A stretch of DNA of 51,090 nucleotides from Verrucomicrobia bacterium Opi.OSU.00C (GTDB lineage Bacteria; Verrucomicrobiota; Verrucomicrobiia; Opitutales; PNEW01), in assembly GCA_002922725.1 (NCBI GenBank), contig PNEW01000004.1, positions 1 to 51,090 on the forward strand. Reading direction: 5' to 3'. The translations under genes and the position numbers were made by a program. Positions within the stretch are counted from its first letter, which is position 1, and every line of letters begins with the position of its first letter. This document shows positions 1 through 51,090 of the stretch, one piece after another. Under the pieces are notes generated by a model, which was not told the origin of the DNA, ran no database searches, and saw only the letters and a list, made by a program, of their open reading frames with translations.

Positions 1-1
1 C

Positions 2-94
2 GGATTGGTCATTTTTTTAGCTTCTGATGCTTCCAGTTATATTACCGGCCAGGACATTTACATAGACGGAGGATTTCTTATGAAAGGTATATAA
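2..94 (+). CDS. SDR family oxidoreductase, 3' end only (partial at window edge)
   Basis: Hand translation of frame 2 gives GLVIFLASDASSYITGQDIYIDGGFLMKGI*, the classic SDR C-terminal 'FLASD.S.YITGQ...DGG' motif. Confidence 0.85.
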   Translation, partial: GLVIFLASDASSYITGQDIYIDGGFLMKGI

Positions 95-95
95 T

Positions 96-110
96 TATAT
101 ATATATATAT
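96..110. repeat. (TA)7 dinucleotide microsatellite
   Basis: tatatatatatatat lies immediately after the SDR stop codon, in the AT-rich spacer before acoC. Confidence 0.9.
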
Positions 111-177
111 TAATAAAAGATAAATATCTTTTTTTATTCACATTTTCACTGATGGATGATAAAACTTTTTTAAGACT

Positions 178-1191
178 ATGCCTATTCCTGTAAAAATGCC
201 TAAACTCGGTTTGACGATGACTGAAGGAACACTCGTCTCCTGGCTTGTTAATGAAGGAGACAAGATTGAAAAAAAACAGGAAATCGCGGAAATCGAAACC
301 GATAAAATCGTTAATCAGTTGAGTTCACCGGCAGACGGTACGCTCGTGCGTATTACCGCTCAGGAAGGTGATGAAATCGATGTCGCCGAAACAATCGCAT
401 GGATCCTCGCGGAGGGTGAGTCGGAAAGCGATATCTCCACTGAAGGCCCTGATCGCTCAGAAATCTCAGTCGCAACGGCTATATCTTCGGAAGCTCTTCC
501 TGTAGAGGAAAAAGTCACGCAACAAAATGAAGGTAGTTTGGAACCCTGGTCGGATATGCGTAAAGCCATTACGCGTACTGTCACCCATTCAGCAGCTGTC
601 CCCCAGATTACTCTTTTCACCCGCGCATCCGCCTCTAGGATGATGGGACTTCGCGAAGTGGATAGAACTATCGCCTATGATGATGTTATAATTTTCTGTG
701 TATCCCGTACCCTGAAAGAACATCCCTGTCTTAATTCCACCTATGAAGAGGCTGGGTTGCGCATCCATTCTCAAGCTAATGTCGGCCTCGCTATAGCCAT
801 GGAAGAAGGATTGATGATTCCTGTAGTTAAAGGGGCCTGTGGCTTATCACTTCCCGAGATTTGTGAGGAGAGGAAGCATCTCGTCGATCTGGTGCGCTCA
901 CGCAGTGCCCTGACGGATGAACTGGAAGGTGGTACCTTTTCCATTACCAACCTGGGAATGTTTCCCGTCGATCGTTTTACCGCTTTGCTCTACCCCTCTC
1001 AAACAGGTATCCTTTCCGTTGGACGCATTCAGCAACTTGCCGTTTCTGGAGACAATGGTCAGATAGCTCTTGCGCCATTTATTGAATTGGGTTTAACTTT
1101 AGATCACCGCGTAGCCGATGGCGCGGCAGGAGCCGCTTTTTTAAAAGACTTAGTTGATAAAATAGAAAATCTGAGATTGGAGGATGGATAA
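178..1191 (+). CDS. acoC: Dihydrolipoamide acyltransferase (E2) of an acetoin/2-oxoacid dehydrogenase complex
   Basis: N-terminal lipoyl domain (MPKLGLTMTEG...ETDKI) and catalytic domain with GGTFSITNLG and DHRVADG. Overlaps the E1-alpha start. Confidence 0.85.
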   Translation: MPIPVKMPKLGLTMTEGTLVSWLVNEGDKIEKKQEIAEIETDKIVNQLSSPADGTLVRITAQEGDEIDVAETIAWILAEGESESDISTEGPDRSEISVATAISSEALPVEEKVTQQNEGSLEPWSDMRKAITRTVTHSAAVPQITLFTRASASRMMGLREVDRTIAYDDVIIFCVSRTLKEHPCLNSTYEEAGLRIHSQANVGLAIAMEEGLMIPVVKGACGLSLPEICEERKHLVDLVRSRSALTDELEGGTFSITNLGMFPVDRFTALLYPSQTGILSVGRIQQLAVSGDNGQIALAPFIELGLTLDHRVADGAAGAAFLKDLVDKIENLRLEDG

Positions 1192-2203
1192 AATGACTGA
1201 GGTAACAACTGAACCCCAAAAAGAGACCACAACATTTGCTGATATTGATCATGCAATGGGGTTAAGAATGTATGAAAACATGCGACGCGTTCGTGACTTT
1301 GATGAAGCCGTTCACGAGCTGAATGCGGCGGGAGAACTCCCCGGTTTCGTCCACGTTTATGTGGGTGAAGAGGGCATCGCCTCTGGTGTAATGACTGCAA
1401 TAAACGATGATGATTATATCACTTCCACACATCGTGGTCATGGACACTGTGTCGCCAAAGGTGTAGAAATGGACGGTATGATGGCTGAGCTCTACGGACG
1501 GGTAACGGGTATTTGCAAAGGAAAGGGTGGATCTATGCATATCGCTGACTTTTCTAAGGGGATGCTCGGCGCTAACGGTATTGTTGCTGGCAGCACGCCG
1601 ATTGCTGTTGGTGCTGCCCTATCCGCCCAAATGAGAAATAGCGGTCAGGTCGCGGTGTGTTTTTTCGGGGACGGCGCTACAAACGAAGGTATTTTTCATG
1701 AATCCCTGAACCTCGCATCGATTTGGGATCTTCCCTGCATTTTCGTCTGTGAAAACAATGGCTATGCACAGACGACAGCGACTTCCTATGCGATGAATGT
1801 TAAGGATCTCGCGGTACGAGCTAAATCCTATAATATTCCCGGTGTTATTGTTGACGGCCAGGACATTATCGCTGTTCACCGCGCGACTAAAAAAGCCGCT
1901 GAACGCGCACGGGAGGGGAAAGGGCCTTCCTTACTTGAGTGTAAAACGACACGCTTCTATGGACACTTTGAAGGAGATAATTTAAAATATCGTGATCCAA
2001 ACGAAGCCATTGAAGCACGAAAACGTGACCCCCTTGTGTTATTCGCTGATAATGTTGCTCCGGCCATTGGTGTCACTACAGATGAAATGAAAGTTATCGA
2101 TGAAAAAGTCGCGGATGTGATCAAAAAAGCAATTGAATTTGGTAGGTCTTCTCCCTTTCCATCTCCCGAAGACTGTCTTAATGATGTTTATGTAAATTAT
2201 TAA
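1184..2203 (+). CDS. acoA: TPP-dependent acetoin/2-oxoacid dehydrogenase E1 alpha subunit
   Basis: PGFVHVYVGEE, THRGHGH, GKGGSMH, TPP-binding GDGA..ENN and RFYGHFEGD, all typical of AcoA. Confidence 0.88.
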   Translation: MDKMTEVTTEPQKETTTFADIDHAMGLRMYENMRRVRDFDEAVHELNAAGELPGFVHVYVGEEGIASGVMTAINDDDYITSTHRGHGHCVAKGVEMDGMMAELYGRVTGICKGKGGSMHIADFSKGMLGANGIVAGSTPIAVGAALSAQMRNSGQVAVCFFGDGATNEGIFHESLNLASIWDLPCIFVCENNGYAQTTATSYAMNVKDLAVRAKSYNIPGVIVDGQDIIAVHRATKKAAERAREGKGPSLLECKTTRFYGHFEGDNLKYRDPNEAIEARKRDPLVLFADNVAPAIGVTTDEMKVIDEKVADVIKKAIEFGRSSPFPSPEDCLNDVYVNY

Positions 2204-2221
2204 ATTTAGGAGTATTAAATC

Positions 2222-3250
2222 ATGGTTGATAGAAAAAAAGTTACTTACCGGCAAGCCCTAAATGAAGCATTACACGAAGAAATGGCGTTCGATGAAAATG
2301 TTTTTATCCTCGGACAGGATATTGCTGGGGGAGCGCAAAATAAAGCCCCCGATGAGTTTGACGCATGGGGTGGTCCATTCGGTGTTACCAAGGGACTGGT
2401 TGGTAAATATGGAAAATCACGGGTCCGTGATACTCCCATAACTGAAGGTGCCATTGTCGGTTGCGCTGCCGGTGCAGCGGCCAGTGGGATGAGGCCAATC
2501 GTAGAATTAATGTTTATCGATTTTCTTGGATTCTGTCTAGATCAGATTATGAACCAGGCCTCACCCATGCGTTATATGTTCGGAGGAAAAGCTAAGGTCC
2601 CCATGGTGATGCGGACAATGATTGGGGGAGGTTTTCAGGCTGCAGCTCAGCATTCACATTCCTGCCATTCACTTCTCGTTCACCTCCCGGGGTTAAAACT
2701 GGTTACACCATCAACTCCCTATGACGCTAAAGGTCTGTTAAAATCAGCGATCCGTGATGACGACCTCGTAATCTTTGTCGAGCACAAGGGTCTTTATGAT
2801 ACGAAAGGGCCGGTTCCCGAGGAAGAGTATCTTCTCCCTTTGGGAAAAGGTGAGATCGTTCGCGAAGGTACAGATATTACAATCGTTGCTTTTTCTAAGA
2901 TGGTCCTCATCGCCTATGAAGCATCCGTAAAACTGGAGCAAGATGATATCAGTGTGGAGGTGATTGATCCTCGTTCGATGTCACCGCTTGACGAGGAATT
3001 GATTCTGAATTCAGTGCGAAAAACAGGACATCTAATAGTTGTCGATGAAGACAATCCAAGGTGCTCCATTGCAACGGATGTTGTCGCTCTTGCCTCCTCA
3101 AAGGCGTTTGACAGTCTTAATGCAGCGCCAAAGATGCTCACACCTCCACATACACCCGTGCCATTCTCACCAGAATTGGAAAAGTTTTATCTCCCTAACG
3201 CGGATAAATTAGTCGAACTCGTTAAGGAGACCGTCCCCGCTCACGCCTAG
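2222..3250 (+). CDS. acoB: Acetoin/2-oxoacid dehydrogenase E1 beta subunit
   Basis: DAWGGPFGVTKGL (AcoB-like insertion), DTPITE, ELMFIDF, AAQHS, EVIDPRS. AGGAG Shine-Dalgarno upstream. Confidence 0.88.
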   Translation: MVDRKKVTYRQALNEALHEEMAFDENVFILGQDIAGGAQNKAPDEFDAWGGPFGVTKGLVGKYGKSRVRDTPITEGAIVGCAAGAAASGMRPIVELMFIDFLGFCLDQIMNQASPMRYMFGGKAKVPMVMRTMIGGGFQAAAQHSHSCHSLLVHLPGLKLVTPSTPYDAKGLLKSAIRDDDLVIFVEHKGLYDTKGPVPEEEYLLPLGKGEIVREGTDITIVAFSKMVLIAYEASVKLEQDDISVEVIDPRSMSPLDEELILNSVRKTGHLIVVDEDNPRCSIATDVVALASSKAFDSLNAAPKMLTPPHTPVPFSPELEKFYLPNADKLVELVKETVPAHA

Positions 3251-3543
3251 GTGGGTGGGATAAGAGGGGGTTACGGTCGCGGAAGAGGTGACAGTAAATC
3301 CTAGCATATCGGCGAGAAGCCAGAGTTGACGCATAGCGAAACCTTTGGATAGCAAATTATAAGATCCCTCCTGAAGAAGCGGGGATATGACATTTTTTAA
3401 AATCTAAATCTAAATAATCTCCATTAAACACCTCTTTATCTGTGCCCCTTTAGGAATTAGATAGTAATCCATATTCTTTCTACCATCTATCGCGGTAGGA
3501 CTAAACCGTATCACCGTAAAGGTGAAGCTTCGCTACTCTCCTC

Positions 3544-4602
3544 TTACAAACTGTAAGTTTCCGGCCAATTACGTGAAGCGGCACCACGCGTGACATACAA
3601 TTTACCCAGGGTTGGCTCTGCTATGACGACGGCTGTCGTAAGTCCGATGTCACCAACATGTCGTTCGATACTGTCGGGAAAGTCGGTGAAATCACAAAAG
3701 CTGCAGTAAGCTAATTGCGCAGTCAATCGACCGTTGTTAGGTTCCAGATTCTTACGTAACATACTTTCACGCATGAGTGAATTTTCACGGGTAAACTGCC
3801 CGAAATTTTCCGTCTTTGCCAAGCGTTTATTTGAGACAACACAATTCGCATGGGTATATATTCCACGCTTGGGTTTAAGAACACCAATTCCATAGGGCGT
3901 GATTTCAATTCCCGCTATCCCACCCTTCTCATCGGCAACTGTACAGTGAGCACACAATTCAATCCGAAATTGTTTTGTAAATTCTATAACCTCTTCCACA
4001 CACGAACAATGCAGGGCAATCAATCCCCAAGCCGCATAAGGCAGGTCACCATTGGGATTATCAACGTAGAGTGCATTGCGAAAAATTGAACAACGACCTT
4101 GAATAAATCCGTGTCCAAAAAGCCACCCCGGGTAGGTAAGCGTTAATGCCGATGGTGCGTTACTCATTTTCATGCGCAGCACTTGGAATTGAAACTGTCG
4201 AAATGCATCGGTGTCTTTAGATTGACCCGAAATCGGGATGCCGTCGAGTGATGCAGTAGGTTGTATCGCAAAAGAAGTGCACGCGTTATCTTCTACGTGA
4301 CCGATTGTTCCTATCTGATTTTCATTTAAGCCCGACCCTTTTGCCATTCCGAGAAATACATCAGGAATGTGAGGTATATATTTATTTATGAATCGGTTGA
4401 ATTTTTTATTCTTCCACCACGGAATTGAATCGGGAACAATCCGACTCGCCCTAAGCTGCAAAGACTCCTGCCAGGCGTAACCGAGCATGACACCGCATTC
4501 GGATGCCGTCCCCTCGACATCAATCAACGGTACTTTACCTTGTGAGTATTCGCGATGATCTTTGATCTTACCCATATCACTATTTGAAAACATCTTCTCC
4601 AT
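3544..4602 (-). CDS. Peptidase C45 family autoproteolytic Ntn-hydrolase/acyltransferase
   Basis: Autocleavage site NA|CTSF about 108 aa in, followed by GQSKD and HANC motifs typical of the isopenicillin-N acyltransferase-like family. Confidence 0.75.
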   Translation of the reverse strand: MEKMFSNSDMGKIKDHREYSQGKVPLIDVEGTASECGVMLGYAWQESLQLRASRIVPDSIPWWKNKKFNRFINKYIPHIPDVFLGMAKGSGLNENQIGTIGHVEDNACTSFAIQPTASLDGIPISGQSKDTDAFRQFQFQVLRMKMSNAPSALTLTYPGWLFGHGFIQGRCSIFRNALYVDNPNGDLPYAAWGLIALHCSCVEEVIEFTKQFRIELCAHCTVADEKGGIAGIEITPYGIGVLKPKRGIYTHANCVVSNKRLAKTENFGQFTRENSLMRESMLRKNLEPNNGRLTAQLAYCSFCDFTDFPDSIERHVGDIGLTTAVVIAEPTLGKLYVTRGAASRNWPETYSL

Positions 4603-5656
4603 CCGTCAACCAGGATAAATCAAAACTGGTTAAAGTAATTTTCTCGTAAGGGTGAGCCTTTCCACATTCATGAAAACAGGCAATTTCACCCTCAGGTAAA
4701 ACTGCTAGATCGGAATAGGCAGAAGGGCCTTCATGGATCAATTTTGATATCACCCAAGATTCACCCTCGTCATAGCTGAGCCTGATCGTCATCTTTGCCC
4801 GATCCGTTGTGCTGGCTGGATTACTAAAAAGTATCCTATCTCTATCTTGGTGAGTAGCATTGGTATAACGAATTATACTTCCCTGGCAAATCGGCTCAAT
4901 AAGGGTTAAATCCCTTTTCAAAGGACCCCAAGTTAAACCACCATCATTACTGATAGAAACGACACGTGTATTTTTGCTTCGATCGAAATTACGCATATTG
5001 AGCATGATACTACCGTTCGCAAGTTCCACCGCCTGACATTCATTCACTTGATCAAAAGGTGTCCTTCCGCCCAATTTCCAAGATAGGCCATGATCGTCTG
5101 AATAAATCACATGGGAATAGTATTTCAAAGTATCAGCCTCTATATGGTCGCAGGGTATTATAAGACGATCTTTATATTCTCCCTTATGAATTTGGATTCC
5201 TTTACATGGTCCAGTGGCATACCAAGTCCACTCAGGTTTCTTAACAGTCGTGGTTATCTCTTTTGGCATTTCCCAAGTCAATCCATCATCATGGGATGAG
5301 GTTACAAATACTCGACGAGTATCATCGCTTATTTGGGTTATGATCTCATTCTCATAATCAGTTCCAAGGTTCCAGGTCATTAACAACCAAATTACCCCTG
5401 TCTCTTTATCTAAAACTGGACAAGGATTACCACACACATTCGCAGTATCGTTCCATATTACCTGTTGTTTACCCCAGGATTTACCACCATCTTCAGAACG
5501 TCTAACAAGCATATCAATATCCCCAGTATCACCTCTACCTGTCTTACGTCCCTCACAGAACGCCAAAACTGTTCCTTTTTTAGATAAAACCAACGCGGGG
5601 ATTCGATAGGTATGATAACCTTCACTACCACTTATATATAAATCAATCTGTTTCAT
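4580..5656 (-). CDS. Exo-alpha-sialidase (GH33), no signal peptide
   Basis: YRIP motif, five Asp boxes (SEDGGKSW, SHDDGLTW, SDDHGLSW, SNDGGLTW, SYDEGESW), catalytic-type NE, NMR and SAYS motifs. Confidence 0.9.
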   Translation of the reverse strand: MKQIDLYISGSEGYHTYRIPALVLSKKGTVLAFCEGRKTGRGDTGDIDMLVRRSEDGGKSWGKQQVIWNDTANVCGNPCPVLDKETGVIWLLMTWNLGTDYENEIITQISDDTRRVFVTSSHDDGLTWEMPKEITTTVKKPEWTWYATGPCKGIQIHKGEYKDRLIIPCDHIEADTLKYYSHVIYSDDHGLSWKLGGRTPFDQVNECQAVELANGSIMLNMRNFDRSKNTRVVSISNDGGLTWGPLKRDLTLIEPICQGSIIRYTNATHQDRDRILFSNPASTTDRAKMTIRLSYDEGESWVISKLIHEGPSAYSDLAVLPEGEIACFHECGKAHPYEKITLTSFDLSWLTDGEDVFK

Positions 5657-5840
5657 TGTTTTGTATCTTTTTAATACGTTATTTTAAATAACCAAAGTAA
5701 AATAAATATTAAGGTAAAATATAATTAATTATAGAAGGTAGATATATCGGTAGCTTAAAGAAAAACCGTAATAACAATAAAGCCAGTAATCCGACCGTAC
5801 TATTCAACTAACAAGAATATATATACTGTGGATAAAGTAA

Positions 5841-6482
5841 TTACGTTGGAAGAAGTGAAACGAGGTCGGTATGGGGTCGAGCAATTACGTGCGATGCAAT
5901 AATTGTACCTAATTCATTAACTGCTTCTTTACCTGCGTCAACTGCCGCTGTGACTGCAGCAACGTCACCTTTAATTACCACGGTGACATAAGCAGCTCCT
6001 ATTTTCTCTTTTCCAACAAGTGTTACATTTGCAGATTTTAACATTGCATCTGTCGCTTCTAAAGCTGCGACAAGTCCTTGCGTTTCCAAGAATCCTAAGG
6101 CATGTTGGTTATTTTTCATATTTTGTTTCTGTGTTATTTTATAATCGCTTGGTAAAAATTGTTCACGTGCTCCATAAATAGGATTAATCGTATTAGGATA
6201 ATCAACCGCCTTATCAAACCCACTTGCCGGTGAAGGAATAACACTGCTAATTACTTCTACACCCAATTCATTGCCAAAATCAACTGCAGTCTGCAGTGAA
6301 GAGTTGACATCTGACACATCACCGGCAACACGTATTAATATATTTTCAAGAGCTGTAGTATCTAGCCCCAGTAGCTTAACTCCAGACTCTTTCACCATCT
6401 TATCTGCCACCACTGCGCCAATACTCCAAAAAGAAACCTCGGCAAAGCCCAAGGCAATTACCTCTTCATATGATTTTACCAT
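5841..6482 (-). CDS. Bacterial microcompartment shell protein with two BMC domains (divergent N-terminal, canonical PduA/EutM-like C-terminal)
   Basis: C-terminal [44 protein letters not shown]-terminal [22 protein letters not shown]. Confidence 0.92.
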
Positions 6483-6504
6483 AGTAAAATTACTTTAAAC
6501 CAAA

Positions 6505-7557
6505 TTATATTTTACCAAGATTGCGTAATACTTCATCTACAATTTTATCCACATCAATAACATTACGAGAAGACCCCTGTTTATCAGCTAGTGTTGTCCC
6601 TACAAAAGGCTGAACGAGGTCAGCCCTAGATTTTTGACAATTACTCGCCGCCTCCTCAAATCCACATTCCGTAAGAAGGCAAGCAACTTTTGAACGTATA
6701 TTACCCAATTCTTCTTTTTCACGTGATGAAAGCACATATCTGGAACTACCCATATTGAAACCTCTTAACTCGTATCCTATGCGAAACCCATGGGGAAAAT
6801 CGGGAGCATAAAGCATGGTATTGATGAGATCTAAAAGTTTAAACTGAATTCGTTTTGCTTCATCAAGTTCACCTGAAAGAAAACAATTGTATAGCTTCAT
6901 TACAGCTTCCGGAACAACTCCAGAAGTTGCTATTGTCCCACCATCTCCTCCCATAACAAGTGTTGGATATAGAATTTCCTCACAACCCACGAGAATACTA
7001 AATTCAGGTCGTTGGGGTTTAATTTCATTCAAGGTATTAATAAAACGAGGCATATCACGACTACTATCTTTAATTCCGATAATATTGGGGCAATCCAAAG
7101 CTAAGCGCCTAACCACTGGGACACTTATTTCATTAGAAAACTGAGGGATATTATACATGACGATCCCAATCGGAGATTTAGCAGCAATTTCCCTAAAAAG
7201 TTCCTCAATACTTTCTTGGCTAACATTGTAATAATAAGGACCAGTAACAGAAACAGCCGAACAACCATAATCCGCGTAGGTTTCACAGGCTTCCAGAATC
7301 ATTTCCACATTTGCTTCTGCACCACCTGCGAGAATAGGGACTCGTCCCTTTACCTCACTACTCATTATTGCGATTATTCTCTTACGTTCTTCAAAGCTGA
7401 GGCGAATAAATTCTCCTGAACTCCCATTGGGATAAAGCCCAGAGACTCCTTTATCAATAAGCCAATTAGTCTGTCTACGTAGTTCATTCTCATTTATTTT
7501 CCCTTCTTCGTCAAAAGGAACAATATTAGGAACAAATATACCTTCAATTTTACTCAC
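6505..7557 (-). CDS. DapA/NanA-family class I aldolase/lyase with C-terminal encapsulation-peptide-like extension
   Basis: GSSGE, PYY, YNIP and Schiff-base IGIKDS motifs. Lacks the DapA-specific Arg (YNIPQF vs YNVPSR). The tail ends in IDVDKIVDEVLRNLG. GTG start. Confidence 0.85.
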   Translation of the reverse strand: MSKIEGIFVPNIVPFDEEGKINENELRRQTNWLIDKGVSGLYPNGSSGEFIRLSFEERKRIIAIMSSEVKGRVPILAGGAEANVEMILEACETYADYGCSAVSVTGPYYYNVSQESIEELFREIAAKSPIGIVMYNIPQFSNEISVPVVRRLALDCPNIIGIKDSSRDMPRFINTLNEIKPQRPEFSILVGCEEILYPTLVMGGDGGTIATSGVVPEAVMKLYNCFLSGELDEAKRIQFKLLDLINTMLYAPDFPHGFRIGYELRGFNMGSSRYVLSSREKEELGNIRSKVACLLTECGFEEAASNCQKSRADLVQPFVGTTLADKQGSSRNVIDVDKIVDEVLRNLGKI

Positions 7558-7756
7558 CTTGCCTAAGGTACAAATTGTCGAGACCGCAAGTAAAGCTTTA
7601 TTGTTAAAAATTGTGCAAACTTCAGAAACTTTTCAGTGATAAAAATGACTTTCAATTAACAGTTCACATTCCTGTATGGTAGATTAAATTTCTTCGGAAT
7701 TTATTTCAATGCAAGAAAACTAGATAAGATTGAACCTAGAGAATTACTTAGCTCTA

Positions 7757-7999
7757 CTAATCAGTTAATTCGTAACGATAATCCTCGATAATCGGATTAC
7801 TCAATAAGTCATAGCAGAGCTTATCAATTGAAGCTCGAAAACTAGGACTATCATCACCTTGGATTTCAAATTCTATGGTTTTTCCCACACGAACATTTTT
7901 CGCCTGCACATACCCAAGACTTTTCATTGCCTGCCCGACTGCAGTCCCTTGAGGATCAAGAACATTCTTTTTAGGTATAACGTAAACGATGACTTTCAC
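7757..7999 (-). CDS. purS: Phosphoribosylformylglycinamidine synthase subunit PurS
   Basis: 80 aa with VLDPQG, VRVGK and LLSNPIIEDY motifs. Confidence 0.95.
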   Translation of the reverse strand: MKVIVYVIPKKNVLDPQGTAVGQAMKSLGYVQAKNVRVGKTIEFEIQGDDSPSFRASIDKLCYDLLSNPIIEDYRYELTD

Positions 8000-8070
8000 T
8001 CAGTTTAATTTAGATGTGGAAATTAAAAGATTTCAATGAAAATGAGTGAAAAAATGTTAACCATAATATA

Positions 8071-9348
8071 TCATAAATTTATTTTAATTCCACGTCGAAG
8101 ATATGTCGGCACGTCAAGGTCTTCACCTTCATAGAAATTTCGTTCAGTTTTATTGAATTCTCCTCTTTGTTCCTCATCACTAGAAAACATAAATTCAACC
8201 TGATTATCTTTTGTATTATTTAGATCATTAATTTTAGATTTATGAACAGCAGGGGGATAAAGCTCCATTTTCCGTTTTCTTGAGGTTGGGTTCTGGGTAT
8301 GTTTCATGGAGTTGAAAGCAGGTTTTACTGATGGGTAACGTCTTCTTATGCCGTCCAGATTTGTCGTACCCAGTACTGTTATGCTCAACTTTTGTTGCAT
8401 ACTCTCATCAATATAAGCACCCAAAACAATATTATCTTTACTCCCAAATTGTTCACCGACAACCGTCATGATCTCATTTATTTTATTCATAGTAAGATCA
8501 GTCCCACCATAAACATTTACAATTAATGAGTCTGCGCGTTTTGAAAATTCTGGTGTATGTAGTAAAGGACAAAGCCTTAGATCATCAAAAGCTTTATCGA
8601 CATAGTTGTCACCTTCACCATAACCAAGACCAAAAAGAGTCTTTCCTCCTCTATCTTCAAAAGCGTTTCTCAATGTAGAAAAATCGACATTTATAAGACC
8701 AGTCCTTTTTATCATTGACCAAATAGAATGCACACCACGGTAAATCCATTCATCTGCAAGAGTAAATGCATCGAGAACGGTTGCACTATCATCAACTTGC
8801 TGTAGAAGAATATCGTTAGGTAGTGGAATAACCGCATGACACAAATCCCTCAATTGCGCAAGACTCTCCTCTGCTTGGTTATGCCGGCGAATTCCTTCAT
8901 TTGTAAATGGTAATGTAACAAAAGCGATAATTAGGGCTTTCTGATTTGCAGCTATCTCTGCGAGAACAGGTGCTGCCCCACTGCCTGTTCCTCCTCCTAA
9001 TCCAACAATTAAAAAGACTAGATCAATTCCGTTAACGAGCTGAAGTAATTGATCTTTATCAAATTCTGCCGCACGCTTACCTATATCGGCGTCGCCACCA
9101 GCACTTAGACCACGGGTGATCTCACGCCCAATCATAACTTTATCCTCGATAAGCGAGTTACTTAAAACTTTACTGTCAGTATTAACTACCGCTAGGTCAA
9201 CTTCATCGAGATGATCCAGTTTAATCCGGTCAACTGCGTTATTGCCAGCCCCACCAATACCAATGATTTTTATCCGGATCATTTCATCATTTACCTGACC
9301 ACTGAACATTTTATTTGGATTACTAAAATTTTCGCTTTCGCTATGCAT
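8071..9348 (-). CDS. ftsZ: Cell division protein FtsZ
   Basis: IGIGGAGNNA, VNTD, GLGGGTGSG tubulin signature, PF..EG, C-terminal DLDVPTYLR. Last gene of the dcw cluster. Confidence 0.96.
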   Translation of the reverse strand: MHSESENFSNPNKMFSGQVNDEMIRIKIIGIGGAGNNAVDRIKLDHLDEVDLAVVNTDSKVLSNSLIEDKVMIGREITRGLSAGGDADIGKRAAEFDKDQLLQLVNGIDLVFLIVGLGGGTGSGAAPVLAEIAANQKALIIAFVTLPFTNEGIRRHNQAEESLAQLRDLCHAVIPLPNDILLQQVDDSATVLDAFTLADEWIYRGVHSIWSMIKRTGLINVDFSTLRNAFEDRGGKTLFGLGYGEGDNYVDKAFDDLRLCPLLHTPEFSKRADSLIVNVYGGTDLTMNKINEIMTVVGEQFGSKDNIVLGAYIDESMQQKLSITVLGTTNLDGIRRRYPSVKPAFNSMKHTQNPTSRKRKMELYPPAVHKSKINDLNNTKDNQVEFMFSSDEEQRGEFNKTERNFYEGEDLDVPTYLRRGIKINL

Positions 9349-9355
9349 AATACGA

Positions 9356-10566
9356 TTATAAGTTAAATATATTGGCTACTTTACTAAATATTCCTGATTT
9401 CTTTAAACCCTGATCCTCTTTATTCTGGGCTGTTAGACCATAGTAAAGTAGCCCCAAAACAGTGCTGTATTCTGGTTTACGTAAATCGTTCCTCACCCAG
9501 GAAGGGTTATCACCCACCCGGGTAGACACCCCTAATCGCAGTGATGCTGCATCGGCGATTTTTGGTAAACGTGACACCCCTCCCGTCAAAATCACACCAG
9601 CTGCTAATTCTTCAGGGTTTAGGAATTCGACAAGCTCTTTTTTAACGATTCCAAAGAGCTCATCTATTCTTGCTTTAAGTATTTGATAAATTGCTAAACG
9701 AGATATTGCGCGATCACCAATTGTCAAGTCACCGAAGAGCCAAACTTTATCATCTTTATCTTCATTATCAATAATCGCTTTACCAAATTCTAATTTGAGT
9801 TTCTCTGCCTGTTGTTTATTTACACGCAATCCCAAACTTAAGTCGTTTGTCAGGTGATCACCCCCAACACTTATTACTCCCGTCCGCACAATATGTCCGT
9901 TGTTGTAAAGCAAATAGTCCGTAGTGCTACAACCAATATCTAAGACAAGTACACCATTTTGTTTTTCCTCTTCACTCGTAACCATGCAGCCTGAAGCAAT
10001 ACTTGAAATTATCATATCCTCAACTTTTAAACCAAACCCATTAATTACATGGATATGATCACTAACCTTTCTTTCATCTCCTTCTATATGCCAATAAGTA
10101 ACATTTAATTCGTCACCTTCCATCTGATGTGGGTCTTTAATCGATCTTCCATCTAATTGAAAACCACACTGTACATGATGTATATAAACGCGTCTGGGAG
10201 GTAGCTCCTTACGCTTGGCATTTTCTATTACACTTTGGACATCACTCTGGCGAACAAGATTATCAGGCGAACTAACCATGACAGATCCTTTATTCGAAAA
10301 ACCTTGGAGGTGTCTTCCAGTTTGAGCAAGAAATACTCCTTCAATTATAGCCCCTGCATTTTTTTCCGCTGCGATGATCGCAGCATGAGTACAATCACTC
10401 GCAGCACGAAAATCAATTATTTCACCTTTTCTTACACCCATCGCTGTAGACTGCCCCATCCCAATGATATTGAGACTTCTTCCTTCATCGATAATTTCAC
10501 CAACCATTACGACGACTTTCGCCCCCCCCCTATTTCAACTGCACCAATGATTCTATTCTCGTTCAT
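9356..10566 (-). CDS. ftsA: Cell division protein FtsA; 5' end interrupted by a frameshift in a G9 run (intact ORF 9356..10507)
   Basis: GVRKG, VLDIG, GGDHLTNDL, AEKLK, LTGG. The upstream frame from ATG 10566 reads MNENRIIGAVEIG and shifts at 10522-10530 into AKVVVMVGE. Confidence 0.9.
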
Positions 10567-10595
10567 AATTGGGTTGTAAGTTTATTTATTTATAT

Positions 10596-11534
10596 TCAAT
10601 TTCTAAACTTTCTCGGGCCAATATCCCGATATAATTGTACTGCAACTTCGTCTTTTACCGAGAGATCAATACGTTTAATATTATAGATATCGTTGCTTTT
10701 GGAGTATTTTATAACGCGAGCTAATTGAGCTAATTGCCGATCAAAATCAAATGGAGCAAATATTATTTCACGCACAATACTACTTCGTACTTTAATAAAT
10801 TCATCAGACAAGCCATTAAGTTCATCGAATTCTTTACAAGAAACTACCTCCCATGACTTAAATATGTTCGGATAATTCAATTTTGCTAAATCCAATAGTT
10901 GTGAAATTATTTCTATCCCAGAAAGAGAAAAGATGTGATCGCCATTCTGTTTGAATCGAACTCCATCTAAATAAGGTAAATGTTTGTTTTTTGTTATTTT
11001 ATAGCTCTCGTGAAAATATACTGTCCCATCCCTAGCGATGTAAACTTCCTCTATTTTCTTTTTATTCCTTCGGACTCTAGCACGTAATACAGGCTCTCTT
11101 TCTATAACCTCAATATGCAATTCATCTGGAAACTTTCGTGAGACCACTGCAGAATTTATCTGTCCTTTCTTTTCCAACATTTGTTTGATCGCAAAAATAT
11201 CTACCTCCATAATTGTAGCATCCTGTGGCCATGCGATATTTTGTTCGAACCAATGGTGATCTAACTCTCCATTACTTTGAAAGTTAATACGGCGCACAGG
11301 AGCAGAGGTACCAGCAAGAATTATCTGGTTATCATTTGAGCGGAAAAAGTGAACACTATAAGCAATACCTCCAGCCATAAATAAAATTATAATAATGACA
11401 CCACACATTTTAGCACGCCCAAAAATTTTACGTTTGCGAGCTATTGTGCTGACCGCTTGTCGACCAGCTGTTTGCTTAATTCCACGCCAATTTCTAGTCT
11501 CTATACAACTTGATTTAATTTTTGCCATGATCAA
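10596..11534 (-). CDS. ftsQ: Cell division protein FtsQ/DivIB
   Basis: Basic N-terminus, single TM helix, POTRA-like V.RKFPDELHIEVIEREP, C-terminal IDLS. Lies between ddl and ftsA. Confidence 0.85.
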   Translation of the reverse strand: MIMAKIKSSCIETRNWRGIKQTAGRQAVSTIARKRKIFGRAKMCGVIIIILFMAGGIAYSVHFFRSNDNQIILAGTSAPVRRINFQSNGELDHHWFEQNIAWPQDATIMEVDIFAIKQMLEKKGQINSAVVSRKFPDELHIEVIEREPVLRARVRRNKKKIEEVYIARDGTVYFHESYKITKNKHLPYLDGVRFKQNGDHIFSLSGIEIISQLLDLAKLNYPNIFKSWEVVSCKEFDELNGLSDEFIKVRSSIVREIIFAPFDFDRQLAQLARVIKYSKSNDIYNIKRIDLSVKDEVAVQLYRDIGPRKFRN

Positions 11535-12457
11535 TTGCTTCGCAAAGCGTAAAACCTATTTATTGCAGGTAAAACTAGACTTTGGGCCAATTGAGGAAAA
11601 TCATATCCCAGACAACAGGCACTTTTACGTAAGAGGCTTGTAGAAGTAAGACCAGGAAGAGTATTTATTTCTAGAAAATAGCTTCCCTCACTATTCGAAG
11701 TCATAAAATCAACACGGATAAAATCACGGCAACCGCAAATGTCAAAGACAGATTCAGCGACTTCACGAATTTCTTTCTCCAATGAATATCCAAGTCTAGC
11801 AGGGTAATGATATTCTGTCATTCCTTCTGTATACTTGTGTCTGTAATCATAAATACCATTTTTGGGGATTATTTCTACCAAACCCATTCCTTTTCCCTCA
11901 AGTACCCCAATTGAAATTTCTCTTCCTTGAATCCTCTGTTCAAAAAGCCAATTTCCTGAAATAAGTTTGGCCATTTTTTTATTGAGAGCTTCCTCATTTT
12001 CAGCAATGAATACATCTATACTACTCCCCTCACACAAAGGTTTAACTACGATATTACTACCAAGTTTAGCTACTACTTCGTTCACAGTTGGTAAATTAGG
12101 GGCTGTCGCTAATAAATCTTTGGCAACACGTATGCCAGAATCTGCTACAAGCGTTTTTGTTTCTTTTTTATTAATACACAAACGACTCGATTCAGAATCA
12201 CAGCCAACATAAGAAAATTTCTCCTTTTCTAACAATTTTTGTATCTCCCCATCTTCACCAAAAGTTCCATGCAAAGTTAAAAAAATAATCTGATTGTCAG
12301 GATCAAGATTTTTTGGAAGAGCCATTTCATTTAATTCAATGAGATCAACAGAATAATTCTTTTTTAATGCAGCTGTAACTGCCTGACCGGATTCTAATGA
12401 GACATTACGTTCTTTTGAAATACCTCCAGCCAAAACAGCGATAGAAAGATTACTCAT
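11531..12457 (-). CDS. ddl: D-alanine--D-alanine ligase
   Basis: GGISKERNVSLESG, LHGTFGEDG, EGSS, YDYRHKY, RVDF, LEINTLPG. Confidence 0.95.
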   Translation of the reverse strand: MSNLSIAVLAGGISKERNVSLESGQAVTAALKKNYSVDLIELNEMALPKNLDPDNQIIFLTLHGTFGEDGEIQKLLEKEKFSYVGCDSESSRLCINKKETKTLVADSGIRVAKDLLATAPNLPTVNEVVAKLGSNIVVKPLCEGSSIDVFIAENEEALNKKMAKLISGNWLFEQRIQGREISIGVLEGKGMGLVEIIPKNGIYDYRHKYTEGMTEYHYPARLGYSLEKEIREVAESVFDICGCRDFIRVDFMTSNSEGSYFLEINTLPGLTSTSLLRKSACCLGYDFPQLAQSLVLPAINRFYALRSN

Positions 12458-14775
12458 AGTACTTCATTCCAATTTTTGCCCATAAGAAGGACTTCAGGTT
12501 CGAGATCAAATCCTCGATTAGCCTTTACCTCTCTTCGTATGTCTTTTATTAATGAAATAATATCTTTACTCGTTGCTCCACCACGGTTAATAATAAAATT
12601 ACCGTGAAGCTTTGATATTTGAGCTGCCCCAATCTTCCTCCCCTTGAGGCCTAATTCATCAATAATCTGCCCTGCATAAGACCCCTCAGGATTTTTAAAG
12701 ATACACCCAGCGCTTGGTTCACGAGGTTGGCTACTTTTTCGGATACTTGAAAACGACTTAATTTTATTTTTAATAGTTATTTCTTCCGCACTTGAAGTTG
12801 CATGTAAAGTCGCCCCTATCGCAACTGTATTTTTAAGCTCTTCGCATGCCCGATAGCTAATATGAACATCTTTGCGTTTTATATTTTTTAATTCTCCTTC
12901 CCATGTAACTAATTGAATTTCATCTACGATATCAAATATCCATCCACCCATCGCACCAGCATTCATTCGAAGTGATCCTCCTAAAGTCCCTGGTATCCCT
13001 TCGAGGAATTCAAATCCCGTTAGACCTAATTTTATACCTTCAACACAAATTTTATTCAATCGCACTCCTGCTCCTACCCAAATCCGACCATCACCTAATG
13101 GTCGGATTTGTTTCCAGTAATTATGGTTAAGGCGAACGACTAAACCTTGAAACCCCTCATCAGGAACAATTAGATTAGAACCTCTACCAATAAAATATAC
13201 TTGAATTTTATTTTTATTTGATTCGTTTAAAAGAACTCGTAAATCTTTCTCAGACGCCGGTTCTGCATAATAGCGTGTGTTCCCCCCAACTTTTAAGGTC
13301 GTTTTATTAGCAAGTGATTCAAAATCAGCTATTTTTGTTTGCTTATCCATTTTATGTGATAAATCGATCCACCATTTTCCATCTTTACTCATTCTCTGTT
13401 TACAATTAATCACTTTTGGGGACTTATTTTTTATTATCGCGACAACCGCTTTGGCCCATTCATTTATGTCGCCTGCTCCTACAAAAAGCAAAACCGAAGG
13501 ACCTTTTAATTTACGTTCAAGGTTGTTGCTCAATTCTTCTATCGAATTAACTATTCTACCTCGTGAAACATTTGGGAGAAGTGTGAGCAAATCAATACTT
13601 GTCCCACCTTCACAAGGACTCTCATTAGCCTCGTAGACATTAAGAAGATAAATTACATTCGCTTTTTTCAAGACTTCAGCAAATTCCTTTTTATAGTAAA
13701 GTGTTCGTGAATAGCGATGAGGCTGGAAAACAATAATTATTTGATTGTCTGGGTAGTCCTCACGAATGAACTTTAATAGAGATCCTATCTCTTCAGGGTG
13801 ATGCGCATAATCTTCAAAAATAGTTAATTGAGAACTACTATAAAGGATAGTCTGTCGACGTCTTATACCTGGAAAGAGTTCAAGTGATTGCTTATTAAGA
13901 TGTGTCGTCAAGTAGTGCGTTACGGCTAATGCTCCCAAGGCGTTGATCGCATTAAAATAACCGGGCACAGGTACCGACACTTCACATTTAGAGAAACGAC
14001 CACTTAATTGTAATGATAAATTTTTACGACTCTGTCGTACAATTTTACCAGCATAATCTCCATCTTTACCGAAACTTAACCGTTCAGCCGTAATATTTCT
14101 CTGAGATATTTGTCCTAAATATTTGTAGTCGGTCGGTAAAAACACAGATTTTTCAGTCCGCTGAAAAAGCCGTCCAAAAGTATTTTCTAATTCATCTAGA
14201 TTGCGATATTGATCAGGATGATCCCAATCTAGATTTGTCGTTAGCGTTATTTCAGGTGAAAATTCATTTATTGTTCCATCACTTTCATCGATTTCAGCAA
14301 TAATCCATTCACTTCCACCATCAAACTTGGCAGGCAAGTAGTAATTGCCATTAAATAATGCTCCTAAAATATAACTAAATTTAAATCCCTCTTTTTCCAA
14401 AGCAGCTATAAGCATACCTGAAGTTGTCGTTTTACCGTGGCTACCCACTATTGCGATAAGTTTTTTATCAGCCACCGTATTAGCCAACATAACCCCTCGC
14501 TTCAATATAGGCAGTCCACGTTCAATTGCTACACGATAACAAGGGTGGGCTTCATTAATCGCACTTGAATAAATAACTGTATCAATGTCTTTCGAAATTT
14601 CAGGCTCTGACTCTATACTAATATCATTGTTCATTAGCAGATTTGAAATCGGGTTACTAATATTATCATCGTAACCACTAATTTTATGACCACCACTCTG
14701 CAAATAAAGAGCTAAGGGAGCCATCCCCATACCGCCAATTCCTATCATATAAATATTTTTACTTTGCTCGTTCAT
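12454..14775 (-). CDS. murC: Bifunctional UDP-N-acetylmuramate--L-alanine ligase / UDP-N-acetylenolpyruvoylglucosamine reductase (MurC-MurB fusion)
   Basis: MurC motifs IGIGGMGM, GSHGKTTT, EIDESD, DYAHHP. MurB motifs TTLKVGG, GRGSN, GIPGTLGG..MNAGA, GCIFKNP, HGNF, LEPEV. Confidence 0.93.
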   Translation of the reverse strand: MNEQSKNIYMIGIGGMGMAPLALYLQSGGHKISGYDDNISNPISNLLMNNDISIESEPEISKDIDTVIYSSAINEAHPCYRVAIERGLPILKRGVMLANTVADKKLIAIVGSHGKTTTSGMLIAALEKEGFKFSYILGALFNGNYYLPAKFDGGSEWIIAEIDESDGTINEFSPEITLTTNLDWDHPDQYRNLDELENTFGRLFQRTEKSVFLPTDYKYLGQISQRNITAERLSFGKDGDYAGKIVRQSRKNLSLQLSGRFSKCEVSVPVPGYFNAINALGALAVTHYLTTHLNKQSLELFPGIRRRQTILYSSSQLTIFEDYAHHPEEIGSLLKFIREDYPDNQIIIVFQPHRYSRTLYYKKEFAEVLKKANVIYLLNVYEANESPCEGGTSIDLLTLLPNVSRGRIVNSIEELSNNLERKLKGPSVLLFVGAGDINEWAKAVVAIIKNKSPKVINCKQRMSKDGKWWIDLSHKMDKQTKIADFESLANKTTLKVGGNTRYYAEPASEKDLRVLLNESNKNKIQVYFIGRGSNLIVPDEGFQGLVVRLNHNYWKQIRPLGDGRIWVGAGVRLNKICVEGIKLGLTGFEFLEGIPGTLGGSLRMNAGAMGGWIFDIVDEIQLVTWEGELKNIKRKDVHISYRACEELKNTVAIGATLHATSSAEEITIKNKIKSFSSIRKSSQPREPSAGCIFKNPEGSYAGQIIDELGLKGRKIGAAQISKLHGNFIINRGGATSKDIISLIKDIRREVKANRGFDLEPEVLLMGKNWNEVL

Positions 14776-14777
14776 TA

Positions 14778-15905
14778 TTATACAACCTGCAGCCTTTTAC
14801 TATTGCTCTTTTTAGTAAATTTAGATGAAAGATTTTCAAGATCATGTACGATCAATTCAGCACTTTTACTTGGATTTAAGCGCTGAAGGTTTTGTCTAAA
14901 TTTATCTAAAAGCCAATCGTTATAAATTAGTTCAATAACTTCACTCTTCAAACCCTCCATTTGATCCTGCTCAATCGTCAAACTTGCACCCAACTGTTCG
15001 AGAAACCGTGCATTTGCAAGTTGGTGATTATCCGTTGCATTAGGATAAGGCACGAGAATAGAGGGAACTCTACATTGCATTAATTCAGCAATTGTACCCG
15101 CACCAGCCCTTGAGAGGATTAAATCTGCTGCCGACATGAGAACACCCATGTTATCACAAAATGTAGAATAATAAGCTTTTACTACCTCATTAGATGTTGA
15201 CCGATGCTCAAAGACCCCATTATTCCCCTTTCCCAAACCGGTTACACAATAAACACTAATTCCTTCAGTACCCAACTTTTCAAAGTTTGCATTAACCCAT
15301 TCATTAAGTACCTGAGCACCCTGACAACCACCTAAAACCACAAGTAATTTACCATTAACATCGATACGAAGCGTCCTACGCGCCAACTCTTTTGGGGTGC
15401 GTCGTATTCCCTTGCGCAATGGATATCCAAAATATTTTATCGAATCCAAGGGAACCCCAGCTAATTGAACTCCTTCAGGAAGATATAACCGTTTGACTAA
15501 TCCACGTAAGTACCGTGTTGCCTTTCCCGGCTTGCGATTAGCCTCATGAATAGCAATTGGACATCCATGAATGACCCCCGCAATAGTAATTCCAACTGTG
15601 ATAAAACCCCCAAAGGCAACAATTATATCAGGTCGTTTATTCCGTAATAGACTGAAAGCAAATATGAGCAATTGGAACTGTTGAATAAAAAACTTAACAA
15701 ATCTTAATGGACTGAATGAAAATCCTGCCCCTGGCGCGCGCACAAAATCAAGTTGTGGGTACTTTCTGACCAAACGGGAATCAACTTCTTTTTTACTAAT
15801 AATAAGCCAACAATGATGCCCCTCTTCAATAAGCCGTTCAGCAAGGGAAATACCAGGAGCTAAATGTCCTCCCGTTCCGCCACATGATATAACAAAATTA
15901 CTCAT
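14778..15905 (-). CDS. murG: Undecaprenyl-PP-MurNAc-pentapeptide GlcNAc transferase MurG
   Basis: GGTGGH, FGGF, HEAN, GYPLR, GGCQGA, SRAGAGT, HQLANA. Start set to the ATG at 15905, overlapping the ftsW stop (ORF track extends to 15986). Confidence 0.95.
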   Translation of the reverse strand: MSNFVISCGGTGGHLAPGISLAERLIEEGHHCWLIISKKEVDSRLVRKYPQLDFVRAPGAGFSFSPLRFVKFFIQQFQLLIFAFSLLRNKRPDIIVAFGGFITVGITIAGVIHGCPIAIHEANRKPGKATRYLRGLVKRLYLPEGVQLAGVPLDSIKYFGYPLRKGIRRTPKELARRTLRIDVNGKLLVVLGGCQGAQVLNEWVNANFEKLGTEGISVYCVTGLGKGNNGVFEHRSTSNEVVKAYYSTFCDNMGVLMSAADLILSRAGAGTIAELMQCRVPSILVPYPNATDNHQLANARFLEQLGASLTIEQDQMEGLKSEVIELIYNDWLLDKFRQNLQRLNPSKSAELIVHDLENLSSKFTKKSNSKRLQVV

Positions 15906-17029
15906 ATTTCCCGTGGTTTTCGAAGTGGTGATCGATTCCATTCCTGGAGAAAATTCAAAATTATTCCTACAAGGAAAAACATACATACAAGATTAGAGCC
16001 TCCATAACTTATAAAGGGCAGTGACATGCCTTTAGTCGGTAGGCACCCCGTAACAATACCGAAATTTAGCAATGCCTGAAGGGTAATAAGCATGAGAGCT
16101 CCACTTGCGAAAAGAAACTGAAAAAGGTTTGATGAGCGACGCAGTTGCCATACGCCAATTAAAAAAATACCCAGAAAAACAAAAACCACTCCAGTCGTAA
16201 AAAAAAACCCTAACTCTTCACCTATAATAGGAAAAATAAAATCGGTATGAGCTTCAGGAAGGAATGCCATTTGCTGTCTACCATTACCGAGACCAACTCC
16301 CTCAACCCCACCAGCTCCAAATGCAAGAATACCTTGCCACAGCTGGTAAGCTCCATCACTCCTGTTTCCTTCTACGTCAAGAAATGCAGTGATGCGTTTA
16401 AGGCGCAAAGGATCAAGAAAAATAGCAATGCAAAAAAGAACCACACTAAGAAATACCGTTGGTATAAGATAAATAAGCCTCACACCAGCAAGAAATAGTA
16501 GGGTGAATCCAATAACTCCGATGAGAAATGCAGTACCAAAATCTGGCTGTGATAGAACTAGTACAACCACTGAACCAATGATCAGAGAGGGAATGAAAAA
16601 TCCTTGTTTAAAACTTTTAAGAGCGCGTTGATTCTTAGCAAGATAATGAGAGAGGACAAAGATCAACCCGATTTTAGCGAAATCAGATACTTGCATATTC
16701 ATCGGTCCTAGATCTAGCCAACGTCGAGCGCCATTGATTTCGAGACCTATACTTGGAATTAGGACAAGGGTGAGCATAATTAATACACTGGCAGTGATAA
16801 CCCAAACAAAGGTCCTAATCTTATCAAAATCACTAAAAAAAGCTGTAGCCGTAGCAACGATCCCAAGACAGAGCCATATCACTTGTCGTTGAACAATAAA
16901 ATATGGATCCACATATTGAGAATGAGTAACACTAAAAAGAATTATTAAACCAAGTCCTGTCAGACTAGCAACCGAAAGGATCAAAGTTAAGGCTGGAAGA
17001 TTTCTCCGAATATTTATCCACCAAGACAT
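15902..17029 (-). CDS. ftsW: Peptidoglycan glycosyltransferase FtsW (SEDS family)
   Basis: Multi-TM protein with NGARRW, QPDFGT, GAYQ, LPEAHTDF, PTKGMSLPFISYGGS. Confidence 0.95.
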   Translation of the reverse strand: MSWWINIRRNLPALTLILSVASLTGLGLIILFSVTHSQYVDPYFIVQRQVIWLCLGIVATATAFFSDFDKIRTFVWVITASVLIMLTLVLIPSIGLEINGARRWLDLGPMNMQVSDFAKIGLIFVLSHYLAKNQRALKSFKQGFFIPSLIIGSVVVLVLSQPDFGTAFLIGVIGFTLLFLAGVRLIYLIPTVFLSVVLFCIAIFLDPLRLKRITAFLDVEGNRSDGAYQLWQGILAFGAGGVEGVGLGNGRQQMAFLPEAHTDFIFPIIGEELGFFFTTGVVFVFLGIFLIGVWQLRRSSNLFQFLFASGALMLITLQALLNFGIVTGCLPTKGMSLPFISYGGSNLVCMFFLVGIILNFLQEWNRSPLRKPREI

Positions 17030-17051
17030 AGTATTAATTTATAAATATAGA

Positions 17052-18134
17052 TTAATTGCTATTTTCGGATTCTATAGGTATAACAGGAATTTTATCTTCT
17101 TCTTCCAGAAGACTACGTTCAAGATCTTCCACACTTAAAGTTTGACGGTCTTCCCTCTCCAATAATTCAAAAGGATCCAATTCTGATTCATTGTGAGTAG
17201 TTATATTTGAACTTTCATCAGTAACTTTAGGCATCATAATAAGTAATGATTGCCCGGGCTGTATTTTGTTAGGATTTATTATCCTATTTATTCGCATTAA
17301 CTCTTGAATTTTTAACCCATACTCTTGGGCAATCAAAATTAGGGTTTCTCCCTCCTGAACAATATGAATATTTTCATTACCTAAAGCTGAGAAATCAATG
17401 AATTCATCTTCAGGTACATTAATTGACTGAGAGATATAATTGCCCTCGCCCGGAATTTTCAAAAATTGTCCTATAAGAATAAAATCACTACTTAGATTAT
17501 TTATCGACTTCAAAGCTTTAATTGTTACATTATAGCGATCGGCAATTTCCGAAAGTGTATCACCAGGTTCTACCATATACTTGTTTTCACTATCCATGAT
17601 TGAGTAATCAACTGATAGGTCATCATTACCTTCAGAAGTCACATCCCCCCCAGGAATTACAATCTCCTGACCAACATAGATAATAGTTTCCCTTGTAAAT
17701 CCATTTACTCTTAATAAGTCGTTAAGAGTCACGCCATAGGCATTGGCTATTGACCACGGACTATCTCCGTTTTGAACTGTGTAGATAGAATGTGAAGTAT
17801 CCCTTAAATCACCAAGAGGCTCAAGTATGGAACCCATCTCTTCTTCTGACGTTGGCCGAGTGGGTGGATACCTCCTTTCCCTTATATTTTGTCGAGTACC
17901 ACTACTATCAAGTTCAGAATTAAAGGCTGGATCTATCTGAGTGACTGATGATTGAACACCAGGTGTTGATTTTATGCTTTCACCTTTAGGTTTTGCAGAT
18001 TCAGTAGCTTGTCGGTATTCTTCTGTTGTCATACAACCAGGCACTATCAGAAGTATGCTGAAAACAAGTAAATGTAGGCCTAGAACTACACTGAAGATTT
18101 TTGATATCTGAATATCGAATTTTGGTTTTTTCAT
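17052..18134 (-). CDS. LysM peptidoglycan-binding protein (3 LysM domains, N-terminal membrane anchor or possible lipobox)
   Basis: YTVQNGDSPWSIA, YMVEPGDTLSEIA, HIVQEGETLILIA repeats. Hydrophobic segment ending LLIVPGC. Confidence 0.9.
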   Translation of the reverse strand: MKKPKFDIQISKIFSVVLGLHLLVFSILLIVPGCMTTEEYRQATESAKPKGESIKSTPGVQSSVTQIDPAFNSELDSSGTRQNIRERRYPPTRPTSEEEMGSILEPLGDLRDTSHSIYTVQNGDSPWSIANAYGVTLNDLLRVNGFTRETIIYVGQEIVIPGGDVTSEGNDDLSVDYSIMDSENKYMVEPGDTLSEIADRYNVTIKALKSINNLSSDFILIGQFLKIPGEGNYISQSINVPEDEFIDFSALGNENIHIVQEGETLILIAQEYGLKIQELMRINRIINPNKIQPGQSLLIMMPKVTDESSNITTHNESELDPFELLEREDRQTLSVEDLERSLLEEEDKIPVIPIESENSN

Positions 18135-18140
18135 TATATT

Positions 18141-19430
18141 TTATTTTATATTAAGTGGCATTTTTAATCTCATAACCACATTCTCGAAACTAGTACCTCG
18201 CTGATTATAATTATCATACATGTCCAGACTCGAAAATCCAGGACTGAGCAGGATAATATCGTTTGCTTCAGCTTTATAGAATGCAGAAAATACTGCGTCT
18301 TGCATCGTTTTACATTTATCTACGGGCGTGTTTTTCTCATTAAAACCGGCTGCTATTTCCTCTGCGGTTTCACCAATAAGGTAAGCTGATTTAACTTTAC
18401 CCGCTACTTTTCGGGCAAAATTTTTAATATCGCCACCTTTAGATAGACCACCTCCAATCCAAATGACTGGCTTATCAAATTGTTTAAGCGCAGCATAAGT
18501 CGCAGCAAAATTAGTCGCTTTAGAGTCATTCCAAAAATTAACATCATTGATCACTGCAATTTTTTTGAGACGATGTCTCCGTGAAGGAAAACGGACCACT
18601 GCATCTTTTAAAATAGTTTTGGAATACCCCTCACGTTGCCAGTAACTCAAAGCCAGTTGAAGATTATTACGTTGTGGGTGTGTGGCAAAAGCCGAATCAT
18701 ATGGTAATCTCCAAGCTAGCCTTCCAGATTCAGCGACAATTTCAACAAATTGGGGCATCTGATAATCAAATTTCTCTGCTGCCTTAGCTACCGATTCACC
18801 TGCTACAAAAGATGAATTACGTAAAGATTTCACCAAATTCCATTTAGCAGAAAAATAATTTTGGCAGTTCTCATAGCGATCAAGATGATCTTCTGTAAAA
18901 TTTGTCCATATTAACACGTCTGATTTAAAGTAATGAATAGATTCAGCTTGAAATGAACTCACTTCACAAACAGCCACTTTTTGCTCAGTAGCCTTTAGAT
19001 CGTGAAGTCGTGAAAAAGGGAATCCATTATTACCTACGGCAATGGCATCAGTCCCCTGTCTTTTTAAAGTAAAAGATATCAATTCAGTCAAAGTAGTCTT
19101 ACCATTAGTCCCGGTAATGGCAACTACTTGGCCCTTCCAGAAAAGAGATGCAAAATCAATTTCACCTAAACAAAGGCATCCTTCATTGCGAGCGGTTTTT
19201 AGCCAAATATGATCTTGGGAGAATCCTGGACTATAAATAACAAGTGGATGCTCGTGTGCGTCACTTGAATTAAAAGAATGACGGTCATTCTCCCCACCAC
19301 GCTCATCAAAACTGAGAAATGAAATATTATGATGCCTCAGGAGATCCATCACTGCCCGACCACTTACACCACTGCCAAATACAGCAACAGGATAAGCTAC
19401 AAGACTTTTGATTTCGTATGGAATTCCCAT
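18141..19430 (-). CDS. murD: UDP-N-acetylmuramoyl-L-alanine--D-glutamate ligase
   Basis: ITGTNGKTT, EVSSFQ, DHLDRY, NDSKATN, LLSPG..S.D. Confidence 0.95.
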   Translation of the reverse strand: MGIPYEIKSLVAYPVAVFGSGVSGRAVMDLLRHHNISFLSFDERGGENDRHSFNSSDAHEHPLVIYSPGFSQDHIWLKTARNEGCLCLGEIDFASLFWKGQVVAITGTNGKTTLTELISFTLKRQGTDAIAVGNNGFPFSRLHDLKATEQKVAVCEVSSFQAESIHYFKSDVLIWTNFTEDHLDRYENCQNYFSAKWNLVKSLRNSSFVAGESVAKAAEKFDYQMPQFVEIVAESGRLAWRLPYDSAFATHPQRNNLQLALSYWQREGYSKTILKDAVVRFPSRRHRLKKIAVINDVNFWNDSKATNFAATYAALKQFDKPVIWIGGGLSKGGDIKNFARKVAGKVKSAYLIGETAEEIAAGFNEKNTPVDKCKTMQDAVFSAFYKAEANDIILLSPGFSSLDMYDNYNQRGTSFENVVMRLKMPLNIK

Positions 19431-19436
19431 TTCGTT

Positions 19437-20537
19437 TTATCTTAGTTTTAAAGTTATCAAACCACCAATCGCAAAAATTAATGAGAGAATCCAAAAACGA
19501 ACAACAACTTTCGATTCTGCCCATCCCATTAATTCAAAATGGTGATGTATTGGGGCCATTTTCAAAACACGTTTACCTCGCAATTTATAGGAGGCCACCT
19601 GAATAATCACAGAAAGCGCTTCTATAACGAAAATACCACCGACTAAAATGAGTGTGATCGGTTGGTGTACCATGAAAGCAATTACCCCGAGAAGACCACC
19701 GAGTGATAGAGAACCCGTATCTCCCATGAAAACCTCAGCTGGATGCGCGTTATACCAGAGAAATGCCAAACTGGCACCTACCATCGCTGCGCAAATAATG
19801 GCCAACTCTCCTGCACCGTTAATAAAACCTATTAAGAGATAATCTGCAATTATGGCGTGCCCTGTTGAATATGCCATGACAGAATAAACCAAAGCTACAG
19901 TAATACAACAACCTATAGCTAATCCGTCTATCCCATCCGTGAGGTTTATTGCATTACTTGACCCTGAAAGGATTAGGAAAAAAAACATAAATAAAAACCA
20001 GTATGGCATTTTTTGTATCAGCGGTTGCTTAATAAAAGGCACCCAGAGTTCACGCATAAGTTCATGTGTATCTTGATTAAAGATCAATAAACTTAATACA
20101 AAGATAGTTATTAGTGCTTGTGACAACAATTTGTAACCGCTGGCCAATCCTTTACTATTTTTTCTTGATATTTTTAAATAATCATCGATTAAGCCGACTA
20201 GTGTTAGTCCAACATACACCAACAGTGCAGTAATGACATATATATTCGGCTTAGCCCAAAGAAGGGAACTGACTAAAAGAGCAAAAAATACAATCAATCC
20301 GCCCATTGTTGGAGTATTTTCTTTATGTGAATGTAGTTCGGCAAGATTACCAACTTCATCCTCATCACGGATTGATTGTGAAAGTTTGAACCTGCGAAGT
20401 TTTATTAAAATCCAAGGCGCAATTAAAAAACCTAAAAATAGTGATGTAGCTGCCGCTAAAATCCCACGGAAAGTTAAATAATCGAACAAACGAAAAGGTC
20501 CGAATAATTCTTGAAAATATGCAAGATAACTTAACAT
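19437..20537 (-). CDS. mraY: Phospho-N-acetylmuramoyl-pentapeptide transferase
   Basis: TPTMGG, DDY, NAINLTDGIDGL, FMGDTGS, MAPIHHHFE. Confidence 0.97.
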   Translation of the reverse strand: MLSYLAYFQELFGPFRLFDYLTFRGILAAATSLFLGFLIAPWILIKLRRFKLSQSIRDEDEVGNLAELHSHKENTPTMGGLIVFFALLVSSLLWAKPNIYVITALLVYVGLTLVGLIDDYLKISRKNSKGLASGYKLLSQALITIFVLSLLIFNQDTHELMRELWVPFIKQPLIQKMPYWFLFMFFFLILSGSSNAINLTDGIDGLAIGCCITVALVYSVMAYSTGHAIIADYLLIGFINGAGELAIICAAMVGASLAFLWYNAHPAEVFMGDTGSLSLGGLLGVIAFMVHQPITLILVGGIFVIEALSVIIQVASYKLRGKRVLKMAPIHHHFELMGWAESKVVVRFWILSLIFAIGGLITLKLR

Positions 20538-21952
20538 GCTTCCATTTCCCTTATAGATTCCTCCGCTCTTGAGAGGGGAATTAATTTTTCCAACTTATAG
20601 ATACGACTGCCTTTAAGGAATACCGCTCCTTTAAATTCGCTTACGCTATCGCGAATATCTTCTATTGAATCTAATACACTCACATCGCTTGTCTTACCTC
20701 CTGAAAAAAGTATACCATCACGCATTTCACATGCATAATCTCCCAAGATTAAAACTCTATCTTTGGGACGTAATTTCAACAGCTGTCCAACTTCATAATG
20801 AAGATCATGTGCCTTTTCTCCGAGTTCAGCCATACAACCAAGAATATAGAGTCGTCGCAAAGCTGGTTTCATTATAGAATTAAAAGCATAAAGACTATCC
20901 GCCATTGAGGCAGGACTCGCATTATAACAATCAACATAAAAATATTTCTCTTCGCGGTATACAATTTCACCGCGAAGGGAAAGAGGATGCCAACTGGAAA
21001 GTCGATCTTGAATATCCACATCATTCATGCCCAGTCTCCAAGCTATTGCGATCGATAAGCTGGTATTACCAACCATACCTCGACTAAGAGTTGGAAGATC
21101 AAAGTTATGAACTTCACCTGATGAAGCATTTAGTCTAAGTACCGACTTTTCCTCCGGAAATACTGGTTGCTTTACTGACCAATAAAGATACTTATTTTTA
21201 TTTTTTATGAGAGTCTTAGTTCCGTCTTCAGGAAGAAGGATAATAGAAGTAGCTGGAAATTTTTGGAAGTCACTAAATTCGCTGCATTCTTTATTAAAAA
21301 CGACGCAACCGTCCGTACGTGTGTGGTAACCGAGCATAGCTTTTTCATGAGCAATACTTTCAATCGAGCCAAAAGCCTCTAAGTGTGTGTTCGATACCAT
21401 GGTAATAATACTCTCGGTAGGATCGATCATTCGGGAGAGCAATTCAATTTCACCTGGTGCGTTCATTCCGACTTCAATAACCACAAAATCGTGATTTTGT
21501 GGATCAATTTCAAGAAGAGTTAGAGGGACTCCAAGATAGTTATTATAATTTTCGCGATTACGATGGACTTGGGTATCGCCTAAAAGAAGAGCGAGGAGTT
21601 CTTTAGTTGAAGTCTTGCCACAACTGCCAGTTACACCGATAACAGGCCCGTGGAATTCCTGTCGGTGATGAGCGGCCATTGTATGAAGTGCCTCTAGTGG
21701 ATCTTTTACTAGCAGTTGTGGCAGGGGAAAGTTTAACCTTAAACGAGAGACTAATGCGCCACTAGCATTAGCATTTTTAGCTTCAACGAGAAAGTCATGC
21801 CCGTCACGGTTATCAGTTTTTAAAGCAACAAAAAGTTCTCCAGCTTGTAGCGTTCTGGTATCACACGAAAATCCAGATATGGTTAATGGAAATCCTGATT
21901 TCCACTCACCAGAGGTCCACTTCTGTAACTTTTCTGGATCAAAATTAGGCAT
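20531..21952 (-). CDS. murF: UDP-N-acetylmuramoyl-tripeptide--D-Ala-D-Ala ligase
   Basis: DTR, DGHDF, TGSCGKTSTKE, NNYLGVPLT, EVGMN, DCYNASP, KGSR. Confidence 0.95.
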   Translation of the reverse strand: MPNFDPEKLQKWTSGEWKSGFPLTISGFSCDTRTLQAGELFVALKTDNRDGHDFLVEAKNANASGALVSRLRLNFPLPQLLVKDPLEALHTMAAHHRQEFHGPVIGVTGSCGKTSTKELLALLLGDTQVHRNRENYNNYLGVPLTLLEIDPQNHDFVVIEVGMNAPGEIELLSRMIDPTESIITMVSNTHLEAFGSIESIAHEKAMLGYHTRTDGCVVFNKECSEFSDFQKFPATSIILLPEDGTKTLIKNKNKYLYWSVKQPVFPEEKSVLRLNASSGEVHNFDLPTLSRGMVGNTSLSIAIAWRLGMNDVDIQDRLSSWHPLSLRGEIVYREEKYFYVDCYNASPASMADSLYAFNSIMKPALRRLYILGCMAELGEKAHDLHYEVGQLLKLRPKDRVLILGDYACEMRDGILFSGGKTSDVSVLDSIEDIRDSVSEFKGAVFLKGSRIYKLEKLIPLSRAEESIREMEAC

Positions 21953-23540
21953 CCCACTGTCTCTTCTTAATACGTTTAATTTCTAAAAGTTCCTGTGCGA
22001 CTTTACGATCATCAAAAGGCACGACTGTATTTTTTATTACTTGAAAAGCTTCATGTCCTTTTCCTGCAATAAGGACACAATCGCCTGGCTTTGCTGATTC
22101 AATTGCTAAAGCGATAGCTCGTCGTCTATCTTCAATAAACTGAATACGATCGATATCTCTCACTCCACCCTTCATGTCAGTAAAAATTTTGTCCTGTGAT
22201 TCATTTCTTGGATTATCAGCTGTTGCCCAGGTAAAGTCCGCTTGCTCCATAACAGCACGTGTCATCATGGGTCGTTTTTCTCGATCACGGTTACCACCAC
22301 ATCCAAATACTACAAGTAATCTACCCTTGCTAATCATTCGCAGCATGGACAGTGCGTTTTTCAATGCGTCATCCGTATGAGCATAGTCAACGAGTAAGTT
22401 TATATTTTGATCATTTTTAATATATTCCATACGACCTGGAACGCCAGGAAAACTTATTAAATGCTTGATATATATTGAAGGATCACGACCCATTGCATAT
22501 AGGACCGTAAAGGCAGCAAGAGTGTTACTCAAATTATAATGCCCTAGTAATGCAGTTTTAATTATTCCGGATCCACCTGGCCAATGAAGGGTAAATTTAG
22601 AACCTTGGTCATTAAGTTTTATATCTGTTGCGTAAATATCCGCATTATACTTAACCCCGAAACTTAAGACAGACAGGTCCTTCCCTATATCTTTTATTAA
22701 TCGGCGACCATAATGGTCATCGCAATTAACAACAGCTATTGATGGGACGCAACCGATACCACCATTGAATAATTTACACTTTACTTGAAAATATTCCTCC
22801 ATCGAATGATGATAGTCAATATGGTCTCGAGTAAGATTTAAAAATGCAGCGATTTTAAATTTTAATCCACTTACTCGTCCCTGATCGATACCGTGGGTAC
22901 TAACCTCCATCACAGCTTCGCTACATTTAGTATCACGCATTTGTGATAACATTTCATATATACTTACTGCATCAGGTGTCGTTCTATAAGCGGGCAATGT
23001 GCGTTGCCCGAGATAATAATGAACTGTTCCAATCATCCCAACGTTATTACCAGATTTCTCTAAGAGATACTTAAGAAGAAATGCTACTGTTGTTTTGCCA
23101 TTAGTCCCAGTAACTCCGATGAGCTCAATATTACGTTCTGGATTATCGTAAAAACGGCGTGCTACTTCTGCGAGAATATCCTTAATATTCACAACCTGAA
23201 TATAAGTCACTTGTCTTTGGGGCTTACTTTCCTTCTCAGATATTATAGCCGTGGCACCACGGCTTATGGCTTCATCAATGTAAAGATTACCATCAGTTTC
23301 GAGACCGCTAAGCGCAAAAAACAAAGTACCTGGAGTTGTCCTTCGACTATCTGTAGAAATAGCTTGGATAACAATCTCCTTTTTCCCATTGAATTTCTGA
23401 AGAGGCAGATTTTTTAAAAGTGATTTTAATGTGACATTCATCAATGAAATATATGGTCTTTTCTTAATAAGCAAAGATAACCCGATAAGAATTGATAGTT
23501 CTCCCCATAAATTGACTCTTTTTTCAGGGTCAAGGATCAA
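21945..23540 (-). CDS. murE: UDP-N-acetylmuramoyl-L-alanyl-D-glutamate--2,6-diaminopimelate ligase
   Basis: TGTNGKTT, TTP, DHIDYH, PGRME, DYAHT, FGCGG, DNPR (meso-DAP-specific), AGKGHE. An alternative start exists at 23441. Confidence 0.95.
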   Translation of the reverse strand: MILDPEKRVNLWGELSILIGLSLLIKKRPYISLMNVTLKSLLKNLPLQKFNGKKEIVIQAISTDSRRTTPGTLFFALSGLETDGNLYIDEAISRGATAIISEKESKPQRQVTYIQVVNIKDILAEVARRFYDNPERNIELIGVTGTNGKTTVAFLLKYLLEKSGNNVGMIGTVHYYLGQRTLPAYRTTPDAVSIYEMLSQMRDTKCSEAVMEVSTHGIDQGRVSGLKFKIAAFLNLTRDHIDYHHSMEEYFQVKCKLFNGGIGCVPSIAVVNCDDHYGRRLIKDIGKDLSVLSFGVKYNADIYATDIKLNDQGSKFTLHWPGGSGIIKTALLGHYNLSNTLAAFTVLYAMGRDPSIYIKHLISFPGVPGRMEYIKNDQNINLLVDYAHTDDALKNALSMLRMISKGRLLVVFGCGGNRDREKRPMMTRAVMEQADFTWATADNPRNESQDKIFTDMKGGVRDIDRIQFIEDRRRAIALAIESAKPGDCVLIAGKGHEAFQVIKNTVVPFDDRKVAQELLEIKRIKKRQWDA

Positions 23541-25320
23541 TTATTTCTCCTCTCATGGCATAAAATTCACGTCCTTGTGTCACTGGTTGTATATCCAAAT
23601 ACTGAATGAGTCTTTTAGCCACATTTTTGAACACCGGTGCAGCAACATTTCCACCATATACTGGTATTGATGATTGTGGGTCATCGACAATTACAGAAAT
23701 TACAAGACGTGGATTTGACGCTGGGAAAAAACCAACAAATGACGTCACATGGTGTTGACTAGAATAACGACCGTTAATAATTTTTTTAGTAGTTCCTGTT
23801 TTACCTGCAATTTCATAATTAGGAATAGATGCAAGTTGGGCAGTTCCTTCGGGACTTACAGTATTAATTAATAGCTGGGCAACATCTTTTGCCGTTTCAA
23901 CACTCAAAGTCCGATGTCTAGTCCGGGGTCTAAAACTAGCTATCGTAACCCCATTATCATCAAATACCCGGCGCACTAATTGAGGGCTCATCAGAACCCC
24001 TTTATTTGCAATAACCGACATTGCATAATGAATTTGCAATTGTGTTGCACTTACTGCATAACCAATGGGTAAACGACTAATTGTAAGACTATCCCACTCT
24101 CTAACAGGGTGTAAAACTCCTGCTATTTCTCCTTCTAGAGGATAGCCGCTTAACCGGCCAAACCCAAATGCGACACTATAGCTATAAAGACGATTGGGTC
24201 CTAATAACATACCAAGTTGTGCAGCACCTCGATTGCTTGACTTACTGACTACTTCACTAACTGATAGTGAACCAAATTTTTTATGATCACTTGGCAGACT
24301 AATTCGTCTACCCATATACTCGACAGCCGGCTGATTGCAGTCGAAAATAGTTTCAGGAATTACGAGCGAGTCATTAAGTGCTCCACTAACAGGTACGATT
24401 TTAAAAGTAGAACCCGGTTCTACAGCATCTGATACCGCGCGGTTTCGGTGAGTATTAATAGGGTATTTCCAAAACTCATTTAAATCAAAAGTCGGCCAAT
24501 TTGCTAACGCAAGTAGATATCCAGTAGAGGGATCGCTAACGACGATCGCCGCTGACTGTGGCTGAAAGGTTGATGCCAATGAGTTTAACTCGTCTTCAAT
24601 AATGTGTTGAGCTATAAAATCGATCGTCAATTCAATGTTAAGACCGTGAGTTGGGTTGACCTCTCGTTGACGAAATTGTGCCAATTCACGACGAAGTCCA
24701 TCCCGCTCTATCTCACGCCACCCATCTTGTCCTCTCAAATAAAAATCCATGTACCGCTCAACTCCCATTACTGCATTAGCTTCTTTGTTTAAAAAGCCTA
24801 CAAGATGAGCTGCTAATGAATCACCTGGATATAAACGCTCAAACTTACGATTTCCATAGACACCTTTAATTCCCAGCTCAATAACCTTATTATAGTCTGT
24901 CTCATCAATTTTATCAGCTAATTTGGACCAATGATTATTGGTAATTTCCCGTCTAAAATCCCCCATCCTTTCCCGTGTCTTTTTGGCTATCCGAGCTTCC
25001 AACTCTTTAAGTGGTAAACCGATGAGATGAGAAAGATCTGAAAGTTTATTGAAATCTTCTGGTTTAATTACATGAGGATCCACACCTAGCTCAATTATTG
25101 TGTTTGTAGTAGCAAGAAGGTTACCTCTCGTATCGACAACTTTACCCCGACGGGAATGTATAATTTCAATCTTGTTTCGGTTTGTTTTAACAATCTTTGC
25201 CAGCTTTTCCTGATCCCATATATGCAAATAATACAATCGCCCCAGGATTCCACTAAAGCCTAAAGCAATACAAATAGCCAATAAACATAACCGCCAGGTA
25301 GAAATGTAAACATTACTCAT
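23530..25320 (-). CDS. ftsI: Penicillin-binding protein FtsI (class B transpeptidase)
   Basis: N-terminal TM, RG..DTRG, EPGSTFK (SxxK), SSN (SxN), KTGT. Confidence 0.93.
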   Translation of the reverse strand: MSNVYISTWRLCLLAICIALGFSGILGRLYYLHIWDQEKLAKIVKTNRNKIEIIHSRRGKVVDTRGNLLATTNTIIELGVDPHVIKPEDFNKLSDLSHLIGLPLKELEARIAKKTRERMGDFRREITNNHWSKLADKIDETDYNKVIELGIKGVYGNRKFERLYPGDSLAAHLVGFLNKEANAVMGVERYMDFYLRGQDGWREIERDGLRRELAQFRQREVNPTHGLNIELTIDFIAQHIIEDELNSLASTFQPQSAAIVVSDPSTGYLLALANWPTFDLNEFWKYPINTHRNRAVSDAVEPGSTFKIVPVSGALNDSLVIPETIFDCNQPAVEYMGRRISLPSDHKKFGSLSVSEVVSKSSNRGAAQLGMLLGPNRLYSYSVAFGFGRLSGYPLEGEIAGVLHPVREWDSLTISRLPIGYAVSATQLQIHYAMSVIANKGVLMSPQLVRRVFDDNGVTIASFRPRTRHRTLSVETAKDVAQLLINTVSPEGTAQLASIPNYEIAGKTGTTKKIINGRYSSQHHVTSFVGFFPASNPRLVISVIVDDPQSSIPVYGGNVAAPVFKNVAKRLIQYLDIQPVTQGREFYAMRGEIIDP

Positions 25321-25337
25321 TAGCTAACTATAAATAT

Positions 25338-25721
25338 TCAAGGAGTTAGTGAAGCGAACTTACCGGGAACTTTTAGTGTTTCAGATTTTGAGATTGGAGA
25401 GATAACATTGCGCTCATCTATACTAAACCGGATAATTTGATCTTCACTAGGAAGTGTGATGTTTAGCCCCAAGACAGTTGAGTGACGTAAAAGGTTATTG
25501 GGGTTGTGCAGCTCACCAATCCTCGCATCGAGATTTCGAGTATTTCTATCAAGGACACCGAGCTCTTGTTCTAACACTTGTAACCGAGTAGCCGTTATTG
25601 AAATTTGCTGACGGAGATAAACGAGACCAAGTCCACCACTAGCCGATACTATTAGGATCAAAATTATTAAACATACAACTTTATGCAGAGAGTTACTATT
25701 TGTGTCTTGTCGGGGTATCAT
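25338..25721 (-). CDS. ftsL: FtsL-like cell division protein
   Basis: Single TM helix followed by a Leu-heptad coiled coil, between rsmH and ftsI. Start set to the ATG at 25721, next to the rsmH stop. Confidence 0.65.
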   Translation of the reverse strand: MIPRQDTNSNSLHKVVCLIILILIVSASGGLGLVYLRQQISITATRLQVLEQELGVLDRNTRNLDARIGELHNPNNLLRHSTVLGLNITLPSEDQIIRFSIDERNVISPISKSETLKVPGKFASLTP

Positions 25722-25722
25722 T

Positions 25723-26664
25723 TTATATTGGAGTTGGAGAATAATCTTTTTGCAGTGCACGAAGTCGTGCGGAACGACTGCGAATATTATTATTTTTTTC
25801 TTTTTGAGACGGCCGTAGAGGTCGAGTGGTTAATAAAGTTGCCTGGGATGTTCTCAACTGTTTAGGAAGTGAGTCACCTCTATGTTCAGGACGACCAGCC
25901 ATACGATTGAAGTAGCGTTTTACGATACGGTCCTCAAGTGAATGAAAGCTGATGACGATAAGAATACCCCGAGAATTTAATTTCTTAAATGCTTGAGGTA
26001 AAGATACTTTCAGTTTATTTAATTCTTTATTAAGTGCGATACGGATACCTTGAAACGTTTTAGTCGCTGGATGAATCTGAGACTTTCTTCCTCTTCCAAA
26101 ACCTGTATTTATCGCTTTGGATACCATCTCCGCCAGCTCGGTTGTTACTTTTATAGCTCCATTTCCACGAGCCTTAAGGATAGCATCGACAACTTTGCGC
26201 CATTGCTTTTCTTCACCAAAGTCACGCACCGCCTCAATTAGTTCTTCACGTGTAGATATTTTAAGGAATTCTGCCGCAGTAACACTTTTACGTGGATCTA
26301 TACGCATATCCAAAGGTGCTTTACGATGAAAAGAGAATCCACGCGCTGCAGTGTCAAGTTGATAAGAAGACACACCGAGATCAAAGATAATTCCGTCAAA
26401 TTTTTGTTCAGGGATTTCTTCCAAGCGATCGAAGTTCAAGTTGTAACATGTTAATCGATTTTCGTATTCTTTACTCATTTCTACCGCTCGTGAGTATGCT
26501 TCTGGGTCACAGTCCAGAACAGTCACTTTGCTGGATGGGTCCCTTTCTAATAGTGCACGCGTGTGTCCTCCTCCCCCGAAAGTAGCATCCAAATAATGGC
26601 AACCTTCATATAATGAAAACATCTCAATCACTTCACGCAGAAGAACTGGCAAGTGCTGAACCAT
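25723..26664 (-). CDS. rsmH: 16S rRNA m4C1402 methyltransferase RsmH (MraW)
   Basis: HLPVLL.E, DATFGGGGHT, DLGVSSYQ, PLDMR, HPATKTFQ, ISFHSLEDR, RSRSARLR. ORF track extends to 26703. Confidence 0.96.
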   Translation of the reverse strand: MVQHLPVLLREVIEMFSLYEGCHYLDATFGGGGHTRALLERDPSSKVTVLDCDPEAYSRAVEMSKEYENRLTCYNLNFDRLEEIPEQKFDGIIFDLGVSSYQLDTAARGFSFHRKAPLDMRIDPRKSVTAAEFLKISTREELIEAVRDFGEEKQWRKVVDAILKARGNGAIKVTTELAEMVSKAINTGFGRGRKSQIHPATKTFQGIRIALNKELNKLKVSLPQAFKKLNSRGILIVISFHSLEDRIVKRYFNRMAGRPEHRGDSLPKQLRTSQATLLTTRPLRPSQKEKNNNIRSRSARLRALQKDYSPTPI

Positions 26665-26683
26665 TCTTTGGCAACCTATTAAA

Positions 26684-26890
26684 TTAACGGTTAAAAATAG
26701 CATGGAGCCACGCTCTTAACCCATGAGGTTTCAGTATTACTCGTTTACGGCGATCTAATAAGGCTGTCAGGATATTAGGATTTGTTAGGTTGACTGCATG
26801 GTTGAGCCCTCGCAATTTCCAGCTACTAAAATGACGTATCTCCTCATTACCTAGTATTTCACTTGTGAATCTGTTTTTACGTAGTTGCAT
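26684..26890 (-). CDS. Small basic hypothetical protein between mraZ and rsmH
   Basis: 68-aa ATG ORF that fills the mraZ-rsmH gap, co-oriented, 18 bp after the mraZ stop. Confidence 0.55.
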   Translation of the reverse strand: MQLRKNRFTSEILGNEEIRHFSSWKLRGLNHAVNLTNPNILTALLDRRKRVILKPHGLRAWLHAIFNR

Positions 26891-26908
26891 AACTTATTTG
26901 ATTTCAGG

Positions 26909-27358
26909 TTAAATGCCTAAATCCTTCATCGCCGTTTGCAGATCAAATGCCTCTTCATCCTGTTGATCAAATTGTTCAGCGCCCCAAATCGTAAATTTTT
27001 CTACTAGCCCAACGAGCACAACTCCTTTCTTAATTCTCGCAGATTGGACCAGCTTTTCATGGAGCTTTATTCGCCCCTGTGAATCGCATCCAAAATTATG
27101 CGCTTTTCCAAATAGCTTTTGCAAAGTACGTTGTCCGCGAGGATCACTCTCAGGGATCTGTAATAGCTTCTCACGAAATTCTTCAATTTTCCTTGGCGGA
27201 TAGACGACAATATAACCATTGGGGTGAGGCCAAGCGACGTAGACATCTATCTCATCACCTCTAAATCGCCATTTAGACGGTACCGTTACACGGTTTTTTG
27301 CATCAAGATTATGCCTGAACTCCCCCACATATAAAGATTCTGACTTAATTAATACCAT
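26909..27358 (-). CDS. mraZ: Division/cell wall cluster transcriptional repressor MraZ
   Basis: Two AbrB-like repeats (LDAKNRVTVP, CDSQGRIKL). First gene of the dcw cluster. Likely start is the ATG at 27358 (ORF track 27391). Confidence 0.93.
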   Translation of the reverse strand: MVLIKSESLYVGEFRHNLDAKNRVTVPSKWRFRGDEIDVYVAWPHPNGYIVVYPPRKIEEFREKLLQIPESDPRGQRTLQKLFGKAHNFGCDSQGRIKLHEKLVQSARIKKGVVLVGLVEKFTIWGAEQFDQQDEEAFDLQTAMKDLGI

Positions 27359-27373
27359 AATGAATCCACTAAA

Positions 27374-27419
27374 TTCACCATAATTTGACATTACATGACA
27401 TTATACTCCACTATGTCAA
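27374..27419 (-). promoter_or_regulatory. Putative dcw promoter with 10-bp-periodic MraZ-box-like repeats
   Basis: On the minus strand, TTGACA (27419-27414) is followed by TAGTGG, TAATGT, TAATGT and TTATGG at exact 10-nt spacing. TGTAAT lies 18 nt after the -35 element. Confidence 0.55.
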
Positions 27420-27827
27420 CCTCTTTTGGTCATTCATTTAAAAAATTTAACCTTAACTTTTACCATTGTGGGAACAGCCTACGGGAACCATTTAAACATA
27501 TGCATGCTATAATAAATTATTATGTTACAATTAAGCCGTGAGAACGTAGAAGCAGTGCCTAATAACCATCTCGTTGAAATGACAGAATACTTTTGCATAT
27601 AGACGGAGTAACTGATAATATTATACTCATTTCGACAATGGCTACATCACCCGTAAAAATTGGCATAAGACATACAAATTTAGTATTTATACGGGGCAGA
27701 TAATGCGGTGATCGAAATAGGCACCTACAATCAAAGATTAGAAGATTTTTCTAGCCATTACCTAGAGCCAAAAAGCAATTTGAAGATTAATCCGCATCAA
27801 TTTTTATCATGTATTACTTTTTTTAAA

Positions 27828-28592
27828 ATGAAGGCGCCAACTCTAATCAAAATAAGATTAGATGAACTGCTATTAGAACGTGGGTTCTCTAATTCGCGCA
27901 CACAAGCGAGGAATATGATCCTGGAAGGAAAAATTAAAAGTGGATCACGTGTCCTCAGTAAGCCAGGTAAATTTTATCTACGTGATATTGACTTATTGGT
28001 CACCGAACCGCCACGTTATGTTAGCCGCGGTGGTGACAAACTTGCAGGTTTTCTAGAAAACAGCCCCTTAAATATAAAAGGTAATATCGTGCTTGATATA
28101 GGTGCTTCGGTTGGAGGATTTACCGATTACTTACTTCAGCAAAAGGTAAAAACAGTAACTTGTATAGATGTGGGGCATAACCAACTTCATCAAAAGCTGC
28201 TTAATAATCCACGTGTTATCCATCTTGAAAGAGTGAATATCCGAAAATTGTCTCCAGATATATTGCCCTACCCTTTCTATGACTTAATCACAGTTGATCT
28301 CTCCTTCATTTCACTACGTAAGGTATTGCAAGACATATGGCCGCTAGTAAAAATAAATGGTACTCTAATAGTCTTAATAAAACCACAATTCGAAGTAGGG
28401 AAAAAAATTATTAAACAAGCAAAAGGTGTCGTTAAAAACCGAGTTATTGTTGACCGAGTTGTCTTTGAGGTTAAGGAATTCTGTGCTCGGTTTCTAGAGG
28501 GCAGTGAAGAAATAGACCAGATTGAATCTCCCATAAAAGGAGCCGACGGAAACCGCGAGTTCTTTCTTAGTCTACGAAAACATAGAGTTTGA
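27828..28592 (+). CDS. tlyA: TlyA family rRNA 2'-O-methyltransferase (S4 + FtsJ domains)
   Basis: RLDELL, YVSRGGDKL, LDIGAS.GGFTD, DVGHNQL, DLSFISL, LIKPQFE, SPIKGADGNREF. Likely start is the ATG at 27828. Confidence 0.93.
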   Translation: MKAPTLIKIRLDELLLERGFSNSRTQARNMILEGKIKSGSRVLSKPGKFYLRDIDLLVTEPPRYVSRGGDKLAGFLENSPLNIKGNIVLDIGASVGGFTDYLLQQKVKTVTCIDVGHNQLHQKLLNNPRVIHLERVNIRKLSPDILPYPFYDLITVDLSFISLRKVLQDIWPLVKINGTLIVLIKPQFEVGKKIIKQAKGVVKNRVIVDRVVFEVKEFCARFLEGSEEIDQIESPIKGADGNREFFLSLRKHRV

Positions 28593-29069
28593 AAATTATA
28601 TAATTATCGACCAAGGTAATAGTTTCAAGTATCTTAATCCTAGGCCAAGAGTATCAGGTAATTATAGTAACCCATTACAAAGTTTAAAAAAATTTTCGAA
28701 TCCTCCTTTAAAAGGCAATTTTTTCAAAAATTTAGATTATACCGTATTTGAGAGGGAAAACATCTGACGATGTTATGTTAGATCATTATTCCATTTCTGA
28801 TCATCGCCCTTGGACTATATGGAGCATAAATAATATTTAAAACTATGACCTTAGGGGAGACGTGAGGAAACTAAATGAATCTTTTACACTATGCATCAGG
28901 TTCAATAATGCCCTCTACATCGGTAAAATAAAGATATGCCCCTTATTTCATAGTTTAATCATCATTTTACTTTGTTGCCACATCAAGGGAAAAATGTAAC
29001 CTCAAAATCAAAGTTATATTTCGATCTATATCTTTGATATGCTCACTTTACATTTATCTATCATTCCTA

Positions 29070-29900
29070 ATGAAACCTATAAATAAAATAACATTTGTAA
29101 TTAATAAGAGAAAAGCCGGTGCAGAGGAATTAGCAAATACCTTAATTGCAAAAGCTGAAAAAAGAGCCATTCAAACATTAACGACGAAAGAGTTTCCACT
29201 TCCTCAAGGAATTTTAGCTGACTCTCAATGTTGCGTAGTTATTGGTGGAGATGGGACATTGCTCAGTGTTGTCGAAGAATCAGTGCGACACAAACTTCCA
29301 GTTATTGGAATCAACCTTGGCAAATTAGGTTTCATGTCTACATTTTCTGCACAGGAAGCAGAAGCGGGATTTGATACACTTCTTTCCGGTAACTATCAAA
29401 TTGTCGAAAGATCAATTATTAACTGTGTTACCACTCAGAAAAAAATGTTTTTCGCTTTAAATGATGTGGTGATAAAAAATCATTCTTCACGGCTCGTAAG
29501 ACTGGAAGTTTTTACGAATGGGGAATCGGTAAATGAGTATTTCTGTGACGGCCTTGTGTTTTCGACTCCCACTGGATCAACAGCCTATAACATGTCTGCG
29601 GGTGGACCAATTATTCATCCTGCAGCTAAAGTTTTAGCAATGACACCTATTTGTCCACATACTTTAAGTAATCGAAGTGTGATTTTTGACCACGGAGAAA
29701 TTTTAAATGTTAAACTTCACGCTGATGACTATGATGTAGTTTTAAATATTGACGGAAGAAGTAGTTCTAAAAACAAGGAAGACTTTCCACTTCAAATTTC
29801 AGTCTCAGACAAGAATTTTCTACTAATGCTTCAAAAAGACTATTCACATTTTAAATTGATTCGTAGCAAATTAAATTGGACTGGTGATTCAATTGGTTAG
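29070..29900 (+). CDS. nadK: NAD+ kinase
   Basis: GGDGTLL, GINLGKLGF, ALND, DGLVFSTPTGSTAYNMSAGGP, TPICPH. Likely start is the ATG at 29070. Confidence 0.95.
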   Translation: MKPINKITFVINKRKAGAEELANTLIAKAEKRAIQTLTTKEFPLPQGILADSQCCVVIGGDGTLLSVVEESVRHKLPVIGINLGKLGFMSTFSAQEAEAGFDTLLSGNYQIVERSIINCVTTQKKMFFALNDVVIKNHSSRLVRLEVFTNGESVNEYFCDGLVFSTPTGSTAYNMSAGGPIIHPAAKVLAMTPICPHTLSNRSVIFDHGEILNVKLHADDYDVVLNIDGRSSSKNKEDFPLQISVSDKNFLLMLQKDYSHFKLIRSKLNWTGDSIG

Positions 29901-29985
29901 ACTGCTTCAATCACGATCTTCAATGCTAAAATCTTGCATGCGGCATGTATTCAAACTTAAATAATAATAACCGCATAGATTTTTA

Positions 29986-30777
29986 ATGATGGAAGAATAC
30001 TACATACGACAACCTGAAACAGACAATGTCCGCGGTCCCTTTACCCTAACTAAATTGGCTGGAATGGCGGAATCTGATCAGATTGACTTAAATACCTTAA
30101 TTAACGATAGAGATGAAGGGGAATGGCTCGCGATTGGCAGTCGTGAAGAATTAAAACAGATCATTTTTCCTGAAAAGAAGAAACTCAGTTTAAAAATCAA
30201 ATCTGACGAAGACTTAAATCTCTTGAATGTTGATGAGGAAGAAGATGAAGAAGAAACAATCGAAGTAGTTGATATGCTCGCGGCAGCAGAAGGCGACACC
30301 GAGGAGACTAAACACATCAAGAATAAAGTGGTGTGGCAGGGTAAAGCTGCAACTCTTGCTCTACCATTTATGGGGGTGATTTTGATTTTAAGTTCTATTG
30401 CTTATATCTATCCCAGTATTGATATTGTTCAAACTGTTATTGATGAAGGAAACTATATGCTCATACTGCATAAGCCATTAATACTTGTAGGTGCATTAGA
30501 TCTTTTCTTTGCAATATCTTTATTTTTATCTGTCACTGAAATCTATCCTATTTTGCGACTTCGAGCGATGTTTGGTCTAGGGTATTTTGGATTCCTCCAT
30601 TGGGCTACTTGGCAAATGGGTGATCAAATTTCTTTATATCTTATGATTAGTTCTATTGGTGTAAGTATGGCCATCTTTATATGTACCTTAACACTCAACT
30701 TTATACTCATGATAAGTTTCGCTGTTTTAGGCATCCTGAGTGTAGGTAGCTACCTCTATTTAACAGTTGTTCAATAG
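29986..30777 (+). CDS. Membrane protein with N-terminal GYF_2 (DUF4339)-like domain
   Basis: YYIR...RGPFT..L...I...TLI...EW pattern, acidic linker, then about five hydrophobic segments. Confidence 0.65.
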   Translation: MMEEYYIRQPETDNVRGPFTLTKLAGMAESDQIDLNTLINDRDEGEWLAIGSREELKQIIFPEKKKLSLKIKSDEDLNLLNVDEEEDEEETIEVVDMLAAAEGDTEETKHIKNKVVWQGKAATLALPFMGVILILSSIAYIYPSIDIVQTVIDEGNYMLILHKPLILVGALDLFFAISLFLSVTEIYPILRLRAMFGLGYFGFLHWATWQMGDQISLYLMISSIGVSMAIFICTLTLNFILMISFAVLGILSVGSYLYLTVVQ

Positions 30778-30988
30778 CTGTAAACCTGTGTGAAAAGGTT
30801 TTTACACCTCTAACACACAAAAGTATTAATATTAGATTAGTTAAATCTAGATACTGGTTGGCATTTGATAAACAGTCTACCTACTATTTTATTAGTAATA
30901 TCCTTTTATACATCTTCATTTAATTGAGTGATAATATAACACGAAATAAGTTGTAGTTAAGAAATACATTACTTAAATATTATTTACT

Positions 30989-31366
30989 ATGGCACATGAA
31001 ATATCTATCCAAGCAGGCGGTTTGAATTTTATCATTGAGTACCGAAACTTTGGTAAAGACCGGGGCCCTGCGATTCGCGTTTATGCAGACATTAAGAATC
31101 AAACCACACAGGTGCTGCGGTTTGATTGCTTCGAGAACGATCCACATTATCACTACGACCCCGATGGTAAAAATGAAATGCATCACCTCTCCCTTAAAGA
31201 TACACCCGATACAGTAGCTTGGAGCCTGGAACAAATTCGCTCTAGGACTGTAGAAATGTTACAGAAGGCTGGTTACAATGAAAAAGCTGACCAAATAAAT
31301 TCCGAGGAAATTGCAAATTCGATTAACGCAATGGCACATGCTATAAGCAGCTTGACCCCCCACTAA
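30989..31366 (+). CDS. Hypothetical protein (RFDCF..DPHYHY motif)
   Basis: 125-aa ATG ORF in AT-rich flanks with a compact motif LRFDCFENDPHYHYDP. Confidence 0.75.
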   Translation: MAHEISIQAGGLNFIIEYRNFGKDRGPAIRVYADIKNQTTQVLRFDCFENDPHYHYDPDGKNEMHHLSLKDTPDTVAWSLEQIRSRTVEMLQKAGYNEKADQINSEEIANSINAMAHAISSLTPH

Positions 31367-31518
31367 AATTTAAAACTTTAAGGGCTTAACTTAAATAGTA
31401 TCAAATAGTAGGTGATGGTGTAAGATTCTGATAAGTTTCCCCAGTATAACCTTGGGTATTTATTAGTATTTTAAAACGGTTCTTGTGCAATTCCACATAA
31501 CCCGTCATGTAAAAATAC

Positions 31519-32853
31519 ATGAGAAATAAACTCAAGGGTTTAACCTCAATATTAGGAACTAAGCTTCCACAGAAGGGAAATGTACGCTATAATTACATTC
31601 TGGGGATTACGAATGGTTCTCTTTTCATGTTTGGCATCGCTTTCATTAATCCACTTACCGTACTCCCTGTATTTATAAAATGTTTTACCACTTCTGATTT
31701 TATTGTAGGAATTGCTGGTTCATTGTGGCGAATGGGTTGGCTGTTACCACAGTTGCTCGTCGCTGGATACGTGGAAAAAATCCCCTACAAGCGGAATATC
31801 TATTTACGTATAAATAGCATACGGTTATTATTAACCTGGCTAACGATACCCTTAGTGGCTACTTTCGCGATTACACAACCTACATTTCTATTAGTCTGTT
31901 TCTTGCTACTTTTTGCATTTGCAACATTTCTTGGGGGTATCGCAGGACTGCCTTTTAATGACATGGTTGCTAAAACTATTCCCGTCGAGTATTTAGGTTC
32001 TTTTTTTGCAACGAGAATGTTTTTTGGCGCAGGAATAATGAGTATAATCGCAGGATTCATCGTGAAATATATCCTCAGTGAAGAAGTAATGTTCCCCTTC
32101 CCTAATAATTTTGTAGTTATTTTTACTTTTGCTGCATTATTTATGACTCTGGGCATTGCTTCTTACTCTTTCGTGCGCGAACCACCGAGTAAAATTAGTT
32201 CCACCCAGAGAACATTTTTCAGTTTAATAAAAGAAATTCCATTAATATTAAAACGAGATGTTAACTATCGTCGGCTGATCATAGTCCAGTTACTCTCATC
32301 AGGAATAAGTTTTTCATTACCATTTTACATCATTATCGCTCAGGAAAATTTCGGTTCAACAGTCAGTACCGCAGGAACATTTATCACGGCACAAACCTTT
32401 GGCGTGTTATTTTTTAACCTCCTATGGAAATTTATTTCTAATCACTATGGAGATCGTCAGGTCATCTTCATCGCCCTTATTTTACAGGCCATAATACCAA
32501 TATATACTTTAATAATTAGTAAAGGGTTTGGTTTTTGGTTATTACAAAGTCAACCATGGGTAGTGACAGCAGCCTTTTCTCCTATTTTTATCTTAATTGG
32601 AGGAACGATGTCAGGATTATGGGTTGGGTACAGCAGCTATATCTTAAGTATATCTCCCGAAGATCGACGTCCCACTTATGTAGGTACCAGTAATACAATC
32701 CTGGGCATCGCGGCAATTTTCCCAGCTCTGGGTGGATATATCGCCGATCGTGCAGGATTACACTCTGTTATCGTTCTTTCTGTTTTAACTGTTTGTGTTG
32801 CTATACCTTATAGTCGAAAACTTAAGGCACCAACTTCACGGTTAAATTACTAG
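31519..32853 (+). CDS. MFS transporter
   Basis: About 12 hydrophobic segments, with D...K.IP...G and SPEDRRPTY..GGYIADRAG MFS-type loops. Confidence 0.85.
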   Translation: MRNKLKGLTSILGTKLPQKGNVRYNYILGITNGSLFMFGIAFINPLTVLPVFIKCFTTSDFIVGIAGSLWRMGWLLPQLLVAGYVEKIPYKRNIYLRINSIRLLLTWLTIPLVATFAITQPTFLLVCFLLLFAFATFLGGIAGLPFNDMVAKTIPVEYLGSFFATRMFFGAGIMSIIAGFIVKYILSEEVMFPFPNNFVVIFTFAALFMTLGIASYSFVREPPSKISSTQRTFFSLIKEIPLILKRDVNYRRLIIVQLLSSGISFSLPFYIIIAQENFGSTVSTAGTFITAQTFGVLFFNLLWKFISNHYGDRQVIFIALILQAIIPIYTLIISKGFGFWLLQSQPWVVTAAFSPIFILIGGTMSGLWVGYSSYILSISPEDRRPTYVGTSNTILGIAAIFPALGGYIADRAGLHSVIVLSVLTVCVAIPYSRKLKAPTSRLNY

Positions 32854-33196
32854 CCACCGACATAACTTTCAAAGAAATGTAAAATAATTGATTTTTTGGA
32901 ATTTGGTTACCGTCAGTGAGGTAATTAACAACCTACCTTCTAGACACCACGTTCCATACTTGTTTGGAGATTAATACCCCAGCCCATCACCCCACCTCTC
33001 ATTAAACACCTCCGCCGTATTCAGATTTTAAATCTATATCATCGCTATGTATATCTCACTTGCTTATTGGTGGCCTTGATAATAAGTAGAACCCTAAGAA
33101 TTATAAGCTATAAAAATAATATCCTTTTTCTTTAGTCAAAAAATTTAAAATAGTCGTATGCGTCCACCTAAACTACAAAGATCACAGGACACAGTC

Positions 33197-34744
<1,548 letters not shown>

Positions 34745-35072
34745 AAATGCAATACTACCTGCACGGAATCCGATATCCGAACAAGATGATTGTTATCTCG
34801 ATGTTTGACAGCGAGCGACCACAGCGTTTTGCCTAAAGAGGTATTTCTTTTTTGCCCTCCGCCGCATACAAGGTAATGGATATATTAGATGGCATTCCAC
34901 TGTTAATGATTACCCCCACTACCTACCTAAATTATCAGAGAAAAGGAATCAGTTTCATCCAGTGTTATACTTGGATATTGGCGGATTTATTGGTAACTTT
35001 GCATAAATTCACAAAGTTAAATATCTATAACGATAGTATCACTTTAGAATTTAATGAAATAGCTCAAAATAA

Positions 35073-36002
35073 TTAAATAGTATCCATATTAGAACTGGAT
35101 AGAACACTAAGTTCATTAATGATCTCTGGAGTGATATCACATGCCTCAGCCTCAAAGGCTTGATTGACATGATCAGAATTTCTAGCGCCAATTAGCATGC
35201 TTGTTATACCAGGCTGTTCTAAAACCCACCGCAACGCAAGTTGAACTCTGGAAAAACCTGTTCTTTCTGAGATAACTTCTAAATTTCCATCAAGTTCTAA
35301 AAGTTTTTTCTTAAAATAAATATTTTTGTGGCCAGGTTTTACATCAAAACGTGTCCCTTTAGGCGTTGCTTTTCCCTTTTTGTACTTTCCAGTTAAGAAG
35401 CCAGCTCCGAGAGGACTATAAGAAATGATACCTATATTTTCCTTCTTACAAAAAGGGACCACCTTATCTTCAATTCCTCGAACCGCGAGATTGTAGATTG
35501 CCTCTAGTGATTGGATCGTTGAAAACCCATTATCTTTCTGTATTTTTAAGGCCTCGTCCATTTGATTATCGCTGTAGTTATTACAGCCTACATAACGAAC
35601 TTTTCCTTCTTTCACTAGTTTTTCTAATGCTTCAAGCGTATCCTGAAATGGGGTATTAACATCATAACCAATTTCAAAAAAATCCACGTAGTCTGTTTTC
35701 AAACGCAGAAGGCTTTCCTCAGCGCAGTTAAAAATTGTCTTTGGCGAGAGATCCCCGTGAACCTTTGTCACGATAACAACTTTATCTCGGTTATTACGAA
35801 TAGAAAAATAATTTCCCATTACTTGTTCAGATGAGCCATCTCCATAAGCATAAGCTGTATTTAAGATATTGATCCCTCGATCAATCGCATGATCAAGGAT
35901 GGCAAAAGAAGTTTCTTCGTCGATTTCACGTCCAAAAGTTACACAGCCTAAACCGATAGAACTAACTTTCACTTCAGTGTTTCCATATTTACGATATTCC
36001 AT
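35073..36002 (-). CDS. Aldo/keto reductase
   Basis: SIGLGC, TAYAYG..SE, TK, SL.RLKTDYVD, GKVRYVG, YSPLGAGFLTGKY, QLALRW. Confidence 0.92.
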   Translation of the reverse strand: MEYRKYGNTEVKVSSIGLGCVTFGREIDEETSFAILDHAIDRGINILNTAYAYGDGSSEQVMGNYFSIRNNRDKVVIVTKVHGDLSPKTIFNCAEESLLRLKTDYVDFFEIGYDVNTPFQDTLEALEKLVKEGKVRYVGCNNYSDNQMDEALKIQKDNGFSTIQSLEAIYNLAVRGIEDKVVPFCKKENIGIISYSPLGAGFLTGKYKKGKATPKGTRFDVKPGHKNIYFKKKLLELDGNLEVISERTGFSRVQLALRWVLEQPGITSMLIGARNSDHVNQAFEAEACDITPEIINELSVLSSSNMDTI

Positions 36003-36027
36003 TGTATTTTATGATAGTTAAAAATTA

Positions 36028-36810
36028 TTAGCGTGGTTGAATCCAGTGTCGAAAAAGTGGTTTAGCAATATTATCAATTCGACTATAAGAATCTTGCTTC
36101 AATGCTGGGTATGCAGCCCCGAAAATACCCGGTTCGTCAACAATAATTTTTCTTTCCACTGATCCGGGCATTAGTGAATCTAAATTCAACCACCAGGGTG
36201 CATAGCGCACGACCAAGGCAGCGCGTCGTTTGTCCGTATGATTTACTGCGCTGGCATGCCATAACCGGCTATCTAAGATAAGTACGCTTCCTGCGGAACC
36301 TTCACCATGAACCTGATCTGGATAGTCGTCATACCTATACTCGTTGTCATAAGTAGGATTAGTTCCCCATTTATGACTACCAGGCCTCATTAGGGTACCA
36401 CCGCTATCCTGTGTGAAATCAACCAGCATAAAAAGCGCCGTCAGATGCATAACAGTATCAGGCACCGGTTTGGGAATGTGTCCACCGTTAAACGGACAAA
36501 ATGGCCAATCTGAGTGCCAATCACCTCGTTTATTTTGGGGTTCATTGATTTGGGTTGAAGTGGCCGATATCCGTGCATGGGACCCAAATAATGATTCAAT
36601 AATGGTAATTATCCGTGGATCAGCCGCATAAGGAGCAAAAGACTGAGTATAATTAATTGTAGTCGCAAGATAGGTATTATTAGCTCCTTTTTTTCCGTAC
36701 CTATCAGCTGCTTCAACTATGTCGTTCCTTACACTACTCAATTTGTCTTCAGGGATGACATTCTTTAAAATGGTGAAACCTTGCTCACGAATTTCTTCTA
36801 CTGGAATCAT
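36028..36810 (-). CDS. Phytanoyl-CoA dioxygenase (PhyH) family Fe(II)/2OG dioxygenase
   Basis: EQGFTIL, WHSD, GGT..PGSH, LWH...N...R facial-triad pattern. Confidence 0.88.
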   Translation of the reverse strand: MIPVEEIREQGFTILKNVIPEDKLSSVRNDIVEAADRYGKKGANNTYLATTINYTQSFAPYAADPRIITIIESLFGSHARISATSTQINEPQNKRGDWHSDWPFCPFNGGHIPKPVPDTVMHLTALFMLVDFTQDSGGTLMRPGSHKWGTNPTYDNEYRYDDYPDQVHGEGSAGSVLILDSRLWHASAVNHTDKRRAALVVRYAPWWLNLDSLMPGSVERKIIVDEPGIFGAAYPALKQDSYSRIDNIAKPLFRHWIQPR

Positions 36811-36840
36811 AAGATCTACTTTTTTAAAAAAATTTTAGAT

Positions 36841-38532
36841 TTATTCATGTATCACAAAAACTTCAATTTCATCAATAATAATATCTTCATCAATATTTGG
36901 ATCACTCAATATCAAAGCAACTTGCAACCAGTTGTCGCCGTATATTGCAGGAGGGGAATTTAATTCGAACCAACAAGTTGTTGTGGGGCGATCGATTTCT
37001 TTTTGAATGATAGGGTGTCCTCTACCAGTAGTTTGAGGATCGTGAAGGAATGTATCACCTTTTATTGTATTATCATGAACAGCTACCTTTTCCTCTCCTT
37101 CTTTAAGTTTGCGAATTGCTCTATCTGTTGCAGTCTCAATAGGTGCTGCTTTAATACGTTTTTCATTATTGTTTAGTCTTATTGAATTTTGAGGGATTTC
37201 CTCATCATTAATACATACCCTTATTCGATCTTCAAGACTCATATAACCAGCACGAAATAGTAAAGAAGCTTTACGCACCTTGATAAAATCTTCACAAACA
37301 CGAAAACGGTAAGATGCACTTTTCCCAGTTTCCCTTCGCTTTAGAACGATCTTGTCCGCTTTTACGATACCTGTTGGGGAACAATCCAAACCATGAAAGG
37401 TACACCCACCCCATAAGGGTTCAAATACATAATGTTTTCTTCTTGTGGTAACTCGAATAGGATCTCTCAATTCAACCATATCATATAGCTGCATAGGATA
37501 AAAGGGCGCCCAATCATTTGAAACAAAGTGGTTATAAATCGATATACCATCTGCACCAGCACCGTAGTAGTTTTGCGTCACAGCCCGCATTTGTTCTATT
37601 GTTAATGGCTTACGGTTTAATCTGCGTTCCGATCGATTGCTCATCCAAGGAAGGATCGCTGGATAAAGATAACAGGGCTTATCCTGAGCACGAGTAATAG
37701 TTGTAAATTCATCATATGGGGCATTAATATCTGTATTCATTTGATCACTTGGAGAGACATAGTCGAGGTAACCCTTAGTAATCCAGGTAGTAACATCCAA
37801 CCCCATATCACGACAGTCATTAATAGTCTGGAAAACTCTTGCCCCTAACTTGAGTTTCACTCCTTTAGCCTGATTTTCGTTATATAACATCTCATGAACC
37901 TTCTTGACCATATCTGTCATCAACGATTCTCGATCACGGCTTTTACCAGCAGGAAAATATATACGATCCCTGAAGCAAAGCTCCAGACCGTCCACATCAA
38001 AGTTTCTCACTAGTTCTTCCGCAATGGAAATAATATAATCTCTGACTTCAGAAAATGTAAAATCAAGAAATGAACTTAATTGATAGGCTTCACCAGAAGG
38101 TAAATCATTTATTTTCCACTGAGGATTATTCGTTAGAAATGTAGACCCGGCGCCGACACCTTGCTCAAGAGATATGTGTCCATGATCATCATTTATGCGT
38201 AAGCCGGCTATAAACTTCATACCACGTTTATGGCTCTGGTCAATAAGCACCGATAGTGGCTGAATCCCTGCATCTAAAAGAGGAAGTAAACATTGATGCT
38301 GTGGCCGTTGATCGTACTCAAATCGCTCACAGCGCCAATAGGTGGTCCACCCTTGAGTATAAACTTCCTGAATAAAAGTGTCCACTTGGGCATCAGCTAA
38401 ATCGTCAACCCAATTTCTTAAATCCTCTTCTCTCGGTCTTTCTGGAAGATAACTACGTAAACTTGAGGAAGGATCGCTTATATATATAACGCGTTGATTA
38501 CCACGTGGATAATAAGAACCGAGAGACCCCAT
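36841..38532 (-). CDS. Hypothetical protein, glycosyl hydrolase-like (GHL10-type TIM barrel) with C-terminal beta domain
   Basis: H.RGMKF.AGLRIND.H, LDFTFSEVRD, FDVDGLEL.F, GLDV.TW...G..DY, GADGISIYN pattern. Confidence 0.6.
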   Translation of the reverse strand: MGSLGSYYPRGNQRVIYISDPSSSLRSYLPERPREEDLRNWVDDLADAQVDTFIQEVYTQGWTTYWRCERFEYDQRPQHQCLLPLLDAGIQPLSVLIDQSHKRGMKFIAGLRINDDHGHISLEQGVGAGSTFLTNNPQWKINDLPSGEAYQLSSFLDFTFSEVRDYIISIAEELVRNFDVDGLELCFRDRIYFPAGKSRDRESLMTDMVKKVHEMLYNENQAKGVKLKLGARVFQTINDCRDMGLDVTTWITKGYLDYVSPSDQMNTDINAPYDEFTTITRAQDKPCYLYPAILPWMSNRSERRLNRKPLTIEQMRAVTQNYYGAGADGISIYNHFVSNDWAPFYPMQLYDMVELRDPIRVTTRRKHYVFEPLWGGCTFHGLDCSPTGIVKADKIVLKRRETGKSASYRFRVCEDFIKVRKASLLFRAGYMSLEDRIRVCINDEEIPQNSIRLNNNEKRIKAAPIETATDRAIRKLKEGEEKVAVHDNTIKGDTFLHDPQTTGRGHPIIQKEIDRPTTTCWFELNSPPAIYGDNWLQVALILSDPNIDEDIIIDEIEVFVIHE

Positions 38533-38679
38533 AAAGTCGGATCTTTTTTAGCATTATGGATCATTGTCAAGAAATATTGGATTTTTTAGTTTACATCTCA
38601 CATTCCATATTATTACCAATCAAGTCATAAATTTTATTTTTCCACATACCACAAGTAGTTTTAATTCTGTTAAAGAAAA

Positions 38680-39471
38680 ATGCTTACATCACATCAAATT
38701 ACTTATTATAAGACTTTTGGATTTTTGATTCTTCGTGATCTACTTAATCCTGATGAAATCGGTGAAATTAATTTTGAGTTTGAATCTAAATTAAAGAACA
38801 CTCTTCGCTCAACAACAACACCAGGTCACCATAAATATGTGAGTTGGCCAAATCTTGGACCAGATACACCCTTCACAGGTTCCTTATTGGAAGATAATAG
38901 AATATGCATAATTGCAAAGCAACTTCTAGGTAGTGAGTTTTTTGGAATTTCTTGTAATTCTGGTAGTTTTGTAAACGACACGCAATGGCACCCCGACTGT
39001 GAAGATATAAATTTACATGCCCTCAAATTTGCTTTCTATCTTCAATCATTAAATGCTGACAATGGCGCTATAAGGTTCATTCCCGGTTCACATCATAACC
39101 CCTTCCATGAAATACTTCTGAGAAATAACTTGAGAGGTGAAAGACCAGACAATGTCAGTGCCCATATTTGTGGAGTTAACCCAGGTGATGGAATTATATT
39201 TGACGCGCGACTTTGGCATGGAAGTTCAGGAGGGTCAGAAGATCGCCGATTAATTACGCTTATTTACAATCGCGTTCCAGAAACTATTGCTGAAAAAGAA
39301 GCGACATTCTATGATGCCAAAGGATCTTGCCGCACCAGAGAGAATCTTGCAAAAAATACATATAAATCACCGAGCCTCGAGTACCATCCTAAATGGATTT
39401 CAAATGAACACAAAGATGATCGTCGTCAGAAGTGGATTGACTGGATAAAGACATTTAAATATTTAAGATAA
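38680..39471 (+). CDS. PhyH family Fe(II)/2OG dioxygenase
   Basis: YKTFGFL, WHPD, GAIRFIPGSH, PGD..IFD.RLWH, RR. Confidence 0.88.
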   Translation: MLTSHQITYYKTFGFLILRDLLNPDEIGEINFEFESKLKNTLRSTTTPGHHKYVSWPNLGPDTPFTGSLLEDNRICIIAKQLLGSEFFGISCNSGSFVNDTQWHPDCEDINLHALKFAFYLQSLNADNGAIRFIPGSHHNPFHEILLRNNLRGERPDNVSAHICGVNPGDGIIFDARLWHGSSGGSEDRRLITLIYNRVPETIAEKEATFYDAKGSCRTRENLAKNTYKSPSLEYHPKWISNEHKDDRRQKWIDWIKTFKYLR

Positions 39472-39521
39472 TAACTTTTTTTTCTTAAAATCCTACTCTG
39501 CTCAACCTTTGATCACTTGAA

Positions 39522-40361
39522 ATGGATAAACATCATATTTCAAAATTTCATACTGAAGGTTATTTAATCATACCTCAATTCTTTCCTCAAGAGTTGATGG
39601 AATTACTTAAAAAAAAATGTCAGCATGACAGCGCAATACAGGATTCTCCTCTTACCCAAGCAGATAGTAAAGGCCGGGTAACCAAAGGTATTTCATGGAA
39701 AGAGAAGCGTGATGATCTCTATGGTGCGATCTCGTGTAGTGAAAACTTAGTTAATATCGCGGAAGCATTACTTGGAGGAGAAGTCTATAATTGGCACAGC
39801 AAAATTAGATATAAAGAACCTGAAGTAGGAGGAGAGGTTGAATGGCATCAAGACTACCCTTACTGGTATAAGTCTGGCCTATTACGGCCAGACGCACTCA
39901 GTTGCATGATTGCAATTGAGCGTACCAATAAGGAAAATGCATGTTTAGAGGTTTTAAAAGGCTCACACAAAATGGGTCGGATTGACCTAACAATGAGAGG
40001 GGCTGAAAACTTTAGTAAAGATAAATTATTAAAGGCCCTCACCACCTTTTCAAGAGGTGGTCACAACCCTGATGTACAGACCGGGACTGACCCTGAACGC
40101 GTTGAAGAAGCAATTAAACGTTACGAACACGTTTATTGCGAATTAGAACAAGGAGACATATTATTTTTTCATTCTAATATCTTACATGCCTCTTCAGCTA
40201 ACAAATCAAAATTCCATCGCTGGTTGCTTATTTGTACATATAATAGATTTGATAATGAGCCTTATAAAAAGGATTGTGATGGCACGCCTTATTCTACTCT
40301 GCATAAAATAGCCCCTAATGATATTTTAAAAATCGCTCGTTCAGAAATGCCTACAGTATAG
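39522..40361 (+). CDS. PhyH family Fe(II)/2OG dioxygenase
   Basis: FHTEGY, HSK..K, WHQDY.YW, ENACL.V.KGSH, GD.LFFHSN.LH.S..N.S..R. Confidence 0.9.
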   Translation: MDKHHISKFHTEGYLIIPQFFPQELMELLKKKCQHDSAIQDSPLTQADSKGRVTKGISWKEKRDDLYGAISCSENLVNIAEALLGGEVYNWHSKIRYKEPEVGGEVEWHQDYPYWYKSGLLRPDALSCMIAIERTNKENACLEVLKGSHKMGRIDLTMRGAENFSKDKLLKALTTFSRGGHNPDVQTGTDPERVEEAIKRYEHVYCELEQGDILFFHSNILHASSANKSKFHRWLLICTYNRFDNEPYKKDCDGTPYSTLHKIAPNDILKIARSEMPTV

Positions 40362-40447
40362 TTTACAACCACGGGTTTGGCTTTATAGATCCTTTTGACA
40401 CTACTTTATGATTGCGTGATAATGGTGTTTTATAGGTAATTATTGGC

Positions 40448-41263
40448 ATGAATGTTATGGATATGTTTAAGCTCAACGGCAAGGTTGCTCTTATAACAGG
40501 AGGAGCCAGGCACCTTGGAAGAGATATGGCAAATGCTCTAGCAGAAGCGGGTTCAGACTTGGTAATTACTTCAAGGACGCTTTCTAATGCCGAAATATCG
40601 GCTGAGGAAATAAAGAAAATGTATGGGATCGAAGTCCTTCCACTCGAACTCGATCAAAGTAATCACGCAAATGTTAGTCAGACAGTTAAAAAAGCTTATG
40701 AATGGAAAGGTCATATTGATATTCTAATTAATAACGCGGGAGGAGGAGGGGGATCGACCTCGGGCCCTGCTCACTTATTTAAACGCAATCCCAAAGATGC
40801 AGAGAATCTCATTGCTGTTAATTTAATAGGTGCACTCCATTGTTGTCAGGAAGTTGCCAAATTAATGGCAGAACAAAAATCAGGAAAAATAATTAATATT
40901 GCTTCGATCGCTGGGATTGTAGGTCGTGATCGGCGCATGTATGAACGTCTTAATATGAATGGGCAACCTGTAGATTATGCAGCAGCAAAAGGTGGTGTAA
41001 TTGGGATGACACTTGATCTGGCAGGATTACTTTCACCTATGGGTATATGTGTGAATGCAATCTCTCCTGGGGGATTTACAGGTCCAACACGTGGAATGAA
41101 TGATGCTTTTAGGGAAGCTTACAGTGATCGAACACCAACTGGCCATATGGGTAGAGACGAGGTTGATATCAAGGGTGCTGCGTTATTCTTAGCATCTCCG
41201 GCCTCTGATTATGTAACAGGGCAAAATTTGATTGTCGATGGTGGTTTCAGTATATGGCAATAA
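40448..41263 (+). CDS. SDR family oxidoreductase (gluconate 5-dehydrogenase-like)
   Basis: TGGARHLG, NNAG, IINIAS, YAAAK, VNAISPG, YVTGQNLIVDGG. Confidence 0.92.
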   Translation: MNVMDMFKLNGKVALITGGARHLGRDMANALAEAGSDLVITSRTLSNAEISAEEIKKMYGIEVLPLELDQSNHANVSQTVKKAYEWKGHIDILINNAGGGGGSTSGPAHLFKRNPKDAENLIAVNLIGALHCCQEVAKLMAEQKSGKIINIASIAGIVGRDRRMYERLNMNGQPVDYAAAKGGVIGMTLDLAGLLSPMGICVNAISPGGFTGPTRGMNDAFREAYSDRTPTGHMGRDEVDIKGAALFLASPASDYVTGQNLIVDGGFSIWQ

Positions 41264-42246
41264 AGCGTCAAATAACTGTTGTTGGCCTCGGTTCCATCGG
41301 TCGCCGCCATGCACGTTTACTTAGTGAAAGAAATGACATTGAACTAAATATTTGCGAACCAAACAAATCCTCTTTAAAAATTGCACGAAAAGAATTAGGC
41401 GAACTGCGCAACTATATATCGTTTGAGTCAGTGTTAGAAAAGTCACCGGATATGGTGGTCATTGCTACCCCACACTCATTACATAAAGAACAGACAATCG
41501 CAGCATTACAAGCAGGGTGTCATGTACTTTGCGAAAAACCCATGAGTGGTAATCTTGAAGACGCCCAAGCAATGCATACGGCCGCTTTATCTGCTAAAAC
41601 AATTCTTAATATCGGTTTTCAAAATCATTTTCATCCCGCATTTATTCGAATTAAGTCGATAATTAAAGCGGGGTTATTAGGCACTATCCTTCATGCTTAC
41701 TTTCATGTTGGTACCTATGTAACTCTCCTCAATTCACTATCTCGCTATCAACGGAATATTGAAGGTGCCCTATTTCTTGATTATGCACATCAACCAGACC
41801 TGTTTTATTGGTTCTTTGGAAAACGTCCTAGAGGAATTTATGTATCAGGTATCCAGGGAGGAGATTTAGAACACACATCCAACCCAAACATCATGAACAT
41901 ACTCTGCGATTATGAAGATGCCTTTCTGACCTCTATTCACTTAAATTACTTACAGCATCCGGGTAAATCGTCGTGTGAAATAATCGGTGATCAAAAGTAT
42001 TTGCATTACGACGCAGATTCTGAATCTATTCGTCTAGTCGATCGTATTAACGGATCTGAATCAGTGGAAACATATCCCTTTGAAAGGGACAATATGTATC
42101 GTCTCGAACACCAAGCTTTTTTTGATGCTGTTAAAGGCAACCGAAAACCAGAAAGCCCATCAAATGAAGCGATCGTATCGATGGAAATTATTGACGCCGG
42201 TCTACGTTCATGGAAAGAACGTCAGCGTGTTGAGCTATCTAATTAG
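41254..42246 (+). CDS. Gfo/Idh/MocA family oxidoreductase
   Basis: VGLGSIGRRH, IATP..H, HVLCEKP, D..H..D. Overlaps the SDR stop. Confidence 0.9.
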   Translation: MAIKRQITVVGLGSIGRRHARLLSERNDIELNICEPNKSSLKIARKELGELRNYISFESVLEKSPDMVVIATPHSLHKEQTIAALQAGCHVLCEKPMSGNLEDAQAMHTAALSAKTILNIGFQNHFHPAFIRIKSIIKAGLLGTILHAYFHVGTYVTLLNSLSRYQRNIEGALFLDYAHQPDLFYWFFGKRPRGIYVSGIQGGDLEHTSNPNIMNILCDYEDAFLTSIHLNYLQHPGKSSCEIIGDQKYLHYDADSESIRLVDRINGSESVETYPFERDNMYRLEHQAFFDAVKGNRKPESPSNEAIVSMEIIDAGLRSWKERQRVELSN

Positions 42247-42254
42247 AAATCTAG

Positions 42255-43250
42255 TCAGAGACTTTCCAAACTAACCCAGGTATTACTCGTTGCACTTTGG
42301 ACAATCGCTTCCAAAACTTTCATGTTGGCAATTGCGTCTTCAATTGGAGTGAATACTTCAGTGTCTTTAATGATAGAGAGAGAGAATAAATCACTTTGGA
42401 TCTCATAATGATCACATTTTGGCATCAATAATTCTGTAATGTCATTATCCTTTTGAAGCCAAAGTCTTGAATCTTCATCTACAGGATAGTTGATATTTTC
42501 AAGCTCTACCCTACCCTCAGTGCCAAAAATATTAACCCTTTGGTAACGAGATAACTGCGTTGAACAAGTAAAAAGGGATGTGCCACATCCAAAATCCAAT
42601 ATTGCAGAAACGATTCTATCAGTTTTAAATTGCGGATCAATTTCCATAACTCCACAAACCCTATTTGGCTCACGGCCAAAAATAAATCTCGATAATGAAA
42701 CATTATAACAACCGATATCCATCAGCCCTCCACCTCCTATTTCGGCTTTGTTTCTTATATCGTCTGGATTAACGTTAAAGTAAGAAAAAATAGAATGAAC
42801 CAGCCGCAGTTCACCAATTTTTCCTTCTGTAATCAATTGATATGCTTTTTGCCATTGGGGGTGATGTCGGTACATGAACGCTTCCATCACTTTTAAATGA
42901 GGTCGCTTTTTCGATTCATCGACCATTTCCTGTCCCTCCACCGATGATAGCCCAATTGGTTTTTCAAGTAAAACATGCTTTCCCGCCTTCAAAGCTTTTA
43001 TAGCCCAAGAAACATGGAGATGGTTAGGCAAAGGATTATATATCGCATCGATATCTGGATCCTCAATTAACTCTTCATAGGTGCCGTATGCTCTAGCAAT
43101 TCCTAATTCTTTAGCAACATCCTGAGCGTTATTCAGTTGACGGGAAGCAATCGCGTTAACTCTGCAATATTTCCCTTTTTGCATTGCTGGTATTACTCTA
43201 TTAACACCTATTTTTGCGGTACTTAGTATTCCCCAACGAACCTTTTCCAT
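42255..43250 (-). CDS. Gfo/Idh/MocA family oxidoreductase (xylose/scyllo-inositol dehydrogenase-like)
   Basis: WGILSTAKIG, YNPLPNHLH, KHVLLEKP, EAFMYRHHPQ, GGGGLMDIGCY. Confidence 0.92.
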   Translation of the reverse strand: MEKVRWGILSTAKIGVNRVIPAMQKGKYCRVNAIASRQLNNAQDVAKELGIARAYGTYEELIEDPDIDAIYNPLPNHLHVSWAIKALKAGKHVLLEKPIGLSSVEGQEMVDESKKRPHLKVMEAFMYRHHPQWQKAYQLITEGKIGELRLVHSIFSYFNVNPDDIRNKAEIGGGGLMDIGCYNVSLSRFIFGREPNRVCGVMEIDPQFKTDRIVSAILDFGCGTSLFTCSTQLSRYQRVNIFGTEGRVELENINYPVDEDSRLWLQKDNDITELLMPKCDHYEIQSDLFSLSIIKDTEVFTPIEDAIANMKVLEAIVQSATSNTWVSLESL

Positions 43251-43378
43251 AGTAACAATCTGGGTTTTAAAGATGATCGAGTTTGTGACCAGTAATTTCC
43301 ATATTAAATTAAATTATATTTCTTTAAGTTTAAAGACATAATTCAACTATACTTAAATCAATTTTCTAATCAATTAAT

Positions 43379-43822
43379 TTATCGATTGCTGAAATGTGCC
43401 TTCAAAACATTAAATCCACTTTGGAAAACCCCATTACCAATAAACTCAATTAGTTCTGCTTCATCATTTACATCACAATCAAATTGCGCAGTCCATTCTG
43501 CATATGTCTGATTACCATCAGTTATTGGGAGTAAACTAAGGGTTGCGATATAATTTTCAACTTTCATTGGAGATTCCAAAATACAATAGGTGAAATAATA
43601 TTTTTCATCATCCAAAGCCAGAAGCCGCTCACGAATATTACCTCCATTATCGTGTAGATTAAAATTACGGATACACCCGACACAATCACTAGCCTTATCA
43701 TTTTCTATATAACAATCGGCAACAACCGGATGCCAATCTGGTAATACATTAAAATCCCTAATTTTACCCCATACTTTATCCAAGGCTGCTGGGATTATTG
43801 AACTCGTAAACACTTTACTCAT
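43379..43822 (-). CDS. SRPBCC (polyketide cyclase/MxaD-like) family protein
   Basis: I.A..DKVW..IRDF..LP.WHP, G..R, IRERLL..D, Y...ESP, C-terminal helix. Confidence 0.85.
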   Translation of the reverse strand: MSKVFTSSIIPAALDKVWGKIRDFNVLPDWHPVVADCYIENDKASDCVGCIRNFNLHDNGGNIRERLLALDDEKYYFTYCILESPMKVENYIATLSLLPITDGNQTYAEWTAQFDCDVNDEAELIEFIGNGVFQSGFNVLKAHFSNR

Positions 43823-43825
43823 TTT

Positions 43826-44368
43826 TTATTCCTTTTTTTCTTCTGCATAAACTCGATCAAAAGATTCACTTGCAATACCACCTAAATATTCAGCCATTCT
43901 CTTGAATGATACACGGCGCCATTCCCAATCCATTGAACGACCAACTTGCTCCAGTCGATCACATAGATGAACCCGACACAGATCTTCAAAGTCATTGGGA
44001 GATAGCTTAACCTCTTCATTTTTAAAACGGTCGTAAAGCTTATAATTCATTTCTGTTCCAATAAAATTTTGATCAAAAGACTCATAAGTAAGTGCACAAT
44101 TTAAATAGGCCAGTCTCTCCGCCCACTCACCTATAAATGATTGAATTTCTCTGCGGCGATCTAATGGCAAGGTATAATCTTGAAATGTTTCTGTTCCATA
44201 AATCGAGTGAAAAATGGCCATATGACAAAGATCTTTATCACAGCCCCAGGATTTCAAGTCTCGATATACACCCATCGAATGAGCAAGGTAGGTAATATTA
44301 CTATGGCCAACATCATTAGCTCCCTCATTTCTAAAAAATTCTGTAAACTTTTTTAAATCTGAATTCAT
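43826..44368 (-). CDS. Hypothetical HD-like helical protein (DUF6817-like)
   Basis: H...YLAH..GVY..L..W...C..A.FHSIYGTE and IG..AERLAYL motifs. Confidence 0.7.
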   Translation of the reverse strand: MNSDLKKFTEFFRNEGANDVGHSNITYLAHSMGVYRDLKSWGCDKDLCHMAIFHSIYGTETFQDYTLPLDRRREIQSFIGEWAERLAYLNCALTYESFDQNFIGTEMNYKLYDRFKNEEVKLSPNDFEDLCRVHLCDRLEQVGRSMDWEWRRVSFKRMAEYLGGIASESFDRVYAEEKKE

Positions 44369-44562
44369 AACTTCATGAATACTATGTGAAATCAGTCTTT
44401 CTAAGTCTAATCAGATTTATCTCTACTCCGCTAGCGTAAAATATTAGTTTCTCCTACCAAACTGAATTAATGGCAAATATGATTACTTAGCGATAATGAC
44501 CTAAAACATCCTTAAAATTTTGAAGAAATACCGATTATCTATTATACAGCAGTGCGACCTGT

Positions 44563-44964
44563 TTATTTTAGAAATCGGTTTAGTTTGGTCTTTGATGGTA
44601 CCATACATACATCTTTTTTCCCGAACCACTGGTAACGATTACGCATAACGATATTATACCCCCAATCACGTAAAGGTTTTGGAACAAGGGAAAATATCCT
44701 AGACAGAGACCATATTCCCGGAAGGTGTCGTGAAATATATAGAGCAGCATCACTCTTCGTTAAACACTTGTCCCCATCAATAAGCACAAAAGTATTCAAT
44801 AGATTAGGGTTAAATCCATGTTTTAAAAGTAAACGCTGTCCAAATGTTGACTGTAATGGAGTAAATTTAAAATACGAATCGAGGTCATACTTAATAATAA
44901 GATTTACTGCCCCATTGCAGAGATTACATATACCATCAAATAAGATTACAGGGGGGTCTTTCAT
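44563..44964 (-). CDS. DCC1-like thiol-disulfide oxidoreductase (DUF393)
   Basis: ILFDGICNLC (DxxCxxC), PLQS, KSDAAL, RD.GY...RNRY.WFG...C. Confidence 0.92.
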   Translation of the reverse strand: MKDPPVILFDGICNLCNGAVNLIIKYDLDSYFKFTPLQSTFGQRLLLKHGFNPNLLNTFVLIDGDKCLTKSDAALYISRHLPGIWSLSRIFSLVPKPLRDWGYNIVMRNRYQWFGKKDVCMVPSKTKLNRFLK

Positions 44965-45206
44965 CGATTAGCTAACTATAATTAAAATTATATTTAAGTA
45001 GCTTCAATATAAACTGACTAGTCAACCGGCAATTATAAAATCAGCTGAGATCTTATTTACATATTAATACTCAGACATTTCTTTAAATTGATTTTAAACT
45101 CCTTTATAATATAGTTGAAAACTTGAATGATACTCGGAGTTCGAGTTATGATAAAGTTTTAAATTGTGAAAACATGTAATGTTATATATCTAATTTAAAT
45201 GCGAAA

Positions 45207-48200
45207 ATGTTCTCATTAAAACATACTATTAAATATTTACTTAAGATCCCCGCATTTGCTTTACCTTTTTTCACATGTACATTTATTTGCGCAACCACTT
45301 TGGATATCAACGATTTTTTTCCTCTAGATGTTGATTCTCAATGGAGTTATTCGGGAACAGTCACAGAAAAAAGTAATGATTTACCTATAAACTTTACTTT
45401 AGGAGCGACAATAAATCGCCAGAATATCACTGGTGGAATAATCCATGGCAGAGAGACTACTGCTGTTCTTGATCAATTAGTTTCAACGACATCAGTTGGA
45501 GGAGAATTGGTAGAGGTTAGTAAAGTCACCTACTACAGTACAAATGAATTGGAATTAGGAGTTCACCGTATAGATCTCATCGACCAAAATGATTCAGACA
45601 TTACCTTATATGATGCCCCGCTTTCTGTCATAACTCGACCATTTAATATAGGTGACACGTTTCTTTCGAGTACCAACTATACATACATCGAGGTTGATCT
45701 TGGTGAAATTTACACTGGGCAGGGATCGGAAAGTATGACCGTAACGGTTGAAGGAGTTGAACTCATTGATACACCAACTGGTAATTACGAAACTATTAAG
45801 ATTACTATTATTAGTGACTTTACTGAAACGATTATGGAACAGCATCAAGAAAAAGATCAAAATCAACAAAATTCAGCTGCAGCTCAGCAAAATAATCTTA
45901 ACAATAACAAATTAAATCAAGATCAACAACAAAATCAGAACATTCATAATATTCTTGATTCACAGGAAAGAGACCTTGAGGAGACTAATCAAAAAGAGGT
46001 CGACCAAATAAAAACTGATTCACAGGAAAGAGACCTTGAGGAGACTAATCAAAAAGAGGTCGACCAAATAAAAACTGATTCACAGGAAAGAGACCTTGAG
46101 GAGACTAATCGAAAAGAGGTCGACCAAATAAAAACTGATTCACAGGAAAGAGACCTTGAGGAGACTAATCGAAAAGAGGTCGACCAAATAAAAACTGATT
46201 CACAGGAAAAGAATTCTAAAGAGCTTAATCAAAGAAAATTAAAATTTAATGAGGAACGTAATATTATTGAAACTTACTTGCTTAAACGCAATTTGGAACA
46301 AATAAAACCCATAAGATTAATTGCAGCTGAACAAAAGCAAAGCACCGAGACCAATCAAATAGTCGAAGACAACATCGAATCACTAGAAAAAAGTCCTGAA
46401 GAGGATAATCAAAAACAAGTGATTTTTAATGAGAAGATTAGGATTATTGAAACTTTATGGCTCGCTCGTAATTTAGGCCCTGTAAAAATTACTTACGAGG
46501 AGTTATATCCGATGTCTGATGGGACAGATGAATCCTTTTCTTATATTGGTATTCTCGCTGATAGTAATCGCAGCTTAGAAGCACTACCGGTATATAAGGA
46601 AAATATTATCCCCCTTCCACCGCCATCTAATCTTGAAATATTTACTGATTTTGAAACTATTCTACCGCAAAATTCCAGCCATATTGTCGAAAAATTTACG
46701 ATCGGCGATTCACCTAAAAGCGTTACTTTTAAAGGGGGCAGTGTGGGTGGGTTAAAATCCTTTTCACAATTATATCACTCAAGTGAAAATTTTTGGTTTA
46801 TTAATAATGGTCAAACGGCAACAATTACTTTTGAAACTCCAGCTCGCGATGTTCAATTTTATGCCGCTAATTTGATCCTCAATGATGGTAAAATCAAAAT
46901 CTTTGATACAGAGGGGAACCAACTAACCGTTGTCTCAATGTTACCCGAAAACATTAACCCCGATGAAATTATAAACCCTCCTTTCTTCAGATTTAACTCT
47001 CTTGAACTGGATGCACCTGATGGAATTGGAAAAATAGAATTAACTGATAATGAAAGTATACTATCAGAGTTTGGCAGAAGTCTTACAAGTATTGATGATT
47101 TTAGTTTCAATCCAATTGAAACATCATTTGATGATATGGATCCACTGATTCTTGAAGACCCACTTAATAACAATAAGTCACGCGCTTTTACTGAAAAGAG
47201 GATTGAGGGCAAGAGCTGGGGTAAAAATAATTTTAAACAACAGGAAATACCAAAAGATGTCACCGCGCGAGATAGCCCTGAACTTATTGCGATCTCAGCT
47301 GGACTGGATCATAATTTAGCATTGACGGCTTCCGGTAAGGTTGTTGGTTGGGGAAAGGCTAATGAAGGACAGATCGATGTCCCTGAAAATCTTACTAATG
47401 TAGTTGCCATTGCAGCTGGTGATAACCACAGCCTTGCAGTTCAAGATGATGGAACTGTGGTTGGCTGGGGTAATAGTGAATTTGGTCAATCCCAACCTCC
47501 TGATGGACTTTCTGATGCAATAGCAGTAAGCGCTGGCTCAACGCACAGTCTTGCCTTACTCTCAGATGGGACAGTTATAGGCTGGGGTAAAAATACTTAT
47601 GGCCAAGCATCTGAACCACCTGGTAATCCTTCAGATATTATTGCTATTGATGCAGGAGGCTATCACAACCTTGCAGTCAAAAGTAATGGTACAGTTATCG
47701 CCTGGGGGAGGAATAATTTTGGTCAGTCAAATGTCCCCCCAGGATTAACTGGTGTCATTCAAGTATCAGCAGGAGGCAACCATAGCCTTGCGTTGACTGA
47801 AGATAGCCGGATCGCGGCATGGGGAGATAATCAATTTAATCAATTGGAGTTTGGTGATATCGGTTTAGTAGAAGCTTCCACTTTTAAAACACAAGATCAT
47901 TTATCCATTGCCTTTAATGCAAGTGCTGTAACATCCATTGCTGCCGGATTGAACCACAGCCTTGCCCTAGATAATGAAGGATTAGTTAAGGGCTGGGGGG
48001 ATAATTCATCTGGACAGATCAACATACCTTCAGGGGTTGAAAATGTTTCTATCCTTGCCGCCGGCGGTAACCACAATGTTGCTATTGTCCAATTGGGTCT
48101 CGTCTTAAGTGGAGCGGGTGATGTTGTAGGAGAGGATATCATGCACCCGAGTGGAAATGTTTTCGATCAAGTTCTCCTCACCGGTGAAAGTGTAAATCTA

Positions 48201-48932
48201 CGTGCAAAAGTTGACCAGATCACCCGGGTCTCTTTTCTTGATGAAAATGAAGATATCGTCCAGGTAGAATTCTCTGGTAGTGGGTCTTTTTCCGTAAGTC
48301 TTGATCCGAACACTTACCTTCCTCCTGCATTTCCAACAAAATATAATCAAGAAATATTGTACGTATCTGGACGTCCCAGCGTATTGATTGATGGAGCGGA
48401 TACCTCCACCTACTTTAGTATCTTCACCGTAGGGTCTATCAATGCGATAAATCAGACATTATTCCCTGAGGGAGAAGTGTACAACGCAGAGGCTAACATC
48501 ACTTTGGTAGAAATAATTAATTCTACTGGAATTGGGGGCTTACAATTATCGAATACAACTTTTTCTGCTACCTCTGGAAGAACAGGGGTTGTCGCTGAAG
48601 GAGTGCCAATTGCTGTGCGAATAACTATAGGAAACATTGATGCTAGTGGAGATGCGCTACCCTACCTACTATTTGGCGAGGGTTCCTTTACTGTCCAAGC
48701 TGCTCCTAATCCCGGATTAAGGATTACAGGAGGGAATTTATTACAGAGTAATGGTAATGCCATTATTGTAGCACCCAGTGGTTCGATTTCACCTGGATTT
48801 GATATTTTGATCTCACAAAATAATGTCAAATCTGATGGGACCCTACAACAGACACAAAGTATAAACGCTATTTTTGAAAATGCTGATGGGACAAATATTC
48901 CAATTATGATAGAAGAGATTACAATTGAATAG
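45207..48932 (+). CDS. Large secreted multidomain protein with RCC1/BLIP-II-type beta-propeller repeats and an internal 20-aa tandem repeat
   Basis: N-terminal signal-like segment, seven AxxAGxxHxxA..G.V..WG repeats (about 47200-48090), Q/N-rich and tandem-repeat segment, separate C-terminal domain. Confidence 0.85.
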   Translation: MFSLKHTIKYLLKIPAFALPFFTCTFICATTLDINDFFPLDVDSQWSYSGTVTEKSNDLPINFTLGATINRQNITGGIIHGRETTAVLDQLVSTTSVGGELVEVSKVTYYSTNELELGVHRIDLIDQNDSDITLYDAPLSVITRPFNIGDTFLSSTNYTYIEVDLGEIYTGQGSESMTVTVEGVELIDTPTGNYETIKITIISDFTETIMEQHQEKDQNQQNSAAAQQNNLNNNKLNQDQQQNQNIHNILDSQERDLEETNQKEVDQIKTDSQERDLEETNQKEVDQIKTDSQERDLEETNRKEVDQIKTDSQERDLEETNRKEVDQIKTDSQEKNSKELNQRKLKFNEERNIIETYLLKRNLEQIKPIRLIAAEQKQSTETNQIVEDNIESLEKSPEEDNQKQVIFNEKIRIIETLWLARNLGPVKITYEELYPMSDGTDESFSYIGILADSNRSLEALPVYKENIIPLPPPSNLEIFTDFETILPQNSSHIVEKFTIGDSPKSVTFKGGSVGGLKSFSQLYHSSENFWFINNGQTATITFETPARDVQFYAANLILNDGKIKIFDTEGNQLTVVSMLPENINPDEIINPPFFRFNSLELDAPDGIGKIELTDNESILSEFGRSLTSIDDFSFNPIETSFDDMDPLILEDPLNNNKSRAFTEKRIEGKSWGKNNFKQQEIPKDVTARDSPELIAISAGLDHNLALTASGKVVGWGKANEGQIDVPENLTNVVAIAAGDNHSLAVQDDGTVVGWGNSEFGQSQPPDGLSDAIAVSAGSTHSLALLSDGTVIGWGKNTYGQASEPPGNPSDIIAIDAGGYHNLAVKSNGTVIAWGRNNFGQSNVPPGLTGVIQVSAGGNHSLALTEDSRIAAWGDNQFNQLEFGDIGLVEASTFKTQDHLSIAFNASAVTSIAAGLNHSLALDNEGLVKGWGDNSSGQINIPSGVENVSILAAGGNHNVAIVQLGLVLSGAGDVVGEDIMHPSGNVFDQVLLTGESVNLRAKVDQITRVSFLDENEDIVQVEFSGSGSFSVSLDPNTYLPPAFPTKYNQEILYVSGRPSVLIDGADTSTYFSIFTVGSINAINQTLFPEGEVYNAEANITLVEIINSTGIGGLQLSNTTFSATSGRTGVVAEGVPIAVRITIGNIDASGDALPYLLFGEGSFTVQAAPNPGLRITGGNLLQSNGNAIIVAPSGSISPGFDILISQNNVKSDGTLQQTQSINAIFENADGTNIPIMIEEITIE
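45956..46209 (+). repeat. 60-bp in-frame tandem repeat, 4 full copies plus a partial copy
   Basis: Unit tgattcacaggaaagagaccttgaggagactaatc(a/g)aaaagaggtcgaccaaataaaaac encodes DSQERDLEETN(Q/R)KEVDQIKT. Copies 1-2 carry A and copies 3-4 carry G. Confidence 0.98.
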
Positions 48933-49072
48933 TACTCTATGAGAATATCCTTTTATATTCTGATTCGGGGAAATAATTATTGCGACTAAAGATTTAGGTT
49001 TGTCCCGTTGCTTCCTTAAAAAAATATTTCATCAAAAGCGACAACACCATCTTTAAGAGGAAGATCATCATT

Positions 49073-50239
49073 TTATATACCCTTAGTTTTTAATTCACTT
49101 TTAGGATCAATCCATTGTGATGCCACCAATGAAAACATGGCGATAATCGCACCACTTAAAAAAATTAGTTTATAGCCATAATAATACCACACCATCCCCC
49201 CTATTAGAGGCACGGTAACTGCGGCTACATGATTCATTGTCACCCCCATTGAAATCGTCGGCTTTAGTTCTTCAGCAGGAGTAATTTTGTTAATATAGGT
49301 CGTCAGTGCTATACCTTCGAAAAAGAGGAGATTATCAATGCAAAAAAGTGTATATAGGATAAACCGAGATTCAATGATCGCATAACCTATAAACACAAAA
49401 ATTAGTCCGAAATAAGTAATACTTAACATCAATCGCTCCCCACGAGTATCAACTAAACGCCCCATGAATGGGGCTACAAGGGTGACAAGTATCTTATTAA
49501 TGAGAACTAAAATCATTGTCGTCGTAATTGGCATACCGTGAACTTTTACAAGAGCGAAAATAGCAAATGTCATAAATATTTGTCTACGACAGCCATCTAG
49601 CACATTAAGAATGTAATAGAGCTGATACCGTTTTTTAAAAACAAACCCTCTCTCAGGTACTAATGGCTGATCTTTCGAGGCAAAAAATATAGCTATCCCT
49701 CCAATAATGGCTACTATTCCACCCATTATAAATAGCCCCTCATAATCAATATAGCGAAAGGTAAAAATACAAATACCAATCGTAATTAACCAGGCAAAAC
49801 TATTTACACTATGAAGTTTTCCCAACCATATCCCCTTATTATTACCGGGGGAAAACTTTAAAGCCATCGCAGATTGAAGTGTTACCCAACCATGAAACCC
49901 AATACTCCATATCACGGAAAACAAAGCAATCGCGACAACGGTGCTTGACCAGGCGTAGCCAATGATTCCCACGCCGAGAATGATCAAAGAAAACCCACCT
50001 AGCACAGGGGCAACTACACGAATCATTAAGGCAATAAAGAGAACGTTCAATAACCCTGGGATCTCTCGCATGGCCTCTATATATCCCAGCTCATGTGCCT
50101 CAATCCCTATGCGCTCGACAATGAAGTTATTAAAGAGGGTCATTTGTACGCCGAAAAATACCCCTAAAGAAAAAACTGCTATAGCTAACAGTGTAAAATC
50201 TCGACCCCAATTAAAAAAATAGTTTTTAACCAGAGTCAT
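49073..50239 (-). CDS. MFS transporter
   Basis: About 12 TM segments, with G..E..REIPG, GRLVDTRGER and NH.AAV..PLIGG. Confidence 0.85.
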   Translation of the reverse strand: MTLVKNYFFNWGRDFTLLAIAVFSLGVFFGVQMTLFNNFIVERIGIEAHELGYIEAMREIPGLLNVLFIALMIRVVAPVLGGFSLIILGVGIIGYAWSSTVVAIALFSVIWSIGFHGWVTLQSAMALKFSPGNNKGIWLGKLHSVNSFAWLITIGICIFTFRYIDYEGLFIMGGIVAIIGGIAIFFASKDQPLVPERGFVFKKRYQLYYILNVLDGCRRQIFMTFAIFALVKVHGMPITTTMILVLINKILVTLVAPFMGRLVDTRGERLMLSITYFGLIFVFIGYAIIESRFILYTLFCIDNLLFFEGIALTTYINKITPAEELKPTISMGVTMNHVAAVTVPLIGGMVWYYYGYKLIFLSGAIIAMFSLVASQWIDPKSELKTKGI

Positions 50240-50340
50240 ACACTACAGTTTTTGATAAAAACAAACAGGCTTTTTATCATATAAGTTATTTATTTTCCGG
50301 GATACCACTTTTCCCTTTATAGGAAATACAATGTATAATT

Positions 50341-50381
50341 AATAAAAAGCCTGCGGTGCATAAATACACCACAGGCTTTAT
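50341..50381 (-). terminator. Rho-independent terminator
   Basis: Minus strand reads AAAGCCUGUGGUG-loop-CACCGCAGGCUUUUUAUU: a long stem with a U:G pair and a U tail. Confidence 0.75.
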
Positions 50382-50544
50382 TTAATTGTTAAAAGTTAAA
50401 TTTAATATACTGACTTTACTAGGCCAAACATCCAATAAAGAAAAGTAAAGCTCTCGTTAACGAAAACTTTCTGAATTAAAGATAAACGGTCAAGACCCCC
50501 ACCAGGAATGGTTAATGTGTTACCGTCTTTCATTAGGAATGCGA

Positions 50545-50628
50545 TCAATCAATCCCAATTTCAAGTAGTTCACGAGGTGTTAAATTCATTTTCGATATTC
50601 CTGGTTTCGCAAATGGTCTATTACTCAT
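50545..50628 (-). CDS. Putative 27-aa small protein MSNRPFAKPGISKMNLTPRELLEIGID
   Basis: The ATG is directly preceded by a perfect extended Shine-Dalgarno AAGGAGGTGATC (50640-50629). It lies between a candidate promoter and a terminator. Confidence 0.45.
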   Translation of the reverse strand: MSNRPFAKPGISKMNLTPRELLEIGID

Positions 50629-50706
50629 GATCACCTCCTTGTTAATATTTGCATTTGAAGTTCGGTTACTTACGACCAATAAGTACCGAATCCGTTAATT
50701 AGGTAA

Positions 50707-50734
50707 ATTGTGCGAACGTAAAATCGTTTGTCAA
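50707..50734 (-). promoter_or_regulatory. Candidate sigma70 promoter
   Basis: Minus strand TTGACA (50734-50729), N16, CACAAT (50712-50707). Confidence 0.45.
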
Positions 50735-50775
50735 GGGGATCAATTACAATTACACACAGGTTTAGCTACCTTACC

Positions 50776-51072
50776 TTACCCGATTTTTTTATCGTGCCCG
50801 TAATATTTTACTCCTCTTTCAATACGCGGTCGATCTTTCTTAACCCTCCAGTTGTTAGTATCACGAAGGCTGTATACACAACCACAATACTCCTGCTGAT
50901 AAAACTCCTCACGTTTTGATAATTCTACCATCCGCTGACTTCCTCCCTGCTTACGCCAATTAAAGGTCCAATAAACCATTGGATAATAGCGACTGGCCGC
51001 ACGTTCGCCACTTTTATTTATTTGATCCATATTTTTCCATCTGGATATCCCCAAGGTGCTAGAGATTAGAGA
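50776..51072 (-). CDS. queH: Epoxyqueuosine reductase QueH (DUF208), C-terminal part only
   Basis: [37 protein letters not shown]. The 5' part is cut off at the adapter/contig end. Confidence 0.9.
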
Positions 51073-51090
51073 TGTCTCTTATACACATCT
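51073..51090 (+). other. Nextera/Tn5 mosaic-end adapter remnant (library artefact)
   Basis: tgtctcttatacacatct is the last 18 nt of the 19-nt mosaic end CTGTCTCTTATACACATCT, at the very end of the sequence and interrupting queH. Confidence 0.95.

What the first reader, a model, noticed from the sequence alone, without database searches (positions are those of the whole stretch)
3544..7557. Satellite bacterial microcompartment locus: encapsulated DapA/NanA-type aldolase + tandem BMC shell protein + sialidase + C45 hydrolase
Seen: four co-oriented genes. A class I (Schiff-base) aldolase with an encapsulation-peptide-like tail sits 22 bp upstream of a two-domain BMC shell gene, followed by a GH33 sialidase and a C45 hydrolase. 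There is no aldehyde dehydrogenase, phosphotransacylase, acetate kinase or BMC-P pentamer in the window. Known: Planctomycetes/Verrucomicrobia (PVM) metabolosomes degrade fucose/rhamnose through lactaldehyde, and their signature enzyme is a class II aldolase. DapA/NanA-family enzymes cleave 2-keto-3-deoxy sugar acids (Neu5Ac, KDG, keto-deoxy-fuconate/rhamnonate) to pyruvate plus an aldehyde. Inference: this is a plug-in module that adds a new signature enzyme, and a shell subunit with its own pore, to a BMC encoded elsewhere. It could route a non-phosphorylated keto-deoxy acid or a nonulosonic acid into the organelle. Linkage of the sialidase is less certain because of a roughly 185-bp AT-rich gap.
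Basis: partly seen in the sequence, partly recalled or inferred. Interest (0 to 1): 0.85.

Follow-up and report, generated by a model that had tools for sequence, protein, structure and literature searches.

The report
Second aldolase module for fucose microcompartment
A marine Opitutales bacterium carries, away from its main fucose/rhamnose microcompartment genes, a conserved gene pair (an aldolase with a targeting tail plus a double-domain shell protein) that probably gives the organelle a second, sugar-acid entry route; the neighbouring sialidase and C45 genes are lineage-specific bystanders.

Summary
The four co-oriented genes are at the stated coordinates. The aldolase (6505-7557, minus strand) belongs to the DHDPS/NAL family but is neither DapA nor NanA; the true DapA lies on another contig. 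Its C-terminus has a disordered linker and then the most amphipathic helix in the protein. That helix resembles the N-terminal peptide of this genome's own microcompartment aldehyde dehydrogenase. The next gene, 22 nt on, encodes a tandem, non-permuted BMC shell protein without cysteines. A complete PVM-type main locus lies on contig C18.

The tailed aldolase forms one clade across Verrucomicrobiota and Planctomycetota. A tandem BMC gene sits beside it in 46 of 73 assessable loci. All 27 tail-bearing genomes in a 401-genome order sample have BMC vertex genes. The one orthologue in a BMC-free genome has lost the tail.

In other lineages the pair sits in operons with L-fucose dehydrogenase, a fuconolactonase-like enzyme and L-fuconate dehydratase. 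It is therefore most likely a 2-keto-3-deoxy-L-fuconate-type aldolase that makes pyruvate and L-lactaldehyde inside the shell. The sialidase and C45 genes occur only in this family and are not part of the module.

I found no main-text description of this; paper supplements were closed.

The parts
6505..7557 (-). DHDPS/NAL-family class I aldolase, 350 aa, GTG start. The putative Schiff-base Lys163 is encoded at 7069-7071.
   Evidence: PF00701 188.6 bits. Below the DapA and NanA cut-offs. K163, Y135 and G45/S46/G48/E49 are invariant in 20 of 20 aligned orthologues. K163 aligns with the IGIKD motif of E. coli YagE. AF2 model: mean pLDDT 86.6.
6553..6636 (-). Poorly conserved linker (residues 308-335) between the catalytic barrel and the terminal helix.
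   Evidence: Variable in length and sequence across 30 aligned orthologues. pLDDT below 50 for residues 311-333.
6508..6552 (-). C-terminal amphipathic helix (residues 336-350), the predicted encapsulation peptide.
   Evidence: Predicted helix at 336-346. The highest 14-residue helical hydrophobic moment in the protein: 2.45 against a mean of 0.92, sd 0.44, over 337 windows. Conserved in 28 of 30 rows. Resembles the N-terminal peptide of this genome's AldDH.
6483..6504 (.). 22-nt spacer between the aldolase stop and the shell-gene start.
5841..6482 (-). Tandem BMC shell protein (BMC-T, non-permuted single-layer type), 213 aa, no cysteine. Domain 1 is at 6228-6455 and domain 2 at 5874-6101.
   Evidence: PF00936 twice, each matching profile positions 1-75. 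Best NCBIfam match is CcmO, 112 bits against a cut-off of 270. Best PDB match is 6ner, a BMC-H tandem fusion, 156 bits; PduT scores only 64.7. In 47 aligned orthologues, domain 2 is strongly conserved, domain 1 is divergent and no Cys is conserved.
5657..5840 (.). AT-rich 184-nt gap between the module and the sialidase gene.
   Evidence: GC 0.239. Only one weak terminator-like hairpin, at 5796-5781. No indel in independent contigs.
4580..5656 (-). Sialidase-like BNR_2 beta-propeller, 358 aa, without an N-terminal extension. A neighbour, not part of the conserved module.
   Evidence: PF13088 126.4 bits. Found next to the pair only in the same genus and family. The sister copies have a hydrophobic N-terminus.
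3544..4602 (-). C45-family autoproteolytic acyltransferase/hydrolase, 352 aa, overlapping the sialidase gene by 23 nt. A neighbour, not part of the conserved module.
   Evidence: NF040521 93.6 bits against 85. Found in 4 of 401 order genomes, all family f1.

Best explanation
Genes 6505-7557 and 5841-6482 form a two-gene satellite module of the PVM (Planctomycetes-Verrucomicrobia) metabolosome, whose main locus lies on contig C18. The aldolase is a class I (Schiff-base) DHDPS/NAL-family enzyme. A C-terminal encapsulation peptide takes it into the shell. There it most likely cleaves a 2-keto-3-deoxy-6-deoxyhexonate, with 2-keto-3-deoxy-L-fuconate the best candidate and the L-rhamnonate analogue possible, into pyruvate and L-lactaldehyde.

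The core enzymes of the main locus then process the lactaldehyde: acylating AldDH, then PduL, then acetate-kinase homologue. This is the same fate as lactaldehyde made by the resident class II aldolase. The co-encoded tandem BMC-T would add a pseudohexameric tile with its own pore, presumably for the anionic sugar acid and/or pyruvate.

Shown here: the family assignments; the anatomy of the tail; the existence of the main locus; conservation of the pair; co-occurrence with BMC genes; and the fucose-oxidation gene context in relatives.

Inferred, not shown: actual encapsulation, the substrate, and what the pore does.

Rough odds: module plus encapsulation about 0.85. The substrate being a lactaldehyde-yielding 6-deoxy sugar acid, given that, about 0.7.
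For: 1. Main locus. C18 carries PduL, BMC-H, BMC-H, acetate kinase, BMC-H, BMC-P, AldDH, BMC-P, BMC-P, class II aldolase and an Ldh/Mdh-type gene, in that order.

2. Tail anatomy fits the published definition of an encapsulation peptide: 15-20 aa, an amphipathic helix, and a poorly conserved linker (passages of PMC4594438). Here residues 311-333 are disordered and 336-346 are helical. The helix has the top hydrophobic moment in the protein. Its pattern, IVDEVLRNLG, is close to VVEDVLKRLG at the N-terminus of this genome's AldDH.

3. None of six other DHDPS paralogues in the genome has such a tail.

4. Order sample of 401 genomes: 29 have an orthologue. The tail is present in 28 of the 30 aligned rows. 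All 27 tail-bearing genomes are among the 173 that are PF03319-positive. G249, 99% complete, has no PF03319 or PF00936 match and carries a tail-less orthologue. That orthologue is nested inside the tailed clade as sister to L094, support 100.

5. A tandem BMC gene lies next to the aldolase on the same strand in 15 of 29 order loci. Among the best 80 GTDB loci it does so in 46 of 73 assessable ones: 45 downstream, 1 upstream. These include 5 of 16 loci titled Planctomycetota. The two locus sets overlap in part.

6. Gene context in relatives.
- G273 (L042): UxaA-like dehydratase, L-fucose dehydrogenase equivalog (NF052481, 360 bits against 300), MFS transporter, Amidohydro_2 lactonase (its only NCBIfam hit is L-fucono-1,5-lactonase, and its only PDB hit is 4dlf), then aldolase, BMC-T and a sulfatase.
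- G375 (L041): SDR, an enolase-superfamily dehydratase whose best PDB hits are L-fuconate dehydratase 2hne/2hxt/1yey (349 bits, full length), SSF transporter, lactonase fragment, aldolase, BMC-T.
- A lactonase or dehydratase homologue lies within 6 kb in 29 of 80 loci.

7. The aldolase route of the non-phosphorylating fucose pathway (L-KDF to pyruvate plus L-lactaldehyde) is described in print (introduction of PMC11199699).

8. The class I enzyme is an addition, not a replacement. The PVM class II aldolase orthologue is present in 25 of 26 other tail-bearing genomes.
Against: - In the window's own lineage the supply pathway was not found. There is no L-fucose dehydrogenase over cut-off in G000, G425, G447 or G464. 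The best L-fuconate-dehydratase-like hit is only 37% identical, in G425 and G447, and none was found in G464. The neighbours of the G425 hit are unrelated genes. tblastn of the relatives' pathway proteins against G000 gave nothing at E <= 1e-30 except a partial match on C88. G000 is only 2.05 Mb, against 4.5 Mb for the same-genus genomes.
- 51 of 80 loci have no recognised lactonase or dehydratase within 6 kb.
- The BMC-T is not obligatory. 27 of 73 assessable loci lack it. G138 and G033 have only three BMC-domain matches each, all in their main-locus region.
- No sequence comparison with a characterised L-KDF aldolase was possible: the paper was not held and I had no sequences.
- There is no expression or proteomic evidence.
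- The genomes compared are kin, so the co-occurrence counts overstate independence.
- In this assembly two main-locus genes are frame-broken.
Confidence: 0.62

Rival explanations
1. The module and encapsulation are as in the best explanation, but the substrate is a different 2-keto-3-deoxy acid. Examples are KDG or KDGal, giving glyceraldehyde, or a keto-deoxy-pentonate, giving glycolaldehyde. The module would then feed a different aldehyde to the PVM core. This is most plausible in the window's own family, where no fucose-oxidation operon was found.
For: The nearest solved relatives by sequence include the KDG/KDGal aldolase YagE (115.6 bits) at the same distance as DHDPS entries. No equivalog model is reached. 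One relative (L101) has a galactonate dehydratase equivalog next to the pair (332.3 bits against 311). The genome has 19 MR_MLE_C and 14 Amidohydro_2 matches, so many sugar-acid routes exist. No fucose dehydrogenase or close FucD was found in family f1.
Against: The neighbours that could be assigned are fucose-specific: the FucosDh equivalog in L042, with 56-64% identical copies in L136, L145 and L152, and the FucD-like dehydratase. The PVM core is documented to act on lactaldehyde (passages of PMC4207490).
Confidence: 0.2
2. The C-terminal helix is not an encapsulation peptide. It would be, for example, an oligomerisation or regulatory element, and the aldolase works in the cytosol. The neighbouring BMC-T would then be a shell-permeability variant that is co-regulated for other reasons.
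For: Encapsulation was not tested. 27 of 73 assessable loci lack the BMC-T. The conserved Cys-containing segment before the linker shows that the extension has features beyond a plain encapsulation peptide.
Against: All 27 tail-bearing genomes have BMC-P genes, against 173 of 401 overall. The tail is lost in the BMC-free genome G249. The helix is similar to the AldDH peptide of the same genome. The linker-plus-helix anatomy fits the definition.
Confidence: 0.08
3. The four genes form one sialic-acid (nonulosonic acid) utilisation operon. The sialidase releases the sugar acid, a NanA-like lyase cleaves it, and the compartment takes part.
For: The order aldolase, BMC-T, sialidase, C45 is kept in all 4 genomes of family f1. 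The window's sialidase has no signal-like N-terminus.
Against: - The aldolase is below both NanA cut-offs (144.1 against 281; 123.6 against 382).
- Sialidase and C45 are next to the pair in only 3 of 80 loci, all same genus or family. C45 occurs in 4 of 401 order genomes.
- The sister sialidases carry a hydrophobic N-terminal stretch.
- A 184-nt AT-rich gap separates the shell gene from the sialidase gene.
- From general knowledge, Neu5Ac cleavage yields N-acetylmannosamine, which is not a likely substrate for an acylating AldDH.
Confidence: 0.05
4. The aldolase is the housekeeping dihydrodipicolinate synthase (DapA), and its position after the dcw cluster reflects cell-wall precursor supply.
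For: The Pfam family name, and its position directly after ddl-ftsQ-ftsA-ftsZ. The FtsZ-aldolase adjacency also occurs in G445.
Against: It scores 143.5 on TIGR00674 against a cut-off of 206.15. A paralogue on C163 scores 357.6. In the tree the tailed clade is separated from all five own paralogues by a branch of length 0.9, support 99.
Confidence: 0.01

Closest known systems
PVM metabolosome (Planctomycetes-Verrucomicrobia microcompartment for L-fucose and L-rhamnose; Erbilgin 2014, recalled; Axen 2014, passages read)
   Same: The main locus on C18 has the described content: class II aldolase PF00596, AldDH, PduL, acetate kinase, an Ldh/Mdh-type dehydrogenase, three BMC-H and three BMC-P genes. 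The module occurs in the same two phyla.
   Different: The described signature enzyme is the class II aldolase alone. Here a class I DHDPS/NAL aldolase with its own targeting tail and a dedicated BMC-T are added from a distant locus. The substrate would be a non-phosphorylated sugar acid, and the co-product pyruvate rather than DHAP.
'EUT module' satellite loci of HO, SPU3 and SPU6 microcompartments (Sutter 2021, PMC8217296, section 'Satellite loci', passages read)
   Same: The logic is the same: a satellite locus carrying an extra signature enzyme plus a BMC-T. The authors read this as extending the main compartment to an alternative substrate, with the BMC-T easing entry.
   Different: The enzyme differs (EutABC, B12-dependent lyase, against a class I aldolase). 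The shell type differs (permuted EutL type against non-permuted tandem). The host compartment differs. The aldehyde made here is the same one the host compartment already handles.
[quoted passage not shown]
   Same: The proposed reaction is the same (L-KDF to pyruvate plus L-lactaldehyde). In relatives the operon partners are the same: fucose dehydrogenase, fuconolactonase, fuconate dehydratase. That the characterised enzymes belong to the DHDPS/NAL family is recalled, not seen in a call.
   Different: The characterised enzymes are, as far as I recall, cytosolic enzymes of anaerobes with no link to a compartment. Here there is a C-terminal encapsulation peptide and a shell-gene partner. Sequence relatedness was not tested.
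E. coli YagE (KDG/KDGal aldolase) and bacterial DHDPS structures such as 4xky
   Same: These are the nearest solved sequences, 115-117 bits over residues 4-251. The GSxGE, YNxP and IGIKD motifs align.
   Different: They have no C-terminal extension and no compartment link. All known subfamilies lie at a similar distance, so function cannot be transferred.
PduT and CcmO (tandem, non-permuted BMC-T proteins)
   Same: Two canonical PF00936 domains in one chain. CcmO is the best full-length NCBIfam model.
   Different: The scores are far below both cut-offs (CcmO 112 against 270; PduT 52.5 against 250.3). There is no cysteine, so no PduT-type Fe-S site (the PduT Fe-S site itself is recalled). The family has its own conserved inter-domain linker motif.

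Membership tests
DHDPS/NAL class I aldolase superfamily (PF00701) | Match to PF00701 above the gathering score | tested here: met
   188.6 bits against 22.1, residues 4-285.
DHDPS/NAL class I aldolase superfamily (PF00701) | Schiff-base lysine, the Tyr of YN(I/V)P, and the GxxGE motif. The roles of these residues are recalled. | tested here: met
   K163, Y135-N136-I137-P138 and G45/S46/G48/E49 are invariant in 20 of 20 orthologues. They align with YagE IGIKD, YNFP and GSGGE.
DapA (4-hydroxy-tetrahydrodipicolinate synthase) | Score over the TIGR00674 equivalog cut-off | tested here: not met
   143.5 against 206.15. The paralogue on C163 scores 357.6.
NanA (N-acetylneuraminate lyase) | Score over the NF003164 or TIGR00683 cut-off | tested here: not met
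   144.1 against 281, and 123.6 against 382.
[quoted passage not shown] | Clustered with L-fucose dehydrogenase, fuconolactonase and L-fuconate dehydratase | tested here: inconclusive
   Met in relatives (L041, L042, L102 and others). A lactonase or dehydratase homologue lies within 6 kb in 29 of 80 loci. Not met in the window or in family f1.
[quoted passage not shown] | Cleaves L-KDF to pyruvate plus L-lactaldehyde; sequence kinship with the characterised enzymes | not testable with these tools
   Needs an enzyme assay.
BMC encapsulation peptide | Terminal helix of 15-20 aa, amphipathic, joined by a poorly conserved linker (definition in PMC4594438) | tested here: met
   Helix at 336-346; pLDDT below 50 for 311-333. 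Top hydrophobic moment of 337 windows. The linker varies in length and sequence while the helix is conserved.
BMC encapsulation peptide | Extension present on BMC-associated homologues and absent from non-BMC homologues | tested here: met
   All 27 tail-bearing genomes have PF03319 matches. The tail-less orthologue is in the BMC-free genome G249. Six own paralogues have no tail. One exception: G297 has BMC genes and a tail-less, divergent (46% identical) copy.
BMC encapsulation peptide | Sufficient to target cargo into shells | not testable with these tools
   Needs a reporter fusion or compartment proteomics.
BMC-T, non-permuted single-layer type (PduT/CcmO-like) | Two PF00936 domains in one chain, each in canonical order | tested here: met
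   Both domains match profile positions 1-75; two stretches.
BMC-T, non-permuted single-layer type (PduT/CcmO-like) | Forms trimers (pseudohexamers) that tile into the shell | not tested
   No oligomer model or experiment was made.
PduT subfamily | Pore cysteine that ligates a 4Fe-4S cluster (recalled); TIGR02526 cut-off | tested here: not met
   The window's protein has no Cys. No Cys is conserved among 47 orthologues. 52.5 bits against 250.3.
Satellite BMC locus (definitions of Axen 2014 and Sutter 2021) | Only one shell-protein family at the locus, distant from a main locus that has both BMC-H and BMC-P | tested here: met
   The window has PF00936 only. The main locus is on C18. Definitions were read.
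PVM-type main locus | Class II aldolase PF00596, AldDH, PduL, acetate kinase, Ldh/Mdh-type dehydrogenase, and BMC-P genes at least as many as BMC-H genes | tested here: met
   Caveat: the third BMC-P and the Ldh-type gene are frame-broken in this assembly. Both are intact in G464.
Sialidase (BNR_2 / GH33-like) | Six-bladed propeller family match, Asp boxes, RIP motif | tested here: met
   PF13088 126.4 bits. YRIP and five SxDxGxxW-like boxes are visible in the translation. GH33 membership and activity were not tested.
Peptidase C45 / AAT family | Score over the NF040521 cut-off | tested here: met
   93.6 against 85. Pfam AAT 23.8 against 23.2.

The most novel reading that the evidence does not exclude
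The PVM metabolosome is a two-door organelle. Beside the known phosphorylated route (class II aldolase, giving DHAP plus lactaldehyde), many Verrucomicrobiota and Planctomycetota plug in an oxidative route. In that route cytosolic fucose dehydrogenase, lactonase and fuconate dehydratase make L-KDF. The L-KDF enters through the dedicated BMC-T pore and is split inside by the encapsulated class I aldolase. Because this aldolase releases pyruvate in the lumen, the Ldh/Mdh-type dehydrogenase of the main locus could reduce it to lactate and recycle the NADH made by AldDH. The pathway would then be redox-closed inside the shell without making propanediol. This would be the first DHDPS/NAL-family cargo enzyme. 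It would also be a natural case of a signature enzyme that brings its own electron acceptor.
Probability: 0.2. Interest if true: 0.8.

Novelty: new variant of a known kind. Interest (0 to 1): 0.62.

Why it matters
Verrucomicrobiota and Planctomycetota with PVM compartments are key degraders of fucose- and rhamnose-rich algal polysaccharides. Current pathway calls use either the phosphorylated fucose route or the oxidative route ending in KDF dehydrogenase and hydrolase (methods passage of PMC13668718). They treat the class II aldolase as the only PVM signature enzyme.

A widespread hybrid route, with oxidative steps in the cytosol and the aldol cleavage inside the compartment, would change three things:
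- how fucose catabolic potential is scored in genomes;
- the explanation of how lactaldehyde from the oxidative route is contained;
- the known set of compartment cargo, by adding a new enzyme family and a new BMC-T subfamily.

The module is small: two genes, one tail. That makes it a natural template for adding a substrate entry to an existing compartment. Every step can be tested with ordinary enzymology and reporter targeting in cultured carriers.

Tried and rejected
- True DapA: rejected by model scores.
- NanA/sialic-acid operon: rejected on scores and on the lack of conserved linkage.
- PduT-like Fe-S shell protein: rejected because there is no Cys.
- Supply pathway in the window's own lineage: searches for an L-fucose dehydrogenase equivalog, a fuconolactonase model and an L-fuconate dehydratase in G000 and in G425, G447 and G464 gave no clear operon. 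Left open.
- Promoter/terminator scan of 3300-8200: promoter-like sites were at the shuffle expectation (15 against 14.3). Terminator-like sites numbered 9 against 3.6, but most lie inside genes. This gives no basis for operon boundaries.
- Expression: no RNA holder was listed for 3400-8100, so co-transcription across 5657-5840 could not be examined. The DNA contigs laid served only to check the assembly.
- HpcH/HpaI aldolase-cupin ORF near a distant BMC-T in G117: no encapsulation-peptide-like end was seen, and the ORF start is doubtful in GC-rich DNA. Not pursued.
- Complex prediction, fold search, the search for homologous proteins, the search of protein representatives, the listing of cluster members and the protein-atlas search were not used. 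No claim here rests on a specific binary contact or on an unexplained fold.
- Literature: searches found no main-text link between a DHDPS-family aldolase and a microcompartment. So did passages read in PMC4207490, PMC8217296, PMC8857213, PMC12339742, PMC4594438, PMC12388122, PMC13608581 and PMC13668718. Supplements were closed. Supplementary Data 2 and 3 of PMC8217296 hold locus diagrams of all PVM loci and their satellites, and may already show this pair. Erbilgin 2014 and Watanabe 2020 were not held; what I say of them is recalled or second-hand.

Full report
WHAT IS THERE

The window holds four minus-strand ORFs at the coordinates given: 6505-7557 (350 aa), 5841-6482 (213 aa), 4580-5656 (358 aa) and 3544-4602 (352 aa).
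- The first is a DHDPS-family protein: PF00701, 188.6 bits, residues 4-285.
- The second has two PF00936 BMC domains.
- The third is a BNR_2 sialidase-like propeller.
- The fourth is a C45-family protein: weak in Pfam, but 93.6 bits against a cut-off of 85 in NCBIfam.

The spacers are 22 nt, then 184 nt at GC 0.239, then a 23-nt overlap. Upstream on the same strand lies the end of the cell-division cluster (ddl, ftsQ, ftsA, ftsZ). Downstream, convergent, are E1 dehydrogenase subunits. No other metabolosome gene is in the window. Independent metagenome contigs from two studies reproduce the arrangement, with no indel in the AT-rich gap.

THE REST OF THE ORGANELLE

The assembly is 2.05 Mb in 287 contigs, with estimated completeness 82.6%. 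Same-genus genomes are 4.5 Mb. Its other BMC genes all sit on contig C18. The order there is PduL, BMC-H, BMC-H, acetate kinase, BMC-H, BMC-P, AldDH, BMC-P, BMC-P, class II aldolase and an Ldh/Mdh-type dehydrogenase. This is the content described for the PVM locus (passages of PMC4207490). The window's pair therefore meets the published definition of a satellite locus. In this assembly the third BMC-P and the Ldh-type gene are each split over two frames. Both are intact in a same-family genome.

THE ALDOLASE

It falls below every NCBIfam equivalog cut-off: DapA 143.5 against 206.15, NanA 144.1 against 281 and 123.6 against 382. A paralogue on C163 is the true DapA, at 357.6 bits. The nearest solved sequences are a Bacteroides DHDPS and E. 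coli YagE, both at about 115 bits. The GSxGE, YNxP and IGIKD motifs align. K163 and Y135 are invariant in 20 orthologues.

Beyond the barrel, three features follow in order:
- a conserved Cys-containing segment;
- a stretch that varies in length and sequence among orthologues and is modelled with pLDDT below 50 (residues 311-333);
- a helix at 336-346.

That helix has the highest helical hydrophobic moment of all 337 14-residue windows: 2.45 against a mean of 0.92, sd 0.44. This is the published anatomy of an encapsulation peptide (passages of PMC4594438). The helix (IVDEVLRNLG) is close to the N-terminal peptide of this genome's own AldDH (VVEDVLKRLG). PduL and the class II aldolase carry similar N-terminal helices. 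None of the six other DHDPS paralogues in the genome has such an end.

THE SHELL PROTEIN

Both domains match PF00936 in canonical order, so it is a non-permuted tandem protein. Its best full-length model is CcmO, at 112 bits against 270. PduT is far off, at 52.5 against 250.3. The best PDB sequence is an engineered BMC-H tandem fusion. The protein has no cysteine.

Among 47 orthologues, domain 2 is almost invariant and looks like a BMC-H domain, with pore loop KIGAAY. Domain 1 is divergent. No Cys is conserved. The inter-domain linker carries its own conserved motif. A PduT-like Fe-S function is therefore excluded. What passes the pore is not known.

IS THE PAIR CONSERVED, AND IS THE TAIL TIED TO COMPARTMENTS?

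Order sample (401 genomes):
- 29 genomes, counting the window's, have an orthologue at E <= 1e-70.
- I fetched 29 loci from the 28 other genomes. A tandem BMC gene lies next to the aldolase in 15, is not there in 13, and could not be judged in 1.
- The tail is present in 28 of 30 aligned rows. It is missing in L104 (G297, 46% identical) and L105 (G249).
- The same 401 genomes include 173 with BMC-P genes. All 27 tail-bearing genomes are among them.
- G249, 99% complete, has neither PF03319 nor PF00936 matches.

In a FastTree tree of 54 rows, the tailed clade (49 rows) is separated from the five own paralogues with support 99. G249's tail-less copy is sister to a tailed one with support 100, so the tail was lost there. 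These genomes are relatives, so the counts are not independent trials. The pattern is nonetheless what an encapsulation peptide predicts.

The PVM class II aldolase is kept in 25 of 26 other tail-bearing genomes. The class I enzyme is therefore an addition.

The best 80 loci carry titles from many Verrucomicrobiota lineages (Opitutales, Opitutaceae, Lentimonas, Pelagicoccus, Limisphaerales, Chthoniobacterales, Terrimicrobiaceae, Akkermansiaceae, Luteolibacter, Haloferula) and from Planctomycetota. This set overlaps in part with the order sample.
- A strict helix pattern is found in 72 of 80 tails. Five of the eight misses still show the helix by eye, two have a shorter variant and one looks truncated.
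- A same-strand tandem BMC gene within 300 bp is present in 46 of 80 loci, which is 46 of the 73 that have at least 900 bp downstream.

The shell partner is frequent but not obligatory. G138 and G033 have only three BMC-domain matches each, in their main-locus region. In G445 the tandem gene lies elsewhere on the chromosome.

WHAT THE ALDOLASE WORKS ON

The window gives no clue, but relatives do.
- G273: UxaA-like dehydratase, an SDR that passes the L-fucose dehydrogenase equivalog cut-off (360 against 300), an MFS transporter, an Amidohydro_2 lactonase whose only NCBIfam hit is L-fucono-1,5-lactonase, then aldolase, BMC-T and a sulfatase.
- G375: SDR, an enolase-superfamily dehydratase whose best solved relatives are L-fuconate dehydratases (349 bits, full length) and human ENOSF1, an SSF transporter, a lactonase fragment, then aldolase and BMC-T.
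- Copies of the fucose-dehydrogenase type recur in L136, L145 and L152.
- A lactonase or dehydratase homologue lies within 6 kb in 29 of 80 loci.
- Fucosidase-like, sulfatase, GH36 and GH43 genes are further neighbours.

These are the steps that make 2-keto-3-deoxy-L-fuconate. The literature describes an aldolase route from that compound to pyruvate plus L-lactaldehyde (introduction of PMC11199699). L-lactaldehyde is the aldehyde that the PVM core handles.

The best reading is therefore that cytosolic oxidation of fucose feeds a sugar acid into the compartment, where the tailed aldolase releases lactaldehyde. I put about 0.85 on the module-and-encapsulation part. Given that, I put about 0.7 on a lactaldehyde-yielding 6-deoxy sugar acid.

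WHAT SPEAKS AGAINST IT, OR IS OPEN

In the window's own family no fucose dehydrogenase equivalog and no close fuconate dehydratase were found, and the assembly is incomplete. This lineage has very many enolase-superfamily and Amidohydro_2 genes. Another keto-deoxy acid therefore cannot be excluded here. One relative has a galactonate dehydratase equivalog beside the pair. No characterised L-KDF aldolase sequence was at hand for comparison. Encapsulation, substrate and pore function are all inferences.

THE SIALIDASE AND C45 GENES

They follow the pair in all four genomes of this family and nowhere else: 3 of 80 loci, and C45 in 4 of 401 order genomes. In two sister genomes the sialidase ORF begins with a hydrophobic, signal-like stretch that the window's copy lacks. 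Neither protein has an encapsulation-peptide-like end. I read them as a lineage-specific neighbouring pair. The position after ftsZ is shared with G445 but has no evident meaning.

COMPARISON WITH WHAT IS KNOWN, AND NOVELTY

The compartment type (PVM) is known. So is the idea that a satellite locus can add a signature enzyme plus a BMC-T to extend a compartment's substrate range: the 'EUT modules' in PMC8217296. What I could not find in print is this particular module.

Eight full-text searches and passages of eight papers gave no link between a DHDPS-family aldolase and a microcompartment. Recent papers still name the class II aldolase as the PVM signature enzyme. They score fucose catabolism by the two classical pathways only. 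The supplements of the 2021 catalogue, which draw every locus, were closed, so the pair may already be catalogued there without comment. I therefore rate it a new variant of a known kind, with interest 0.62.

Paper supplements were closed. No RNA run was available.

Noticed in passing
G000 contig C18, about 21929-22223 and 23329-24259 (L009 13930-14224 and 15330-16260): In the main PVM locus of this assembly, the third BMC-P gene and the Ldh/Mdh-type gene are each split over two reading frames. Both are intact in the same-family genome G464 (L203 12257-12583 and 13701-14627). Whether this is an assembly error or decay was not decided.
   Followed up: partly
window 6634-6681 (aldolase residues 293-307): Three conserved cysteines sit in a segment 'ACxLxECGFxEAAxxC' just before the linker. 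C293 is invariant; C298 and C307 are at 90% or more in 20 orthologues. They are partly lost in the Planctomycetota copies. I have no explanation.
   Followed up: no
window 6144-6197 (BMC-T residues 96-113): The inter-domain linker of the tandem shell protein carries a conserved motif, 'PNxxNPLYGGRDQxLPxD', across 47 orthologues. This is unusual for a linker.
   Followed up: no
window 5657-5840; L089 12250-13404; L090 7692-8846: The sialidase ORFs of two same-genus genomes start 26 residues earlier, with a hydrophobic, signal-like stretch. The window's copy has stop codons there and starts at the propeller. Independent contigs show no indel.
   Followed up: partly
L092 (G445) 8537-13880: FtsZ is followed by the tailed aldolase, as in the window. 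After that come a 190-aa ORF with no Pfam hit and two transposase genes instead of a BMC-T. This genome's tandem BMC gene lies about 2.7 Mb away.
   Followed up: partly
L043 (G117) 8367-9008 and 11768-13630: A more distant tandem BMC gene (35% identical) lies 2.7 kb from an HpcH/HpaI aldolase-cupin fusion. HpcH/HpaI is the family of class II keto-deoxy-rhamnonate aldolases (recalled). This may be a second kind of aldolase-plus-shell module. No encapsulation-peptide-like end was seen.
   Followed up: partly
G000 genome-wide; G425, G447: The lineage is unusually rich in sugar-acid enzymes. The 2.05-Mb assembly has 19 MR_MLE_C, 14 Amidohydro_2 and 9 DHDPS matches. An enolase-superfamily query gave 49-50 first-look candidates in the 4.5-Mb same-genus genomes.
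   Followed up: no
L117, L118, L128, L156, L136: Contigs carrying the aldolase-BMC-T module bear titles naming Bifidobacteriaceae, Dongiaceae or Hydrogenedentota. These are probably binning or labelling errors rather than true hosts.
   Followed up: no
L009 7639-8616 (C18 15638-16615); L191 17176-18303: An ADP-ribosylglycohydrolase-family gene sits just upstream of PduL in the main PVM locus. Another sits near the FucD-like dehydratase of G425. Its role is unknown.
   Followed up: no

Follow-up and report, generated by a model that had tools for sequence, protein, structure and literature searches.

The reverse-strand gene at 6505–7557 of the window (the whole 51,090-nt stretch of DNA analysed here) probably encodes an encapsulated 2-keto-3-deoxy-acid aldolase, which is cargo of a PVM-type bacterial microcompartment (BMC) and is paired with its own tandem-domain shell protein (BMC-T). 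What is new, as far as the evidence goes, is the combination: a targeting device of known type sits on an enzyme family new to it, and a shell tile of its own comes with the enzyme. Our search found no published link between a DHDPS-family enzyme and a BMC encapsulation peptide or PVM; the locus diagrams of Sutter et al. 2021 may show the pair.

Domain organization of the aldolase

The open reading frame starts with GTG, encodes 350 residues and ends with the stop codon at 6505–6507. Pfam and the alignment of homologues divide the product into a class I aldolase of the DHDPS/NAL family and a putative C-terminal targeting extension. The catalytic TIM-barrel domain (residues 1–285; 6703–7557, reverse strand) is delimited by PF00701, invariant alignment columns, the AlphaFold2 fold and Foldseek. 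PF00701 (Pfam DHDPS, 289-position model) matches residues 4–285 with E = 1.3e-55 and a score of 188.6 bits (curated cut-off, 22.1). About 65 C-terminal residues lie beyond this match, and solved relatives have 289–343 residues; the preliminary description was right that the protein is longer than its family.

In the AlphaFold2 model, built from a 30-sequence alignment, the mean pLDDT is 85.9 and the barrel is confident. Foldseek places the model on DHDPS/NAL family structures with TM scores of 0.84–0.91. Judged by sequence and model, the protein is a member of the DHDPS/NAL class I aldolase superfamily with a predicted TIM-barrel fold. Residues K163 (in GIKDSS) and Y135 are invariant among the 30 aligned sequences; by the usual assignments in this family, they are the Schiff-base lysine and the catalytic tyrosine, respectively. 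Residues 45–49 carry the likewise invariant motif GS(S/T)GE. The three motifs quoted earlier as departures from DapA are all present (GSSGE at 45–49, YNIPQF at 135–140, and GCEE at 191–194), but the family consensus at the first of these positions is GSTGE.

The extension is composed of a cysteine-bearing helix, a disordered linker and an amphipathic helix, in this order, all encoded on the reverse strand. The conserved helical part (residues 286–307; 6637–6702), defined by alignment columns and AlphaFold2, contains C293, C298, and C307, which occupy invariant or nearly invariant columns of the 30-sequence alignment. The model has extra helices at residues 278–297 and 301–306. L090 and L067, two orthologues with no tail, either lack the cysteine-bearing helix or have it free of cysteine. 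The linker (residues 308–331; 6565–6636) is poorly conserved, as judged from pLDDT, the alignment and the linkers of the family. The tail (residues 332–350; 6508–6564) resembles an encapsulation peptide (EP), and its amphipathic helix spans residues 336–349 (6511–6552).

The C-terminal tail

The last 19 residues of the aldolase are NVIDVDKIVDEVLRNLGKI (residues 332–350, encoded by 6508–6564). Of all 336 segments of 15 residues in the protein, segment 336–350 ranks first in helical hydrophobic moment (0.79; mean 0.27, standard deviation 0.14), and a moment of 0.79 is reached by only 0.06% of 5000 shuffles of the 19 tail residues. AlphaFold2 predicts a terminal helix at residues 336–349 with a pLDDT of ~70–75. 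Residues 311–331 have a pLDDT below 50, and the linker has zero conserved columns in the 30-sequence alignment. Strain variants occur at 6573/6574, inside the linker-coding DNA. Both the amphipathic C-terminal helix and the poorly structured linker, as proposed in the preliminary description, are thus borne out.

Among the 120 best homologues (321–374 residues, 63–100% identical to the aldolase), the tail is conserved in 119 and the linker is variable. The helix has the conserved form (L/V)D(A/V)(D/E)xIVREV(M/L)xxL and is preceded by a stretch that is rich in P/A/S and varies in both length and sequence. A strict tail pattern is matched by 108 of the 120, and 11 more show, by eye, the helix with a variant start. 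The sole homologue that ends inside the linker (P0075) lies on a contig of 1,120 bp.

EPs are defined as amphipathic helices of 15–20 residues, joined through a poorly conserved linker that abounds in small and hydrophilic residues, and found on BMC-associated homologues (Kinney 2012 and Aussignargues 2015, quoted in PMC4594438), and the tail of the aldolase has the helix, the linker and the composition of this definition. The 108 tails contain 32.8% I/L/V, 43.6% KRDEQN, 1.0% aromatic residues and 1.2% Pro; the published EPs of aldolase and AldDH contain 34–36%, 38–46%, 0.6–0.7%, and 0–0.1% of the same classes (PMC4594438, Table 2). The linkers of the family are 7–36 residues long, with 40% G/A/S, 28% KRDEQN, and 14% P. 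By these sequence measures, the compositions of tail and linker fit those given for published EPs and EP linkers (PMC4594438).

We also compared the tail with the termini of other cargo enzymes of the same genome. It has modest similarity to the N-terminal EP of AldDH (2.5% of shuffles score as high), and its similarity to the termini of PTAC, class II aldolase and AckA is no better than that of shuffles. EPs have properties, not sequence, in common, so this low similarity is not decisive. A predicted complex of a BMC-T trimer with residues 300–350 of the aldolase scored 0.00; it was run without controls and weighs neither way.

To follow the tail beyond the closest homologues, we collected the loci of relatives with two catalytic-domain patterns, a scan that is blind to the tail, taking one genome per species; the locus set is the best 80 of 231 relatives. 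In these best 80 of 231, the tail is present in 73 loci, a shorter variant in four (L041, L063, L068, and L071) and no tail in three (L061, L067, and L069). A search in three frames after the stop codons of the latter three found no frameshifted tails. In a maximum-likelihood tree of the first 300 residues, which leaves out the tail, the orthologue clade (support 99) has 89 rows: 81 with the EP, four with the short variant and four with none. Because all four tail-less rows are nested among EP-bearing rows, the tail is ancestral to the orthologue clade and was lost at least four times.

Linkage of the aldolase to BMC genes

The BMC-T gene (5841–6482, reverse strand) begins 22 nt downstream of the stop codon of the aldolase gene and encodes a tandem-domain shell protein of 213 residues with two PF00936 matches. 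The preliminary description is silent on this shell gene. A BMC open reading frame lies directly 3′ of the aldolase gene in 44 of the 76 loci whose downstream sequence extends to 700 bp or more (from the best 80 of 231), and 43 of these 44 frames have two domains. The gap between the aldolase and the BMC start could be read in 39 loci: it is −19 to +42 nt in 38, with the two frames overlapping by 4 nt in 13, and 113 nt in the remaining locus. The adjacent shell gene is found in none of the three tail-less loci (L061, L067, and L069). In four of the best 80 loci, PTAC lies within 4 kb, and the aldolase gene there adjoins the main BMC locus.

In the window, purS and the dcw cell-division cluster lie upstream of the aldolase gene, and a sialidase-like BNR protein and a C45 hydrolase are encoded downstream of the pair. 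A terminator-like hairpin at 5781–5796 (reverse strand), ~45 nt past the BMC-T stop codon, is a possible end of a two-gene aldolase and BMC-T transcript; it comes from a consensus scan and is weak evidence. A promoter scan returned as many promoter-like sites as expected from shuffles, so no promoter claim is possible. A single contig (151 nt) from a marine metatranscriptome falls on 6952–7102, which is too little for a statement on expression and may reflect DNA carry-over.

The preliminary description implied that the tail should occur only in genomes with BMC genes. In a sample of 401 genomes of the phylum, BMC domains are present in 84 (a baseline of 21%), and an orthologue (E below 1e-100, at least 56% identity) is present in nine, the genome studied here included; eight of the nine are BMC-positive. 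In the ninth, genome G249 (99% complete), a BMC match is absent and the orthologue has 315 residues, without the cysteine-bearing helix, the linker and the tail. Five further tail-bearing genomes in which no BMC-T adjoins the aldolase gene are all BMC-positive, which brings the tail-bearing orthologue genomes tested to 13, every one of them with BMC shell genes. The two variant-tail genomes tested (L068 and L071) are BMC-positive as well. Among genomes of tail-less orthologues, no BMC match was found in that of L067, but those of L061 and L069 are BMC-positive; L061, L067, and L069 each come from a genome with one orthologue. The expectation therefore holds for the tail-bearing genomes, but two of the four tail-less orthologues also come from BMC-positive genomes. 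The association between tail and BMC is in the direction that an EP predicts and is not absolute, with small counts and related genomes. Since tail-less L061 and L069 occur in BMC-positive genomes, the tail is not obligatory wherever a BMC exists. An orthologue occurs in only about 8 of the 83–84 BMC-positive genomes of the phylum sample, and because so few carry it, the enzyme is an accessory rather than a core part of the BMC.

These observations bear on a reading in which the aldolase is cytosolic and its helix, with no connection to BMCs, serves oligomerization, regulation or membrane association. Amphipathic terminal helices are generally common, two tail-less orthologues sit in BMC-positive genomes, and 32 of the 76 loci, many of them tail-bearing, have no adjacent shell gene. 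We nevertheless regard a helix without a BMC role as very unlikely, in view of the tight and often overlapping BMC-T linkage in the other 44 loci, the 13 of 13 BMC-positive tail-bearing genomes against the baseline of 21%, and the loss of the tail in two genomes in which no shell gene was found. In addition, the tail mixes acidic and basic residues and is free of aromatics, as in known EPs and unlike membrane anchors, and the other DHDPS paralogues of the genome have no open frame above 317 residues. Taken together, anatomy, conservation, composition and BMC linkage support the identification of the tail as an EP, which is what the preliminary description had suggested on the letters of the sequence.

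The putative host organelle

Contig C18, which is not the contig of the window, carries the main BMC locus of the genome (an assembly of 2.05 Mb in 287 contigs, 82.6% complete). The locus contains PTAC, three BMC-H, AckA (acetate kinase), three BMC-P matches, AldDH, class II aldolase and a dehydrogenase of the Ldh/Mdh type; the Ldh/Mdh gene is in two open reading frames, and a TAG lies inside the third BMC-P match. This is the composition given for PVM loci (PMC4207490). Therefore, the pair of aldolase and BMC-T genes is a satellite of a PVM-type BMC.

The DNA comes from a marine planktonic member of the Opitutales. The stretch is present in seawater and marine plankton metagenomes from several studies. 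The closest relatives among the best 80 of 231, L010 and L011, are labelled Opitutales MAGs.

Enzyme identity

The aldolase scores 143.5 bits with the dapA model TIGR00674, below the cut-off of 206.15, and the true dapA of the genome is a separate gene on contig C163 with 357.3 bits. DapA and a role in lysine biosynthesis are ruled out on these grounds, in line with the earlier argument from the motifs.

The scores with the NanA models are 123.6 bits against a cut-off of 382 (TIGR00683) and 144.1 bits against 281 (NF003164), and NanA is excluded by both NCBIfam cut-offs. By sequence, the enzyme is thus neither DapA nor NanA. The NanA scores also bear on the idea that the enzyme is an N-acetylneuraminate lyase (NAL) that serves the downstream sialidase-like gene and has an incidental tail. 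The BNR gene begins 185 bp downstream of BMC-T on the same strand, an arrangement also seen in L010 and L011, and the GS(S/T)GE motif is NAL-like. Besides the scores far below the NanA cut-offs, the sialidase neighbour is found in only two of the best 80 related loci, the terminator-like hairpin lies between the BMC-T and sialidase units, and ManNAc would not be a small volatile aldehyde that calls for encapsulation. We consider such a lyase highly improbable.

An enzyme of the KdgD type or the L-KDA-dehydratase type was rejected as well: the KdgD models score 95–97 bits, against ~144 bits for the aldolase-type models, and the structure that matches best is that of an aldolase. This match, the 2-keto-3-deoxy-sugar-acid aldolase YagE of E. 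coli, is the nearest solved relative (PDB 2v8z and 3n2x; E = 1e-40) and, as 2v8z, the top match in Foldseek (TM 0.88 over ~295 columns). The identity of YagE to the aldolase is only ~27%.

Substrate of the aldolase

No sugar-acid pathway genes were found beside the aldolase and BMC-T pair in the window; the genome has many such genes elsewhere, one of which is 73% identical to a neighbour of the aldolase gene in locus L041. Pathway genes do occur within 4 kb of the aldolase gene in the best 80 of 231 loci: a dehydratase of the enolase superfamily and an SDR in 19 loci each, an aldo-keto reductase in six, a lactonase-like amidohydrolase_2 in five, and GlcD/GlcF- or Lut-like oxidase parts in six to seven. 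Locus L018 has the order SDR, dehydratase, amidohydrolase_2, aldolase, BMC-T. The amidohydrolase_2 neighbour is nearest to PDB 4dlf, an L-fucono-1,5-lactonase.

The descriptions available of the non-phosphorylating L-fucose route have an L-KDF aldolase that yields pyruvate and L-lactaldehyde (PMC11199699), and PVM BMCs are described as processing lactaldehyde and are tied to fucose and rhamnose (PMC4207490 and PMC8857213). Because this aldolase route is known and PVM BMCs handle lactaldehyde, lactaldehyde is favoured as a product. The enzyme would release pyruvate and an aldehyde, probably L-lactaldehyde, in the organelle, with the substrate deduced from this context.

The EP may be real and the substrate another one, a 2-keto-3-deoxy acid derived from a pentonate or hexonate that would give glycolaldehyde or glyceraldehyde, perhaps with broad specificity. 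Several homologues are named 2-dehydro-3-deoxy-D-pentonate aldolase in their source records, YagE is listed as a 2-keto-3-deoxy-galactonate aldolase, and the GlcD/GlcF-like genes, directly upstream in six to seven loci, would also fit glycolate. Moreover, the neighbouring dehydratases span at least three subfamilies, one of them nearest to a putative D-galactonate dehydratase, so that one fixed substrate is not established. We consider a substrate of this kind unlikely, as the literature ties PVM BMCs to fucose, rhamnose and lactaldehyde, the lactonase-like neighbour resembles 4dlf, and a rhamnosidase and other deoxy-sugar genes lie near the aldolase gene in some related loci.

Comparison with known systems

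The closest known system is the C-terminal EP of the class II aldolase of PVM/GRM5 BMCs, as described in PMC4594438. In both enzymes, the EP is C-terminal, follows a poorly conserved linker, forms a helix of ~17 residues and has the same composition, and the carrier is an aldehyde-generating enzyme of the same organelle type. The linkers are 23–81 residues long in the class II aldolase (PMC4594438) and 7–36 residues long here. The enzymes themselves are unrelated in fold and chemistry: the class II aldolase is metal-dependent and yields DHAP, whereas the enzyme here is a class I Schiff-base TIM barrel, predicted to act on a non-phosphorylated 2-keto-3-deoxy acid and to yield pyruvate. In addition, the class II aldolase is encoded in the main locus, whereas the aldolase here is encoded in a satellite with BMC-T. 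The 2015 review of EPs states that other encapsulated proteins with EPs were not known (PMC4594438).

Two further enzymes are comparable in their reaction or scaffold. YagE is the best match in sequence and fold and has the catalytic scaffold in common, but it has neither the cysteine-bearing helix, the linker and the EP extension nor a link to BMCs. FucH (L-KDF aldolase), compared by its description, converts 2-keto-3-deoxy-L-fuconate to pyruvate and L-lactaldehyde, the reaction predicted here, and its gene lies in a cluster with those of a dehydrogenase, a lactonase and a dehydratase, as does the aldolase gene in some related loci. Unlike the predicted cargo enzyme, FucH is described as an enzyme of a cytosolic pathway.

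As a locus, the pair resembles the ‘EUT module’ satellites (EutABC and an EutL-type BMC-T; PMC8217296), in which an extra signature enzyme likewise comes with its own BMC-T tile. These satellites are proposed to extend the main BMC to a second substrate (PMC8217296), but they differ from the pair here in enzyme, substrate and BMC types (HO and SPU). The MUF2 loci, near which alone the text of the BMC catalogue names a pfam00701 aldolase (PMC8217296), have a nearby class I aldolase of this family and a metabolosome AldDH closest to that of PVM loci; they belong to other phyla (Gemmatimonadetes and others) and to another locus type, and their description does not mention an EP on the aldolase. 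The catalogue also describes a ‘Ts_mud’ / ‘T_pvm’ clade of tandem-domain shell proteins of 202–233 residues, assigned to PVM (sat), which by this description are similar to the BMC-T here. The text on this satellite clade is silent on a neighbouring gene, and the text on PVM loci names only BMC-H and BMC-P (PMC8217296).

Proposed function and implications

We propose that a Schiff-base class I pyruvate aldolase has been recruited as cargo of a PVM-type BMC. The last ~45 residues, that is, the linker and the amphipathic helix of 14–19 residues, would act as the EP, and during assembly the helix would anchor the aldolase, with shell proteins, other cargo that carries EPs, or both as its docking partners. 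The aldolase and BMC-T genes may be co-transcribed as a two-gene satellite module. A cytosolic oxidative (non-phosphorylative) sugar pathway would make a 2-keto-3-deoxy sugar acid, which the aldolase would cleave inside the organelle to pyruvate and a reactive aldehyde. The likeliest substrate would be 2-keto-3-deoxy-L-fuconate or 2-keto-3-deoxy-L-rhamnonate, with L-lactaldehyde as the product. The aldehyde would then be consumed by the encapsulated CoA-acylating AldDH and PTAC and by the acetate kinase that the main locus encodes. The fold and family, the tail with its conservation, the linkage to BMC-T and to BMC-positive genomes, and the exclusion of DapA and NanA are direct readings of the data; from them we infer encapsulation itself, what the helix docks to, which substrate is cleaved, and a possible pore role of BMC-T.

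A broader proposal, which is tentative and in our judgement somewhat doubtful, is that the aldolase and BMC-T genes form a portable plug-in that opens a second, non-phosphorylative entrance to the PVM organelle. Cytosolic oxidative pathways for several sugars, in keeping with the three or more dehydratase subfamilies next to the aldolase gene, would converge on 2-keto-3-deoxy acids. The BMC-T tile would admit the anionic 2-keto-3-deoxy acids, and the EP-tagged aldolase would cleave them inside, so that aldehydes derived from many sugars could be detoxified in a single organelle. A redox or metal switch on packaging might come from the three conserved cysteines that precede the linker.

To our knowledge, the sole signature enzyme described for PVM BMCs is the class II aldolase, which belongs to the phosphorylative route. 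If our interpretation is correct, a new enzyme family would join the short list of EP carriers, and the tail and BMC-T would provide a compact natural pair of tag and tile for engineering. PVM BMCs are regarded as key for marine and soil Verrucomicrobia and Planctomycetes that feed on polysaccharides rich in fucose and rhamnose, fucoidan for example (PMC8857213 and PMC8217296), and one of these accounts raises the question of how the BMC route is superior to the cytosolic one (PMC8857213). An encapsulated class I aldolase would bear on this question. Oxidative sugar-acid routes would then also drain into the organelle, and the reconstruction of pathways from metagenomes would change accordingly.

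Variation in the linker and tail

The 350-residue aldolase (6505–7557, minus strand), a protein of the DHDPS/NAL family, ends in a linker and a tail resembling an encapsulation peptide (EP). In a sub-group of four orthologues (L041, L063, L068, and L071), a short linker precedes a shorter variant tail, with C-termini such as ...AMLARINKRVP. The adjacent tandem-domain shell protein gene (BMC-T) is retained at two of these four loci, and both of the variant-tail genomes tested are BMC-positive. The variant tail may be a shortened EP.

In marine metagenome contigs, strain variants (A>C and C>T) fall in the linker-coding positions 6573–6574, and the assembly of one run fragments into short contigs precisely there.

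Gene neighborhood and related BMC loci

Genes for a BNR sialidase-like protein and a C45 acyltransferase/hydrolase lie at 3544–5656 on the minus strand. The catalytic domain of the former occupies the protein right from its start, with no obvious leader, and the C45 gene overlaps the end of the sialidase-like gene. Among the best 80 of 231 aldolase relatives, this pair follows BMC-T in the two closest (L010 and L011) and at none of the remaining 78 loci.

In one Limisphaerales MAG (L018), the aldolase plus BMC-T pair adjoins divergent genes (9788–11655) for an additional tandem BMC protein and for a PduS-like flavoprotein with Complex1_51K, Fer4, and RnfC_N domains. Eight contigs (L023, L029, L038, L039, L043, L044, L045, and L073) carry the Verrucomicrobia-type gene pair under MAG-record labels of Bifidobacteriaceae, Bacteroidota, Ignavibacteriae, or Dongiaceae. 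The probable cause is mis-binning or a wrong label, not gene transfer.

At the main PVM-type BMC locus of the window's own genome (L009, contig C18), the Ldh/Mdh-type dehydrogenase (15330–16260 of L009) is split into two overlapping ORFs of 83 and 262 residues, owing either to a frameshift or to an assembly error. The third BMC-P (EutN/CcmL) match there (C18:21929–22120) covers only 56 of 83 profile positions and contains an in-frame TAG. In the dcw cluster of the window, MurB domains and the MurC-like domains of a Mur ligase are joined in a single 773-residue ORF (12454–14775, minus strand).

Conserved cysteines ahead of the linker

Three conserved cysteines of the aldolase (C293, C298, and C307) lie in the helical extension just ahead of the linker (residues 286–307; 6637–6702). 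They are absent from both tail-less orthologues from genomes without a BMC match (L067 and L090). The conserved cysteines may form a metal or redox site coupled to packaging.
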